In this document: positions 1 through 64,000 of the stretch, one piece after another
Layout: each line of letters begins with the position of its first letter
Numbering within the stretch: the first letter of the stretch is position 1
From: Lingula anatina
Taxonomy: Eukaryota > Animalia > Brachiopoda
Assembly: GCA_051362555.1 (NCBI GenBank)
Contig: CM120640.1
Location: 26,832,225 to 26,896,224 of the forward strand
Length of the DNA stretch: 64,000 bases
Reading direction: 5' to 3'
Position numbers and translations under genes: made by a program
The notes under the pieces: model-generated
Told to the model about the DNA's origin: nothing
The model's input: only the letters and a program-made list of their open reading frames with translations
Databases searched by the model: none

Positions 1-294
1 AAATATATCAGGGGAAGTTACTTTGGTTATTGCTGATTTTACCATGATATATAACCTTTAAGTCTGATATCTAATGTTGCTAACTGACAAAAAAAAGCTT
101 ATTGCCATGTTGGAGTTATGATTCTCATACATGTACATTGATTTTTGCATTAAATGGAAAGACAGTATGTTATTAAGTTTGGAAGTATTTTGGATCCTGA
201 ACAGACGAGAATAGATACTTAAGTATTATTCATCAGTATTGCATTCATCAGCTGAAATGTATTAGTATAGATTTTCAACATATGCTCTATTTAG

Positions 295-5519
<5,225 letters not shown>

Positions 5520-5864
5520 AAAAAAAATGGTATTTTTCACTTCCACATGTATGTTTTCCAATTTTAGACATTGTTGTTATCTGTGTATATCATTGGTACT
5601 GTAACAATGAATTTTAACCTTACAAGAAAATTTTATAAGAAAATCATTCTGAACTGTTTTAAATATGGGCAGATCGGGTTATCTTATTTCAATGATGAAG
5701 ATTATTGAAGTTAACACACATGTGAAGTGAAAAGACAAAACACTGTAACATAATTTTTATAAAGTTAATTGGCATCATGTGTGCTTAACAATGATATAGC
5801 TCAATGTATCTGTGTGATTGGACTTTCAAGAAGGCTTAACATACTTTGAAAGTATTAAATACTG

Positions 5865-5865
<1 letters not shown>

Positions 5866-5926
<61 letters not shown>
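5866..5926. repeat. (TA)n microsatellite downstream of the PI4KA stop
   Basis: Perfect TA run. Other simple repeats: (TA)n 7689-7752, (TTA)n ~11401-11458, (TG)n 15767-15841, poly-T ~30035-30077. Confidence 0.95.
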
Positions 5927-5929
<3 letters not shown>

Positions 5930-6386
5930 CTTCATAAATTATTAAATAAGTTATTTTGTTTGTTTAGATAAAGTATCCACAATTGTCAAGCAGAGCAGTT
6001 TCTTCTTCATAAAAACATTTTCTTTCAAAATCTCACTCTTGTAAAGAGGTAAAAAAGCAGTTACATGGTTTTAAACTCTTTTTTCAAGCTATTACATAAA
6101 CTCTCATTTTCTCTTAAAGAAAATGCTGTTGTGATTTTTCCAAAAATGAAATTTCACCCTTCAACAGTGTTTGAATATAATTTTCATGAAATTTGAAAGT
6201 GCAATGATTTTGAAGATAGTAAAACTTTACCCTCTTACTTGCATTTGTTGTCAATATAAAAATAGTGACTATCTTTATACATATAGTCTATGTACTGTTA
6301 ATAAAACCAAAGAAAATAGGTTTTTCTTGTTTATTGACATTTCAAGTAATAAAATATTATTTCAAGTATTATTGCTCAGGTGACCT

Positions 6387-6422
<36 letters not shown>

Positions 6423-7003
6423 CTTGTGCACGCATTCTAACCGAGGACACACACCCGCCCGAAACCCACTAACCGAGGACACACCTCCAACCGAGGACGT
6501 CCTCGGTTGACATAAGCAGTGGAATGCATAAAGGGGCCCATTTCAAGTTAGGTGGTGAAATTTGACGCTATTCTGAGCCAGTCCTCGGTTATGCTGTATA
6601 GCGCGGGCCAAATTCCCGCCACGAGTGTATCAGAAATACTGTCCAACTTTTTGTCTGAAATCGGGCTATACACACGCGTCCTCGGTTGTGCTGTTAAGGG
6701 CGGACCAAATTCCGCGTCCTCGGTTGTGCTGTAAAGGGCAGACTAACCTGAAACTATTGTTATATCTCAGATGTCTATATATTCAGTAAGTTCATATTTT
6801 TAAACTAAAGGTCTTTTTTTATCAAATTAAGCTCTCCTAGGCCGTTACGTAACTACATAACTATCATCGCACTGTACATATTACGGCACGCTTCTTTATT
6901 AGTACAACTGACTTGGAGTGGTTTAAATAAAGAAGAACTGTCTGAATTTGTGGCTCACTCGGTAGACCTTAGGACCGACAATCTTTTGAGGGTGCAAGAA
7001 TTA

Positions 7004-7686
7004 CTCTGAAGTATCAAATAAACGTACCGGTACGTTAATTAATTTTCCAAATTTCTTCCCACCGGTACGCTCCATTTTCACCCAGTACGCTTATTAATTT
7101 TTCAAAAATCTTCCACCCGGTATGTTTATTAAATACATATTGTACCGGTGGGAAATTACACAAGTACAAGTCACGCTTTTTATTTTCTTAAATTGAAGTA
7201 TAATGAGAAGAAAATTGAGATCTCAACTCATTACCGACTGTTCTACCAACAGCACTGGAAAGTAGGTCAAGCGGAAGTCGCTCTCTGAACACAACAGTAC
7301 ATGCGTCACCTGATTTCAGTTCCTATAAATAGACGTGCTTTCCCTTCAACAGTGACAACTACTCATGTAGGCCTACATCAATCGAATGATGCAATGTCGC
7401 AAGGTGATAGGATCATATTTATAGCTAAGGAGGTCATTTCAAGTGCAGCAAAGAAGTTGTGCCTGTTTTCAAACGTCAATTATTTCATGCCGATTTATGA
7501 TTTAAACGATGTTAAATCACATTTCTATGTAAGATAAACCCTTAGGAGTTTACAGGTATGCAAAACGAACCTTATATCTGAGAATAAATTTACTATGAAT
7601 AACGTCTCCGTATGGCTCTCGGAGGCGGCTTAGGTGCGACATATCTGGGTCTTCGGCCCCTGACGATTATGAAATTTAACTCATGG

Positions 7687-7757
<71 letters not shown>

Positions 7758-8056
7758 GATAAATGATAATACTGAGTGAATTTTACCTGGTGAATTTTTT
7801 TTTTTTTTTTTTTTTACAATGATCAATAGCTAGCTTTTTTCTTTCTCTTCTTCTTCTTTACTTTTATTTATTTATTTCATTTTTTTTTGGGGGGGGGGGG
7901 GAGTGGTGCAAAGGTTTTTTCCACCCAGTACTTTTATTCCATCCAGTACTTTTATTAAATTTCGAGATTTTTTACACCCAGTACTTTTATTCCATCAGTA
8001 CTTTTATTAAATTTTGAGATTTTTTCCACCCAGTACTTTTATTCGATACTTCAGAG
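7004..8056. mobile_element. Tc1/mariner-pogo-like non-autonomous element with TA TSD
   Basis: TA|CTCTGAAGTATCAAATAAA...TTTTATTCGATACTTCAGAG|TA. Subterminal repeats CCACCCAGTAC(G/T) near both ends. Confidence 0.75.
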
Positions 8057-8086
8057 TAAATGAAAAGGGTAAATGGATCGTCCGTA

Positions 8087-8302
8087 AACCCCCTTTACAC
8101 TGGGGCGGCGTCCTTTGTGCGACCAAGAAACTGGCATCACTGTGGTCGTAGAAAGGAGGTACAAGCATTGCTTTGGTTGAAAAAAAAAAATGAATATTTG
8201 GTGATTGGCCAGTTGTCAGAAAGTTAAGTATTATAATTTTGTACTCTCAAATGGATCCGTACTACAGGACGCAGAAAGGACGCCGTCCAGTGTAAAGGGC
8301 CC
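8087..8302. mobile_element. PIF/Harbinger (Tourist)-like MITE, ~215 bp
   Basis: TIR CCCTTTACACTGG.CGGCGTCCTTT / AAAGGACGCCGTCCAGTGTAAAGGG with TAA/TTA flanks. A second copy in opposite orientation lies at ~48533-48745. Confidence 0.7.
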
Positions 8303-8749
8303 CTTAGCTAACTATGAATTAATCTACCCCTGACAGTTTGAAGAAGGCTATGACATTATGAAACATTTGTTATTACATAATGGCTCTGCGAACTACAGTC
8401 ACTTCTTTTCACCTGTAGATCTGACCTGTTTGTTATACACCTGGCTGCTAGAATAAATACTAAATCTAACAACTGAAGTGAAATTATATTTTGAATGGGC
8501 CCCTGTCGGTCCATGTCGCTAACACAGAGCACACATATTCATAAACACCGCATTTGCAAGAACCGCTTTGTGAAATAAAAAAAGAAAAAAAAGACGCCCC
8601 GACAATTACGCGTCCTGATATATAGGCCTATACAGTTCGGATATGCACACGGCAAAAACGATTAAGGGACCGTTCCCAGATCCTATCGTACTAACTATGG
8701 ATCGATCTCTCCCAGAAGGAATGCTATATAAATTGCAATCAACGTAATC

Positions 8750-10500
8750 AGTGTGATCTGGCCAATTTTACAAAGTTGCTGTTTTTCCCTTTTCTCAGCA
8801 TAATATTATATGCGATGCAACATTTTAAAGAGAACCGATAGGTCTATTTTCATGAAACTCACAGAACTGATGAATTTTAGTTAAACGCAGGTCAAGTTTG
8901 AAAATCTTCATAATGGGCTGCTTTTTTTTTTTTCAGAAAATTTGCTGTTGTTTTTGCTTTTTTCAGCATACATGCAACACTGTAAACACAGTTCAAGGAG
9001 AAGCAATAGGTCTATTGTCATGAAACTCACAGAACTGATGATTATTAGTAAAAGGGTTGTCAAGATCAAAAATCGGCATATCTGGGCCATTTTTTGTCAA
9101 ATTTTATGCTGTTTTTTTCTGCCATTTTCAGCATATAAGTAACACTGTAAGCATATTTCAGGGAGAACCGATAGGTCGTTGTCATTAAACTCACAGGAGT
9201 GATCAATGTTACCAATATACAAATCAAGTTTGAAAATAGGATTGATTGGTTGAGTTTTGTGGAAGTTGTGCCTTGTTTTGATATATATAAGTGGTTTTCC
9301 TCAGATTTGATTGTCAGGCATGTTGACAGTTTCGTTATTGAACTAACTAGATATGTAAATAAGTTAGTGTTTCTCTGAAATTGTCTGCATCTTTACAACA
9401 TTGCTAGTTGATTATATAAATATGACGGTAAACATGTTATCATGTACTGTGTAATACAGTGTCTCAAAATGGAGGAAATGGGGTGATTATTTTCAAAAGT
9501 TTTGCATTTTTTTCTCCTTTTTTCAGTGTACATGCAACACTGTTAACATATTTCAAGGAGAACCAATAAGCCTGTTTTCATGAAACTCACAGAACTGATG
9601 ATTATAAGTAAAAGAATGGTCAAGATTGAAAATCAGCAAGACCAGGCCCTTTTCTTTCAAATTTTATGCTGTTTTTTTTTTTTTTTTTTTTTTCAGCATA
9701 TATGTAACACTGTAAGCACATTTCAGGGAGAACCAATAGGCCTGTTGTCATTAAACTCACAAGAGTGATCAATGTTATCTATAAACAAATCAAATTTAAA
9801 AATAAGATTGATTGGTTGAGTTTTGAGGGACTTCAGCTTTTATTTGTATATAAGTGGTTTTCCTCAGATTTGATTGTCAGGCATGTAAACAGTCTCATTA
9901 TTGAATTTACTAGATATGTAAAATGGGTTGTTTGACAATTTCTGCGTCTTGACAATATTGCTAGTTGATTATATAAAAATGGTGGTAAACCTGTTATCTT
10001 GTATTGTGTAAAAAAAGTGCCAAAATGGAAATGAACTCGTATCATTGTAGTTTGTCAGATTCAATCATTCACAATGTTCGGAATGGAGGAAATTGGACAT
10101 TTAAACTTGTTATATTGATATTTTTGCCATCTCAACAATTTTCTTAGTTGATCATGTGAAATGGCACTAAACTGTATTATTTTATGTAAAAAAGTTAAAA
10201 ATGGAAAGAAACCCATTTCAGTACAGTGCTCTCTTGTATACATTTAGCATTTTCAAAGTATGACTTTGGAGTTCCATGAACCTGAAAACCTTTGCTAGTC
10301 ACATTTTCTGAATATTCATGATACTAATATTTTATTATAAAAAATTGATGATCATTATGCTGTTAAGCATTATATAATATTGCATCAAATTGGAAGAAAG
10401 CACAATTTTGGGTGCTGCTGGCATGATGTCCTCAATTGTAAAATTGTGTACTGTGCAAGTCTGTATCCAATGGACGACACTTTGTGTTATCAAAATATAA
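8750..10500 (+). mobile_element. Degenerate internal fragments of HINE family B
   Basis: Shares blocks such as CATGAAACTCACAG, GCAACACTGT and GAATGGAGGAAATTGGACATTT with full-length copies at 45254-47486 and 59125-60770. Confidence 0.7.
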
Positions 10501-11427
10501 AATTCATGATAATAAAAGAGTGCTAAATAGAAAATAAGCATTATGAAATTAAAATGTTTGAAAACGAATTTCTTTGGTCTTTTATTTTATTTCATCAGTA
10601 TCCTTTCTTTTCCTAAATTAATTGATGTTTTATGTCATAATCTTCAATTCTAAAAAAGTGACAAAGCCCAGCATTAAATATTGTATAACTGTTCATTTAA
10701 TCATCACCTCTGGTGTTATTTTGGAATTTACCTTAAATATGAAAGAATTTCATAAAAATGTGAATTGCTGCAAAGTAACGCTATATAAAATTTGCTTTGC
10801 ATTAAAAGTACAATCATTATTACATGTAGATGCATGCATGTCCTCGGTTGTAATGTGTAGTGTCTGTCCGTGTGTGTGTCCGTGTGTGTCCTCGGTTAGA
10901 ATGTAAAATTCTTGTCAGCAAAAAATTAGTTTTTATAAAAAATTAATTTATAACATTCATACTCGAATAGATTTTACCCCAAATTGAATGTTTTTATTTT
11001 GATTTAACCAAGGAATAAGATGTCCTCGGTTGTATGGTGTTGTGCTGATGTCCTCGGTTGGTACACATAGACAAGTATGTGTGTGTGTGTGTGTGTGTAA
11101 CTTTAGTGTTTAACAAAAATGAAAAGAAGCAAAGTTTTTGTTTAGCAAAGATTTATTTCAAAATATATTTTAATAAAAATGAATTCAGATATAACATTGA
11201 TGGGGTAGTAAAAAAATGAGGGGGGTGGCATGAGAATGGTTTAAATGTTGTGCATGCAAGAAAACACTTGTGCTAGTAGTCTGCTCCACACTGAAAACGC
11301 CCTTCTCTTATCCCCCCCCCCCCAAGTTAAGTTGTAGCTTCTAGGTCATCATTGCTCTCAGGTATTTGTTTTGAATTTCAAAATATTATTTTGGTCTCCC
11401 ATTATTATTATTTATTATTATTATTGA

Positions 11428-11458
<31 letters not shown>

Positions 11459-12084
11459 GATAGTTTGGCAGTTATCAGCTAGTAGAAAACTCTTCTCAGA
11501 CAGCGTACAATTTTTTTTCAAGACAGGTGTCCCATGCCAAGGAGAATATAATTTATTATTTTTTTACATCTATAGAATGCAGATCACTTGAATGATTTAT
11601 TTATATATTATATTTATATATTATATTTATATAATATATAAATATAATATATATATATTTATATTTATATATTATATTATATTTATATATTTCAAGAATT
11701 AAAAAAAGTGTTGCACCTGTGGTGAAAATGATTGAGCCACTCACTTATGGGGGCTTTATTGTTGTTATTGCGGAAAGGAATGTAAAATTTAAAAAGAGCC
11801 TATATTTTACTGATTCTTATTATAATTGATTGAGTAGCAGACCAGCAGCCAGCATGTCTGAGCATCAGTGTATGGTCTCCGGCCGTGAAAAAAAAATGAT
11901 TTGCACAATAATTTAATAATTTTGTTTTTTTTTTCTTTTTTATTATCTTTTTTGTTTACTATTCCTTATTTGACTCAAAAGTTCATCAAATATTCTTCTG
12001 AAAATAAATTTAGTTAGATCTACGCATAGACCTATGTATTTAAAAAATTTTAAGGACCGCGCGCATCACATTATTAATGTCAAT

Positions 12085-12231
12085 TTCTCGTTTTCAAACT
12101 GCGCATGCGCTGTAGAGGTTGGCACAGACCAACTTGGGCTTAGCGAATGTGAAAGTAAGTTTAAGGGTTGTTTCGGCGGTATTAAACAATTAATCTTCTA
12201 GGTTAAGCAGCCAGGGAGTAGTTCATTACAT
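12085..12231 (+). promoter_or_regulatory. Putative promoter and non-coding 5' exon(s) of paralog 1, with an NRF1-type site
   Basis: TGCGCATGCGC at 12100-12110 in a locally CpG-richer patch. GTAAGT donors at 12155 and 12232. The whole block is conserved at 31085-31430 upstream of paralog 2. Confidence 0.6.
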
Positions 12232-12701
12232 GTAAGTAAATTTCTTTGATCCGTAGGAACGGAAGTCTGACCTCCAGTGTGGTAAGTTAGAGTTGGTTGG
12301 GGCGAGACGTTGGTTTTTCTGTATCCCGCTCGGTATACATGTATTACCAGTGCAGGTAAATTGAGAAACGGACTCTTAACGGACTACTATACCTGTCACA
12401 CCGCCACATCACAAGGCCAGGATATACTTCTGGTCAATATCTATAATATAAGCTCTCTGGCCTATCTGTAATTAATCGTTGATACTGATATTAATAACCC
12501 GGAAGCTCAATAAAATTTTACTTTGCAAAGACGTGCAGTTTCTAATATGTACTAGCTGTGCCGTTTTAATAATAGACTATGATCGCGAATGGCAGGGTCA
12601 CGAGGTCTCTGCAGTAGTTTTCATTTCAATGAACGTGTCACCATGAACCTTATGATGGAACTAACAGATATGTATTTGTAGGAACACAAGACGAAAGAGC
12701 C

Positions 12702-13523
12702 ATGGCGTCAGAAAAGATGTTGCGAGATCAGCTGAAGGCACTCAGGGAGTGTGTGACCAAGAACCGAGTGGCATTGGTGACAGACTTGAATGTGGAAGGT
12801 CTTCTGTTGACTTTTTTGCAGCAACAGTCTCTTCTGACCGAATATCAAATAGATATAATAAGGGTACAGTATAATCAATTTATTGTTGTACCTGTATTTA
12901 GAAGCTTGAACAGTCTACATGTAGTTTGTTTCTTTAATTTGTCTTTTTCTTTTACTGGGAAGGGGAAAGGGCACATGTGGGGGGGGGGGGGGGGGTTACT
13001 TGCTTTCAACTAGATTTTTACCTTCTCTAACATAGGGCAGCTGAGTGATGATATCAACTTAATGCAAAAATTCACTCTAAACCTCTGTATTGAGATATCA
13101 GACGGAACCAGTTTAGTAAATCCTCTTGTCAAAGTACTGTACAGCCACCTACCCCACTTGGGGGTTTCCCAAAATGGTACTTTTTGTTGGACAAAGGCAA
13201 GAAAACCCTGTATCAAATGAAGTTTACACGTACAATTTTAAAAAGACCTAAGCTTACAAATACTCAGAAGTATTCATTGATCACTATATCTTTTTAAGAC
13301 ATTTCTTTTGTTGTAATTCCTTGTACAGTGTACCAAATATTATGCACATGATGCTTATGTATAACATTAAAGTTATGATTTTTGTACCTGCAGGCAGAGA
13401 AAACCAGGCATGACAAAGCTGAGAAAGTACTGGATTTCATCATAACCAAAGGTCCAGATTTTTTGGACAAGTTCATTACAGCATTGAGAGAAACGAGCCA
13501 AGACCATTTGGCTGACTTACTTG
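12702..13523 (+). other. CARD domain of paralog 1 (2 exons)
   Basis: ...VTKNRVALVTDLNVEGLLLTFLQQQSLLTEYQIDIIR|AEKTRHDKAEKVLDFIITKGPDFLDKFITALRETSQDHLADLL, a typical CARD pattern (NRxxLVxxL, LTxxQxxxI, T..KA..LLD.I..KG..F..AL..Q.HLA.LL). Confidence 0.88.
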
Positions 13524-15764
13524 GTATGTACTGTATATTTATTAACATTGCATTTATTCCAATTTTAAAACTTGTATTTTGTATTTTTGACTCAGAAGGT
13601 GTACATTTGTATCCTGTCAGCTGATATCATTATTCTTAGATGGCTCTCAGTTGCAAACATATAGGTCATGAACATAGCATTTGAGGGATTGAAATATCTT
13701 GACATACTTTAAGTGTTATTTGTAAGGTGATTGGAGTTTTATATTTATAGAGACATCAAAGAACTCTGCTCCACAGATTCCAGTGAGCATTCCAGGTGTT
13801 AAAAAGGAAACACCTTATACACACCCAATGACTGCTCCTGATACAAAGGCAGGGCATTTCTATAATGCCAGTACAATAAGTGTCCATCATCATTATGGGT
13901 CTGGAGATTCTGGTCGTGAAACCATCTACCAGCGAGAGCAGGCCATAAATCCCATGCAGATGGCATCTCCCCCAGGTGCAGTTAAGAGAAAGCCAGTTGG
14001 GCTGGTTGGATCTCCTGCTGTGAAGTTGCCACAGCGGGATTTAAGAGAGGAAATGGAAACAGAGCGCATTGGACAAACATTCCAGATTTTGGCAGAAGGC
14101 CCAAGAATAAAAGATTTGAGAGAAAAGCTGCTGTTAAGTATAAAAGCCCATGGCATGTCTTTCCATGGAGAAACACCTATGGATGGAAACTGTTTCTTTC
14201 ATGCTGTAGCAGATCAGTATGTTCGACTAGGACTTCAGCAAGGAATTACGCATAGAGAAATCAGAAAACTAGTTGTCAGTTATCTACAGGTAATCGTTCA
14301 TAATTAAGAAAACCAGAAAATTTATTTCAGTTAAAAAAATATGACTTCACACATCCTAAATGGACTTAAAAAGTGCATATCTTGCCACACCTGTACCAGA
14401 TATTCTGAGTCCAAGCAAAAGTATAACAAATTAAAGCCCATAAGGACAATCTGCAATTATAAGTTTAAGTTTAAAAATGCAGTTTTCCTAAGAGTTGTAA
14501 TATGTATTAGCCAAAGTTGTAAGCCAGGAGGCAATATAATTGAAATACAAATGTTGGTCTGATACCGCAGAGAAGGATGTTTTTGAAATTTTTTTAATTA
14601 GAGTGTGTTGGACACGTACATTACTGTATTTAGTGTGTTTCAGATTGATTATGAAGATGATAGTCAAATATTTCTCATGCTAAAATCATTTATACATATA
14701 TAATATATTGAGATCTAAGATCAGTGCATAAAAACTCTGTAAATGTCCTTGGAGCAATAATTTATCTATGCTACTGTACATACAGAAACTTTTCTATTTA
14801 TGGCCATTTTTTTTTTCTTTTTAAATTCATTTTATTTACTAATTTATTTTTTGTGATGGCACATGAAACTTAACTCATCTTGATTGTCCTTTTCAGCACT
14901 ACCAACAAGAGTACACACCACATATTAATGGTTCTGACTGGCCAGCATACGTCAGCAAAATGGCTCAGGATGGAGCTTGGGCTGATGACCTAACGATTGA
15001 CGCAACTTCTAAGGCCTTGGGGCGTAAATTGCTTATAGTATCCAGTTCTCCAGGGGCAAAAAATGGTGTCTTACAAACTATTTTTAACGGAAATGCTGAT
15101 GGGGAACCTCTCATGCTTGGTCGTTACCATGAAAATTATTATCAGAGTCTTGAAATGGCAAATGAAACAGGTTAACATTTTCCTTATGCATTTTTGTTTA
15201 AGATACATTTTGAGATGTGAAAGAAGTGTAATTTAAGATACATTTTGAGATGTTAAAAAAGTGTTAAGATGTTCTAAAGTTTTCAGGTGTTTGAACGTAC
15301 ATTCTAACTCTGATGAAAATAAGGATTGTGTAGCATCATTCCTTTGTCTCTTTTATTTTCACTAAGATTGGGCATCTATTCATCTTTCTGATTTTGAGTT
15401 GAATTCTTTTTTAATCTCAAGTATTTTCTTTATTTTTATCATATGCAAGATCTAAAAAGATTACAGACAGACTTGAAGTCAACCAGCTTCTCTGGCCCGA
15501 TGGAAATGGAAACGACGGATAGTAGTGGGACAGACTTTGTCTCCCAAATAACAGGTGTATTAGAGAAAGAAAAGGCAGGAAACAGGCAGACATCTTCAGT
15601 TTCTGCACCAGACATTCAGAGCAAGCCAAAACCAGAATTTAACCAAGCTATCAATGCTTATGAATTCAGTGAGAAGGACTTGGAATTGGTCACTAACTAT
15701 TTTTCTGAAGAAATTGCCTCTGAAGAAAAATGTGGGTTTGGTGTAGTGCATAAGGGTAGGTTGC

Positions 15765-15842
<78 letters not shown>

Positions 15843-18800
15843 AAGAGAGATAATGTGTTCATTATGTCAACCCTAATAATTTTTTCCAGTATAATCATAC
15901 AGAAAAGTGCATTTTATTATTTTTGGAAAAAAAGAAACATTTATTAATAAAAATTGTTAAAGATAATTTCAATGATGTCAGGCAAATGGTCTTGAAAATT
16001 AACTGTCAGTGATACTGGTAAACAAGTTTACAAAGAATACAAAGTGATGAAGTGAGGAAAATGTTTGATACGTTTTAGAGCTGTGATACTACATACTATA
16101 TGTGCTCACCTCAATGCAATTCTATGATTTTTATTTTCATTGCTCAAGGTGTTTTAAACCTTGAGCAAATACATGGATTGGAAGTTGCAGTTAAGAGACT
16201 TGCTGATAACAATGATTATCAAGGAACGCTGGAATTTGACAGGGTAAGTACAATTTACAAAATATTTTGAAAAGTTAATGGGAATATGTGTTACAGAAAG
16301 AGAAGTTAATGAAATTTTCCAAGCAAATTATATTATTCATAATAGTATTTTTGCTAGCTCTTCCATTGTTATACTTCATGTAAAATGTTATTAGTACCGC
16401 CAGCGTGTATGGTGGCGGTACTCATGATTGTAGTACTGACCACTCTCGTACAGCTCCACCGGCTCTGCAGGATGACGTGGGATACAAGTCACCATTACCG
16501 CTTCTCCTCCTGGACTGCTAGGACCTGTGTCCCAATCTCTTGGGTTTAGGTCACATATAATGTCAACTTGAACCCCCCTGTTTTTTTTTTTTTTTTTTTT
16601 TTTCTTTTCATTTGGTGCATTGGCCTGGGCATGACACTCAAAATTTTTTTAAAATTCAATGCTAAATATCTCCCAAACCAAAGAAATTATGGGAAAAATT
16701 GCTATTGAAGATTGATTGAAAGTCATATGTGGAGATTCCAAAATATGTGAAATACTCCAAAATTAGCAGAGATATGCCCATAGTTACTATTGAACTTGAA
16801 TGGGAATTCATATACTGGCAATCTAACTGTGACCTTGAAATTGACATTTGACCTACATTTCATGATGAACCGCACTTTGCAAATTTCACGTCCCATAGTA
16901 TATATGGGTGTATCTCTGCCAGTTTTTGAAATATAAGGGATACACCCATAGTTCCTATTCAAACATACACAAAATAAAAATATCATGTTGCCCATGTAGT
17001 CCAATGTCAACGACGAAATAAAAGGCAACACCACTAAACCTTAATATAAACAAACCTTAAAACATTGTTTCCATTACAGTATGTAAATACCTTAGATAGG
17101 AAGTCCTACTTTCAAAATCTTACTACAACCTTGAATTTGACCTTTTACTTTTCCCCACAATTTTTTTATAAATGATAATTACCTACAAAAAATGAAAACC
17201 CTAGTTTAATTACTGCATTTCCTTCAGCTTGTCAACCACAACACTACAGGTGGTGCCCCCCCTTCTTTTTCTTTCTCATACGAATACGCTTACTGCAGCT
17301 GGTGGTACAATACCAGGAGGCAGTATCGCCTCTCTGATCTAGTTTGATATGTTTTTGTGCACTGGTATTGTTCTAGGAGAAGGATTGGGCTAAGAAAAAG
17401 TATATTTATCTTCTGACTGCTATTGGAATTTGTGAGCAGTTAAAAGGGTAAGTAATTATATGAAGAAACATTTTTATCCACGTTATCAGTGTGAGCTCTT
17501 TTTAAAGATTTAAAAAATCGCTCTCTTGTTATGTCTTTTGACATTATTTTTTCATTATTAATTTAAAAATTGGAAAATGAACACACAAAGTAGATTTTTA
17601 CAACGCAGTCTTCTCTGCCCTGCTTTCACCTAGGATATGTGATTGAGCAACTTGTCCCTTTTTATTTTATGAAAAATGGGGGAATATCCGTGTCCTGTAT
17701 TTGTCATGTTTTGTTTGGTTGTGAAATTTCCAGTGTTCATATCAACCAGACTGAAACAAAATCAAGGAAATTTTATGTGCAGACACAGTAGATGCTGTAC
17801 ATATGGGCCATCACCTGTGTGGGTCATTTGCTGGCTAAAATGCAGGCTTAGTGGGTTTTCAGATTTATCATGTTTTTTTTTTCTTTCTTTACAGTATGTT
17901 CAATCATTATTTTTCTTGTTCTGAACACTTATTTTTCAGGCAATGTGTCTGTTTAAGCTAATCTTGCTGGAGTTACTGTGGGCCTTAAATGACTTACAGT
18001 TATTCCTTAAACTTTTGTGATAATTTTTCTCTATGCTTTTGATAATTTGAATATGGGCCAAAATTTACATATACTGGAAGCATTGAATAAGATTATTGTA
18101 ATGTATTATTTTTTCAAATTGCTTCTCTTTATGATAACTGACTTTATAACCTACAAGGTATTTTTTCAGTGAATACTCCAAGGCAGTGATGACAGTATAC
18201 ATGAAAGGGGGAACTTTGAAAGATCGACTTGAACAATCAAAGATTAGTGGTGAAAGTTTGGACTGGAAAACTCGCCTACGTATGAGTGTCCAGTTGGCTG
18301 ATGCAGTGAAATTTCTTCAGTCGGATGACCAGTAAGTTTTATTTACTTATCTGACTTGAAGGTACTCATAGACTTCTCTGTTTTTTAAACAAAGTTTATT
18401 CAAAATAAAGCACTAAAAGCATATAATGCTCTCTCTGGGGACCAGGAAAATTACAAAATACGCACGTGTGCACACACATTCACACACACAATTGCACACA
18501 CAAACACACACACAAAAGCGGGAAAAAAATAAAGATATGAAAAGGAATAAGAATATTTTTAAAATATATACATATATATATTTATATATAGTCATGACAA
18601 ATGTATATAGTCATGACAAATGAACTTATTAACAACTAATTTTATATATAAGCATGTTTGATATTATGTGATATTTTTCTTTGTACCATTATTATTATTT
18701 TCTACATATTCATATTCATGTTGCTGTACTTCTTTGTTTGGTATTTCAGAAGCAAGTGCATAGTTCATAAAGACATCAAATCCTCAAACATATTCCTGGA

Positions 18801-21800
18801 TGAGCATGAGAACATCAGGCTTGGAGATATGGGATTTGCAAAGATGTATTCTTTGAACTTTAAAAAGACCACAATCACCAAAAGTAAGACTAAATGTCTC
18901 TAGTTTAATGCTGTTTTATGTTAAAGTTGGTACACATGAAGTTTCTGTACATAAATAGAATTACAGCCTATTTGTTTTTGTTTCATGTTAAAATTAAAAT
19001 CTGAAGGTCTGTTCCAATTTCATCAGGTAACACCCGTCTGCACATCTACACATGCACAAACATGAATATATGTATAATTATTTTCAGCTATTCCTTTTGC
19101 TGCTGGCTATACAGACCCAAAACTTCATGAGGGACTTATAACCAAGACTACTGACTGTTACAGTATTGGGATAGGTAAATGTTACAAGTAAATTGTTTTT
19201 AGTATGTAGCATCAAGGCTTGTGGATAACTTTGTATCTTAAAAAGTGTCAATTATCTTTCTATTTTTCATTTTACTCAAATCAATACATTTCTCTTTACA
19301 AGTGAAGATTTATAGTTTTACATTGTAAAAAATTACTGGAATTGAACTTTTAGTATATTTTTATACATGGAAAATTTTGTTTAAGTGCTTGAGGAATTGT
19401 TGACGGGTGTTCTTGCCTCTGATCCTGACCCTAGTAGAGATAGCTCAGTTTCTCTTCACCTCTCCTGGAACAATTCTGGTGATGAAGAAAAGATTTTGGT
19501 AGAAAAGGGGGTTGAGCAGGTGAGTGTTTAATCTTTATCTTAAAGATGGGTCTGGCACAATTATAATGAGATATAATACATAAGACTGAATGAGTTTTTT
19601 TTTTTTTAATATCCATGTTGGACAGTGCATGTTCCTTACCTGTCAACACTGGAAATTGCTACAATGTCATGGGAGGTTGTGTGGCATTTGCAAACAACAC
19701 CCCCAACTCTACCATAGTAACTTTATTATTTTTAGACTCATTTTATGATCTCAAACAACTGATGGCAAGATCAGAAGATTTGTGGCCTGAATGCTGAGGT
19801 CTGGATTGAAGTGCCAAATCTGGAAACCCCTGGTAAAATTTGGAGAGTTGACAGGCCTGAATTTTTTTATAATGACAAATAATACTCTGTATTGCAGGGG
19901 TGGCCCAGAGAAATAAGCACAGAATTTGCTAAACTAATTAAGATGTGCAAAAAGGGAAAACCTGTGAAAAGAATCAAAATTGAAGAACTGTATGATGCAT
20001 TGTTGAAACTTTACAAGGTAAGTAATTCCTATTGACAAGTGAAGTTTAGATTGTATAGATTTTGTAAACTATATATTGTTTAATATGTAAGAATAAATAT
20101 ATAAGTTGGTGTATTCCTTTTAAATACATAAAGCCATTTTTTGCTTGGTCTAAAACCTAGTTGGTAAATGTTATCAAATTATCACAAGTTATTTTCACAT
20201 GCATTGTATTTGCCTGAAGAGGTACATTCTTATTAATTTATCTGTGTCATCATATTTTTGTTTACTTCAAATGTACTGAGTACTTCTGTTTGATAAAAAG
20301 ACAGGTTCCTTTAGAAAGTAAGCATGATCAGGTCATTTTTCCAGAACATTTTGTAAATTGTTGCATTGTTTTTGTCTATTTGGTGTCTGCATATTTGCCA
20401 GTTTGGATAAAGTAAAACCAGAATTAAAGAGGCACTTATTCAGTGACAATGTTTGGTCTTCTAGGGAGGTGTTGAAGGTGCACCTGTATATGCAGGGACT
20501 GGTGGTAAACCCATTCAGTCTGAGAAATGCCTCTACTGTTTGGTACACCAAGCAGGTATGTAAACTATATTACTGTAGAACATATTGAAGCTTGAACTAC
20601 AAAGATGAAAGGAGTCATATTGATTAAAGGATAATAGTCATATAAAAATCCATTTCTCGAATTCTGAAGATCCAGCACTTAATCTATACACTACAGTTAT
20701 GTTTTAATCGATCCCCGTCATTTAAAAATTAAAAAAACAATCTATTAGTAGACAAAAAGCGTTTTAGTAAACTTCACCTCAATATGCATAAATGAAGCAA
20801 CAGATCTGGGTCACGTGGTACTGTGACGACAATGTGGATAAAGGTCTAAGACTCAACTGAGCTGCAAGTGCATGCAGACAGAGAAGTTTAGGAAAGTTGT
20901 GTCGAACGGGGTTGAGCAATTTTCGTTATGCCTCAGTGTGTTGCCGTGGGATTCACCAAAATCGCAGCACTCGTTCACAATCTTTTCTTTGTCTGTGACG
21001 GTCTTCCGTGACTTAGTAACTTCGGTGACAATTGTTGCGATGCGATGAGATCATGGTCACCTCAGGTGGTTTAGATCATATCAAAAGCTGATAGTCTTTC
21101 AGATTAACTGTCATCAGTTGGCAAGCTTACTAATTGTTGATGCATTTTAAATGCATTGTAGTTGACCAAGAGCTCGTTAACAATAAAACCTGTTAATTAT
21201 GCACCGCTGCACTTCCCAAGCCAGGTAATAACAAGTATCAAACTCGTCTTGGTGGGCTTTCATATTTTTCAATATATCTCATTTATTTCATGGGGTTATT
21301 TTATTAGTACCACCAGCGTGTACGCTGGCGGTACTCATGGTTTTAGTCCCGACCCGTCTCGTCCGGCTCCGCCGGCTCCGCGTACTGGCGCCGGATACAA
21401 GTCACCGTTACCGCTTCTCCTCCTAGACCGCAAGGACCCCTGTCCCCATCTCTTGGATTTAGGTCACATATAACCTCAACTTGAACCCCCAGGTTTTTTT
21501 GTCTCAGTCGGTACATTGACCTGGGCGTGACGCTCCTTGAAATGCACCCTTGTCAAAATTTTTGAAAATTCAATGCCAATTATCTACCCTACGGAAGGAA
21601 TTATGGGAAAATTTTCTACAGACGGCTTTCCAAAAGTCATATGTGTAGATTTCAAATATGCCCTTGGATTTGACCTTTGACCTTAATTTCAAGGTCAAAC
21701 GGGCCAAAATTTTCAAAAAAATGAAATTTTTTTACGAAAAAAAATATTATTTGCACTGTTATTCAGACACTACACAGACTTAACCAATAATTATATTGGA

Positions 21801-24800
21801 AAGTGTTACCCTTTGGGTCATCTTTCATCTCTGTGAATTTGGGGTCAATCGGTGCATTTTCACAGGAGTAGCGGCCATAAAATACCGAAAATGAAAACTG
21901 TCTCTAATTCGGGAACCGTTAATGCTAGCGACCCGTTCTTTTTTGCATTTTGTAGAGCATGTAAAGCCCAACACTGAGAGTGGTCTCGGTTTTTTTGTAT
22001 TTCATATGGTTTTCGTGTTATGCTGTATTAAAAAGTACTTTGTGGTGGCACATTTTTTAACTCAGAATTGTAACATTTAGTCCCTTATATCTCCAAAACT
22101 GGCAGAGATAGGTCAATAGTTATTATTTAAGTTGAATAGGAAGTCATTTACTTGCAATCTAGATGTGAGCTTGAAATTGACCTTTGACCTACTTTTCACC
22201 ATGAACTGAACTTTGCAAATTTTTGTTCCCTTTTATCTCCAAAACTGGCAGAGATAGGTCAATAGTAACTATTGAACTTGAATAGGAGGTCACATACTGG
22301 CAATTTAACAGTGACCTTAAAATTGACCTTTGACCTACTTTTCACCATGAATTGAACTTTGCCAATTTTTGTTCCCTTTAATCTCCAAAACTGGCAGAGA
22401 TAGGTCCATAGTCACTATTAAACTTGAATAGGAAGTCACATACTGGCAATTAATCAGTGACCTTAAAATTGACCTTTGACCTACTTTTCACCATGAATTG
22501 AACTTTGCCAATTTTTGTTCCCTTTAATCTCCAAAACTGGCAGAGATAGGTCCATAGTTACTATTGAACTTAAATAGGAAGTCATGAACTGGCAATTTAC
22601 TGTGACCTTTAAATTGACCTTTGACCTTCCTTTTACTATGAACTGAACTTAGCAAATTTTCGTTTACCTTTATCTTCAAAACTGACAGATAGGTCCATAG
22701 TTACCATTGAACTTGAATAGGAAGTAATACACTAGCAATCTGTGACCTTGAAATTGACCTTTGACCTACTTTTTATGATGAACTGCTTTTTGCATGTTTT
22801 CTGGCCTTTAAATCTGCAAAATTGGCAAAGAAATGTCCATGGTTGCTATTGAACTTGAATAGAAATTCATATACTATGATATTGAAATTGACCTTTGACC
22901 TACTTTTTCACCATGAACTGAGCTTTGCATATTTTCTTGCCTCTCATATCTTTAAATCTAGCAGAGATGTGCCCATTGTTTCCCCTAGGTTTTCTCTTTT
23001 GTCAGCATATATGCACCATTGACAACACATTTCAAGGAAAACCAATAGGCCTTTTGTCTAGAGAATACAGTAGTGAGCAAGGGTAGGCAAATGCAAGTCA
23101 ATTTGAAAATCTGCTTGATTGTATCATTTTTAGTTATATTTTTTGCATATTTTGAGAACTCTTGTTGATTGCATCTTATAGAGCTTGTCAAACACCAGAC
23201 TGGTGATGGTGTCCCTTTTAGGAGGGGGGGGGGGGGTCCATACGAATGCGCTTACTCCAGCTGGTGGTACAATATCTGGAGGCGGTATCGCCTCTCTGAT
23301 CCTCTAGTTGGTATTTGTAAATGACGTTAAATATCAATATTTAAACAATTAAGATCAAACACGGTCGCGAACATTAATAAAAGAAATTGCTCTCAGGGTA
23401 TCTTGAAGCATGCGTATGCCCAGGCATTACTTCCTTGGAAGAAAACGTGTTGAGGAAAAACAGGAAAAAGAGCATTATATTAAAGAAAAAATGGGAACTG
23501 CTGTAATAAAATGGTTCGTAATCCTAATACTTTTATGCTTTGAAGATTTGTTTCTGAAGGTTATTTCTTCTGAAATATTAAATAATTTAAAAGGTTTATC
23601 ATTTTATAACTTGAAACGCAAGTTCTGCGTCTGTATGCAAAACTTTTTGCAGATTTGTAAGCTTTGTCAAACCCAAAAACAGGTAGCAGATCAAGGTAAA
23701 AGAGTATTGTTTGCTACGGGTAGCACGGAAAAAAAATCATAAATTTAATGTGTTTACTAAATGTGCAGTTTTACGTACGTTAGTATATTTTAAATTATGC
23801 ATGGAGATTTAACCTGGTAAGGGATGTAAGAAAGCCACAAACGGATTTTTTAAAAAGAATGTTGGGTGTAAAAAAAGAGCACTACTGATAACTTAGTTCA
23901 TTGTATATAACTTAGTATGTTATGAAAAATGGGAGATACCCAATTCTTTTAAGTATGAGCCTACAATTTTTTAATATATTGATTTAAATCCCCTCTTCGA
24001 AAAATTGTATTATAAAACCGTGCTATAAAGATCTACTCAAGAAAAAAATTGCTAGGCTAAAATTGAGTACGGAATGAACTGGAGACCCTTGGCTTGTCAT
24101 TAAGTTTTCACGAAAATATGTCAGATAACTTTATACTGTCCTTGAAAGAGTAAAGATTGAAAGATAATTTTAGACAAATAGACAAACTTTGACGGAGGAA
24201 ATATCAACAAAGAGTAAAGGGCTATTGTGCCAACATCTTGTTGAAATTTTTACACTGCAATTCTATTTAAATAAGCTAAGGAACTAATTGCCAAATTTAG
24301 ACTTTCATCACACAACAGGGGCGTAACCAGACCTGCAAAAGTTGTACGCACAGATTAAAAAAAAGTACAAGCACGTACAGCAAAATGTAGACTAACGCAA
24401 AACATGAAGGACAGCGTAATCACAGCAAATGTACCTCATATAGTAGCTTAATTTCCATTAATAATAAAATCATCATTTAAGTCAAAAATATTCTCGCGAT
24501 TTAATAAATATTCTAATGTACCCAGAACGGTATATTTATTTAAAAGGAGGCTAACTGAAATATTGTTTTATTATTTGTTTGTGAAAATTGCTCATGTCAC
24601 CCTGTTAGTTTGGAGGTCTAAGCTGGATCAAGTCCATGTTAAAATTCCTATGAAGCTGTGCAGGAAAAAATCTTCCTTTGTTTCTCTAGCTCCTCGATAA
24701 ACCTGGTGTTCAGATTGTATCTAGTACCCCCAGGTCTGCGGGAGCTGCTCTTTGAAACCAACGCACAGGTAGATTTTTACCTGAGATAAATATCGCCAGC

Positions 24801-26915
24801 CATTTAACCCTCTAATTAAGAGGTAAAGGAAGTTCCAGTTAGATGGATGATTAAGATAGGACTGGTAAAGGGCACTGTTTACCTCTGTTTAATAAAAGTA
24901 TGCAAGACGGAGTGTCAGCGGTTTAATAAAATTAATTGAATTTCACAAATAACATGGACCTCATATGCAGTAATCAACAGAACCCTTAACTCATTCAAAT
25001 GCAATGTTTTATACAACTTGGGATAACCATAATTAAATGCTTGTTAAAGAATTGACTAGACGGGAAATGGTTTTACACAGCTTCACGAGGATTAAGACCC
25101 CTCGGGTAAGAGATTTGAATGAGTATAAACTTTTATCAGAAGCCAGAGAAGTCATCTTACAGGTAGACAATGCAGCTCAGTTTGACAGCTAAGCATGCTC
25201 TGTTCTCCGGTGGCTTGATTGTCGTCATCAGACCACGTGACCACGTAGCTCATTAACTCCCAGGCCGAGCAAATAGGACGTTTTATAAAGCCAAAAATTT
25301 ACAAAATGAGCTTTTAATTTGTGTATTTGGACAAAGATATCGTTAATTGGGCATGTTTTCTGAAGAATATGTTCCGTTGAGGCCATTATGACGGCATGAC
25401 GCAAATCCTTTAAGTTATACTTTTTGTGTGTATTTATGAATTTACCATAATGATAAAAATACTGTATAAATGCCATGGGCATTTTCTATTTCAGCAAACA
25501 GTCAGCTCAGTTGTGGATGCAAGTTCCTTTGTACTCACTGCATAGTTGAACGCACCAAGGAGAACAAGAGCATATGGTGCATGTTGCATATGGAAGAAGT
25601 TGAATTTAAAAAACGTAATATGTTTGTGTGTACTGTATGTGTATGTGAAATTCTCCAGTTTCATATTTGCAAAAATCACATCACTTTACAAGGCTTACTT
25701 GCAAATCAATAAAAACTGAATGAATCTGAATATCTTTTTACTTAAATCATATTATAAAAAGCAGTATCAAGAAGGTTGGCAGTACAAATGACAAATCATG
25801 AAGATGATTTTCTCATTCGCCTGCAAGTGTAATCTGTGTCCTTAATTTCTTTTTAGAAAACTTATACTGTGATGGAAATTTTACCAAGCTCTTTGATGCC
25901 AGTTACCCAGTGGTTTCACTTGTCAAGTTGATCAATTCCAAGATAGACAAGCATTGGAAATCAGTTGGCCTGATAAAAGTCATAGATAGATGTGGTGAAG
26001 ACCGTGCCGTTGCCACAGGGTTCAAAATAGGTGGAAATTATTTGATGACGAATCGTCACATTGTTAACAGTTTCGGAGAAGGTAAAGTGATGATGCTAAC
26101 AAGATGTGTTTCAAAGGTCTTTTGAACTAAAAGTTTAAATGTATTTATGATGGTTTACTGTTGCATATCAAAACATTTTATAAGGGTGCCTTGTAGTATT
26201 TGTGAAAACTGAGAACATGCTTTTATTTAAAGCTCATTATGATATCTTTAGAAATACACATTGAAGTATTTTGACAATTGGGTACTAAATCAGGAGGTGG
26301 GGGCTGGGGGAATATTGCATTTACTTCATTTTTTCCTGCTCTACAGGTTTCCGAGGAGTCAAGGTAGAATTTGGATATTTGCAACAAACTTCAAGAACAA
26401 CAACATATAAATTTGTCAATATGCCATGGTACAGTGAAGTATTGGATGCAGCTTTGTTCCACATTCACAACGTAGACAGCCATGATGTTGTACCAGATTT
26501 AGACTGTGATATAGCAGATGTCGAGCCAGGAAAGGATGTCTGTATTGTAGGACATAATAAATGTGATCCATTAAGATATGACCCAGATACAAAAATACTT
26601 AGCAATTTCGATGTTCAAAAAGACATAGATTTCACACTGAAAACCTACCCTTCAGCCAGTTTTACAAATGCATATGATAGAAATCGACAGTTTATGAAGT
26701 CAAGTTTTATGCATGGGGCATCTGGGTCACCTTGCTTTGATGAATATGGTAACCTTTCCCTAATGTATACTGCAGGTTATCCTGATAACTATAAAGAGCT
26801 GCGTATGGCACAAACTGTATTTGAAGAGGGTGTTAAAATGAGATGCATATATGAAGAGTTAAAGAAAGAAAAGCCAGAGTTGGTGTCAGATCTGTTCCCA
26901 AATGTCCGCATTTGA
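12702..26915 (+). CDS. Multidomain protein, paralog 1: CARD - OTU-like - Pelle/IRAK-like kinase - variant RING - FAM111-like trypsin serine protease (~1072 aa)
   Basis: Coding exons 12702-12863, 13394-13523, 13751-14289, 14897-15170, 15450-15755, 16149-16243, 17377-17447, 18170-18331, 18750-18883, 19088-19174, 19386-19519, 19898-20017, 20465-20555, 25495-25614, 25857-26081, 26347-26915. All introns are GT-AG and phases are compatible; total 3219 nt = 1073 codons with no internal stop. Every non-OTU exon is conserved in paralog 2. Confidence 0.85.
14076..15156 (+). other. OTU-like cysteine protease (deubiquitinase) domain, paralog 1 only
   Basis: TPMDGNCFFHAVADQ (Cys codon 14191-14193), HREIRKLVVSYLQ, YVSKMAQDGAWADDLTIDATSKALG, LMLGRYHENYYQSL. 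One internal intron at 14290-14896. Confidence 0.88.
15655..20017 (+). other. Pelle/IRAK (RLK-Pelle-like TKL) kinase domain, paralog 1
   Basis: YEFSEKDLELVTNYFS, GFGVVHKG, VAVKRL, EFDRE, YMKGGTLKDRL, LDWKTRLRMSVQLADAVKFLQ, IVHKDIKSSNIFLDE, RLGDMGFAK, GYTDP, DCYSIGIVLEELLTG, WP. Confidence 0.88.
16388..17344 (+). mobile_element. HINE family A (Helentron-associated, DINE-1-like), internally deleted copy in a paralog 1 kinase intron
   Basis: 5' TTATTAGTACCGCCAGC plus palindrome; 3' subTIR GCTGGTGGTACAATA, stem-loop GAGGCAGTATCGCCTC and CTAGTT end; about 2 degenerate central repeat units. Confidence 0.8.
20628..25409 (+). mobile_element. Kolobok-like DNA transposon (decayed), 4.8 kb, in the RING intron of paralog 1
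   Basis: TTAA TSD at 20624-27 and 25410-13. Termini AGGATAATAGTCAT...ATGACGCAAATCCT (imperfect TIR, AGG/CCT). The empty site GATTAAGTTATAC is present in paralog 2 (~62122-62134). Possible decayed THAP start MPQCVAVGF at 20928. Confidence 0.8.
21301..23309 (+). mobile_element. HINE family A, full-length, nested in the Kolobok-like element
   Basis: 5' subTIR and palindrome (TATTAGTACCACCAGCGTGTACGCTGGCGGTAC), CCGGCTCCG mini-repeat, about 7 central ~146-bp repeats, 3' subTIR GCTGGTGGTACAATA, hairpin GGAGGCGGTATCGCCTC, end CTCTAGTT. Confidence 0.85.
25950..26915 (+). other. Trypsin-like (Trypsin_2 / FAM111-like) serine protease domain, paralog 1, with intact triad
   Basis: SVGLI...ATGFKIGGNYLMTNRHIV (His 26057-59), SEVLDAALF (Asp 26445-47), IVGH, FMHGASGSPCFDEYGNLSLMYTAG (Ser 26721-23). 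The motif layout resembles the FAM111A/B protease. Confidence 0.88.
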
Positions 26916-27751
26916 CTTAACTAGAGTTGCTACAACTCTGTTTAAGATTACAGAAAAGTCACTGAAGTGTTGCATATTTTTCTGTACAAAGCAACTTACT
27001 TTAATAATTAGGAGTTCTCTGAGATTGGTAGGTGGAATTGAAATGATATATTATAGAGGTTGCATCTGCATTAATATTTGCAGCAATGGATGCATTCTTC
27101 CTCTCTTCACTATTGACAGTTTTGTGTTTTACAAGTTTTATTGTATATAATATATAATAATATTGGAAGAGGAAAATTTATAAATGTTGTCATCTGTACC
27201 ACATTGTTTTAGCAAGAGCTAATATTACACAAATTATTTTGATATTTTACAGTAATTTTATGTATATTGAATGTCCTTGGGACCATAAACTTGTTACCTG
27301 TAATATCACATTTGTGTGGTTTTCCAATTTGCTTCAGAAACAACCCACTTTGTAATTAAGATATAATGCCTTTAAAATATACTTTGAAATATACACAATA
27401 ATGTAGTGTTTATTGATAAAATAACCTTATTGGATGAAATTGAACCTTTCCATTTGCATGTACAAAATGAACAGGAGTTTTTAGCTTTAGATTCTATTAG
27501 CAGATGTGTTCCTTTATGTGCTACAAAACCTAGTATTAGTGCTCTTCACCTTAAAACTGCGACAGCAATTTATAGCAGAATATTATTCATTTTAGTGTTC
27601 ATGATAAATTTTATCACCAAGTACAAAAATAAATGATAGTCAATTAAGTAGTAGATGAACCTTCACATTGATCTTTAAGTTGAAAAGGCAAATATATGCA
27701 TGATTGTAATAATCAAGTGAATAAAAAAAATGTCAAAAAGGAATAAATATC

Positions 27752-28330
27752 CTAATAATTATTACTTGGAGATCTACAATTACATTTCTTATCTTGAGTG
27801 TTAACTGACATGTTTTTGAGAATTTTTTTATTGTGACCGTGAATGATTTGCTGTATGTTTTTCATACAACAGTAACTTACTTTTACAGTCGAGCTGTTGA
27901 ATAATCGGTAAAGCTTGCTTCCTCGAGGGAAATGTTTGTCTAGCAACTGAAGGAATATATGCCCGATTTTGTTCTTACATTTTTCGAGTATGGTGGGTTG
28001 AACCAAATAAGTTTCCTGTTTCGTCTTTTCTTTTCACTGGGACGAGAGCTGCTTGCTTTAGAGTTATTACCCAACGACATTACGGTATGTCCCGCAGTTT
28101 GAAGCGCCGTTGCATAGGCCTATACGTTATCTGATCCTTCTGCTACCACCCCTTCAGTCGAAAGGGATTGCAATCTTTCGCCGATGGCTTTAGGAATGTT
28201 CCTTATTATTGCGGGGGGGGGGGGGGGGGGGGGGGGGTGATTTGAGTTTTTGTGAACATAGATCGGCTGGGCGTTCGGTTTTACGAACGGCCTGTGTTTC
28301 CCGGATTCTAAGTCTAGGACCCCATTCCCA
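27752..28330 (-). mobile_element. Penelope-like retroelement fragment (RT C-terminal / linker region), frameshifted
   Basis: Minus-strand peptides LDLESGKHRPFVKPNAQPIYVHKNSNHPP..IIRNIPKAIGERL, LIWFNPPYSKNV and IGHIFLQLLDKHFP...LFN..TVKVSYCCMKN...IIHGHNKKIL...CNCR, spread over different frames. Confidence 0.85.
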
Positions 28331-28505
28331 GAGATTAGATCGATCACGCTATTAAATAGCTGTAAGCCGAGCGGACACGAAAGTTAATTACCCCCTTACA
28401 GCTTGTAGTAGGCGGGACAGACATTTAAGCCGGATTATCTGACAATAATCTAGTGAGACTCCCCGCGGGGATAGATCGAAAAGCTCTGAAAGCTCTGGGA
28501 ATTAA

Positions 28506-30031
28506 CCCATTACAGTGACGTCATATTTGCTCCGTAACATTCGTCCAGCGGCCATTCTGGAGGGAAAGAACGACGGGGAACAGTAGCGTAAATATAGGTG
28601 AACCAAATAAAATGAAATAATCTTCATATCGTGATCAAGTACACCAAAAGGAAAATAGTATATACATGTGAAAACTTCAGCTGATCAGCGTGACCAACCC
28701 ATATAAACTCAAGACAGTCCAAAAACGTGAAATCCTGACCTACCCCTGTATCCCAACATCGTGGAATTGTCAGAAGCTACTTTAGTTCAGTTATCTTGTA
28801 CTTCATTTTTCTTGTTCATTGGGTAATAACAGTTATAGTTTTAGAGAGTTTACTGTGTAATCATTAGTTCAACCTTTCATAGAAGCAACTTTTTACATAA
28901 AGGATAGATATAAGGAGAAATTTGAGCTGACCATCAGGATCAACCCTTACGGACTCAAAGAAGACCATATGCAGGGTTGTGTCAAGAAATATTGCTGTCA
29001 GATATGATTTAACTGTGCATTATGAAGCTGTCAGAAATTATTTCAGCATTCTTGTGCTTCATTTTGGTTCATTAGGAAGTATTTGTAACATGACTGTTGT
29101 TTGAGAGTTCAATATTTTACCATGAATTCAACCATTCACAGTAGCAACATTGTTAGTCCAGACCCTCACAGAAGCAATGTATTTTTCAAACATATGACAT
29201 TCAATGTAACATAACAACAAGTCAGTTCATGAATTGATCTTTATTTGATTGAAAATATAGGAAAATGCACATTTTGTATGGATAAAAGTAAACATATATA
29301 AAATGCAAAACATTGTTGCACAATTCAATGACAGATTATCAGGGTCCCTTTCCTTTTGGTTGATACATGTAACACTGACATGAAAAATATTCCCATACTT
29401 TTAATGATGCAATGCAACATGTACATGAGCATATTAAGTCGAATCAAACCACCATAATTTGAGGAACCTGTTTAGTATATTTTTATTCTATGTCTAGAGA
29501 AATGCTTGATTGAAGACTCACAATTGATATGTGCTGTGTAAGTATGTACGTGTAAGGCCTTAGATGGTGTTACTAAGCAGTTTGTAATTTTATTTAGGAG
29601 AATTCCACAACTGGTGGTCATTATTTAAAAATGCACAACCTAGATGTACAACAGCCAGCTGTTTCTGCATATCAGACCATCTGTTGGAGGTGCACCATAC
29701 AAAATTTTATATTTCTTGCAAACTTTTCCATTTAGCCTTTAAAAATATGAGAAAGAAAAAGTGTTTTCATTTCTTCTTGTGCTTCTGCTCACAATTCTAA
29801 ATAAATAGAATACCTGTCCTTGTTGTATGCAAGCTATCAGGATAACAACTTTAAAACAACAAATGAACAATTAAATAAAAAAAAAAAATTCAATTAAATA
29901 ACTCCTGTCATGCACTGAATTTCACTCTCCTGATGTTCAGATCCTGTCTCCTCAGCTGGTCACAAAGATATAAGAATATTTTTTTCGCTGCTTCTACCTT
30001 GTGTGCCATCTAGCTGCCTTTTGTACCTGTC

Positions 30032-30078
<47 letters not shown>

Positions 30079-31050
30079 ATAACCAAGATTTATTTGCACC
30101 CAATCATTCAGTGTGGCTTGGTGGGAAAATGTCCCATCAATTTCCTAAATGTAAATTAACAAAAAAAAAAAGGTAACAATAGTTATTTTTATTCATATTG
30201 TAACTTGCATCATAATACAGTAGGAAAACACAGAATTCAACATTTTTCAAATTCATTTCATTAAGTTCATTCAATTAAATGGTACCTGAGCTAGAATATA
30301 TACTTACAAAACAGATTTACTCTTAACACTACACTAAATCTAAAATCAGGCCACTAATTTCCAAATACACATGACACAGGTAATTGATTTAATTGGCCCA
30401 GCTGAGCTGTGTACATTGTACTGTAGTCTTGACACTAATTGACAATAATGCTAACCAGTTATTAAAGAGGTAGATGACAACAGATAAAATCCAAAGCGCA
30501 CCATAACTGATAGCAAATTACACCCAAGGCAATAAGTGAGTCTTCATAATGAAAGTCAAAACCCTGCCTGGGTATTTCCACACGTTTTTACAACACACTC
30601 TCCACCAAGACTTTTTGGGCACTACTAATATGCATTGTACGTGCGCTCATATCTTATACACCTCGGTCTTTGGTTTTCTACTTTTTTCTTTTATGGTAAA
30701 GGCTGCACAGCTGGGTCTTCATTCTTTGCTGTAAAATAAATTAGTTTTATCCTTTACTTGTCCGATGAGACTTGATTCAAAGCCACTCCTCAGTCTCTCC
30801 TCCGTTTACGGTTTTCGTCCCTACATCTTGGATTGTTACCACTGCAGGCAGTCTGTGAACGCTTGTAAAGTTATTTATATTCTCTCTATCATATACCCTG
30901 CAGTAATTCATCATTTTACTCGGTTTAATATCAAAGAAAACAGAAATTAAATGCTAAATTGTACATGTAGACATGATCATGCGCAGCAGACGATTCTGGT
31001 CTCCCTCCAGTATGGCTGCCGTTTGTTTTGATGACGAGGGCTACAATGGG
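28506..31050. mobile_element. piggyBac-like non-autonomous element directly upstream of the paralog 2 promoter
   Basis: TTAA|CCCATTACAG...CTACAATGGG|TTAA. Internal inverted motif GCGGCCATTCTGGAGGGA (~28548) / TCCCTCCAGTATGGCTGC (~31002). No transposase ORF seen. Confidence 0.65.
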
Positions 31051-31084
31051 TTAATACGCCCTAGGTAAACATCAACATATGTAC

Positions 31085-31430
31085 TTTTCTCGTTTTCAAA
31101 CTGCGCATGCGCAGTAGAGGTTGGCAGAGACCAACAGCGAATTGTGAAAGTAACATTAATAGTTGTTTTGGCGATATTAAACAATAAATCTTCTAGGTTA
31201 AGCAGCCAGGGAGTAACTCAGTACATGTAAGTAAATTTCTTTGAGCCGCAGGAATGGAAGTCTGACCTCCAGTTTGGTTAGTTAGAGTTGACATTTGTGA
31301 GACGGTGCAGGTGAATGGCCGCAGGTGAATTGAGAAACTACTCTAAGCGGACTACTGTTCCTCTCACACCGCCACATCACAAAGCCAGGATATACTTCTG
31401 GTCAATATCTATAATATAATATAATATAAT
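31085..31430 (+). promoter_or_regulatory. Putative promoter and 5' non-coding exon of paralog 2 (duplicate of 12085-12460)
   Basis: Palindromic ACTGCGCATGCGCAGT at 31100-31115 (NRF1-type) and donor ACAT|GTAAGT at ~31227. Colinear with the paralog 1 upstream region, and homology resumes at ~47597. Confidence 0.6.
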
Positions 31431-31488
31431 CTCTGTGACCAGGGAATTATATCGGATGAAATGGAAACGGGTGGCGGTCCGTTAATTG

Positions 31489-32047
31489 GGTACTTTTGTA
31501 GTATACCCCCACCCTGTAACTTCCTGAAACTTTCATTTTTCAAACATTTTTTTACTTTGTCTTTTTCACCTATGTCAAAGCTGTTGAAATAAAATGTTTT
31601 TGTAATTACCTGTGGTCTTTTTATTAGTTTTAATCACGTTTAATCCACCCCATTGAAATACAATGTGAAAATTTACAATGTACCTGCAGTCAATAACTTG
31701 CCGCGTTTTCGTTACTTTATTTTATGTGAACATAGGATTGATACATTGTATACTTGGACTTCCTCTGTGAAATTATTATGAGCTACTTGTCCACATAAAA
31801 TTACCTTAGAGTTAGCCAACGAAAACGCGGCAAGTTATTGACTGCGGTTGTAAATGGAAGATTCTAACATTGTATTTCAATGAGCTGGATTAAACGTGAT
31901 TAAAACTAATAAAAAGTCCACAGGTAATTACAAAAGCATTTTATTTCAACAGCTTTGACATTGATGAACAAGAAAATGTAAAAAACTGTTTGAAAAGTGA
32001 AAGTTACAGAAAGTTACAGGGTGGGGGGGCTATACTACAAAAGTACC
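31489..32047. mobile_element. Merlin-like MITE with long (~230 bp) inverted arms
   Basis: GGTAC...GTACC termini, 8-bp TSD GTTAATTG (31481-88 and 32048-55), arms ~31489-31713 and ~31818-32047. Confidence 0.75.
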
Positions 32048-32451
32048 GTTAATTGTCCCTATATGACTGTTAAGGGGCGGGACAAAGTGTATGAGTGACA
32101 GGCCAAAGAGATGGGGGGGGGGGGTCACTTGTGGAAATCCGCAGGATAGTCCGTTAATTTGCGAGAATATGCGAGAACAAACCACAACTTAGTCGGTTGT
32201 CGTATTCTAAGATGGGCTAGGGGATTTTGCCAATAATATAAAGGGTACCGGAGAAGATCAGCATTGGTCAGAATTGTGCCGGAAGTGACGTGTAATGGTG
32301 TAAGACGTAAAGCTGAGTGGTCATTTTTAGCTGGAGGTGAATGGGAATGAAGACATGGGCTTGGAGAAAAAAGCAGTTATTCTAACAACACGGCAAGATA
32401 ACATTTTATCTTTATGCATTTGGGGCAGAGATTCTAGAATACTTGTAGAAA

Positions 32452-32627
32452 CGGGGGCGTCTCGATAGTCCGAAGGTTCATTGGTCCGAAGGTTCATTGG
32501 TCCGAAAAGTGGTAACATTTTCATCGATTTTTTAATCAAGGGTTCATTGGTCCGAAGGTTCTATAGTGAACATTCGGACCAATGAACCTTCGGACTATTG
32601 AACCTTCGGACTATCGCTACGGCCCCG
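32452..32627. mobile_element. Small MITE with internal TCCGAAGGTTCATTGG repeats and 6-bp TSD
   Basis: TAGAAA|CGGGG...CCCCG|TAGAAA, with inverted arrays of a 16-bp unit. Absent from the matching right arm of the foldback element. Confidence 0.7.
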
Positions 32628-34044
32628 TAGAAACAATAGGCACATGATATGAAAACGTGTCACAGAACTCAAAGGTACAAAATCATGGTTAATTTGCAGA
32701 CAACTTGTTTTGAAATACAGCTGCATCGACCGCTAGGGTGACAAAGAGCGTTAAGGGAAAAGAATTATAAAGCCTTAACGTTGTCATGTGGAATTTTAGC
32801 ATTTATATAATCTGATGTGTCTATATCTAAGTATTTTTGGGTGTTTTATGGTATGTGCTGCAATTATAATGATGTTTTAGGGTCATTGAAGGACCTTGTG
32901 AAAACCAGGAAGTAGTTCGTAACTGACAACCGAGTCGTAGCGATCCACAACTACATGTATATTGTGCAAAGATGTATCTATTTTTAAATATTTTCAATTT
33001 TTGACAAATTTTTTATCTTTATATGTCCATCTGACATGAAATTCCACACATACGATCACATTAATACACCTTTTACACCCAGGCCTTCCCAACTACCAGA
33101 CTCGGCACCTACGGGTCCAGTATAAACCGGTTTATCAGACCACACTACCCGTTTTCAAGGTGTGTGTCAGATCGCATTACAGAGTATCAGCCACCACACC
33201 GATTTTGCCTGGTGCGCGATGTGATAGCAATGATCCTAAGCGGGGTTGGAAAGTAGTGCATCTCATCTAGATTCATGCGCTGCTGCAATTTTCTCTGTTT
33301 ATGCTAAAATCTGACAGTACCGCAATTTTTAACATAACATTTAGGTTCGGACATAGCCAATGATGTTTTGTAAATAAGAACTTGCAAACATATATATTAA
33401 TTTAGAAAAGTAGACTTAATTTTGATAGCAGAAGCATATTCTGTCGGGGGTTAAATTATTTTCATGACTACCGGGATGGACGAGATTGAGGGCAGGGTTA
33501 ATCCTAGAGAGGGGTGAGAAACGTCCATTGTTCTCGTCAGCGAGGCTGTCCTTTTTCAGGGTTTGTATGCACGGACAGAAAACTTAAGTATTGTGGGAAC
33601 GTTACTAATGAAGCCACTGGTAGTACTAGTAGATATCAGCCTGTAGTCTTGAACAAGCGCCTCGATGACGAGTGAATAGTTGTCAAAAACAAAAGACCCA
33701 GGTGTGGTAGTTCAACTACTGTTCATGCGTGCCGCAACGACCAAACCTAATTGCTCCTCAAGGTCACAAAACAATAACCGGTACTGACGGCTAGGCTCGT
33801 CTTAATCATATAAGTAGTGCGTTTCCACCCCCTGATTGAGGGAGTCGTCTGTTGTATTAATACGATTCCTACTTGACGAAAACGAGGCGCGATACCCGGA
33901 TGACAGGTAGGCTTACAGAATTTGTGATAGGGTATGATGCTCTTTTATGCGATCTGACACACACCTTGAAAACGGGTAGTGTGGTCAGATATACCGGTTT
34001 ATTCTGGACCTGTAGGTGCCGAGTCTGGTAGTTGGGAAGGCCTG

Positions 34045-34410
34045 ACACCTGGGTAGCCACTAATCGGACTTTCAGTGACAAATGCCAAGACAAATGTGAC
34101 ATTCTGACAGCCTCTTATCTGAGCTAAAAATCACTAGCAAAAGAGACTGGCAATCAATTTCCTCAGGCTGTAAGTCAATAGCCTTGAGAAACTGGTCATG
34201 TTATATCTTATCTACCTGTCAGAATCGCTTTTCCAACTGAGTAAAGCATAATAATATCAATTATTAGTAACTTGGAGCTAGTCTTAATTACCTGTTAGCT
34301 TTGTGATCGGCTCACCTGAATTCTCTTTTCATCTTTTTGGGAAGATCTTGTAAGATGCCATTAAACTTAATGCCCGTCTCGTAAATGTGATTAGTGCCTA
34401 CCCTGGTGTA
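34045..34410. mobile_element. Small TIR element inserted in the foldback right arm
   Basis: ACACCTGGGTAGCCACTAATC ... GATTAGTGCCTACCCTGGTGT imperfect inverted ends; interrupts the match to the left arm. Confidence 0.5.
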
Positions 34411-35196
34411 AAAGGTGTATTAGGCAGGGGCGGATTTAGGCCGTCTTCTGGGTCTTCCGGAAGACTGTCAGATTTTCAAGTTTACATTGACCGGTATTTA
34501 ATTTTTTCTGTCCGCCCCTGTATTAGTGTGATCATATGTGTGGAATTTCATGTCAGATGGACATATAAAGATCTAACAATTCGTCACATTATTAGTACCA
34601 CCAGCATGTACGCTGGCGGTACTCATGGTTTTAGTCCAGACCCAACTCATCCGGCTCCGCGTTCTGGTGCCGGATACAAGTCACTGTTACCACTTCTCCT
34701 CCTAGACAGCAAGGACCCCTGTCCCCATCTCTTGGATTTAGGTCACTTGTAACCTCGCCTTGAACCCCCAGTTTTTTTTGTCTCAGTCGGTGCATTGGCC
34801 TGGGCGTGAGGCTCGTTGAAATGCACCCTTGTCAAAATTTTTGAAAATTCAATGCTAATTATCTACCATACGGAAAGAATTATGGGAAAAATTTCTATAG
34901 ACGGCTAACCGAAAGTCATATATGGAGATTTCAAATATGCCCTTGGATTTGACCTTTGACCTTTGCTTCAAGGTCAAACAGGCCAAAATTAAAAAAAAAA
35001 AAAAAATTTTTATGAAAAAAAAATTATTTGCGCTGATATTCAGAAACTACACAGACCTAACCTATAATATTGTTAGCAGGTGTTACCCTTCAGGTCATCT
35101 TTCACCTCCGTGAGTTTGGGGTCGTTTGGTGCATTTTCACGAGAGTAGCTACCATAAGATACCGAAACTGAAAACTGTCTCAAATTCGGGAACCAT

Positions 35197-35973
35197 TACC
35201 CTAGGTTCTAGATTCCGGTATTGCCAGCTCGATCTTGATTTCATATATAACCCATATCAACAATACCGGCTCTAGTGAACAGCGGCCATGTTACACTTCC
35301 GTCAATCAAATAGAATTGTTCCACAGTGAATCTGCAGTTGAATGTCATCAGACCAAAATGAAACGTAAAACAGATTTAATTCTGCTTTATTGAATTTTAT
35401 TTGCTGTATTTAAGATGTAAAGTGAAAAAATAAATAATATTCTTCGAACAGAAAAGTTATATCCAATGTTTTTGTATTTTTTGCTTATCAAAGAACATTT
35501 AGTCCTGAGATGTACACGTGCGCAATACACATGCTTGCCGTGTGCCAAATTTGACAGCTACACTGTATTGCCGATACCACTATAAGGGCTGCGCAATGGC
35601 TACACCAAAATCAGTTTTTAAAGCAGAATGTTGCTTCTATTGTGGCACTGACCTTCGACTGCAAGATATTTTCGATTCAAACTTCGTCAGGCACTTTGCT
35701 TCTTATCTCGTCTGCACGAGATAACTTCAGCGCGAGGCGGGAAAGGCAGCTCCAGGCGGCCAAACCTGTGACGTACGAGACTTATGACTTCCAAATATGG
35801 ATCCAGGGGGACACAGCTGTGACGTGTGACTTCCAAATATGGAAGCGCCCCAGGCACAATGTTGAAGAAGAACGCCCTCAGATTGTCGCTGTTCGTCAGA
35901 GCTAGTAAAAGTGACTCCATCACAAGGTATTTTTAAGCTAGTCAGCTTTTACGTTGCTCTGACACTCAGGGTA
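35197..35973. mobile_element. hAT-like non-autonomous element nested in HINE A
   Basis: 8-bp TSD GGAACCAT (35189-96 and 35974-81), termini TACCCT...AGGGTA. The empty site GGGAACCGTTAATGCTAG is seen in other HINE A copies. Confidence 0.75.
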
Positions 35974-36838
35974 GGAACCATTAATGCTAGAGACCTGTTC
36001 TTTTTTGCATTTTGTAGAGCATGTCAAGCCCAACACTGGAAGTGGTCTCCGTTTTTTTTATTTCCTTATGGTTTTCGAGTTTAGCTGTATCAAAAAGTAC
36101 ATTGTGGTGGTGAAAACAATATGTGCAATACGGTAATGTATAATAAATTTTGAATCTCTGGAAAATAAAAAACAAGGCTTGGCGAGGCAGACAACTTCTG
36201 GTCAAAAATGACATTATTTCATGAAATTTGAACATCTGGAACTTCTGAGCACCTCCCATTTCAAGAATTTCAACCAAAATGACCTTTTCTTTATTTCAAT
36301 TAATTTCTTTTGTAGGACATTTATGGCACATAATTGTAACTCTGAAATTGTACCATTTAGTCCCTTATATCTCCAAAACTGGCAGAGAAAGGTCCATAGT
36401 TACTATTGAAGTTGAATAGAAAGTCATATACTGGCAATTTAACAGTGACCTTGAAATTGACCTTTGACCTACTTTTCACCATGAACTGAACTTTGCAATA
36501 TTTAAGACCCTTATATCTCCAAAACTGGCAAAGAAACGCCCATAGTTACTATTAAACTTGAATAGGAAGTCATATATTGGCAATCTAACTGTGACCTTAA
36601 AATTGACCTTTGACCTACTTTTCACCATAAACTGAACTTTGCAACTCTTTTAATGCTTATACATTCAAAAATGGCAAAGATACACCCATAGTTACTATTA
36701 AATTTGAATAGGAAGTCATTAGAGGCAATTTTACTATGATCTTAAAATTGACCTTTGACCTACTTTTTCACCATAAACTGAACTTTGCAAATTTTTGTTC
36801 CCTTTTATCTCCAAAACTAGCAGAGATAGGTCCATAGT

Positions 36839-37006
36839 CAGGGGCGGATTTAGACCGTCTTCTGGGTCTTCCGGAAGACGGTCATATTTTCAAGTTTACA
36901 TTGACGGGTATCTAATTTTTTCTTTTGGAAGACGGTCAAAATTGGAGGACGAATCAACAAAGATAATTTGGAAGACTGTCGGTAAATAGCTCTAGATCCG
37001 CCCCTG
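36839..37006. mobile_element. 168-bp MITE (CAGGGGCGGA TIR), with further copies at ~34426-34520 (short) and ~51440-51608 (degenerate)
   Basis: ATAGT|CAGGGGCGGAT...ATCCGCCCCTG|ATAGT, inserted in a HINE repeat unit. Shared core CTTCTGGGTCTTCCGGAAGAC. Confidence 0.75.
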
Positions 37007-38562
37007 ATAGTTACTACTGAACTTGAATAGGAAGTCATATACTGGCAATCTAACTGTGACCTTGAAATTGACCTTTGTCTTACTTTTTATCATGAATTGA
37101 ACTTTGCAAATTTTCATTCCTTTTTATCTCCATAACTGGCAGAGATAGGTCCAAAGTTACTATTGAACTTGAATAGAAAGTCATACATTGGGAATCTAAC
37201 TGTGACCTTAAAATTGATCTTTGACCTACTTTTCACCATGAACTGAACTCTGCAACTTTTTCAGTGCTTATACTTTCAAAACTGGCAAAGATACTCCCAT
37301 AATTACTATGAAATTTGAATAGGAAGTCATATATTGCAAACAGAACTGTGACTTTAAAATCGGCCTTTGACCTACTTTCCACCATGAACCGCACTTTGCA
37401 AGTTTTCCTTTATATCTCCAAAACTGACAGAGATACACCCATAGTTACTATTAAACTTATATAGGAAGTCATATACTGGCAATCTAGGTGTGACCTTTAA
37501 ATTGACCTTTGACCTGCTTTTCACCATGAACTGAACTTTGAAAATCTTTCTTCCCTTTTATCTCCAAAACTGGCAGAGATGGGTCCATAGTTACTTTTGA
37601 AGTTGAATAGGAAGTCATATGCTGGTAATCTAACTGTTACCTTGAAATTTACCTTTGACCTACTTTTCATGATAAACTGCACTTTGCAAATTTTCTGATC
37701 TTTATATCACAATAACTGGCAAAGATCTGCCCATAGTTACTATTGAACTTGAATAGGAAGTCATATACTGGCAATCTAACTGTGATCCTGAAATTGACCT
37801 TTGACCTAATTTTCACCATGAACTGACTTTTGTAAATTAACTTTTCCTTATATCTCAGAAACTAGCAGAGATACACCCAAAGTTACTGTGAACTTGAATA
37901 GGAAGTCCTACATTGGCTATATAAATGTGACCTTGAAATTGACCTTTGACCTACCTTTTATGATGAACTGCACTTTGCATGTTTTCTGGCCTTTAAATCT
38001 CCAAAATTGGCAAAGAAATGCCCATGGTTACTATTTGAATAGGAAGTCATAAACTGTGGCATTGAAATTGATCTTTGACCTTCTTTTTCACCATGAACTG
38101 AACTTATTTTCTTGCCCCTCATATCTTCAAAAATAGCAGAGATATGCACAGTGTTGCCCCTAGGTATTCTCTTTTGTCGGCATATATGCAATGCTGACAA
38201 CACATTTCAAGAAAAACCAATAGGCTTATTGTCGAGAGAATCATAGAAGTGATCAATGTTAGGAAAATACAGGTCATTTTGAAAATCTGCCTGATTGTAC
38301 TATTAGTTATATTTTTTGGCATTTACTGCCTATTTTGAGAACTCTTGTTCATTGCATTTTATAGAGCTTGTCATGCACAAGACTGGTGGTGGTGTCCCTT
38401 TTTTGGGGGTGGGGGGTGGGGGTCCATATGAATGCGCTTGCTCCAGCTGGTGGTACTATATCCGGATGCGGTATCGCCTCTTTGATCCTCTAGTTAAAAA
38501 AAAAGATACATCTTTGCACAGCAGTCGTAGATCGGTACGATTCAGTTGTTAGTTACGAACTA

Positions 38563-41500
38563 CGGTAATGTGCCATGAATTTCGAACAGTAGAAAATAAT
38601 TAAATTTGGGAAAAGATCGTTCTGGCCGAAATTCATGAAATGGAGGTGCTCAGAACTTCCAAAACATTCGAATTTCATGGAATTCTGTCAATTTTGACCG
38701 GAAGTTGTCTGTTCGTCGCTAGGCCTTCTGTTATCTTCTCCCGACGATCTATTTAGAGTTACCATAATGTATGATGTGTGAGTGTCGGTAATTGCGACCA
38801 AAGGTATACACGTACCTTCACCCGATCACTGTGTATGGTCCATAGATAGAGCGGTACTGTTGTCTAGGGCCGCAAAACAGCATCGTTATCAGTAGTGTCG
38901 TTTTACAAAAGCGATTCTGGCAGCCAGAAACTAGTGTCGTTTTTCAAAAACGATCCTGGCGCTCAGAACGGGAGTGGACGGAGGGAGAGACGGCCGACGA
39001 TTAGCGTCTGCCACGGCCAGATTACCTTTACTATGGAAGCTTAGTGTTACCGTTGCTCCTTTCCTTGCACTGAAACCGAGACGACAGCCAATCAGTGTCT
39101 ATGGCGCACGTGCAGGTAGCCTTCATCTGCGATAAGTGTCTTCCGCGACCAGGTTCGTTGCCTTTACCGTTAAAGTCGGGCGGAGCTTTACGCGCGAATG
39201 CGTCCTCATCTCGCCGTTCGCGGGTCGGTGTCTCCGACGCATACGTAGCCTTCCCTGCAGAAGCCGGCCTCGGCACTACGGCCTCTCCTCCGTGCGGGGA
39301 GGCCACTACGACCGAAGATCGGTATGTGCGGCGCACAGGTAGCCTTCGCCACGGCAGCCGAACTGTGTATTACGGTCTCTCTCCGTCGTGCGCTGCGACC
39401 AAGATGACCGCTGATTGTTGTCTGCGATCAAACATACTAGGTTTGGGGGGTGGGGGGGGGGGTGGGGGGGGGGGGTGCAGGGCCGTTTTTTTCAACCCAT
39501 TCTTAACCAGCAGCATCAACTGATTTCCTGGCGCATAGTTGCGTCAATGTACGCATTTGAAAAGCGTGTACATACGTTTTGTCATTGAAACCATCTTCAA
39601 ACAAACGCGAGAGATAGGTAATCTAGAGTAAACCGAAAAGGCAGTATTTATATTCGTTCAAGGGACTAGAAGATCGTCAATGGGAGATAGTGAGCGATCT
39701 GAGCGCGACAATAAGCCAATTTCCACACTAGTTCAAGGGACTTCGTTACTATATTCGTCAGCAAGAGATCGTCAGCGATCCGAGCAAGCATAGAAGCTTG
39801 GACTTTTTGTCCATGCTAGAAGGTAATTTTCATGTAGTCAGCAGGATATGGTTTGCTGGTTTGCGACATGGGCGTAACCAGGCATACGCACGGATACACT
39901 GTGCGTATATAATTTTTTGGCCAACCATGATATTATTCTCTATAAATCTAGTGTACTTTTCAAGGAATATTATCGAAAATCCCCTTCGATTATAAGTTAA
40001 TGTCACCTGAATGTACAAATTCTCTGTATAATTTATATATATGCACCATTGTTCTGACACCCCTTTTCGTTTGCTTTCACAGAACTGAGGTAAACAATAC
40101 AGTTACCATCTGAAGTCCGATCTTAATCGTCCATCTAGCTGGAACTTGCTTTACCTCTTAATTAGAGGGTAAAGTGCCCTTCAGCTCACAGGTAGCTTTT
40201 GTCTTGAGTGTATCGAACGCGATATTTATCTCAGATAAAAATCTACCTGTGTGTTATTTTCAAAGAGCTGCTCCAGCAGACCTGGGGGCACTAGATAAAT
40301 CTGATCATCGGGCTAAACAAGGAGCCAGAGAAACAAAGGAAGATTGACTTTTCCTGCAAAGTGACAAAGAATTTTGACACGGACTTGATCCAGCATAACC
40401 CTCCAAACTAACGGGGTGGCATGGGCATTTTTTTTTTACAAAATTTACAAACAATTAAACTTAGATATATTACAATTTTATCCTTTAATATAATTTTATG
40501 AGGCATGCACCCGCATGTAAGGTGGGTGATGTAAGTAAGCCCCTAGTTAAATAAATATACCCTTATGATCAAGGCTTTTCCCAGCGAACCGTCCAGTCGT
40601 CATTTGGACGGCCGCTGACATCACCGGACGGCCTGTATTTTCAAAGACGGCTAGACGGCCTGAGACTTTTTTTTTAATGACGTCTTGGCTTGTCGGGGCA
40701 GCAGTGGACGTTGTAAGAAATTTTCTTAGAGTAATTTGACGTACCTAGCTTTTATGATGCGTCACAGATGAATGGTACTACTTTGTAGTGTACGTTGATA
40801 TTCAGTTACGACGAAACGACTTCCTAAAGCTTACAAAACACAATAAAATGTTGCTATGAACTTTAAGATACACATTCCACGCCGTATGCAGCAGTGACAA
40901 GAGTGACCTTCATGCGGTACAAAACACTAAGCAAACTACAGGCCAATTTGTGAAAGGGGACACCTTCCGGACCTTCATACGCACGGCAACTGAGAAAGCT
41001 GATTGACAAAAAGGAAAATTTCAAATTTTCAGGGAGAGATCGTTCACAATCCGAGAGAGACCAGGAGGCAATTTTCATATTTGTTAAAGAGACTTCGTAA
41101 GCCAAAGGGCGAGACGAGAACGCAATTTTCGTATCGTCAGCGTCGCAATCCGAGTGAAACGAGAAAGCTCATACTCGTTCAGTGGCTTTCGTTTGCTGAA
41201 GATCGTCAGCCGGAGATCGTTCTCGATTGTTTTTAACCCTCCATCCCTCCCCATTTATAATTTTTAAAAATATTTTTCATTTCATTTGTACATTTCAAGG
41301 GACTTCATTAGCGGAAGATCGTCAGCTGGAGATCGTGAACGATCTGAACGAGACAAGAAAGCAATAATGGTTATCTTTGTTGCAGCTCTTAATATTGCTC
41401 TTTTGTTCTGTTACTGAAGTCTCTACTGTTAACAATGCTATTGTGCGCCTCAGCAAAACTACCGATCGCTATCTCACACTGAATATTGCGGTAAAGAAAC

Positions 41501-41847
41501 AACAGCCCGACAGTACAACTCTTAATAGATTCTCCTGTTATCTGAATGAATGGATATGACGATGTTGTTTAGCGTCCTTAACTAACTGTACTGATCGTTA
41601 TCTTGCACCTTGGGCTGCACACGTAGTACTCAGGTAAAGGTACGCTAGGGCAACATTGCCGACTGTTAGATCTTTATAAGCGCGAGAATAGCCCGGTGGT
41701 CGATTTTAAGGTGTACGAAATTCACGAAATCAAGATCGCGCAAAATTGCTTACTGGCCGAAATTCATGGTCCAGAAAAAACTCCAGACGGCCGATTTTAA
41801 GATCGTTCGAAATTCAAGAGCCGTTCGAAATTCATGGCACTTTACCG
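38563..41847. mobile_element. Tc1/mariner-pogo-like element (TA TSD) with a GC-rich interior
   Basis: TA|CGGTAATGTGCCATGAATTTCGAAC...GTTCGAAATTCATGGCACTTTACCG|TA. The flanks rejoin into the foldback arm sequence GTTACGAACTACTTCC. Confidence 0.78.
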
Positions 41848-42342
41848 TACTTCCCGGTTTTCACAAGGCCCTTCAAGAACTCTAATACATCATTATAATT
41901 GCAGCACATACCATAAAACACCCAAAAATACTTAGATATGGACGTATCAGATTATATAAATGTCAAAATTCTAAATGACAAGGATTTATAGCCTCCCGGG
42001 AATTCCATTTCCTTTACGCTCTTTGTCGCGCTGGCGGTCGATGCAGCATGTATTTCAAAACAAGTTGTTTGCAAATTAACCACGATTTTGCACCTTCAAG
42101 TTCCGTGTCACGTTTTCATATCATGTGCCTATTACTTCTACAAGTATTCTCTGCCCAAAATGCGTTAAGAAGAAATGCCATCTTACCATGTTGTTTGAAG
42201 AACTGCTTTTTTCTCCGAGTCCATGTCTTCTCTCCCGTTCACCTCCAGCTAAAAATGACCACTCAGCTTTACGTCTTGCACCACTACACGTCACTTCCGG
42301 GACAATTCTGACCAATGCTGATCTTCTCCGGTACCCTTTATT

Positions 42343-44892
42343 AGAGGGTTTCGTGTGAAAACTAGTTATTTTTCATACCACTTGGTGCGCTGTATTCCCA
42401 CTCACAAAATGATGATGTAAACGTATGACCCTTTTAAGCTCAAGAAAATATATGAAGAAAATAGGGATAAACGTACTTAACAGCAAGTCACAATAAAAAT
42501 ATGGTATGTTTACGTGTTTTCTTGTGTGTGTCGTTTTAAGGAATTGTACATGTAATATGAGAACAGAATAACTCATGAGTTGAAACAGCGTTGGAAGGAA
42601 CAGATTTATGCACTATGTAAATTAATGTACGATATTTACAAGCATTTTCACGTGATTATTTCAGTGTTTGACCTTCGTTTGAAATAGCACAGGCCAATTT
42701 GGCCAGTGAGTTTTGTAAGTTACAGGCCAAACTGAAAATGTACAAGCCAGACTTTGGCCTGTTTTATTAAGAAGTTACCAAATATTCAAAGTGCAGGTCA
42801 TGTGGTAATGACTGATGATTGAGATGTTATCAGGTACCAATGCTGCATAGTTAGGCTCCATTCACATGAAAAATCTCTTAAGAGATTTAAACAAAAAACC
42901 AAACCTTTTAGAAAAAAACCAGGGGCTAACTTTGAATGTAAAAATGGATTCATTAACCATTGGTAAGTATAGGAAAATAATTGTTTACTCCAGGAAAATT
43001 CATTTTTTGGCCAAAACAAAGAGTTATTATCCCTTTAACCAAGTATCCTGTTGAGGGTAATTAGTACCCCCTCCCCTTAAAGTTACTCTTTTGCAGCTGA
43101 AATTGTCAGTTACATCTTAGAGCATAGATAATCTAAGGATACTTGAAATTAAACATTTCACATTTTGGCATTTTCAAGTTGTGACTTTGAAGTTCTATGG
43201 GCCTGAAGACCTTTGCTGGTCACATTTTCTGAATATCCATGATACTAATATTTTATCATTAAAAATTGATGGTCATTATGCTGTTAAACATTATGTAATG
43301 TTGCATCAAAATTTGAATAAACCCATATTTTGGGCACTGCTCCCATTATGACCATTTAAGGAAAACCATGTCATTTACTGTTCTCAAACTTACAGGAAAG
43401 AAACATATGGGACTAAAATACAGCTTCAGTAGGCAATGCAGTCTGTTTGGTAAATTTTTCTGGCAGATAAACAGTTTTTTTGTGAAAATTTAATTTTTCA
43501 CATATTGGCATTTTCAAGGTGTGACTTTGAAGTTTCATGGTCCTGAAGAACTTTGTTAGTCACATTTTCTGAATATCCATGATACTAATATTTATTATTA
43601 AAAATTGATTGTCATTTTGCTGTTAACCATTATGTAATATTCCATCAGAATAGAAGAAAACATAATTTTGGGTGCTGCTGCCATGATGACCATTATGGGA
43701 AAACCATGTTACTTATGATTGCCACACTTTCAAAAAAGAAATACAGGACTAAAATGCAGCCCGAGTTGGAAAAGCAGTCTAATTGGCTTCTTTTTCTGGA
43801 AGTTATACATTTTCAAAGTGTGAACTTGAACTCCCATGGGCCTGAAGCCTTATGCTTGTTACACATTTTACTTACATTGGTATTACCAGTTCAGCATAAT
43901 TAAAATTTGATGTTGAATTTGCAGTTTAACATAATGTACTTTTGCATCAGAATTGACAGTAGCCTATTTTGTGCATAGTTATTTCCTGCTTTTTGTCTGT
44001 ACATTTGACAGCTTTGCTGCCTTGTTTTGAAGTGCCTTTTGTCTGCAACAACTGACAATCAAGAAAAAGATACTATTAGTTATTAGCATTAAACATCAAA
44101 CCAAAGGGACAACACAGTGACATTTCCAGATAGACAGGTGGGAAAACATGACCCATCTAGTTTGGAAGCTACAAGAGTCCAGGAATTTTTAGTGTCAAAA
44201 ATATGAGATCCTTAAAGGCTTTTTCAGGGCATAGTAAACTTTAAAGCAATCAAATGAATTAAATTCATAAATATTAATGCATTCTTGAAAATAAATATGA
44301 ATACAAGTTAGAATTACATTTTATAAGATCCATCTGCCCCTGTAAACCTATTATTAATACAATACAATATATTATCATTTTTTACATGACAAGACTGTTT
44401 TAATATTCAACTACCCCCAGTTTCTTGTGATAATGTCCTTCTCTTGGCCAGTCTCTCCAAGGGAATTGACATAGGTGAATTTACCCTCCTTTCTTCCACA
44501 ATACTAAGCAAAATAGACACAAGTGAAAAAATAATATGGGTAACCTTAGAGAAATAAGTCATGTCTCCATCATATACAATCCTGGACGTTACATGAAGGC
44601 TCACATGGAATGAAACACCTGTAAAAAGAATGGTATAAATGATGATGTTTCTACCTCATATGACCAAATAATTCGTTTTCTCTTAAAGATCTTGGAAACA
44701 TCTTGACAGCTTTAAAATTTTTATAATATGTATTATTCAAACACGTAAATATAATAAATTTAAATAGCGACCTTCATTGCTGTCAAGTTTACCGCTATTT
44801 TCAGCTTAATATGTCTACGTCATCATTTTATGAATGGGTATACAGCGCACCAAGTGGTATAAAAAATAACTAGTTTTCACACGAAGCCCTCT
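42343..44892. mobile_element. DNA transposon with ~85-bp TIRs (PIF/Harbinger-like, ATT TSD, or TA TSD), containing a HINE B fragment (~43160-44026)
   Basis: AGAGGGTTTCGTGTGAAAACTAGTTATTTTTCATACCACTTGGTGCGCTGTAT / ATACAGCGCACCAAGTGGTATAAAAAATAACTAGTTTTCACACGAAGCCCTCT. Confidence 0.75.
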
Positions 44893-45253
44893 ATTGGCAA
44901 AATCTGCTAGCCCATCTTAGAATATGACAACCAACTTAGTCAGTCGTGCTGGTACACCTAAACCACAGAAAAATACTACTACTCCTAAGTTATCGACAAG
45001 TTTATTCGAAATTTGGATAACTGAGACTACATTACACACATTATGATCTTTGATACAGATTTTTCAATGAATTGACTGTGTAAAACTTTAAAAGCTGAGT
45101 TTTCGACAACGACGACCTACTGGTTTACTCCTTAGGTGCCCTCTCAGTCGACTAATGCTCCCTCTCAGGAAATGGATAAGAAAACGGATTACTTACTTGC
45201 TTATAGTATATATAGTAGAAATTGAAAATATCCACAAAGTAGAAATAACAAGC

Positions 45254-47486
45254 TTTTTATGTACAGACACAGATGTGTCTGTACATATTGCCATTACCTG
45301 CATCTGTCGTCGCCGTTCATGTCGCCGTTCATGTCGATGTCGCCGTCGCCGTCGCCGTGCACTTTCAGCGTTAACACCATAAGTGGAAGACAGTTTTACT
45401 TTTTGACTTTATATTTACAGAGCTGATGAATATTCATAAAACGCAGGTCAAGTTCGAAAATCAGCATGATCGGGCCATTATTGTAGAATTTATGCTGTTT
45501 TTTCACTTTTCAGCATATATGCAACACTGTTAACACATTTCAAAGAAAACCGATAGGCCTGTTGTCATGAAACTCACAGGAGTAATCAATCTTACTAAAA
45601 TGCAGGTCAAGTTCGAAAATCGGCATGATCGGGCCACCATTTTAGTAGTTATGCTGTTTTTCCCCTTTTCAGCATATATGCAACACTGTTAACACATTTC
45701 AAAGAAAACCGATAGGCCTGTTGTCATGAAACTGACAGGAGTAATCAATCTTACTAAAACGCAGGTCAAGTTCGAAAATCAGCATAATCGGGCCATTATT
45801 TTATAAGTTATGCTGTTTTTTCATATTTCTTCAGATTCAATTCTTAGGCATGTTAACAGTCTCATTATTTAATCAATAAGATATGCAAAAGTGTTTGTTT
45901 GACATTTCCTGCATCTTTACAACATTGTTAGTTGATTATGTAAAAATGATGGTAAACTTGTTATCGTGTATTGTGTAATAAAGTGTCAAAAATGGAAATA
46001 AACTCATATCATTGCAGTTTGTAAGATTCAATCATTCATTATGTTCAGAAACTCAGAATGGAGGAAATTGGACATTTGACACTGTTCTATTGATATTTTT
46101 CACATCTCATCAACTTTCTTAGTTGATCATAAAAAAATGGCAGTAAAATGTTAATTTTGTTTTATGTTAAAAAAAGTGTTAAAAATGAAAATAAACGCAT
46201 TTCATAACAGTACTGTCTTGTTTTACATTTCCTCAGATTCAATTCTTAGGCATGTTAACAGTCTCATTATTTAACTAATAAGATACGTAAAAGTCTTTGT
46301 TTAACATTTCCTGCATCTTTACAACATTGTTAGTTAATTATGTAAAAATGATGGTAAGCTTGTTATCATGTATTGTATAATAGAGTTTCAAAAATGGAAA
46401 TAAACTCTTATCATTGCAGTTTGTCAGATTCATTCATTCATTCACTATGTTCAGAAACTCAGAATGGAGGAAATTGGACATTAAACACTGTTCTATTGAT
46501 AATTTTTCCATCTCATCAATTTTCTTAGTTGATCATATAAAAATGGCATTAAAGTGTTAATTTTGTTATATGTTAAAAAATTGTTAAAAATGGAAAAAAA
46601 TGCATTTCAGGACAGAACTGTCTTGTCTACATTTTGGCATTTTCAAGGTGTGACTTTGAAGTTCCATGGGCCTGAAGACCTTTGCTAGTCACATTTTCTG
46701 AATATCCATGATACTAATATTTTATTATTAAAAATTGATGGTTATTATCCTGTTAAACATTATGTAATATTGCATCAAAATTTGAAGAAACCCCTATTTT
46801 GGACACTGCTCCCTTGATGACCATTTAAGGAAAACCATGTCACTTACTGTTCTCAAACTTACAGGAAAGAAACATGGGACTAAAATACAGTTTCATTAGG
46901 CAGTGCAGTCTATTTGGTAAATTTTTCTGGCAGTTAATCAGTTTTTTGTGAAAATTTAATTTTTCACATATTGGCAATTTCAAGGTGTGACTTAGAACCA
47001 CCTTGGGCTTGAAGACCCATGCTAGTCACATTTTCTGAAAATCCACGATACGTATACTTTATTATTAAAAACTGATGGTCTTTATGCTGTTAAGCATTAT
47101 GAAATATTGCATCAAAATAGAAGAAAACACAATTTTGGGTATTGCTGCCATGATGACCATCATGGGAAAACCATATTACTTATGATTGTTAAACTTTTAA
47201 AAAAGAAACACAGGACTAAAATGCAGCTCGAGTTGGAAATGCAGTCTAATTGACTTCTTTTTCTGGAAGTTTTACATTTTCAAAGTGTGAACTCAAACTC
47301 CCATGGGCCTGAAGCCTTATGCTTGTTACACATTTTACTTACATTGGTATTACCTGTTGAGCATAATTAAAATTTGATGTTGAATTTGTAGTTTAACATA
47401 ATGTACTTTTACATCAGAATTGACAGTAGCCTATTTTGTTATTTCCTGCTTTTTGTCTGTACATTTGACAGCTTTGCTGCCTTGTT
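45254..47486 (+). mobile_element. HINE family B (DINE-1-like), full-length
   Basis: 5' TTTTTATGTACAGACACAGATGTGTCTGTACAT (subTIR plus palindrome), (GTC/GCC)n microsatellite, ~159-bp tandem units, 3' subTIR TGTCTGTACAT and hairpin CAGCTTTGCTG, ending in TT. Confidence 0.82.
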
Positions 47487-47889
47487 TAAAAATTTTGATC
47501 AGAAGTCAAAATACAAATCAGTGCTTGTAAAGAGTTTTGTTATCAATACAAGTGAAAACGTATATTTGTTGGTGATATAATTCCCTGCTGTGACCAACCT
47601 ATAATTAATTGTTGATACTGATATTAATAACCCGGAAGCTCAGTAAAATTTTAATTTTGCAAAAACTTGCAAGAGTTACGGTAGCAAGGAATTCATATGT
47701 TTGCATTACTATTTACAGTTTCTAATATGTACTAGCTGTGTTGTTTTAATAATATGATTCCATTGGTAAAACATGGCAGTGACACGAGGTCTCTTAAGTA
47801 GTTTTTATTTCAATAAACTTATCACCATGACTGTATGGTGGAACTAAAAGATATGTATTTGTAGGAACACAAGACAAAAGAGCTACAGT

Positions 47890-50800
47890 ATGGCATCAGG
47901 AAAGATGTTGCAAGAACAGCTGAAGGCACTCAGTAATTGTGTAACCAATAACCAAGTAGAATTGGTGACAAACTTGAATGTGGACGTTCTTCTGTTGTCT
48001 TCTTTGCAAGAACAATCTCTTCTGACACAATATCAAATTGCTGTAATAAAGGTAGAGTAATCAATTTATTGTTATATTAAAAAGCTTGTACAGTAGTTTG
48101 TTTCTTTGTTTTTTGCTTTTACTGGAAGGGGGAAGGGCACATGTGTGGGGTTTACTTGCTTCCAACTAGATTTTTACTTCCAAGTTTTCCACCAGATGCC
48201 AGCTGAGTGATGATTTCAACTCTGCAAACATTCTCTCTAAACCTCTGTATTGAGATACCAGATGGAACCAGTTTAGTAACTCCTCTTGCTAAAGTTCAGC
48301 CACCCACCTGACCTAGGGGTTTCCCAAAACCACTACGTGTGTGTGTGATGGAAGGGGGGGGGGGGCATAGGGACTGTTCACAATATATTTTATCGGCTTA
48401 ATGCCAATGCACCAGGACTTGCTGACTACAATCAGTTTTAACAGACTGACATGCCTCCTCTTGTTAACAGCGTACTCACATAATCACCAGCTTTGATTTA
48501 TGATGTTGTTGTGTTACATTTGCATGGAGTAAAGCCCCCTTTACACTGGACGGCGTCCTTTCTGCGTCCAGCAGTACGGCCCCATTTGAGAGTTAAAAAA
48601 TTATAATACTTTTCATGCCGACAACTGGCCGATCACTGAGCATTCATTCTGCTACAAAATCAATGCTCGTGCCTCCTTATTAAGACCACAGCGATGCCAA
48701 ATTTCATGGTCGCAGAAAGGACGCCGTCCAGTGTAAAGGGGGTATTAGTGTGCAGTAGTAGTGGTCCTTCAAATACTAGTATATCATACACTAGAGTAAG
48801 TAGTTAAGATCAGAGCAATTAATTGACTTGATCACCTGCCAAGAGATTGGTCAGGGACTAGTTAAGTGTCAGTGCCTGAGCAGTTGGTAATAAAGGACTC
48901 CGAAGAAAATCAGACATGCTGAAAAATTTTCAGAATGGCCAGACATTTGGACTGGCAGTAATGAAAAATTTGCCGGACCGAATGGATTTTTGTCAGGCCG
49001 AAAATCACCCTATTTGTTCGAGACAGATACTACCAGTACGTTTAGGTAGCTTACTTTGTTTGTGGATGTGATAGGTTTTAAATGGATGGGAAAAACACTT
49101 TGGGTTTTTTATAATTTTATTGGTGAATTATGTCTAATGATGAATGTAAATTCAAAATTGTGGTTCTTAAAACTCTTGTCAGTCCTTTAGACTGACCAAG
49201 TCCAATTTTTTACCCGTCCAAAAAAATGCTTGGTCATGACCGATCGGACTGACAGTTTCAGCAAGTCTGGAAGATAGATTATGCTAGAAATGTAATGTAA
49301 TGTGGCTTCAAATGGTGTAAGACACAAAGCTGTTCATTTTTAGCTAGATATATATGGGAGCTGAGACATGGGTGCGAAGTAGAAGCAGATTTTCCAACAG
49401 CATGGTAAGACAATGTCTGTACATATAGCCATCACCTGCGTCTTTTGTTGCTGTTGTGGAAAACCATTGTTCTTTTTGGCTTGAAACTTACAGAACTGAT
49501 GAATATCCATTATACACAGGTCAAGTTAAAAAATCAGCTTTTATTGTGCATTGTGTAATAAAGTATCAAAAATGGAAAGGAACTCATATCATTGCAGTTC
49601 GTCAGATTCAATCATTCACTAAGTTAAGAATCTCAGAATGGAACAAGTTGGACATTTAAATTTGTTCTATTGATATTTTTCCTTTGACAACATATTTTTT
49701 AATTGATCATATAAGAATTACAGTAAATCGCTTATTTTGTTTTATGTAAAAAAGGTGTTGAAAATGGAAATAAACTCTTTTCAATACAGTTTTCTCTTGT
49801 TTAGATTTTGGGATTTTCAAAGTGTGACTCTGAACTCTATGGGCTAGACACATTTTCTGAATATCCATGATAGTTTTATTTTATCATTAAAAAACTGATG
49901 GTTATTATGCTGTTAAGCATTGTGTAATATTGCATCAAAATTGAACAAAACCCTATTTTGGGCACTGCCTCCGTAGTGACCGTGAAAGGACAACCATGTC
50001 ACTTGCTTTTTTCACACTTAAAGGAAAGAAACATAGGACTGAAATACAGCTTCAGTTGGAAAATCTGTCTCATTAGTTAATTTTCTGGAAGTTATAGAGT
50101 TTTTTTTGTGAAAATTTTTATCTTTCACATACTGGAATTTTCAATGTGGGACTTAGAGCTCCCTTGGGCATGAAGCCCAGTGGTAATCAAATTTTCTTAA
50201 TGTCCATGTTTTTAATAGTAGATATTTAAAAATTGGTGGTATGTATACAGTTAATCATTATGTAATGGTGCATCAAAATTGACAAAAACCTACTTTATGC
50301 ACTGCCACCATTAACTTTATGGAAAGAAAACTGTTACTTTCTATTTTTTCAACTACATGTAGTCTTACAAGAATGATTCTTAGGATTGACATACAGCTCA
50401 TATTAGAAAACCAGCTCTATTAGATTATCATTTTTATTAAATTTATGCATTTTTTGTGAAATTTTCATTTTTCTCATTCTGGCACTTTCTAAGTATACAC
50501 TTGAACTCTGATGGGCCTGAAGCCTTATGCTTTTACTTTCGTCAGTGTTACCTGTTGTGCATAATTAAGATTTGATGTTGACCATGCAGTTAAACAAAAT
50601 GTATTATTGTATCAGAATTGGTAGTCTCCTATTTTGTGCATTATTGTTTTGTGCTTTTCTTAAGGTGTGACTTATGGGCCTGAAGACCTTTGAATGGGTC
50701 AGTCTGTAAATTTCCCTTGGGTATCACTAGGCTAAGTTCAGAGTTATAAAGTCATTTGCCTAATTAATAGGCCATTAAATGAGATTACATAAAGCAAACT

Positions 50801-53800
50801 TGTTGATATTTCCCTGTAAACTCCCAAAGGTTAAGCTCTCTGCTAGATTAATAATAAGGAAGCAGTGATAATTATGCAGGTGAATTTTGTTTAATATTGC
50901 AAATAAGTTTTTAATATATATATATATATATCAAACTCAAAGATTAAAAGTTTGAATAGCAGCTTCATTGGAATTATATTTACCTCTGCCAAGGAGGTTA
51001 TGTTTTCACCCCTGTTTGTCTGTCATCAACATTACTGAAAAAGTTATGTACCGATTTTGATGAAATTTTCAGGAACTGTCAGAAGTGGGTCAAGGAGGAC
51101 AATGATTAGTTTTTGGTGGTGGTTCGGATCAATAATCTATCAATAATCAATAATAATAAAAAATTGCTGCCTTGGCAGAGGTCTGCACTCTCAGAGTGCT
51201 TTTCTGGTTTTATGTTTTCCTTTTTAATTTTTTCTCAAACACTGGCATTTGTGACTTTTAACTCCCATCCGCCTGTGGCTCTGCACATTTTCTGTATTTC
51301 CACATAAGCAGTTGTATATTGGTTTTTATGTCTTTAAACATTATGTAATATTATTTTATGCACTGTCATCATTTTCAAATATTGGGACTTTCATCATGTG
51401 AATTTGAACTCTCATGGTCCTGAAACTGTAATCTTATCGAAGGGATGGATTGAGACCATCTTCTGGGTCTTCCGGAAGACAGTCAGGTTTTTAAGTTTAT
51501 ATTGACCGATATCTATTTTTTTTTCTGTTGGAAGACCATCAAAATGGAGGATGGATCAACATAGATACTTTGGAATACTGTCAGAAAATATCTCTGGGTC
51601 CGCTCCTGTTATTGACCATGTTACCTGTTGTGCATGATTAAAATTCAGTGATGACTAACAGTGCTATATATAAGCATTATTTATTATTGCATCAAAATTG
51701 ACAAAATGACCTATTTTGCATCTTTATTTTCTGTTTTTTGTCTGTACATATGACAGCTTTGCTGCCTTGTTTTCATTTGGCATTTTGAGCAGATAATGTT
51801 TGTAAAAATTTGGGTCATATGAAAACCTAATACAAAGATTGAAAGTGAAAAATTGTGCTTTTATTATTTGTCATCTTTCTTTTAAATAACTAGCTTCATA
51901 GACTGACAGCTAAAAATGACTAGCCGGCTTTATGTTTCACACTGTTCGACATCACATATGTTGCGCAATTTGTCTTCTCGAGGGTCTTTTATTATAAGAA
52001 CCAACTTGGAAATTATTGGTTGGAATTCATCACAGTTGGGTCAGAGTTCGGAGACGTGCACAGAAATAGCAAGGGAAATATCTGTGAATATTTAATGAGC
52101 AATCAATGTATTGGCCCTTGGTAGAGGGTACTTTTTGTTTGACAAAGGCAAGAAAACCTTGTATCAAATTAAGTATACACATATAATTTTCAAAAAGACC
52201 AAAGCTTACAAATGCTCAGTGGAATTATTTGATCACTATCTCTTTTTAAGACATTTCTTTTGTTGTAATTCCTTGTACCAATACGTTGTACAAAATATTA
52301 TGCACATGATGCTTATGTATACCATTAAATTTATGATTCTTTGTGATGATGTACCTCTAGGCAGAGAAAACCAGGTTTGACAAAGCTGAGAAAGTACTGG
52401 AATTCATTCAAACCAAAGGTCCAGATTTTTTGGACAAGTTCATAACAGCATTAAGAGAAACAAGCCACGACTATTTGGCTAACTTGCTTGGTATGTACTG
52501 TATATTTATTAACGTTGCAATTCTAAAACTTGTATGGGTATAATATTTTTGACGTGGAAGGTGTACATGTGTATCCTGTCAGCTGATATCATTATTCTTA
52601 GATGTCTCTTAGTTGCAAACATATATAGGTCATGAACATAGCATTTGATGGATTGAAATGTCTTGACATACTTTAAGTGTCATTTGTAAGGTGATTGAAG
52701 TTTTATATTTATAGAGACGTCAAAGAACTCTGCTCCACAGATTCCAGTGAGCATTCCAGGTGTTAAAAAGGAAACACCTTCTACATTCCCAATGACTGCT
52801 TCTTATCCAAAGGTAGAGCATCATTATAATGCCACCACAATAAATGTTCATCATTATGGATCTGGAGATTCACGTCATGATACCATCAACCAGCAAGAAC
52901 TGGCCAAAGATCCCATGCAGTCGGCACCTCCCCCAGGTGCAGTTAAAAGAGAGCCAGGTGGGCTGGTTGGATCTCCTGCTGCGAAGTTTCCACAGCGGGA
53001 TTCAAGAGAGGAAATGGAAACTGGGTGCATTGGACAGGCAAATGAAACCGGTTAACATTTTCATTATGCATTTTTATTAAAGATACATTTTGGGACGTGA
53101 AAGAAGTGTAATTTAAGATACATTTTGAGATGTGAAAGAAGTGTAATTTAAGATACATTTTGAGATGTGAAAGAAGTGTTATGATGTTCTAAAGTTTTCA
53201 GGTGTTTGAGTGCACATTCTAACTATGATGAAAATAAGGATTGTGTAGCGTCATTCCTTTGTCTCATTTATTTTCACTAAGATTGGGCATCCATTCATCT
53301 CTCTGTTTTTGAGTTGGATTCTTTTTAATCTCAAGTATTTTCTTTATTTTTATCATATGCAAGATCTAAAAAGATTACCGTCAGACTTGAAGTCAACCAG
53401 CTTCTCTGGCCAGATGGAAATGGAAACAACGGATAGTAGTGGAACAGACTTCATCTCCCAAATAACAGGTGTATTAGAGAAAGAAAAGGCAGGAAACAGG
53501 CAAATGTCTTCAGTTTCTGCACCAGACATTGAGAGAAAGCCAAAACCAAAATTCAACCAAGCTATCAATGCTTATGAATTCAGTGAGAAGGACTTGGAAT
53601 TGGTCACTAACTGTTTTTCTGAAGTAATTGCCTCTGAAGAAAAATGTGGGTTTGGTGTAGTGCATAGGGGTAGGTTACATTTTTTGTCAAGAGAGAAAAT
53701 GCCTTCATTATGTCATCGTAATTCATTTTTTCCAGTATAATGATACAGATAAATTACATTTTATTATTATTTTCGCTTAAACTTTTTTTTATATTTTTAT

Positions 53801-56800
53801 ACATTTATTGACAAAAATTGTTAAAGATAATTTCAGAGATGTGAAGCAAATGGTCTTGAAAATTAACTGTCAGTGATACTGGTAAACAAGTTTGTAACAG
53901 AATACAAAGTGATGAAGTAAGGAAAAAAGTTTGATGTGTTTTAGAGCTATGATACTAAATATCAATATATGGATAATATGTGCTCACCTCAGTGCAATTC
54001 TGTAATTTTTTTTTTTCATTGCTCAAGGTGTTTTAAACCTTGAGCAAATACATGGGTTGAAAGTTGCAGTTAAGAGACTTGCTGATAACAATGATAATCA
54101 AGGAACACTGGAATTTGACAGGGTAAGTGCATTTTTTAAAATATTTTAAAAAGTAAATGTGAGCATCTGTTACAGAAAAAGAAGCTGATAAAATTTTCCA
54201 TTCAAATTCATTAAGGGTAATTATTGTACCACCAGCGTTAGCGCTGGCGGTACACATGGTTTCGGTCCCGTCCGGATCGTTCCGCCGGCTCCGCCGGCTC
54301 CGCCGGCTCCGTTGGCTCCGCCGGCTCCGCCGGCTCCGCCGGACGGCTACCGTTACCGCTTCTCCTCCTAGACGGTAAGGGCCCCCGTACCCATCTCATG
54401 GATTTAGGTCACCTATAATCTCAACTCGTTCCACGTAAAATTTGGGCTTTGTCGGTATTGGGGTCTGGGTGTGGCACTCATTGCAATGCACCCTTGTCTA
54501 AAAATGGCAAAATTAAATGCTAATTATCTACCCTACGGAAGGAGTTATGGGAAAAATTTCTATAGACAGCTTTCCAAAAGTCATATGTGTAGATTTCAAA
54601 TATACCCTTGGATTTGACCTTTGACCTTTACTTCAAGGTCAAATGGGCCAAAATTTTCAAAAAAATGAAATTTTTTACGAAAAAAATTTTTTTTGCCCTG
54701 TTATTCAGACACCACACAGACTTAACCAATAATATTATTGGAAAGTGTTACCCTTCAGGTCATCTTTCATCTCCATGAATTTGGGGTCAATCGGTGCATT
54801 TTCACGGGAGTAGCGGCCATAAGATACCGAAACTGAAAACTGTCTCTAATTCGGGAACCGTTAATGCTAGAGACCCATTCTTTTTTGCATTTTGTAGAGC
54901 ATGTAAAGCCCAACACTGGAGGTGGTCTCGGTTTTTTTGTATTCCATACGGTTTTCGAGTTACACTGTATCAAAAAGTACATATTGGTGGTAAAAGCAAA
55001 ATGTGGAGTACGGTAATGGATAATAAATTTTGAACTCTGGAAAAATAAAACATAAGGCTTGGCAAAGCAGACAACTTGTGTTCAAAAATGACATTATTTC
55101 ATCAAATTTGAACTTCTGAAACTTCAGAGCACCTCCTATTTCAAGAATTTTGACCAAAATGACATTTTCTTTGTTTTAATTAATTTTTTCTGTACGAAAT
55201 TTAAGGCACATTATGGTAACTCCAAAATTATAACATTTAGTCCCTTATATCTCCAAAACTGGCAGAGATAGGTCCATAGTTACTATTGAAGTTGAATAGG
55301 AAGTCATATACTGGCAATCTTACTATGACCTTGAAAGTGACCTTTGACCTACTTTTCACCATGAACTGAACTTTGCAAATTTTTCTTCCCTTTTATCTCC
55401 AAAACTGGCAGAGATAGGTCCATAGTTACTATTGAACTTGAATAGGAAGTCATATACTGGCATTATAAATGTGACCTTAAAATTGACCTTTGACCTACTT
55501 TTCACCATAAACTGAACTTTGCAAAATTTGCTTCCCTTTTATCTCCAAAACTGGCAGAGATAGGTCCATAGTTACTATTGAACTTGAATAGGAAGTCATA
55601 TACTGGCAATCTAAATGTGACCTTAAAATTGACCTTTGACCTACTTTACACCATGAACTGAATTTTGCAAATTTTGCTTTCCTTTTATCTCCAAAACTGG
55701 CAGAGATAGGTCCATAGTTACTATTGCACTTGAATAGGGAGTCATATACTGGCAATCTAAATGTGACCTTGAAATTGCCCTTGGCCTACTTTTCACCATG
55801 AACTGAACTTTGCAAATTTTGCTTTCCTTTTATCTCCAAAACTGGCAGAGATAGGTCCATAGTTACTATTGAACTTGAAAAGGAAGTCATATACTAGCAA
55901 TCTAAATGTGACCTTAAAATTGACCTTTGTCCTACTTTACACCATGAACTGTATTTTGCTTCCCTTTTATCTCCAAAACTGGCAGAGATAGGTCCATAGT
56001 TACTATTGAACTTGAATAGGAAGTCATATACTGGCAATCTAAATGTGACCTTGAAATTGACCTTTGACCTACTTTTCACCATGAACTGAACTTTGCAAAT
56101 TTTGCTTTCCTTTTATCTCCAAAACTGGCAGAGATAGGTCCATAGTTACTATTGAACTTGAATAGGAAGTCATATACTGGCAATCTAAATGTGACCTTAA
56201 AATTGACCTTTGACCTACTTTTCACCATAAACTGAACTTTGCAAATTTTGCTTCCCTTTTATCTCCAAAACTGGCAGAGATAGGTCCATAGTTACTATTG
56301 AACTTGAATAGAAAGTCATATACTGGCAATCTAAATGTGACCTTGAAATTGACCTTTGACCTACTTTTTATCATGAACTGAACTCTGCTAATTTCTTTCT
56401 CTTTTAACTTCAAACTTGACAGAGATAGGTCCATAGTTACTCTTGAACTTGAATAGGAAGTCATATACTGGAAATTTACTGTGACCTTGAAATTGACCCT
56501 TGACCTACCTTACGAAGAACTTAAATTTGATTGTACCATATATATTTTTTGCAATAGTTTAAAAATTCTTGTTGATTGCATTTTTACAGCTTGTCAAGCA
56601 CAAAACTGGTGGCTGTGTCCCTTATTTTGTGTATGTGGGGGTCTATACGAATGCGCTTGCTCCAGCTGGTGGTACAATATTCGGAGGCGGTATCGCCTCT
56701 CTGATCCTCTAGTTTATGATAGTATTTTTGCTAGATGTGCCATTGTTATATTACATGAAAAATGTTTTTTGATTTGTTTTGGTGCACTGGTGTTGTTCTA

Positions 56801-59800
56801 GGAGAAGGATTGGGCTAAGACAAAGTATGTTTATCTTCTGACTGCTCTTGGAATTTGTGAGCAATTAGAAGGGTAAGTAATCATATGAAGAAACTTTTTT
56901 ATCCACATTATCAGTGTGGGATCATTTTAAAGATATAAAAATTGCTCTCTTGTTATGTCTTTTTACATTATTTTTTCATTATGGATTTAGAAATTGGAAA
57001 ACGAACACACAAAGATTTTTATAAAGCAATCTTCTCTAGCATGCTTTCACCCACAATTAATGATTGAGCAACCTGTTTCTTTGTATTTTATAAAGAATTA
57101 GGGAATACTCATGTATTGATCATGTTTTGTTTGGTTCTGAAATTTCCAGTCTTCAGGTCAATCAAAATGAAATAAAATCAAGGCAATTTTATGTGCAGAC
57201 ACAGTAGTGGCTGTACATATTGGCTATCACCATTTAATGGCTAAAATGCAGGCTAAGTGGGTCTTCAGATTAGTACTGGGGTTTTATTTACTGTTTGTTC
57301 AATGATTTTTTCTATGTTTTGGACACTTATTTTCCAGGCAATGTGTTGTTTAAGCTGCAACCTGCTGGGGTTACTGTGGGCCTTTTAATGACTGACTGTT
57401 GTTCCTTTAAATTTTGTGATAATTTTTATCTATAATTCCATCTTGCTTTTGATAATTTGAATACTGGCCTAAGTGTACATATACCTGAAGTATTGAATGA
57501 GATTATTGTAATGTATTATTTTTTTAAATTGTTTCTCTTTATGATAAATTTGGTCAAGCTTTATAACCAACAAGGTATTTTTTTCAGTAAATACTCCAAA
57601 GCAGTGATGACAGTATACATGAAAGGGGGAACTTTAAAAGATCGACTTGAACAATCGAAGATAAGTGGTGAAAGTTTGGACTGGAAAACTCGCCTACGCA
57701 TGAGTGTCCAGTTGGCTGATGCAGTGAAATTTCTTCAGTCAGATGACAAGTAAGTTTTATCGACTTATCTGACTTGAAGGTACTCATAGACTTGAACACT
57801 TGCTAAAGACTTCACTGTTTTTTAAGCAAAGTTAATCAAAGTAAAGCACTAAAAGCAGTATATGCTCCCCATGAAGACCAAGAAAATTACAAATTACATG
57901 CGCATGCACGTGAGAGCACACGCACACACACACACACACACACACAAAAGCGGAAAAAAGAAAAGGAATAAGAATATTTATAATATATATATATATTTAT
58001 AATATATATATTTATATATAGTCATGACAAATGAACATAAGGCTAATTAACAACTAAGCAGATTGATGATTAAACAGGAAATAAATCGGTTATATTATTT
58101 ACACAAAAAAGAAAATCTTAAAAAGTACATATAATACAGAGATAAATTAGGTACTGTTCAAGTAATTTCAAAGTTGTCAAGTAGGAACATAGAAATGGTA
58201 ACAAGGATCTTTTCATTTTGTCCATCAGCTTGAGATATATGTCCATGAAGAAACAATGACAGCTTTTTTTTCACTTTTTTAAGAGACCACATTTCCCTGT
58301 GTTTTATTGTCAATTTTTTGTTAAGGGGCGGGTATAGGGCATCTGAAAAAGAAGTGAAAAGGAGTATCAGGGGCACCACAGGTGCAGTTTATCTGTACAG
58401 TTCTGCTTCAAACAAATACCCAACCCTCACGCTGTAGATATTTCTATTGTCTTCTATTTAGGATTAGTGCAGTGGTTGAAAGATTATTTTTCAGGGAATT
58501 TTTTTTAAAAGAAGGGATTGAAGGTAAAGACATTGGTACATACAAGCATGTTTGATATTGTGTGATGTTTTTCTTTGTACCATTATTATCATTTTCTACA
58601 TATTCATATTCATGTTGCTGCATGTGTTTGTTTGGTATTTCAGAAGCAAGTGCGCAGTTCATAGAGACATCAAATCCTCAAACATATTCCTGGATGAGCA
58701 TGAGAACATCAGGCTTGGAGATATGGGATTTGCAAAAATGTATAATGTGAAGAGTGGAAGGGCCACTGTTACCAAAAGTAAGACTAAATGCCTCTAGTTG
58801 AAGGCTGCTTTGTGTAATAGTTGTTCATTCTTTGGGCACCCATATGAGGTTTCTGTACATAAAAGCATTGTTAGACTAAATGACTTTTATGTTTGTATTT
58901 TATGCACACTCACATGAATGCATGTAAAACTATTTTCAGCTGTTCCTTTTGCTGCTGGCTATACAGACCCAAAACTTCATGAAGGGGTTGTAACAAACAC
59001 TACTGACTGTTACGGTATTGGAATAGGTAATGGATGCCAATAAAACTGAACTGTTTTGATCTTGGTATCAGGGGTTGAGTATAACATTTTCTATCTAAAA
59101 AAACTTTCATAAGTTTTTTCTACATTTTTATGTACAGACACAGATGTGTCTGTACATATTGCCATCATCTGCGTCTGTCGTCGCCGATGGCAATGGCGAT
59201 GCCGATGCCAGCGCCGTGCACTTTCCTTTTAAACACGATAAGTGGAGGGCAGTTTTACTTTTTGGCTTTATATTTACAGAGCTGATGAATATTCATAAAA
59301 CGCAGGTCAAGTTCGAAAATCAGCATGATCGGGCCATTATTGTAGAAGTTATGCTGTTTTTTCACTTTTCAGCATATTTTTCAGCATATATGCAACACTG
59401 TAAACACAATATAAGAAAAACAGATAGGCCAATTGTCATTAAACTCACAGGATTGGTCAATCTTACTAAAACGCAGGTTGAGTTCGAAAATCAGCATAAT
59501 CAGGCCATTATTTTAGAAGTTAAGCTGTTTTTTCCCATTTCCTCAGATTCAATTCTTAGGCATGTTAACAGTCTTATTATTTTACTAATAAGATACATAA
59601 AAGTGTTTGTTTGACATTTCCTGCATCTTTACAACATTGTTAGTTGATTATGTAAAAATGATGGTAAACTTGTTATCGTGTATTGTGTAATAAAGTGTCA
59701 AAAATGGAAATAAACTCATGTCATTACAGTTTGTCAGATTCAATCATTCACTATGTTCAGAATCTCAGAATGGAGGAAATTGGACATTTAACACTATTCT

Positions 59801-62800
59801 ATTGATATTTTTCCCATCTCATCAATTTTCTTAGTTGATCATATAAAAACGGTAGTAAACTGTTAATTTTGTTTTATGTTAGAAATTGTTAAAACTGGAA
59901 AAAAAAAACATTTCAGAACATTGCTGTCTTTGTTTACATTTTGGCATTTTCAAGTTGTGACTTTAAAGTTCCATGGGCCTGAAGACCTTTGCTAGTCACA
60001 TTTTCTGAATATCCATAATACTAATATTTTATTATTAAAATTGATGGTCATTATGCTGTTAAACATTATGTAATATTGCATCAAAATTTGGAAAAAAAAC
60101 TATTTTGGGCACTGCTCCCATGATGACCATTTAAGAAAAACCATGTCACTTACTGTTCTCAAACTTACAGGAAAGAAACATGGGACTAAAATACAGCTTC
60201 AGTAGGCAATGCAGTCTGTTTGGTAATTCTTACTGCCAGTTAAACATTTTTTTTGTGAAAATGTAATTTTTCACATAATGGCATTTTCAAGGTGTGACTT
60301 TGAAGTTCCTCGGGCTTGAAGACCCATGCTAGTCACATTTTCTGAAAATCCATGATACGTATATTTTATTATTAAAAATTGACGGTCATTATGCTGTTAA
60401 CCATTATGTAATATGGCATCAGAATAGAAGAAAACGCAATTTTGGGTGCTGCTGCCATGATGACCATTATGGGAAAACCATGTTACTTATGATTGCCAAA
60501 CTTTCAAAAAATACATACAGGACTAAAATGCAGCCTGAGTTGGAAAAGCAGTCTAATTGGCTTCTTTTTCTGGAAGTTATACATTTTCACAGTGTGAACT
60601 TGTTACACAATTTACTTACATTGGTATTACCTGTTGAGCATAATTAAAATTTGATGTTGAATTTGCAGTTTAACATAATGTACTTTTGCATCAGAATTGA
60701 CAGTAGCCTATTTTGTGCATAGTTATTTCCTGTTTTTTGTCTGTACATTTGACAGCTTTGCTGCCTTGTTATTTTACTGATCAGAAGTAAATACATATTT
60801 CTTTGTAAGTGAAGATTTATGTCTTTTCAGTGGAAAGAATAACTGAAATATAACTTTCAGTATATTTTATGTATAAAAAATTCTTTCAAGTGCTTGAGGA
60901 ATTGTTGACGGGTGTTCTTGCCTCTGATCCTGACCCTGAGAAAGGTAGCTCAGTTTCTCTTCATCTCTCCTGGAATACTTCTGATGATGAAGAAAAGATT
61001 TTGATAGAGAAGGGGATAGAGCAGGTGAGTGTTTAATCTTTATCCTAAAGAAGGGTCTGACACAATTATAATGAGATATAATGGATAAGACTAAATGAGC
61101 TTTTTTTCCCTTTTTAATATCCATGTTGGATAGTGCATGTTTCTTAATTATCTGTCAACACTGGAAATAACTACAGTGGAATGTCATGTGACATTTGCAA
61201 ACAACACCCCAACTCTACCAGTAACTCTCTAGAAACTTTATTATTTTTAGACTCTTTTTATGATCTTAAACAACTGATGGCATGATTAGAAGATTTGTGG
61301 CCTGAATGCAGTACCAAATATGGAAACCCCTGATAAAATCTGGAGAGTTGACAGGCCTGATTTTTTTTATAATGACAAATAATACTCTGTATTGCAGGGA
61401 TGGCCCAGAGAAATAAGCACAGAATTCGCCAAACTAATTAAGATGTGCAAAAAGGGAAAACCTGTGAAAAGAATCAAAATTGAAGAACTGTATGATGCAT
61501 TGTTGAAACTTTACAAGGTAAGTAATTCCTATTGACAAGTGAAGTTTAGATTGTATAGATTTTGTAAACTATATATTGTTTAATGTGTAAGAATAATTAT
61601 GTAAGTTGGTGTATTCCTTTTAAATACATAAAGCCATTTTTTTGCTTGGTCTAAAACCTAGTTGGTAAATGTTATCAAATTATCACAAGTTATTTTCACA
61701 TGCATTGTATTTGCCTGAAGACGTACATTCTTATTAATTTATGTGTCATCATATTTTTATTTACTTCAAATGTACTGAGTACCTCTGTTTGGTAAAAAGA
61801 CAGATTCCTTTAGAAAGTAAGCATGATCAGGTCATTTTTCCAGAACATTTTGTAAATTGTTGCATTGTTTTTGTCTATTTGGTGTCTGCATATTTGCCAG
61901 TTTAGATAAAGTAAAACCAGAATTAAAGTGGCAATTATTCAGTGACAAAATTTGGTCTTCTAGGGAGGTGTTGAAGGTGCACCTGTATATGCAGGGACTG
62001 GTGGTAAACCCATTCAGTCTGAGAAATGCCTCTACTGTTTGGTACATCAAGCAGGTATATAAACTATATTACTGTAGCACATATCGTAGCTTTAAACTAC
62101 AAAGATGAAAGGAGTCATATAGATTAAGTTATACTTTTTGTGTGAATTTATGAATAAAACATAATGATAAAAATACTGTATAAATGCCATGGGCATTTTC
62201 TATTTCAGCAAACAGTCAGCTCAGTTGTGGATGCAAGTTCCTTTGTACTCACTGCATAGTTGAACGCACCAAGGAGAACAAGAGCATATGGTGCATGTTG
62301 CATATGGAAGAAGTTGAATTTAAAAAACGTAATATGTTTGTGTGTACTGTATGTGTATGTGAAATTCTCCAGTTTCAAATTTGCAAAAATCACATCACTA
62401 TACAGGGCTTACTTGCAAATCAATAAAAACTGAATGAATCTGAATATCTTTTTACTTAAATCATATTATAAAAAGCAGTATCAAGAAGGTTGGCAGTACA
62501 AATAACAAATCATGAAGATGATTTTCTCATTTGCCTGCAAGTGTAATCTGTGTCCCTAATTTCTTTTTAGAAAACTTATACTGTGATGGAAATTTTACCA
62601 AGCTCTTTGATGCCAGTTACCCAGTGGTTTCACTTGTCAAGTTGATCAATTCCAAGATAGACAAGCATTGGAAATCAGTTGGCCTGATAAAAGTCATAGA
62701 TAGATGTGGTGAAGACCGTGCCGTTGCCACAGGCTTCAAAATAGGTGGAAATTATTTGATGACGAATCGTCACATTGTTTACAGTTTCGGAGAAGGTAAA

Positions 62801-63617
62801 GTGATGATGCTAACAAGATGTGTTTCAAAGGTGTTTTGCACTAAAAGTTTAAATGTATTTATGATGGTTTACTGTTGCATATCAAAACATTTTATAAGGG
62901 TGCCTTGTAGTATTTGTGAAAACTGAGAACATGCTTTTATTTAAAGCTCATTATGATATCTTAAGAAATACACATTGAAGTATTTTGACAATTAGGTATT
63001 AAATCAGGAGGTGGAGGCTGGGGGAATATTGCTTTTACTTCATTTTTTCCTGTTCTACAGGTTGCCAAGGAGTCAAGGTAGAATTTGGATATTTGCAACA
63101 AACTTCAAGAACAACAACATATAAATTTGAAGATATGCCATGGTACAGTGAAGTATTGGATGCAGCTTTGTTCTACATTCGCAATGCAGACAGCCATGAT
63201 GTTGTACCAGATCTCGACTGTGATATAGCAGATGTGGAGCCAGGAAAAGATGTCTGTATTGTAGGACATAATAAATGTGATCCATTAAGATATGACCCAG
63301 ATACAACAATACTTATTGATTTAGATGTTCAAAAAGACATGCAAACCTATCCTTCAGGCAATTTTGCAAATGCACGTGATAGCAATCGACAGTCAATGAA
63401 GTCAAGTTTTATGCATGGGGCATCTGGGTCGCCTTGCTTTGATGAATATGGTAACCTTGCCCTTATGTATACTAAAGGTTATCCTGAGAACTATAAAGAG
63501 CTGGGTATGGCACAAACTGTATTTGAACAGGGTGTTAGAATGAGATGCATATATGAAGAGTTAAAGAAAGAAAAGCCAGAGCTGGTGTCAGATCTGTTCC
63601 CAAATGTTCGCATTTGA
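47890..63617 (+). CDS. Multidomain protein, paralog 2: CARD - Pelle/IRAK-like kinase - variant RING - FAM111-like trypsin protease, no OTU (~909 aa)
   Basis: Coding exons 47890-48051, 52361-52490, 52715-53050, 53364-53669, 54028-54122, 56802-56872, 57588-57749, 58644-58777, 58940-59026, 60891-61024, 61398-61517, 61964-62054, 62209-62328, 62571-62795, 63061-63617. Total 2730 nt, open frame, GT-AG introns in the same phases as paralog 1. HRDIKSSN, DMG and the protease triad (TNRH, LDA, GASGSP) are present. Confidence 0.85.
48330..52126. mobile_element. Composite repeat insertion(s) in the CARD intron of paralog 2: Harbinger MITE, degenerate HINE B, short HINE-like element, MITE
   Basis: Absent from the 530-bp matching intron of paralog 1, where CCCAAAA..GGTACTTTTTG is contiguous. 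Contains the MITE at ~48533-48745, HINE B-like sequence at ~49440-51771 and a short element TTTACCTCTGCCAAGGAGG...CCTTGGCAGAGG at ~50980-51210. Confidence 0.65.
54221..56714 (+). mobile_element. HINE family A, full-length, about 9 homogeneous 146-bp repeats, in a paralog 2 kinase intron
   Basis: 5' TTATTGTACCACCAGCGTTAGCGCTGGCGGTAC, expanded (CCGGCTCCG)n, repeat anchors at 55251, 55397, 55543, 55689 and onward, 3' GCTGGTGGTACAATA...CTCTAGTT. Confidence 0.87.
59125..60770 (+). mobile_element. HINE family B, full-length, in a paralog 2 kinase intron
   Basis: Same termini as 45254-47486. Inserted in a T-run and absent from the matching paralog 1 intron (19175-19385). Confidence 0.82.
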
Positions 63618-64000
63618 CTTAACTAGAGTTGCTACAACTCTTTTTAAGTTTACAGAAAAGTCACTGAAGTGTTGCATATTTTTCTGTACAAAGCAACTTA
63701 CCTTAATAATTAGGAATCCTATTGGTAGGTGGAATTGAAATGATATATTGTAAGAATGAAAAGGTTGCATCTGCATTATTATTTGCGGCAATGGATGCCT
63801 TCTTCCTCTCTTAACTATTGACAGTTTTGTGTTTTACAAGTTTTATTGTATATAATATATAATAATATTAGATGAGGAAAATTTACAAACGTGTTAAAAT
63901 TTGTAAACGTGTTGTCGTCTGTAACACATTGTTTTAGCTTGAGATAATATTACACAATTTATTTTGATATTTTGCAGGAACTTTATGTATATTGAATGTC

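Follow-up and report, generated by a model that had tools for sequence, protein, structure and literature searches.

The question raised by this locus is whether one Lingula anatina gene joins a CARD, an OTU domain, an IRAK/Pelle-like kinase, a RING and a FAM111-like serine protease in a single chain and, if so, what such a protein could do. The window, that is, the whole stretch of DNA that was analyzed, is 64,000 nt long. An earlier note on this DNA had proposed 16 exons that splice in frame into about 1072 aa, and this chain was reproduced when the acceptor of exon 8 was placed at 18170. Copy 1 of the gene has 16 coding exons on the + strand, from the ATG at 12702 to the TGA at 26915 (3219 nt, 1072 aa), with GT..AG splice sites in 15/15 introns and no internal stops. 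Another acceptor AG for exon 8, at 18158, would give 1076 aa; it was rejected because an extra T at that point in the tandem copy 2 would break the frame. The parts of copy 1 are as follows.

12084..12295, + strand: putative promoter and untranslated first exon, in which a TGCGCATGCGC element and a donor-like GTAAGT occur
12702..12863, + strand: exon 1, start codon and first half of the CARD, aa 1-54 (Pfam CARD E 0.005)
13394..13523, + strand: exon 2, second half of the CARD, aa 55-97 (Pfam CARD E 1e-7)
13751..14289, + strand: exon 3, linker and first half of the OTU, Cys245 codon at 14191-14193 (Pfam OTU E 8e-4)
14897..15170, + strand: exon 4, second half of the OTU, Tyr358 at 15137-15139 (Pfam OTU E 1e-5; alignment to OTUD5 and invertebrate OTUs)
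15450..15755, + strand: exon 5, linker and kinase start, degenerate glycine loop at aa 460-469
16149..16243, + strand: exon 6, kinase VAVK with Lys486 (16193-16195)
17377..17447, + strand: exon 7, kinase N-lobe, kept in copy 2 and the RefSeq models
18170..18331, + strand: exon 8, kinase hinge and start of the C-lobe (Pfam PK_Tyr_Ser-Thr; acceptor fixed by copy 2)
18750..18883, + strand: exon 9, catalytic loop HKD with Asp588, and DMG with Asp606 (Pfam Pkinase E 2e-9)
19088..19174, + strand: exon 10, activation segment end of the kinase (GYTDP)
19386..19519, + strand: exon 11, kinase C-lobe; its letters form the loose read ends that precede exon 12
19898..20017, + strand: exon 12, kinase end, with reads over the copy 2 equivalent
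20465..20555, + strand: exon 13, first Cys pair of the RING-like finger, C760 and C763 (spliced reads, copy 2)
25495..25614, + strand: exon 14, remaining ligands of the RING-like finger, C775, C777, C781, C784, C797 and H800
25857..26081, + strand: exon 15, helix predicted to form the dimer (aa 822-842), then His876 of the protease (26057-26059); FAM111A profile match from the first helix
26347..26915, + strand: exon 16, protease Asp917 (26445-26447), Ser1009 (26721-26723) and stop (FAM111A 8S9L and 8S9K, E 1e-7 and 4e-7)

A Pfam scan of each of the 16 exons placed the CARD in exons 1-2, the OTU in exons 3-4, the kinase in exons 8-9 and Trypsin_2 in exon 16. The spliced model aligned end to end with two Lingula anatina RefSeq proteins of the same architecture, XP_013387807 (1073 aa) and XP_013388096 (1075 aa), and in the RefSeq proteins CARD, OTU, kinase and Trypsin_2 all score above their Pfam cut-offs. 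No Pfam family matched exons 13-14 in the 16-exon scan, so the identity of the RING is read from Cys/His spacing alone.

One possibility considered was that annotation had wrongly fused two neighbors (CARD-OTU and kinase-protease) into the five-domain chain, or that the chain is a chance fusion devoid of function. The RefSeq models are, after all, predictions. A second copy lies in tandem within the window, preceded by a putative regulatory block of its own.

31086..31290, + strand: putative promoter block upstream of copy 2, probably a duplicate of the copy 1 block, to which it is 88% identical
47890..63617, + strand: tandem copy 2, CARD-kinase-RING-like-protease, 15 coding exons, 909 aa, without OTU

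As had been proposed, copy 2 is open and lacks the OTU alone. Its splice sites are GT..AG in 14/14 introns, it has no internal stops, and the equivalent of 14076-15156 is missing, which joins exon 3 in frame to the end of exon 4. RNA reads from 4 of the 9 raw-read runs carrying the same species label were pooled and aligned to copy 2. Spliced reads joined exons 12-13, 13-14, 14-15 and 15-16, the last five exons of the copy, and transcripts of these exons were present in 4/4 runs examined. Polyadenylation between 20017 and 25857 or a separate protease promoter had been named as signs of separate genes; the copy 2 reads splice through the equivalent interval, and no pile-up of read starts or ends was seen between kinase and protease in the four pooled runs. 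Read support covers these five exons. However, in both copies every intron is canonical and keeps the frame, the introns between the CARD, OTU and kinase exons measure 227-607 bases, a Lingula paralog only 35% identical keeps the same order, the loss of the OTU from copy 2 is exactly in frame, and the two copies have an overall dN/dS of 0.53, the interval of which lies below 1. An artefact is therefore hardly credible, and the in-frame splicing of two copies, the RefSeq models and the reads joining kinase to protease in copy 2 argue for a single gene, as the earlier note had it. Around the coding exons, kappaB-like sites in intron 1 were no more frequent than expected by chance (24/100 shuffles), and an Rfam scan of the whole 64,000-nt window gave no match.

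The CARD as a whole scored 57.5 bits against a Pfam cut-off of 23.9 in the RefSeq protein, where no Pfam match to a Death domain was found. The top PDB match of the half-CARD in exon 2 was the caspase-9 CARD, a weak one (E 0.03). A CARD-less isoform of the distant Lingula paralog is present in RefSeq, and the CARD may not always be part of the protein.

The OTU fold is likewise clear (Pfam OTU, 54.8 bits against a cut-off of 23.3 in the RefSeq protein). The top PDB matches of the OTU profile were OTUD3, OTUD5 and OTUD1; exon 4 as sole query had no PDB match. The catalytic Cys245 is kept and Tyr358 occupies the catalytic-His column, as does a Tyr in 3/3 OTU-bearing family members; echinoderm and bivalve OTUs and OTUD5 carry a His there, which in OTUD5 we take to be the catalytic one. 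A nearby His355 could in principle substitute for the missing residue. The working deubiquitinase that had been proposed is not borne out, given this replacement and the loss of the domain from copy 2 and the distant paralog. Because of the Tyr at the catalytic His, the domain is likely a pseudo-deubiquitinase. It would likely bind ubiquitin chains instead of cutting them, since relatives have UBA-like sequence in the same slot, where the UBA matches are weak (E 0.065-0.099, below the cut-off).

An OTU that is catalytically incomplete and gained or lost between tandem copies could also belong to a guard or trap, in which this dead domain, the odd kinase or the protease is the bait for effectors of pathogens or for viral inhibitors of proteases. 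Binding would then set off signalling outward through the CARD, which would be output rather than input. The OTU is only 82-84% identical between models that are 92-100% identical elsewhere, and the family as a whole is a patchwork of near-identical blocks beside diverged blocks, to which may be added that most aligned reads were less than 99% alike to copy 2 and that viral inhibitors of human FAM111A are reported in the part of the literature available. However, assembly may account for part of the patchwork, the family has no known pathogen partner, and no domain had a dN/dS significantly above 1 in this comparison of two sequences only, so that positive selection was not shown. A guard or trap is accordingly considered unlikely.

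The kinase was found to be of the IRAK/Pelle type by similarity, in agreement with the earlier assignment. Among the best 60 of 1178 PDB matches, SYMRK, BRI1 and IRAK4 came first (E 5e-24 to 1e-22), BAK1 was also present and RIP kinases were absent. Lys486, Asp588, Asp606 and the helix-C Glu are kept; the glycine loop reads EEKCGFG, two of its three glycines being lost in all Lingula members. The kinase resembles those of IRAK4, Pelle and the plant RLKs, with a Death-fold domain N-terminal to it as in IRAK4/Pelle. That domain is a Death domain in IRAK4/Pelle and a CARD in Lingula, where, besides the loss of the glycines, a zinc finger and a protease follow the kinase. IRAKs have a Tyr gatekeeper, whereas the Lingula protein has a Thr at this position and the distant paralog keeps the Tyr. 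RIPK2 also combines CARD and kinase in one chain and acts downstream of CARD-bearing NOD receptors (part of PMC9573974), but its CARD is C-terminal and that of the Lingula protein N-terminal. A pattern search found the RHIM core motif absent from 5/5 Lingula proteins.

Between kinase and protease lies a finger of the form C-x2-C-x11-C-x-C-x3-C-x2-C-x12-C-x2-H, whose eight ligands are kept in 6/6 aligned proteins. Ligand 4 is Cys and ligand 8 is His, which sets it apart from C3HC4 and C3H2C3. Pfam RING had no match in the exon scan or the RefSeq proteins, the sole Pfam sign of a zinc finger being zf-C3HC4_3 at E 0.79 in a hemichordate protein. Thus, of the five domains claimed, CARD, OTU fold, kinase and protease stand on Pfam cut-offs, while the RING appears to be a motif-level variant only.

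The Trypsin_2 match in exon 16 was below the cut-off (E 3e-4), and the RefSeq protein scored 35.2 bits against a cut-off of 27.6. The protease profile matched FAM111A structures 8S9K and 8S9L over about 230 positions, beginning at the dimer helix and ending with the last helix, with E values of 2.5e-19 and 4.2e-19; the next of the 11 listed PDB matches was at 0.0026. The triad His876, Asp917 and Ser1009 is intact and aligns with FAM111A, and in GASGSP it is the first Ser that falls on the residue mutated to Ala in the FAM111A S541A structure. The claim of a FAM111-like protease is supported on these grounds, and FAM111A is, as judged by sequence comparison, the closest characterized relative. 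The RefSeq protein has no caspase Pfam domain, its protease being of the trypsin fold. No signal peptide was apparent at the N-terminus, and phage records held no match for the protease exon.

FAM111A and FAM111B share Trypsin_2 and the His-Asp-Ser triad with the Lingula protein, for which a helix-1 dimer is predicted. However, FAM111A has a PIP box and two UBL before the protease, in place of which the Lingula protein has CARD-OTU-kinase-RING-like, and with no UBL Pfam family in the RefSeq protein it does not qualify as a whole-protein FAM111A ortholog. A review of FAM111 evolution, in the sections available, describes coral and lancelet members without UBLs but mentions no fusion to a Death-fold domain or to a kinase; the words "CARD" and "kinase" have 0 occurrences in that text (PMC9798293). 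The same part of the review describes FAM111A as acting against viruses and also at replication forks (PMC9798293), which would allow a non-immune role such as FAM111A-like removal of protein obstacles from DNA, or developmental signalling, with the CARD used for localization or scaffolding. The presence of transcripts in every run examined is in keeping with such a role. Pfam found no UBL or PCNA-binding part in the RefSeq protein, and this speaks against it. Moreover, the remaining domains all belong to families of immune and death signalling, and a non-immune role is thus very unlikely.

A structure prediction was employed to evaluate the dimer. Two chains of the RefSeq protease domain (residues 805-1070) scored 0.69 with ESMFold2, as against 0.00 for the best of three controls; the runs agreed in at least 71% of contacts, with pLDDT of at least 83. 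The mark set for this score was reached by 21/30 microbial proteins solved as pairs and 0/23 single chains and, among eukaryotes, by 17/29 pairs (animals 7/16) and 0/30 single chains. Only 1/7 pairs without an older solved relative reached it, and the score may reflect memory of, or likeness to, the solved FAM111A complex only. The predicted interface is the helix that corresponds to FAM111A helix 1. Its residues are 29/30 identical in both window copies, compared with 195/236 (copy 1) and 187/236 (copy 2) elsewhere; the permutation p values for this excess, 0.03 (copy 1) and 0.01 (copy 2), ignore the co-variation of buried or adjacent residues. The excess was gone against the distant paralog (9/30 vs 79/236, p 0.72), where the alignment is uncertain. 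AlphaFold2 with a four-row alignment of zinc finger and protease gave no usable model (mean pLDDT 32.3). In the ESM Atlas, residues 750-1073 led to Trypsin_2 clusters at 0.88-0.91 with 121-146 of 256 features in common, which are leads only.

These predictions make plausible the proposal that clustering activates the protease, as the protein has the helix by which FAM111A dimerizes and is predicted to form a dimer through it. Substrate cleavage by FAM111A requires dimerization through helix 1 (part of PMC10920703). However, clustering need not be the trigger, because FAM111A, which has no CARD, dimerizes unaided, and the dimer is dispensable for its autocleavage (same part of PMC10920703).

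The reading that we prefer, and whose chances we put at about even, is a serine protease that is recruited by its CARD, activated by dimerization and active in cell death or innate immunity. The all-in-one label of the earlier note was too strong, since the protein has no sensor domain, and an upstream partner is therefore needed. By analogy with other CARD proteins, recruitment and clustering would come from a CARD platform, for instance CRADD or a CARD-NACHT-LRR receptor. In the clusters the protease domains would then be brought together in pairs by the N-terminal helix, which in FAM111A orders the oxyanion hole and on which activity depends. The protease so activated would in turn cleave its target, either an effector of the host or a protein of a pathogen. 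Ubiquitin chains would likely be held by the OTU-fold domain, and the kinase and zinc finger, which likely derive from an older Death-fold/kinase/RING signalling protein, may tune the assembly or relay the signal. The activity, partner, substrate and immune induction of the Lingula protein are in this sense predicted. Candidate components exist, in that Lingula has CARD-NACHT-LRR receptors and GSDME (part of PMC11508797) and has CRADD, without APAF-1 (part of PMC11463336).

The arrangement has counterparts in known systems. Caspase-1, -2 and -9, lophotrochozoan caspase-Y and MALT1 carry a Death-fold prodomain on a protease, as does the Lingula protein. The CARD initiator caspases and MALT1 are switched on by induced proximity. 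Initiator caspases nevertheless have the caspase fold, in contrast to the trypsin-fold serine protease of the Lingula protein and the kinase and ubiquitin-related modules between its CARD and protease. Bacterial CARD-like domains are fused to trypsin-like proteases and are needed there for gasdermin cleavage (part of PMC10312443). The Lingula gene differs from these anti-phage proteases and from bDLD-trypsin fusions by its 15 introns, animal-type CARD, FAM111-type protease and built-in kinase, and the likeness is by default taken as convergence. A more specific form of the preferred reading, offered tentatively, is a caspase-independent, inflammasome-like effector, in which the CARD platform clusters the protease, the protease cleaves GSDME or another effector of death or antiviral defense, and the IRAK-type kinase reads ubiquitin through the dead OTU. 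If true, this would be the first CARD-serine protease switch known from an animal, a logic described so far for bacterial proteases, and it would suggest innate immunity as an old setting for FAM111 proteases.

The fusion thus puts a CARD and an IRAK-type kinase in one chain with a FAM111-type protease, a kind known in humans from genetic disease, DNA replication and the restriction of viruses. As FAM111A is switched on by dimerization, the fusion offers a testable mechanism in which CARD clustering turns on a serine protease; this role falls to caspases in animals and to trypsin-like proteases in bacterial gasdermin systems. Interest is tempered in that the fusion was seen in one genus and that sessile marine invertebrates often have immune genes with odd domain mixes (part of PMC8195603). 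The open literature searched (supplements excluded, most subscription journals outside it) held no description of the architecture and no occurrence of the family's six accession numbers, although the tables of PMC8195603 could list these proteins.

A whole-protein HMMER search was employed to identify relatives, and its best 150 of 35,746 matches were mostly kinases, with stand-alone FAM111-like proteins outside its reach. When 154 proteins were rescanned, the protease was found only in Lingula proteins. A word-indexed protein search returned 1 protein among 268 candidates for exon 16 and none among 776 shorter candidates for the C-terminal region, and an alignment profile found only its own two members among 5629 longer candidates; these negatives are weak for relatives below about 35% identity. 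The Lingula paralog at 35% identity, which lacks the OTU, retains CARD, kinase, zinc finger and protease triad. The hemichordate Ptychodera flava has an uncharacterized protein, XP_070576017, with the order Death-Death-UBA-like-kinase-RING-like; it has two Death domains where the Lingula protein has a CARD, and neither OTU nor protease. It is 32% identical to the Lingula paralog across kinase and zinc finger (E 7e-49), with the same eight zinc ligands, and its kinase groups with the Lingula kinases (SH-aLRT 98) in a tree of 150 that has no named animal IRAK4 or Pelle. The series from this Death-Death-kinase-RING protein to the paralog with CARD and protease, and to the present locus with or without a dead OTU, shows, as far as sequence comparison goes, a stepwise assembly.

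The grouping of a protease-less relative with Lingula indicates that the core works without the protease. The protein may then be mainly an IRAK/RIPK2-like signalling kinase or scaffold below a CARD receptor, with NF-kB or MAPK output, and the protease a later add-on that trims the protein itself or a partner. MALT1, whose cleavage tunes or ends a signal, would be a model for such an add-on. The retention of Lys486, Asp588 and Asp606 and a kinase dN below dS between the copies (0.42; interval excluding 0) are in favor of this reading. However, the loss of two glycine-loop glycines throughout Lingula, the preservation of the protease triad across 35% identity and the absence of named IRAK4 and Pelle from the tree count against it, and we regard it as possible but well short of an even chance. 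Signalling through the kinase and a CARD-driven protease switch are compatible with each other.

The five-domain gene of copy 1 runs from an ATG at 12702 to a TGA at 26915 in animal DNA with many introns and a GC content of about 35%. Its 16 exons joined to give the 1072-residue in-frame chain proposed in the earlier note, and 15 of 15 introns were bounded by GT..AG. The tandem copy reported there as lacking the OTU was likewise found: copy 2 (47890-63617) encodes 909 amino acids with no stop, has 14 of 14 canonical introns and is without 1081 bases matching 14076-15156, so that the OTU is gone and the frame is kept. A block of ~210 bases lying 5' of both copies (12084-12295 and 31086-31290, 88% identity) is, we infer, probably a duplicated promoter and untranslated first exon. 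The dN/dS between the copies was 0.53 (909 codons; dN-dS interval below zero) and 0.42 for the kinase alone. The zinc finger and exon 15 are near-identical, at a dS of ~0.02 against 0.10-0.24 in other parts; recent gene conversion could account for this, as could an assembly effect. At 13160-13170 and 48316-48325, corresponding positions of intron 1 in the two copies, lie the sole kappaB-like sites in the window; shuffling showed no excess over chance in their number (24 of 100 shuffles).

The possibility was considered that the domain chain is an artefact. With exon 16 as query, the one protein match among 268 candidates was Lingula anatina XP_013387807 (1073 aa), and a second model, XP_013388096, belongs to the same cluster. 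Both aligned end to end with the spliced copy 1 protein and passed the Pfam cut-offs for CARD (57.5 bits), OTU (54.8/48.7), kinase (78-96) and Trypsin_2 (35). The identity between copy 1 and XP_013387807 is 98-100% in the first 400 residues and 78-89% in residues 641-1040. The five-domain gene is real, and an artefact is scarcely credible. RefSeq names the proteins "uncharacterized".

The alternative that kinase and protease belong to separate genes was checked on copy 2. Four of nine available RNA runs were mapped at 85% likeness to 61390-63640 (exon 12 to the protease end), giving 45, 93, 138 and 66 mapped reads. Read depth falls on exons; six bins within introns 12 and 15 were empty in all four runs, and four other intronic bins had low depth (0.4-2.2) in two. 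In two of the runs, 2 and 8 reads crossed the exon 12-13 joint, their first exon 13 letters being variant, and the other two runs added more. The 13-14 joint (GT..AG) was crossed by 2, 11 and 4 reads and by 7 more with variant sequence, the 14-15 joint by 2, 3 and 12, and the 15-16 joint (GT..AG) by 2 and 6, with variants besides. Loose read ends ahead of exon 12 carried exon-11 sequence in three runs, and no pile-up of molecule starts or ends was found in this interval in the four runs. Since the joints are read across without such a pile-up, a single transcript carries the kinase, the zinc finger and the protease: from reads on copy 2 exons 12-16, the Lingula gene family is expressed and the three parts are co-transcribed. 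Several alleles or paralogs contributed reads, of which 39 of 342 were at least 99% alike to copy 2; in exons 13-15 the two copies are too similar for a read to be assigned to either. In one run, 6 reads contain the exon-16 segment in its longer, copy 1 form. The set of protease-exon variants in 61390-63640 differs from run to run, several adjoining the catalytic His and Asp, and reads near 63340 carry in-frame length variants; together these point to many alleles or further copies.

The best PDB matches of the kinase were SYMRK, BRI1 and IRAK4, in keeping with the IRAK/Pelle-like assignment. Lys486, Asp588 and Asp606 are retained and the first two glycines of the glycine loop are gone; copy 1 has HKD, and copy 2 and the distant paralog have HRD. 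Signalling through the kinase with the protease as its tuner was weighed as an alternative, and is rather unlikely. The domain called a RING has eight ligands with RING-like spacing, retained in six of six aligned proteins, and to that extent the call stood; a Pfam scan of the finger called no family, and ligands 4 (Cys) and 8 (His) are variant.

In fold the OTU belongs with the small OTUD domains, its best PDB matches being OTUD3, OTUD5 and OTUD1. Cys245 is kept, and Tyr358 stands in the His column in all three OTU-bearing family members, contrary to the earlier view of a ubiquitin-removing enzyme; OTUD5 and the echinoderm and bivalve OTUs have His there. Triad-less OTU domains exist, e.g. 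FAM105A (PMC3705208). Both the hemichordate relative and the distant paralog have weak UBA matches (E 0.065-0.099, below the cut-off) in the slot that the OTU occupies here. Judged from sequence, the position would be a ubiquitin-binding slot and not a deubiquitinase. The closest OTU domains, from Amphiura and Sinanodonta, are tandem, retain the His and have other fusion partners: a kinase with a DUF4559/HEPN-like part in one case, NHL-like repeats in the other. This suggests that the OTU is a module that moves between proteins in invertebrates of the sea and of fresh water.

The FAM111-like protease was confirmed by profile. With exon 16 alone, FAM111A was the sole PDB match below E 0.5 (1e-7, 4e-7), and a profile of zinc finger plus protease matched it at 2.5e-19 from first helix to last (next match 0.0026). 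Both copies and each of the three Lingula RefSeq loci have the complete triad His876, Asp917 and Ser1009, the last assigned via the FAM111A S541A structure. According to PMC10920703, FAM111A pairs via helix 1; this helix brings order to the oxyanion hole and is required for substrate cleavage, not autocleavage. Two RefSeq protease domains gave a predicted dimer score of 0.69 (highest of three controls 0.00), with contact agreement of at least 71% and pLDDT of at least 83. The dimer mark was reached by 21/30 pairs and 0/23 single chains in a microbial benchmark and by 17/29 pairs (animals 7/16, and only 1/7 where no older solved relative exists) and 0/30 single chains in a eukaryote one. The predicted interface is the segment matching FAM111A helix 1; the score may therefore stem from the model having memorised the FAM111A dimer. 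Between RefSeq and the window copies 29/30 interface residues are kept, vs. 195/236 and 187/236 elsewhere; against the distant paralog no better-kept interface was seen (9/30 vs. 79/236).

These parts fit a proximity switch, in which CARD clustering would pair the proteases and so lead to effector cleavage, a scheme with about an even chance of being right. A precedent that works exists in bacterial CARD-trypsin proteases (PMC10312443). Lingula has CARD-NACHT-LRR receptors and GSDME (PMC11508797), and it has CRADD but lacks APAF-1 (PMC11463336); receptors, GSDME and CRADD are candidate upstream partners. A guard or bait protein is improbable, and a role outside immunity more so.

A whole-protein search covered 1.84 billion representatives. 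Among the matches listed, Lingula LOC106174184 (1172 aa, 35% identity) is the one further protein whose match runs through kinase, finger and protease; it is CARD-kinase-Trypsin_2 without OTU. In the Ptychodera flava relative two Death domains accompany the kinase and the finger, and there is no protease. A quick kinase-domain tree was built from 150 sequences, after removal of 3 isoforms and of 3 proteins that lacked a kinase stretch of 200 residues. One of its branches (SH-aLRT 98) separates the five Lingula sequences and the one from Ptychodera from all the others. These others are unnamed, include no named animal IRAK, and the two that were checked are plant proteins. The architecture had gone unrecognised in the earlier note, and a literature search, with subscription papers and supplements outside its scope, found no description of CARD-OTU-kinase-RING-like-protease; the family accessions occur in no paper searched. 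The modules singly and Death-fold-recruited protease logic are already known; the combination is undescribed in the literature searched.

RefSeq isoforms of both the Lingula paralog (CARD) and the hemichordate relative lack the Death-fold N-terminus, which may be a shared regulatory option. In the Ptychodera protein XP_070576017, the Death domains and a UBA-like stretch flank a RHIM-like core (VQMG) at residues 301-319, seen by pattern match only; Pfam RHIM gave no match there. This Death-Death-kinase-RING protein is itself an undescribed-looking signalling protein.

Other elements in the window are as follows.

1260-4158, + strand: phosphatidylinositol 3/4-kinase-like gene exons upstream of copy 1 (Pfam PI3Ka E 2e-5, PI3_PI4_kinase E 0.007), presumably resembling PI4K-alpha
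27752-28033, - strand: short ORF with no Pfam match, which we take to resemble a Penelope-type retroelement fragment
31489-32047: self-inverted stretch of ~560 bases, 82% identity, possibly a MITE
8746-10434, 43146-50658, 59125-60770: second dispersed repeat family, internal units of 159 and 337 bases
22081-22875, 36355-38056, 55241-56508: 146-base tandem repeat, 5.5 to 11.6 copies

The 146-base repeat sits in a longer dispersed element, inserted in different introns of copies 1 and 2.

Follow-up and report, generated by a model that had tools for sequence, protein, structure and literature searches.

How do two neighbouring copies of one gene come to differ by one whole protein domain? The question is raised by the 64,000-nucleotide stretch of Lingula anatina DNA analyzed here (the window), which contains two head-to-tail copies of one gene, P1 and P2, about 21 kb apart. 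All features described lie on the forward strand. P1 (12702-26915; gene model and Pfam) has 16 coding exons and encodes 1072 amino acids arranged as CARD, linker, OTU, linker, IRAK-like kinase, RING-like finger, and FAM111-like trypsin protease. The CARD (Pfam PF00619, 12702-13523) is encoded by exons 1 (12702-12863) and 2 (13394-13523). Exon 3 (13751-14289, phase 1 to 0) carries the linker and the first half of the OTU domain, including the codon for the catalytic Cys245 of the DGNC Cys loop (14191-14193). The OTU is interrupted by a 607-nt GT-AG intron in phase 0 (14290-14896) that has the same loop and phase as the intron of other animal-type OTU modules, and exon 4 (14897-15170, phase 0 to 1) is the equivalent of the second exon of such modules. 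The OTU corresponds to Pfam PF02338 with a score of 54.8 bits against a cutoff of 23.3 (in P0001, the Lingula anatina protein XP_013387807), and neither OTU exon half searched singly matched a solved OTU at significance. The kinase occupies exons 5-12 (15650-20017) and its best solved-structure match is IRAK4 (E 1e-22). The RING-like finger of exons 13-14 (20465-25614) was recognized by its Cys/His pattern and has no Pfam match at the cutoff. The protease of exons 15-16 (25857-26915) retains the His/Asp/Ser motifs of a trypsin-fold serine protease, has a Pfam match, and has FAM111A as its nearest solved relative (E 1.2e-7). P0001 matches the spliced P1 model at every junction; splicing of the OTU intron is supported by this NCBI model and by the GT-AG frame.

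P2 (47890-63617) has 15 coding exons and encodes 909 amino acids with the same domains minus the OTU. Its frame is intact, with no stop or frameshift in the 909 codons. In a self-comparison of the window, the region upstream of P1 (12084-12451) has its P2 counterpart at 31086-31419, and about 16 kb that is absent from P1 separates this copy from the P2 start codon. P2 intron 1 contains about 3.8 kb of additional sequence. These large insertions in P2 (31420-47587 upstream and about 48330-52126 in the first coding intron) are rich in repeats.

The segment absent from P2 (14076-15156) comprises 214 nt of exon 3, the intron, and 260 nt of exon 4, so the 1081 extra bases of P1 are 474 coding nucleotides plus 607 of intron. 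ATTGGACA ends at 14075 in P1 and at 53036 in P2, and GGCAAATGAAAC starts at 15157 and 53037, respectively. The P2 junction between 53036 and 53037 is blunt and in frame, and lies within P2 exon 3 (52715-53050, 336 nt, phase 1-1; gene model and DNA contig). The cassette encodes P1 residues 207-364 and the whole Pfam OTU match falls inside it. The breakpoint register is unique because a 1-base shift in either direction produces one more mismatch; therefore, there is no microhomology (0 shared bases at the two breakpoints), and no target-site duplication was found at the ends of 14076-15156. The similarity of the cassette ends is no better than chance (18% of 1879 random coding pairs score as high), direct or inverted repeats at the ends are at chance level only, and no second cassette copy was found within the 64-kb window. 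The coordinates and composition of the difference thus agree exactly with the preliminary description, and the junction alignment bears out its statements that the breaks are mid-exon and in frame, that a DNA-level event separates the paralogs, and that target-site duplication and long microhomology are lacking.

A misassembly that dropped the OTU segment from P2 would create the same difference. The P2 junction is matched by no RNA read and a near-length protein without the OTU was not found in the protein collection, as misassembly would predict. The assembly of reads from DNA run X2 (2025, an independent study) refutes this explanation. One X2 contig covers 52751-53110 with 0 differences from P2, reaching 286 letters on one side of the junction and 74 on the other, and another X2 contig departs at 53036 into OTU sequence. 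Since the independent run contains both junction forms, the paralog difference is not an assembly artefact; the raw-read check that the preliminary description had proposed comes out in favor of a real P2 junction, and misassembly retains practically no probability. A second DNA run, X9, had no sequence placed on the junction region.

Expression was assessed with two same-species RNA runs, each sampled to about 6%. At a threshold of 85% likeness, 47 reads could be placed on the P2 stretch; not one of them was at least 99% like P2, and read depth was zero beyond position 53041. Seven reads (3 and 4 per run) continue from 53036 into the OTU, and no read in these samples (two runs, about 6% of each) continues into the P2 exon end. 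Among the variants listed, 36 of 40 carry the P1 base, and 19 more variants exist. OTU-bearing transcripts therefore exist, and P2 was not detected in these samples. The animals sampled for RNA may not carry P2.

The timing of the OTU gain was addressed using relatives of the protein. A profile over all 1073 positions was searched against 1.84 billion protein representatives, and the best 150 hits were mostly kinases. The nearest proteins are the uncharacterized Lingula anatina P0001 and XP_013388096 (P0002), both of which bear the OTU. A distant Lingula paralog, LOC106174184 (P0004), has a CARD, kinase, RING-like finger, and protease at 35% identity, and P0156 from Ptychodera (reached via P0102) has two death domains, a kinase, and a RING-like finger. 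The OTU is absent from both. A kinase tree of 34 rows has the topology (P0156,(P0004,(P1,P2,P0001,P0002))) with support of 98-100. Polarization by other paralogs and relatives, as the preliminary description had suggested, is thus provided by two successive OTU-less outgroups, and because both outgroup kinases are without it, the OTU was gained a single time in the kinase family. At the linker position that the OTU occupies in P1, P0004 and P0156 contain a UBA-like helical unit (Pfam E 0.07-0.1). The units of the two proteins resemble each other (p 0.026), and the unit model has a pLDDT of 85 with weak top fold matches to tandem-UBA proteins (E 0.06-0.7). Homology of the P1 and P0004 linkers across the junction was not significant (p 0.5-0.6), nor was a RHIM-like linker motif, considered because of a likeness to P0156 (p 0.19). 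LOC106174184 has an annotated CARD-less isoform (P0153 compared with P0004), so domain-dropping variants recur in this kinase family.

The Lingula copies differ in their relationships from region to region. P1 is 93-100% identical to P0001 and P0002 in the CARD and linker, and P2 is 75% identical. P1 groups with P2 in the RING and protease (100% and 90%). The OTU is 89-99% identical among the copies that have it. Because the copies are mosaic by region, gene conversion among them is inferred. The P1 and P2 proteins are 75-100% identical depending on the region, with a dS of 0.12-0.22 between the genes and a dN/dS of 0.53 for P2. Relative rates with P0004 as the outgroup gave 5 P2-derived and 1 P1-derived changes in the CARD, 4 and 6 in the kinase, and 3 and 4 in the RING plus protease; these are few changes in every region. 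In the DNA comparison of 12702-14075 with 47890-53036, identity is 84% for exon 1, 88% for exon 3 left of the break, and 90-95% for the adjoining introns; dN in the CARD plus linker is 0.13 between the paralogs. The low likeness of the CARD and linker exons has three possible explanations: diversifying selection, a relaxation of selection on P2, and gene conversion acting on the introns.

The intron in the OTU and the phases of its exons bear on how the domain was gained. The nearest OTUs occur in unrelated architectures, including kinase-OTU-OTU in Amphiura, OTU-OTU in Sinanodonta, and an OTU within a Roc domain in Branchiostoma, and related modules are also found with Death or PDZ domains. 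The Branchiostoma protein (P0132) is a Roco protein in which a Cys/His-intact OTU module lies inside the Roc GTPase domain (residues 404-782), and it has a C-terminal trypsin-like protease. A phase-0 donor splits the OTU 40-42 codons after the DGNC Asp in 10 of 80 metagenome loci belonging to five families, with splice sites predicted from sequence alone. The hosts of these loci are inferred to be animals because the loci contain introns. The P1 intron is 36 codons after the Asp, in the same loop, where a 4-6 residue alignment gap blurs the exact position. A phase-1 acceptor is located 48-58 codons before the Asp in 8 of the 10 intron-bearing loci (L068 has three candidates), and the repeat unit of the Amphiura tandem OTUs starts 52 residues before the Asp. 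The second exon is visible in two families, and the phase-1 donor at its end lies 11-12 codons beyond HYxSL. P1 exon 4 ends likewise with a phase-1 donor after 15170, in the 7th codon beyond the His-strand motif. P1 has no intron at the usual 5' edge of the module, and its nearest is the phase-1 start of exon 3, 144 codons before the Asp.

On these predicted boundaries, OTUs of this subfamily travel as a symmetric pair of exons with phases 1-0-1. Among shuffled domain exons in lancelets, phase class 1-1 predominates, and 1-1 exon shuffling is described there as the common route (PMC4284660). The OTU resembles the lancelet cases of that report in being a promiscuous domain with symmetric phase-1 boundaries and many architectures (PMC4284660). 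It differs in that the module has two exons, the Lingula form is without the 5' intron, and the paralog difference ends mid-exon. The view in the preliminary description that DNA-level shuffling, and not the shuffling of whole exons, moved the domain is probably wrong, given the movement of the subfamily as an exon pair. A later deletion in P2 is the likelier source of the mid-exon breaks.

The history favored here, held as fairly probable, is an old gain of the exon module followed by a blunt, in-frame deletion in P2. The OTU module would have entered on the long branch that follows the divergence from LOC106174184 and kept its own 3' exon end, and its 5' intron would have been lost or bypassed. 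After tandem duplication, one copy would have lost 1081 bp through homology-free end-joining, a deletion that would have joined exon 3 directly to the 14-nt tail of exon 4. This fits the alignment of the paralogs, in which the last 14 nt of the apparent module exon (15157-15170) are retained in P2, as are the donor and the intron that follows. The opposite order of events, in which P2 is the ancestral empty site and a mid-exon-to-mid-exon fragment of a host OTU module was inserted bluntly and in frame into the P1 linker exon after duplication, is a possible but distinctly less probable account; both weightings are judgements and were not computed. Insertion requires one event rather than two, the outgroup kinases are without the OTU, and P2 lies outside the OTU-bearing copies in the CARD and linker. 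The breaks also lie within the usual exon limits of the module (the left one 35 codons ahead of the Asp, the right one 2 codons past the last motif), and the 5' intron of the module is missing in P1. An extra step is needed under the deletion reading because P1 has no intron at this edge. Deletions of the observed class, with an end in the exon-4 tail, constitute only 3-5% of in-frame, splice-intact deletions that would remove the core, and this rarity also favors insertion. Counting further against a deletion, parsimony in the 5' region with P2 as an empty site costs one event only, and the 3' donor of the module is visible in only two families.

The donor search weighs against insertion, which would be a recent gain yet has no donor of at least 45% identity. 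No close donor OTU at this level exists among the best 150 hits apart from P0001, and the other OTU hits among these 150 are 32-39% identical. Simulated relatives at 45% identity score 110-149 bits and would have entered the best 150, the lowest of which has 109 bits. The closest OTU in a separate search of 203 candidates is only 32% identical. A donor may be hidden in a 50% cluster, unannotated, or lost. Insertion also requires a chance landing 14 nt upstream of a phase-1 donor placed at the distance usual for the module, and two blunt in-frame junctions in place of the 1-1 exon shuffling described as common (PMC4284660). All three Lingula copies are already fixed for a His-to-Tyr change. In the OTU tree, which includes 37 hand-picked single-exon loci and three rows that are half-domains, the Lingula pair falls in a polytomy with a stem of 0.77 and tips of 0.057. 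The corresponding stem of the kinase tree is 0.93, close to the OTU stem, and the OTU stem is well above the P1/P2 divergence. The residues ERIGQTF straddle the left break and show a suggestive, nonsignificant likeness to the first helix of the module; homology of residues 196-206, left of the break, to this helix was not significant (p 0.09-0.13).

Delivery of the OTU by a transposon (Helitron or Ginger) or a virus would also be a form of insertion. The preliminary description had noted that OTU domains are cargo of some transposons and viruses, and this is evident among the fetched loci: the same broad OTU type occurs in three Helitron ORFs (L020, L049, and L095), an OTU occurs in an integrase-Ulp1 ORF (L031), and 16 loci are viral. 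Ginger1 elements and Helitrons are known to carry OTU domains (PMC2836005). The OTUs of these elements are uninterrupted by introns and score lower, with best scores of 68 bits for Helitron L020, 63 for integrase L031, and 51 for a virus; the intron-bearing modules score 99-107 over two exons. An intronless OTU-PDZ locus scores 90 bits. The cassette ends have no terminal repeats, target duplication, or transposase remains, and the cassette has a host-like GC content with no second copy in the window. Such delivery is accordingly very improbable. The preliminary description had left the choice between capture and clean deletion open; of the two, a deletion is the more probable, with P2 keeping the exon tail and donor, and transposon or virus capture is not supported, given the intronless, lower-scoring OTUs of these elements. 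L031 (1838-4669) combines the integrase, Ulp1, and OTU within a single ORF, and Ginger1 transposases are reported to have Ulp1 or OTU and never both in the account of PMC2836005.

The Lingula OTU has an intact Cys245 in the DGNC Cys loop, and the catalytic general-base His is replaced by Tyr358 (TAT, 15137-15139, located by alignment) in P1, P0001, and P0002, a change that the preliminary description had missed. The column contains His in 63 of 66 rows and Tyr in the 3 Lingula copies (66 of 114 domain rows reach the column, near-duplicates included). The column was checked against alignments of OTUD5 and OTUD1. The OTU profile matches OTUD5, OTUD3, and OTUD1 with E values of 1e-13 to 5e-9. The OTU model has a pLDDT of 74 and a fold TM of 0.64-0.70 to OTUD proteins, and Foldseek matches it to OTUD5 (E 1.4e-7). 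In bacterial OTUs, exchange of the His for Ala abolished activity in all that were tested in the cited study (PMC7396840). The Lingula OTU is predicted to be inactive because its catalytic His is replaced by Tyr, and P1 is thus predicted to contain a pseudo-deubiquitinase. A non-catalytic role is likely because the domain is in frame, transcribed, and 89-99% identical among copies, and loss of the His would fit such a role. The domain resembles OTUD5/DUBA, OTUD3, and OTUD1 in profile, fold, and the DGNC Cys loop, and differs from them in the Tyr and in being embedded in a kinase-RING-protease protein. FAM105A/OTULINL is a known OTU without a full catalytic triad (PMC3705208), and the Lingula domain is like it in combining the OTU fold with an incomplete triad. 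FAM105A/OTULINL is a stand-alone member of the OTULIN subfamily, and the Lingula OTU is of the OTUD type with the Cys kept and the His lost.

The P1-type gene is likely an immune-signaling kinase gene. Like IRAK4/Pelle, P0156, and P0004, it combines a death-fold domain with an IRAK-like kinase. The RING-like finger is common to the Lingula family, P0156, and P0004, and the protease is also found in P0004 (35% identity). P1 differs in having a CARD rather than a death domain and an OTU in place of the UBA-like repeats of P0156 and P0004. FAM111A is described as antiviral and dimerization-dependent (PMC10920703, PMC10469034), and its protease (PMC9798293) is the nearest solved relative of the P1 C-terminal domain. 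The P1 protease is fused to a CARD, kinase, and RING, and the FAM111A protease is fused to ubiquitin-like domains. In the mechanism proposed, the P1 protein would be an innate-immune signaling unit clustered through its CARD, and the kinase and RING would assemble a platform bearing phosphate and ubiquitin. The predicted inactive OTU would bind or shield ubiquitin chains where relatives carry UBA-like repeats, and clustering would activate the FAM111-like protease. P2 would be a copy of low expression that has no ubiquitin module and is either decaying or a low-level partner. The intact frame of P2 over 909 codons with its dN/dS of 0.53, and the possible absence of P2 from the animals sampled for RNA, count against this view.

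Integrated decoy domains occur in the paired NLRs and the kinase fusion proteins of plants, and the preliminary description had drawn an analogy to integrated domains in paired immune receptors. P1 resembles such proteins in having a foreign, possibly inactive domain in a presumed immune protein that is absent in a neighboring paralog, and P1 and P2 differ from plant NLR pairs in being head-to-tail kinase duplicates with no head-to-head arrangement and no NLR domains. A more speculative proposal, rather improbable when all its parts are taken together, is that invertebrate IRAK-like kinase-RING proteins have an exchangeable ubiquitin-reading position, flanked by the death-fold domain and the kinase, which is filled by tandem UBA repeats in some members and by a shuffled OTU module in this Lingula family. 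Converted by a single His-to-Tyr change, the OTU would be a non-cleaving chain reader, or bait for pathogen anti-deubiquitinase factors, wired to the protease, and P2 would be a sensor-free partner. The mechanisms considered most probable here are ordinary ones, namely gain by shuffling of an exon module and loss by an in-frame deletion from one tandem copy. The apparently unreported part is the gene architecture with a predicted dead OTU; no description of a CARD-kinase-RING-protease protein with such a domain was found in the literature searched. A natural protein pair that differs by one whole domain allows a direct test of the change from an enzyme module to a binding module after shuffling. 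The locus also cautions that mid-exon breakpoints between paralogs should not be taken for insertion boundaries.

Further differences between the paralogs lie outside the OTU region. The RING exons (19283-27275 compared with 60790-64000) are the same in P1 and P2 at the protein level and 76-78% identical to the reference proteins, and this shared stretch is likely a gene-conversion tract. The kinase catalytic loop reads HKD in P1 (18750-18883) and HRD in P2 (58644-58777), and the activation-loop residues that follow differ strongly between the two. No ORF of at least 200 codons is present in the window outside the protease exons. A 146-bp tandem repeat is found in 3-9 copies at 22081-22968, 36356-38035, and 55241-56513. 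The repeat makes up the 3' portion of a dispersed element with a common head (at about 21298, 34588, and 54220), and this element is located in introns of both paralogs at non-matching sites.

Follow-up and report, generated by a model that had tools for sequence, protein, structure and literature searches.

A Cys7His motif between kinase and FAM111-like protease domains in two tandem Lingula anatina paralogs is probably a divergent RING-type finger

Gene pair, finger exons and a long intron

We analysed a 64-kb stretch of Lingula anatina DNA (the window), which contains two tandem Lingula-type paralogs with the domain order CARD–(OTU)–IRAK/Pelle-like kinase–finger–FAM111-like protease (Table 1). 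The full model of paralog 1 encodes 1072 aa in 16 exons and that of paralog 2 encodes 909 aa in 15 exons, both without internal stops. In each gene the finger is split between exons of 91 and 120 nt with AG/GT borders and a predicted in-frame join, as the initial annotation had proposed, and the joined peptide carries the motif described there, C-x2-C-x11-C-G-C-x3-C-x2-C-x12-C-x2-H, in both paralogs. Without splicing, no frame of the window contains an eight-ligand RING-like pattern; therefore, the open reading frame track misses the finger, also as claimed. Calling the finger cryptic was an overstatement, as both exons already stand in frame, with all eight ligands, in the RefSeq L. anatina models XP_013387807.1 and XP_013388096.1, where the domain is unlabelled. 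These models retain 8/8 ligands despite 9 changes in the 47 residues (chance 0.16), and the set of seven Cys and one His is common to the four sequences (two paralogs and two RefSeq models). Shuffling the whole modelled protein reproduced the pattern in 0 of 20,000 trials, a test of Cys clustering and spacing only.

Table 1 Features of the two paralogs in the window
Feature	Position	Strand	Description
Paralog 1 exons 1-2	12702..13523	+	CARD
Paralog 1 exons 3-4	13751..15170	+	Linker and OTU domain
Paralog 1 exons 5-12	15450..20017	+	IRAK/Pelle/RLK-like kinase
Paralog 1 exon 13	20465..20555	+	91 nt, phase 0 to 1; linker and ligands 1-2 (C-x2-C)
Insertion in paralog 1 intron 13	20628..25409		4782 bp; TTAA on both sides, absent from paralog 2
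Paralog 1 exon 14	25495..25614	+	120 nt, symmetric phase 1-1; ligands 3-8
Paralog 1 exons 15-16	25857..26915	+	FAM111-like trypsin-fold serine protease
Paralog 2 whole gene	47890..63617	+	15 exons, 909 aa: CARD-kinase-finger-protease
Paralog 2 finger exon A	61964..62054	+	91 nt
Paralog 2 finger exon B	62209..62328	+	120 nt, 3' of 154-nt intron

The peptide was correctly reported to be identical in the two paralogs (47/47 residues). This identity, taken alone, is weak evidence because the flanking introns themselves differ at only 37 of 1,105 sites. Nevertheless, the finger exon pair is more conserved than these introns, with a single, synonymous change in 211 nt (Fisher p=0.022) and none in the 120-nt exon, and across exons 12-15 the paralogs differ by five synonymous changes to one non-synonymous. 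In the paralog 1 model, skipping the 91-nt exon causes a frameshift and a stop ahead of the protease, and this exon is thus required for the protease frame.

The intron between the finger exons measures 4,939 nt in paralog 1 and 154 nt in paralog 2, in agreement with the annotated contrast of 4.9 kb and 154 bp. This difference is a transposon-like insertion rather than a feature of the finger. TTAA at 20624 and 25410 flanks the insertion, while a single TTAA lies at the empty site of paralog 2 (62124). The insertion has AG...CT termini, where 10 of the 14 end bases are complementary, and contains nested repeats and a subterminal inverted repeat of 25 nt (20809-20833 and 25218-25242). Kolobok elements are defined, in the accessible text of PMC9587614, by a TTAA duplication and by 5'-RR and YY-3' termini; the insertion shows both, with a duplicated TTAA and ends AG and CT. 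A DDD/E transposase gene was not found, the longest plus-strand open reading frames inside the insertion being 103 and 111 aa, and the 111-aa frame has no Pfam match. From these features the insertion appears to be Kolobok-like, and either non-autonomous or decayed.

Spacing and residues of the finger compared with RING domains

As controls for the Cys7His motif, whose ligand gaps are 2, 11, 1 (Gly), 3, 2, 12 and 2, we used 73 natural x3-type RING-HC domains, with 63/63 aligned members matching Pfam zf-C3HC4_3 (PF13920, the IAP/MIB-type RING-HC family). Gaps 2-11-1-3-2 are an exact RING-HC fit, the gap of 11 between ligands 2 and 3 is the mode among the controls (63/73), and hhalign places ligands 1–6 in register with RING-HC without gaps, its coverage ending at ligand 6. 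The attribution of IAP/MIB-type spacing therefore holds. The spacing also fits the wider RING-HC (C3HC4) consensus, C-x2-C-x9-39-C-x1-3-H-x2-3-C-x2-C-x4-48-C-x2-C, as it appears in the available portions of PMC9547421 and PMC3223060. The ligand identities differ: in RING-HC the fourth ligand is His and the eighth is Cys, whereas all four Lingula sequences show the opposite assignment (Cys4 and His8), as originally noted for the paralogs. Among the controls, ligand 4 is His throughout (by selection) and ligand 8 is His in 0/73.

Outside the ligands, hydrophobic residues are retained at ligand 2+1 (Leu) and ligand 7+2 (Leu), while the residues typical at E2-facing positions are all replaced. Met follows ligand 7, where 64/73 controls have Pro; Met also occupies the linchpin position after ligand 8, where 61/73 have Arg; and Tyr stands at ligand 1+2, where Ile or Val is found in 60/73.

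Other RING classes resemble the finger in part. RING-C2/C4C4 fingers (VpRFP1, PMC3223060; the putative C4C4 finger of RTEL1, PMC11344278) share Cys at ligand 4 and the C-x1-C step, but their consensus, as far as these sources present it, is all-Cys with gaps x13, x1 and x4 and a terminal Cys, whereas the finger has x11, x1 and x3 and ends in His. The plant SHI/STY 'C3HC3H' RING-like finger, in the accessible part of PMC10576376, is likewise of a His-ending type; it differs in spacing and belongs to a transcription-factor context, and the likeness is by label only.

In the hhalign comparison, which places the first six ligands in register as above, the match is not significant (probability 0.5, E 0.11). 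The Pfam scan contained no RING match at E≤10, and a PDB search with the finger returned nothing at E≤10. Against a RING profile built from the controls, the finger scored 9-12 bits compared with 41-52 bits for members (in-sample), and ligand-fixed shuffles attained its score in 272, 177 and 256 of 2,000 trials (p about 0.09-0.14). Judged by this profile, residues other than the ligands are no closer to RING than shuffled ones, and the putative RING assignment rests on ligand spacing. In the Atlas, the best match was a zf-C3HC4_3 cluster at 0.76, below the 0.9 lead line, and one-third of shuffled proteins likewise obtained ten same-clan matches; with ten RING families removed, there was no usable named match. 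AlphaFold2 gave a mean pLDDT of 36.6 for the finger region without an alignment and 28.5 for the entire protein when an alignment of two rows was supplied, in which even the kinase failed to fold; both values are too low to inform on the finger. A complex prediction with two finger copies and four Zn scored 0.01 (mark, 0.32), which weighs neither for nor against the finger.

Homologue searches required shared exact words, such that distant finger relatives may escape. The finger region retrieved one candidate, P0001, and the protease exon searched against longer proteins yielded one of 268 candidates, again P0001, both weak evidence of absence under this requirement; the same kind of search with whole P0001 returned itself and 12 proteins at 10-30% query coverage, all kinase-bearing. 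Scanning viral contigs for C-G-C...C-x2-H from a TGT-Gly start gave at least 120 loci, at least 26 with an open core and at least 1 with the full pattern. Among the matches listed in this TGT-Gly scan, the full-pattern locus is a low-complexity Cys run and no natural Cys7His RING occurs. A literature search, with most subscription journals outside its coverage, found no paper on the gene, its locus ids or its architecture.

Kinase, protease and OTU domains

The kinase has VAVK (Lys), the alphaC Glu, HKD (catalytic Asp) and DMG (Mg-binding Asp), with substitutions at the first glycine of the Gly loop and at the Glu of the APE position. Its best PDB matches are SYMRK, BRI1 and IRAK4 (E about 1e-23), and with IRAK4 and RLK kinases as the closest solved structures and the key residues present, it is IRAK/Pelle-like. 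IRAK4/Pelle/RLK kinases join a death-fold domain to a kinase, as the Lingula genes do, but the latter have a CARD rather than a death domain, a fused protease and finger, and the two replacements above. RIPK2 is another kinase with a CARD.

In the protease of paralog 1 the triad is intact (His876, Asp917 and Ser1009), and the sole significant PDB matches of the protease exon are to FAM111A (E 1e-7), which identifies a FAM111-like Trypsin_2 domain. According to the available text of PMC10920703, FAM111A protease activity needs dimerisation through its N-terminal helix. The FAM111A match covers the last exon only and the helix lies outside the matched stretch, so that the corresponding segment of the Lingula protein is a putative dimer helix. 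The N-terminus of FAM111A is PIP-UBL-UBL, whereas the Lingula protein instead has CARD-OTU-kinase-finger; the accessible portion of PMC9798293 describes invertebrate FAM111A-like proteins without UBLs and proposes that FAM111A started as an antiviral protease. With its CARD, kinase and FAM111-like protease, the host protein is likely an immune protein.

The OTU domain of paralog 1 has the catalytic Cys motif DGNC (residue 245), but the catalytic-His column holds Tyr in paralog 1 (TAT codon near 15138) and in both RefSeq proteins. As the OTU exon has no useful match in the PDB, viral OTU-like sequences were chosen as controls (120 loci, 73 open, 67 unique and 14 at E<1e-6), and in the 14 rows the same column holds 8 His, 4 gaps, 1 Asn and 1 Ser. 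A His that might stand in for the catalytic one lies three residues N-terminal to the Tyr. Paralog 2 retains the finger but has lost the OTU: an in-frame deletion has joined exon 3 to the terminal part of exon 4, at about 53037.

Candidate roles of the finger

The initial annotation suggested an E3 ligase or dimerisation module. With a probability of roughly one-half, we favour a divergent RING-type two-zinc finger whose likely role, between kinase and protease, is structural or in pairing, rather than that of the ligase in an A20-like editor. The CARD would cluster the protein on a death-fold platform, and this clustering, possibly under the control of the IRAK-like kinase, would pair two protease domains. 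Lying about 20 residues N-terminal to the putative dimer-helix segment, the finger would fix or tune the pairing geometry, and the protease could then cut itself or a target. The OTU, lacking the His, would do no more than bind ubiquitin chains and would be dispensable.

The architecture of the host protein is a larger point than the finger. A lophotrochozoan FAM111-type protease linked with CARD and IRAK-like kinase domains is a simple test case for death-fold clustering activating such a protease, in caspase-like fashion. More speculatively, and with fairly long odds, the protein could be a one-chain immune switch: a CARD-assembled, IRAK-like-kinase-gated intracellular FAM111-type serine protease, the counterpart of an initiator caspase, with a new Cys7His class of RING, either an E3 with activity or a clamp for dimers, and a pseudo-OTU that reads ubiquitin chains. 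Our literature search found no description of such a switch.

The finger could alternatively be a working RING E3 with swapped ligands (Cys4 and His8) that ubiquitinates itself or its partners after CARD clustering, which we regard as a tentative possibility. IAP or TRAF RINGs ubiquitinate beside RIPK/IRAK kinases, and the IAP-type spacing, the two retained Leu and the ubiquitin context suggested by an OTU in the same protein are consistent with such activity. Against it stand the loss of all three typical E2-facing residues, including both the Pro and the Arg of ligase-type RINGs (each Met here), the shuffle-level fit of the non-ligand residues and the dropping of the OTU by paralog 2. With a Met linchpin, RNF38 still showed second-tier activity (accessible text of PMC12326332), so that some ligase role for the finger is possible. 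If the finger is a RING, its Cys4 and His8 ligand set went undetected by any Pfam model scanned, and similar fingers in invertebrate immune proteins could be overlooked.

Zinc binding by the eight ligands in a different topology, such as a treble clef of the B-box, AN1 or PHD kind or a pair of separate sites, with spacing as the sole likeness to RING, is unlikely. Every RING sequence test fell below significance, hhalign spans ligands 1-6 only, and B-box and extended PHD fingers may likewise end in C-x2-H; yet the exact RING-HC gaps and the Atlas result after removal of RING families argue against this, and Pfam scans of the whole protein and of single exons gave no B-box, AN1, PHD or LIM match. 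Still less probable is that the 120-nt exon is mostly skipped, or that what remains of the finger is a relic in decay, at any rate in paralog 1, which carries the 4.8-kb insertion: the exon is symmetric in phase and its omission from the paralog 1 model leaves an open frame of 1032 aa, but it is present in both RefSeq models, is unchanged between paralogs beside more divergent introns, and keeps all its ligands in four sequences.

A20 (TNFAIP3) combines an OTU and a zinc finger in a single chain, as does paralog 1. An A20-like editor carries A20-type zinc fingers, and it is such a finger, not a RING, that forms the ligase part of A20; the finger here is RING-like, and zf-A20 had no match in the Pfam scan of P0001 at E≤10. 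The proposal that paralog 1 is an A20-like ubiquitin editor, whose active OTU strips chains that the finger adds, is highly improbable and does not survive: a Cys motif and a RING-like finger do share one chain, and the nearby His might stand in, but a ubiquitin-editing role is unlikely because the OTU has Tyr where related domains mostly carry the catalytic His, and paralog 2 has no OTU at all.

Two finger exons shared by a tandem gene pair

Two small exons of 91 nt (phases 0-1) and 120 nt (phases 1-1), with AG/GT borders in both paralogs, join to encode C-x2-C-x11-C-G-C-x3-C-x2-C-x12-C-x2-H (residues 760-800 of paralog 1 and 601-641 of paralog 2). Borders and phases under predicted splicing agree in both genes with the exon sizes, in-frame joining and motif given by the initial annotation. 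Its further claims of a 4.9 kb versus 154 bp separation and of an identical peptide were likewise borne out, with introns of 4939 and 154 nt and 47/47 identical residues encoded with a single synonymous change. The motif was absent from all six frames of the unspliced sequence, in keeping with a pattern said to be invisible to the ORF track, and arose in 0/20000 shuffles of the modelled protein. Predicted skipping of the 91-nt exon causes a frameshift and a stop ahead of the protease; predicted skipping of the 120-nt exon leaves the frame open. We conclude that the finger is a real feature. It is 'cryptic' in that no unspliced frame contains the motif, but both RefSeq models already include both exons with all eight ligands kept, leaving only the domain unlabelled. 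The RefSeq finger is identical to the window copy at 38/47 residues, and the chance of such changes sparing the ligands is 0.16.

Principal features of the locus (positions in the window)
Feature	Position	Strand	Remarks
PI3/PI4-kinase gene, 3' exons	636-5516		upstream of paralog 1; PI3Ka and PI3_PI4_kinase Pfam matches below cut-off
Paralog 1	12702-26915	+	16 exons, 1072 aa; gene model open, zero internal stops
Insertion, 4782 bp	20628-25409		in paralog 1 intron; TTAA at both flanks
Paralog 2	47890-63617	+	15 exons, 909 aa; gene model open, zero internal stops

Both paralogs lie on the + strand and are preceded by the 3' portion of a PI-kinase gene, probably PI4K-alpha. With the protease exon as query, the Lingula anatina protein XP_013387807.1 was the sole protein found (268 candidates); XP_013388096.1 falls in the same cluster. 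Pfam recognized CARD, OTU, kinase and Trypsin_2 domains in XP_013387807.1. Paralog 1 is identical to this protein at 96/97 CARD, 128/128 linker and 138/140 OTU residues, which makes Lingula the probable source of the window. Non-exhaustive homologue searches of proteins returned the same architecture in no further protein, and neither loci nor architecture was described in the literature searched (largely outside subscription journals).

RING-type features of the finger

The finger probably adopts a RING-type fold (probability about 0.75), and its spacing agrees with the RING consensus in the available portions of PMC9547421 and PMC3223060. As controls, we used RING-HC sequences from viral contigs, where 73/122 loci had an open frame encoding a RING-HC with eight ligands, 62 of these being unique; all 63 aligned members matched zf-C3HC4_3. 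The gap between ligands 2 and 3, left free by the DNA pattern and filtered to 8-14, was 11 in 63/73 controls, as in the finger. The best hhalign alignment among 1075 columns landed on the finger, with ligands 1-6 gapless (probability 0.5, E 0.11). The nearest Atlas cluster was zf-C3HC4_3 (0.76, under the Atlas lead line), and skipping ten RING families left no usable Atlas match. The earlier RING assignment thus stands as regards RING-HC spacing, but the hhalign match is non-significant and the finger had no Pfam RING match at E<=10 and no PDB match. Against our own RING profile it scored 9-12 bits, compared with 41-52 for members (in-sample), and ligand-fixed shuffles attained its score in 272, 177 and 256 per 2000 trials, indicating that the RING signal is ligand spacing alone. 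Both AlphaFold2 runs were of low confidence.

Cys at ligand 4 has counterparts in C4C4 fingers (PMC11344278 and PMC3223060, in part), and plant SHI/STY fingers bear a 'C3HC3H' label, ending in His, in the accessible text of PMC10576376. Searching the literature by finger-class label did not recover the Cys4/His8 combination, and viral contigs gave one low-complexity match among at least 120 loci.

Positions predicted to face an E2 are replaced: Pro follows ligand 7 in 64/73 controls and Arg follows ligand 8 in 61/73, both being Met in the finger, and Ile/Val lies two residues after ligand 1 in 60/73, where the finger has Tyr. According to the sections available of PMC12326332, the Arg is a linchpin conserved in most RING/E2-Ub structures, yet RNF38 R454M, alongside R454K, ranked next in activity below wild type. 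Like the RNF38 result, the Leu residues that the finger retains at both ligand 2+1 and ligand 7+2 speak for a ligase. Overall, E3 activity is possible but less probable here than in a canonical RING.

The neighbouring OTU, kinase and protease domains

The proposal that paralog 1 is an A20-like ubiquitin editor was not supported. Its OTU has the Cys motif (residue 245), but Tyr occupies, in paralog 1 and both RefSeq proteins, what we take from the OTU H-Y/W-x-S motif to be the catalytic His position. Among viral OTU-like controls (120 loci, 73 open, 67 unique, 14 rows at E<1e-6), this column held His in 8, a gap in 4, Asn in 1 and Ser in 1; a His three residues upstream of the Tyr could in principle substitute. 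Paralog 2 lost the OTU through an in-frame deletion that fuses exon 3 to the final bases of exon 4 (53010-53050), sparing the exon 4 donor site, and the finger is retained. In A20, by comparison, the ligase module is an A20-type finger and not a RING.

The kinase is closest in the PDB to SYMRK, BRI1 and IRAK4 and retains VAVK, the alphaC Glu, H(K/R)D (HKD in paralog 1, HRD in paralog 2) and DMG. In 4/4 sequences, the first Gly-loop Gly is replaced and Lys stands at the APE-position Glu (15720-15755, 19088-19110). The protease has its triad (His876, Asp917, Ser1009) and significant PDB matches to FAM111A only. FAM111A activity requires dimerisation via an N-terminal helix (PMC10920703, available sections); invertebrate FAM111A-like proteins are described as without UBLs, with an antiviral role proposed as original (PMC9798293, in part), and bacterial trypsin peptidases with fused death-like domains are known (PMC8195603, accessible text). 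We infer a proximity-activated immune protease, in which CARD clustering would bring protease domains into pairs, the kinase would perhaps gate this pairing, and the finger, directly upstream of the protease, might brace or tune it.

Paralog divergence and an intronic insertion

Introns flanking the finger differ between the paralogs at 37/1105 sites and the finger exons at 1/211 (Fisher p=0.022), with 5 synonymous changes and 1 non-synonymous change across exons 12-15. Finger identity arises in part because the 3' block was recently homogenised. The last protease exon (26347-26915 versus 63061-63617) is more diverged than exons 12-15, with 11 synonymous and 29 non-synonymous changes (dN/dS 0.66) and a 12-nt indel; dN/dS was 0.58 for the CARD and 1.03 for the linker. 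Selection on these three regions may be relaxed or diversifying, with dN/dS nowhere clearly >1. Similarity is mosaic: paralog 1 is nearly identical to XP_013387807.1 in the N-terminal half yet matches it at 38/47 finger residues, and shares 73/97 CARD residues with paralog 2 alongside an identical finger. This pattern points to exchange across the 3' block, by gene conversion or by unequal crossing-over.

The intron-length difference is ordinary, arising from a Kolobok-like insertion. Kolobok elements are defined by TTAA duplication and RR...YY ends (PMC9587614, in part), and the insertion shows both, with termini AG and CT and a single TTAA at the equivalent site of paralog 2 (62124). Its terminal bases are complementary at 10/14 positions, with a subterminal inverted repeat of 25 nt; no transposase-sized ORF lies within it, and it contains nested repeats with copies elsewhere in the window. 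Several introns, and the insertion itself, hold copies of a dispersed element that contains a ~146-bp tandem repeat (16750-16886, 22081-22968, 36361-38144, 55241-56530).
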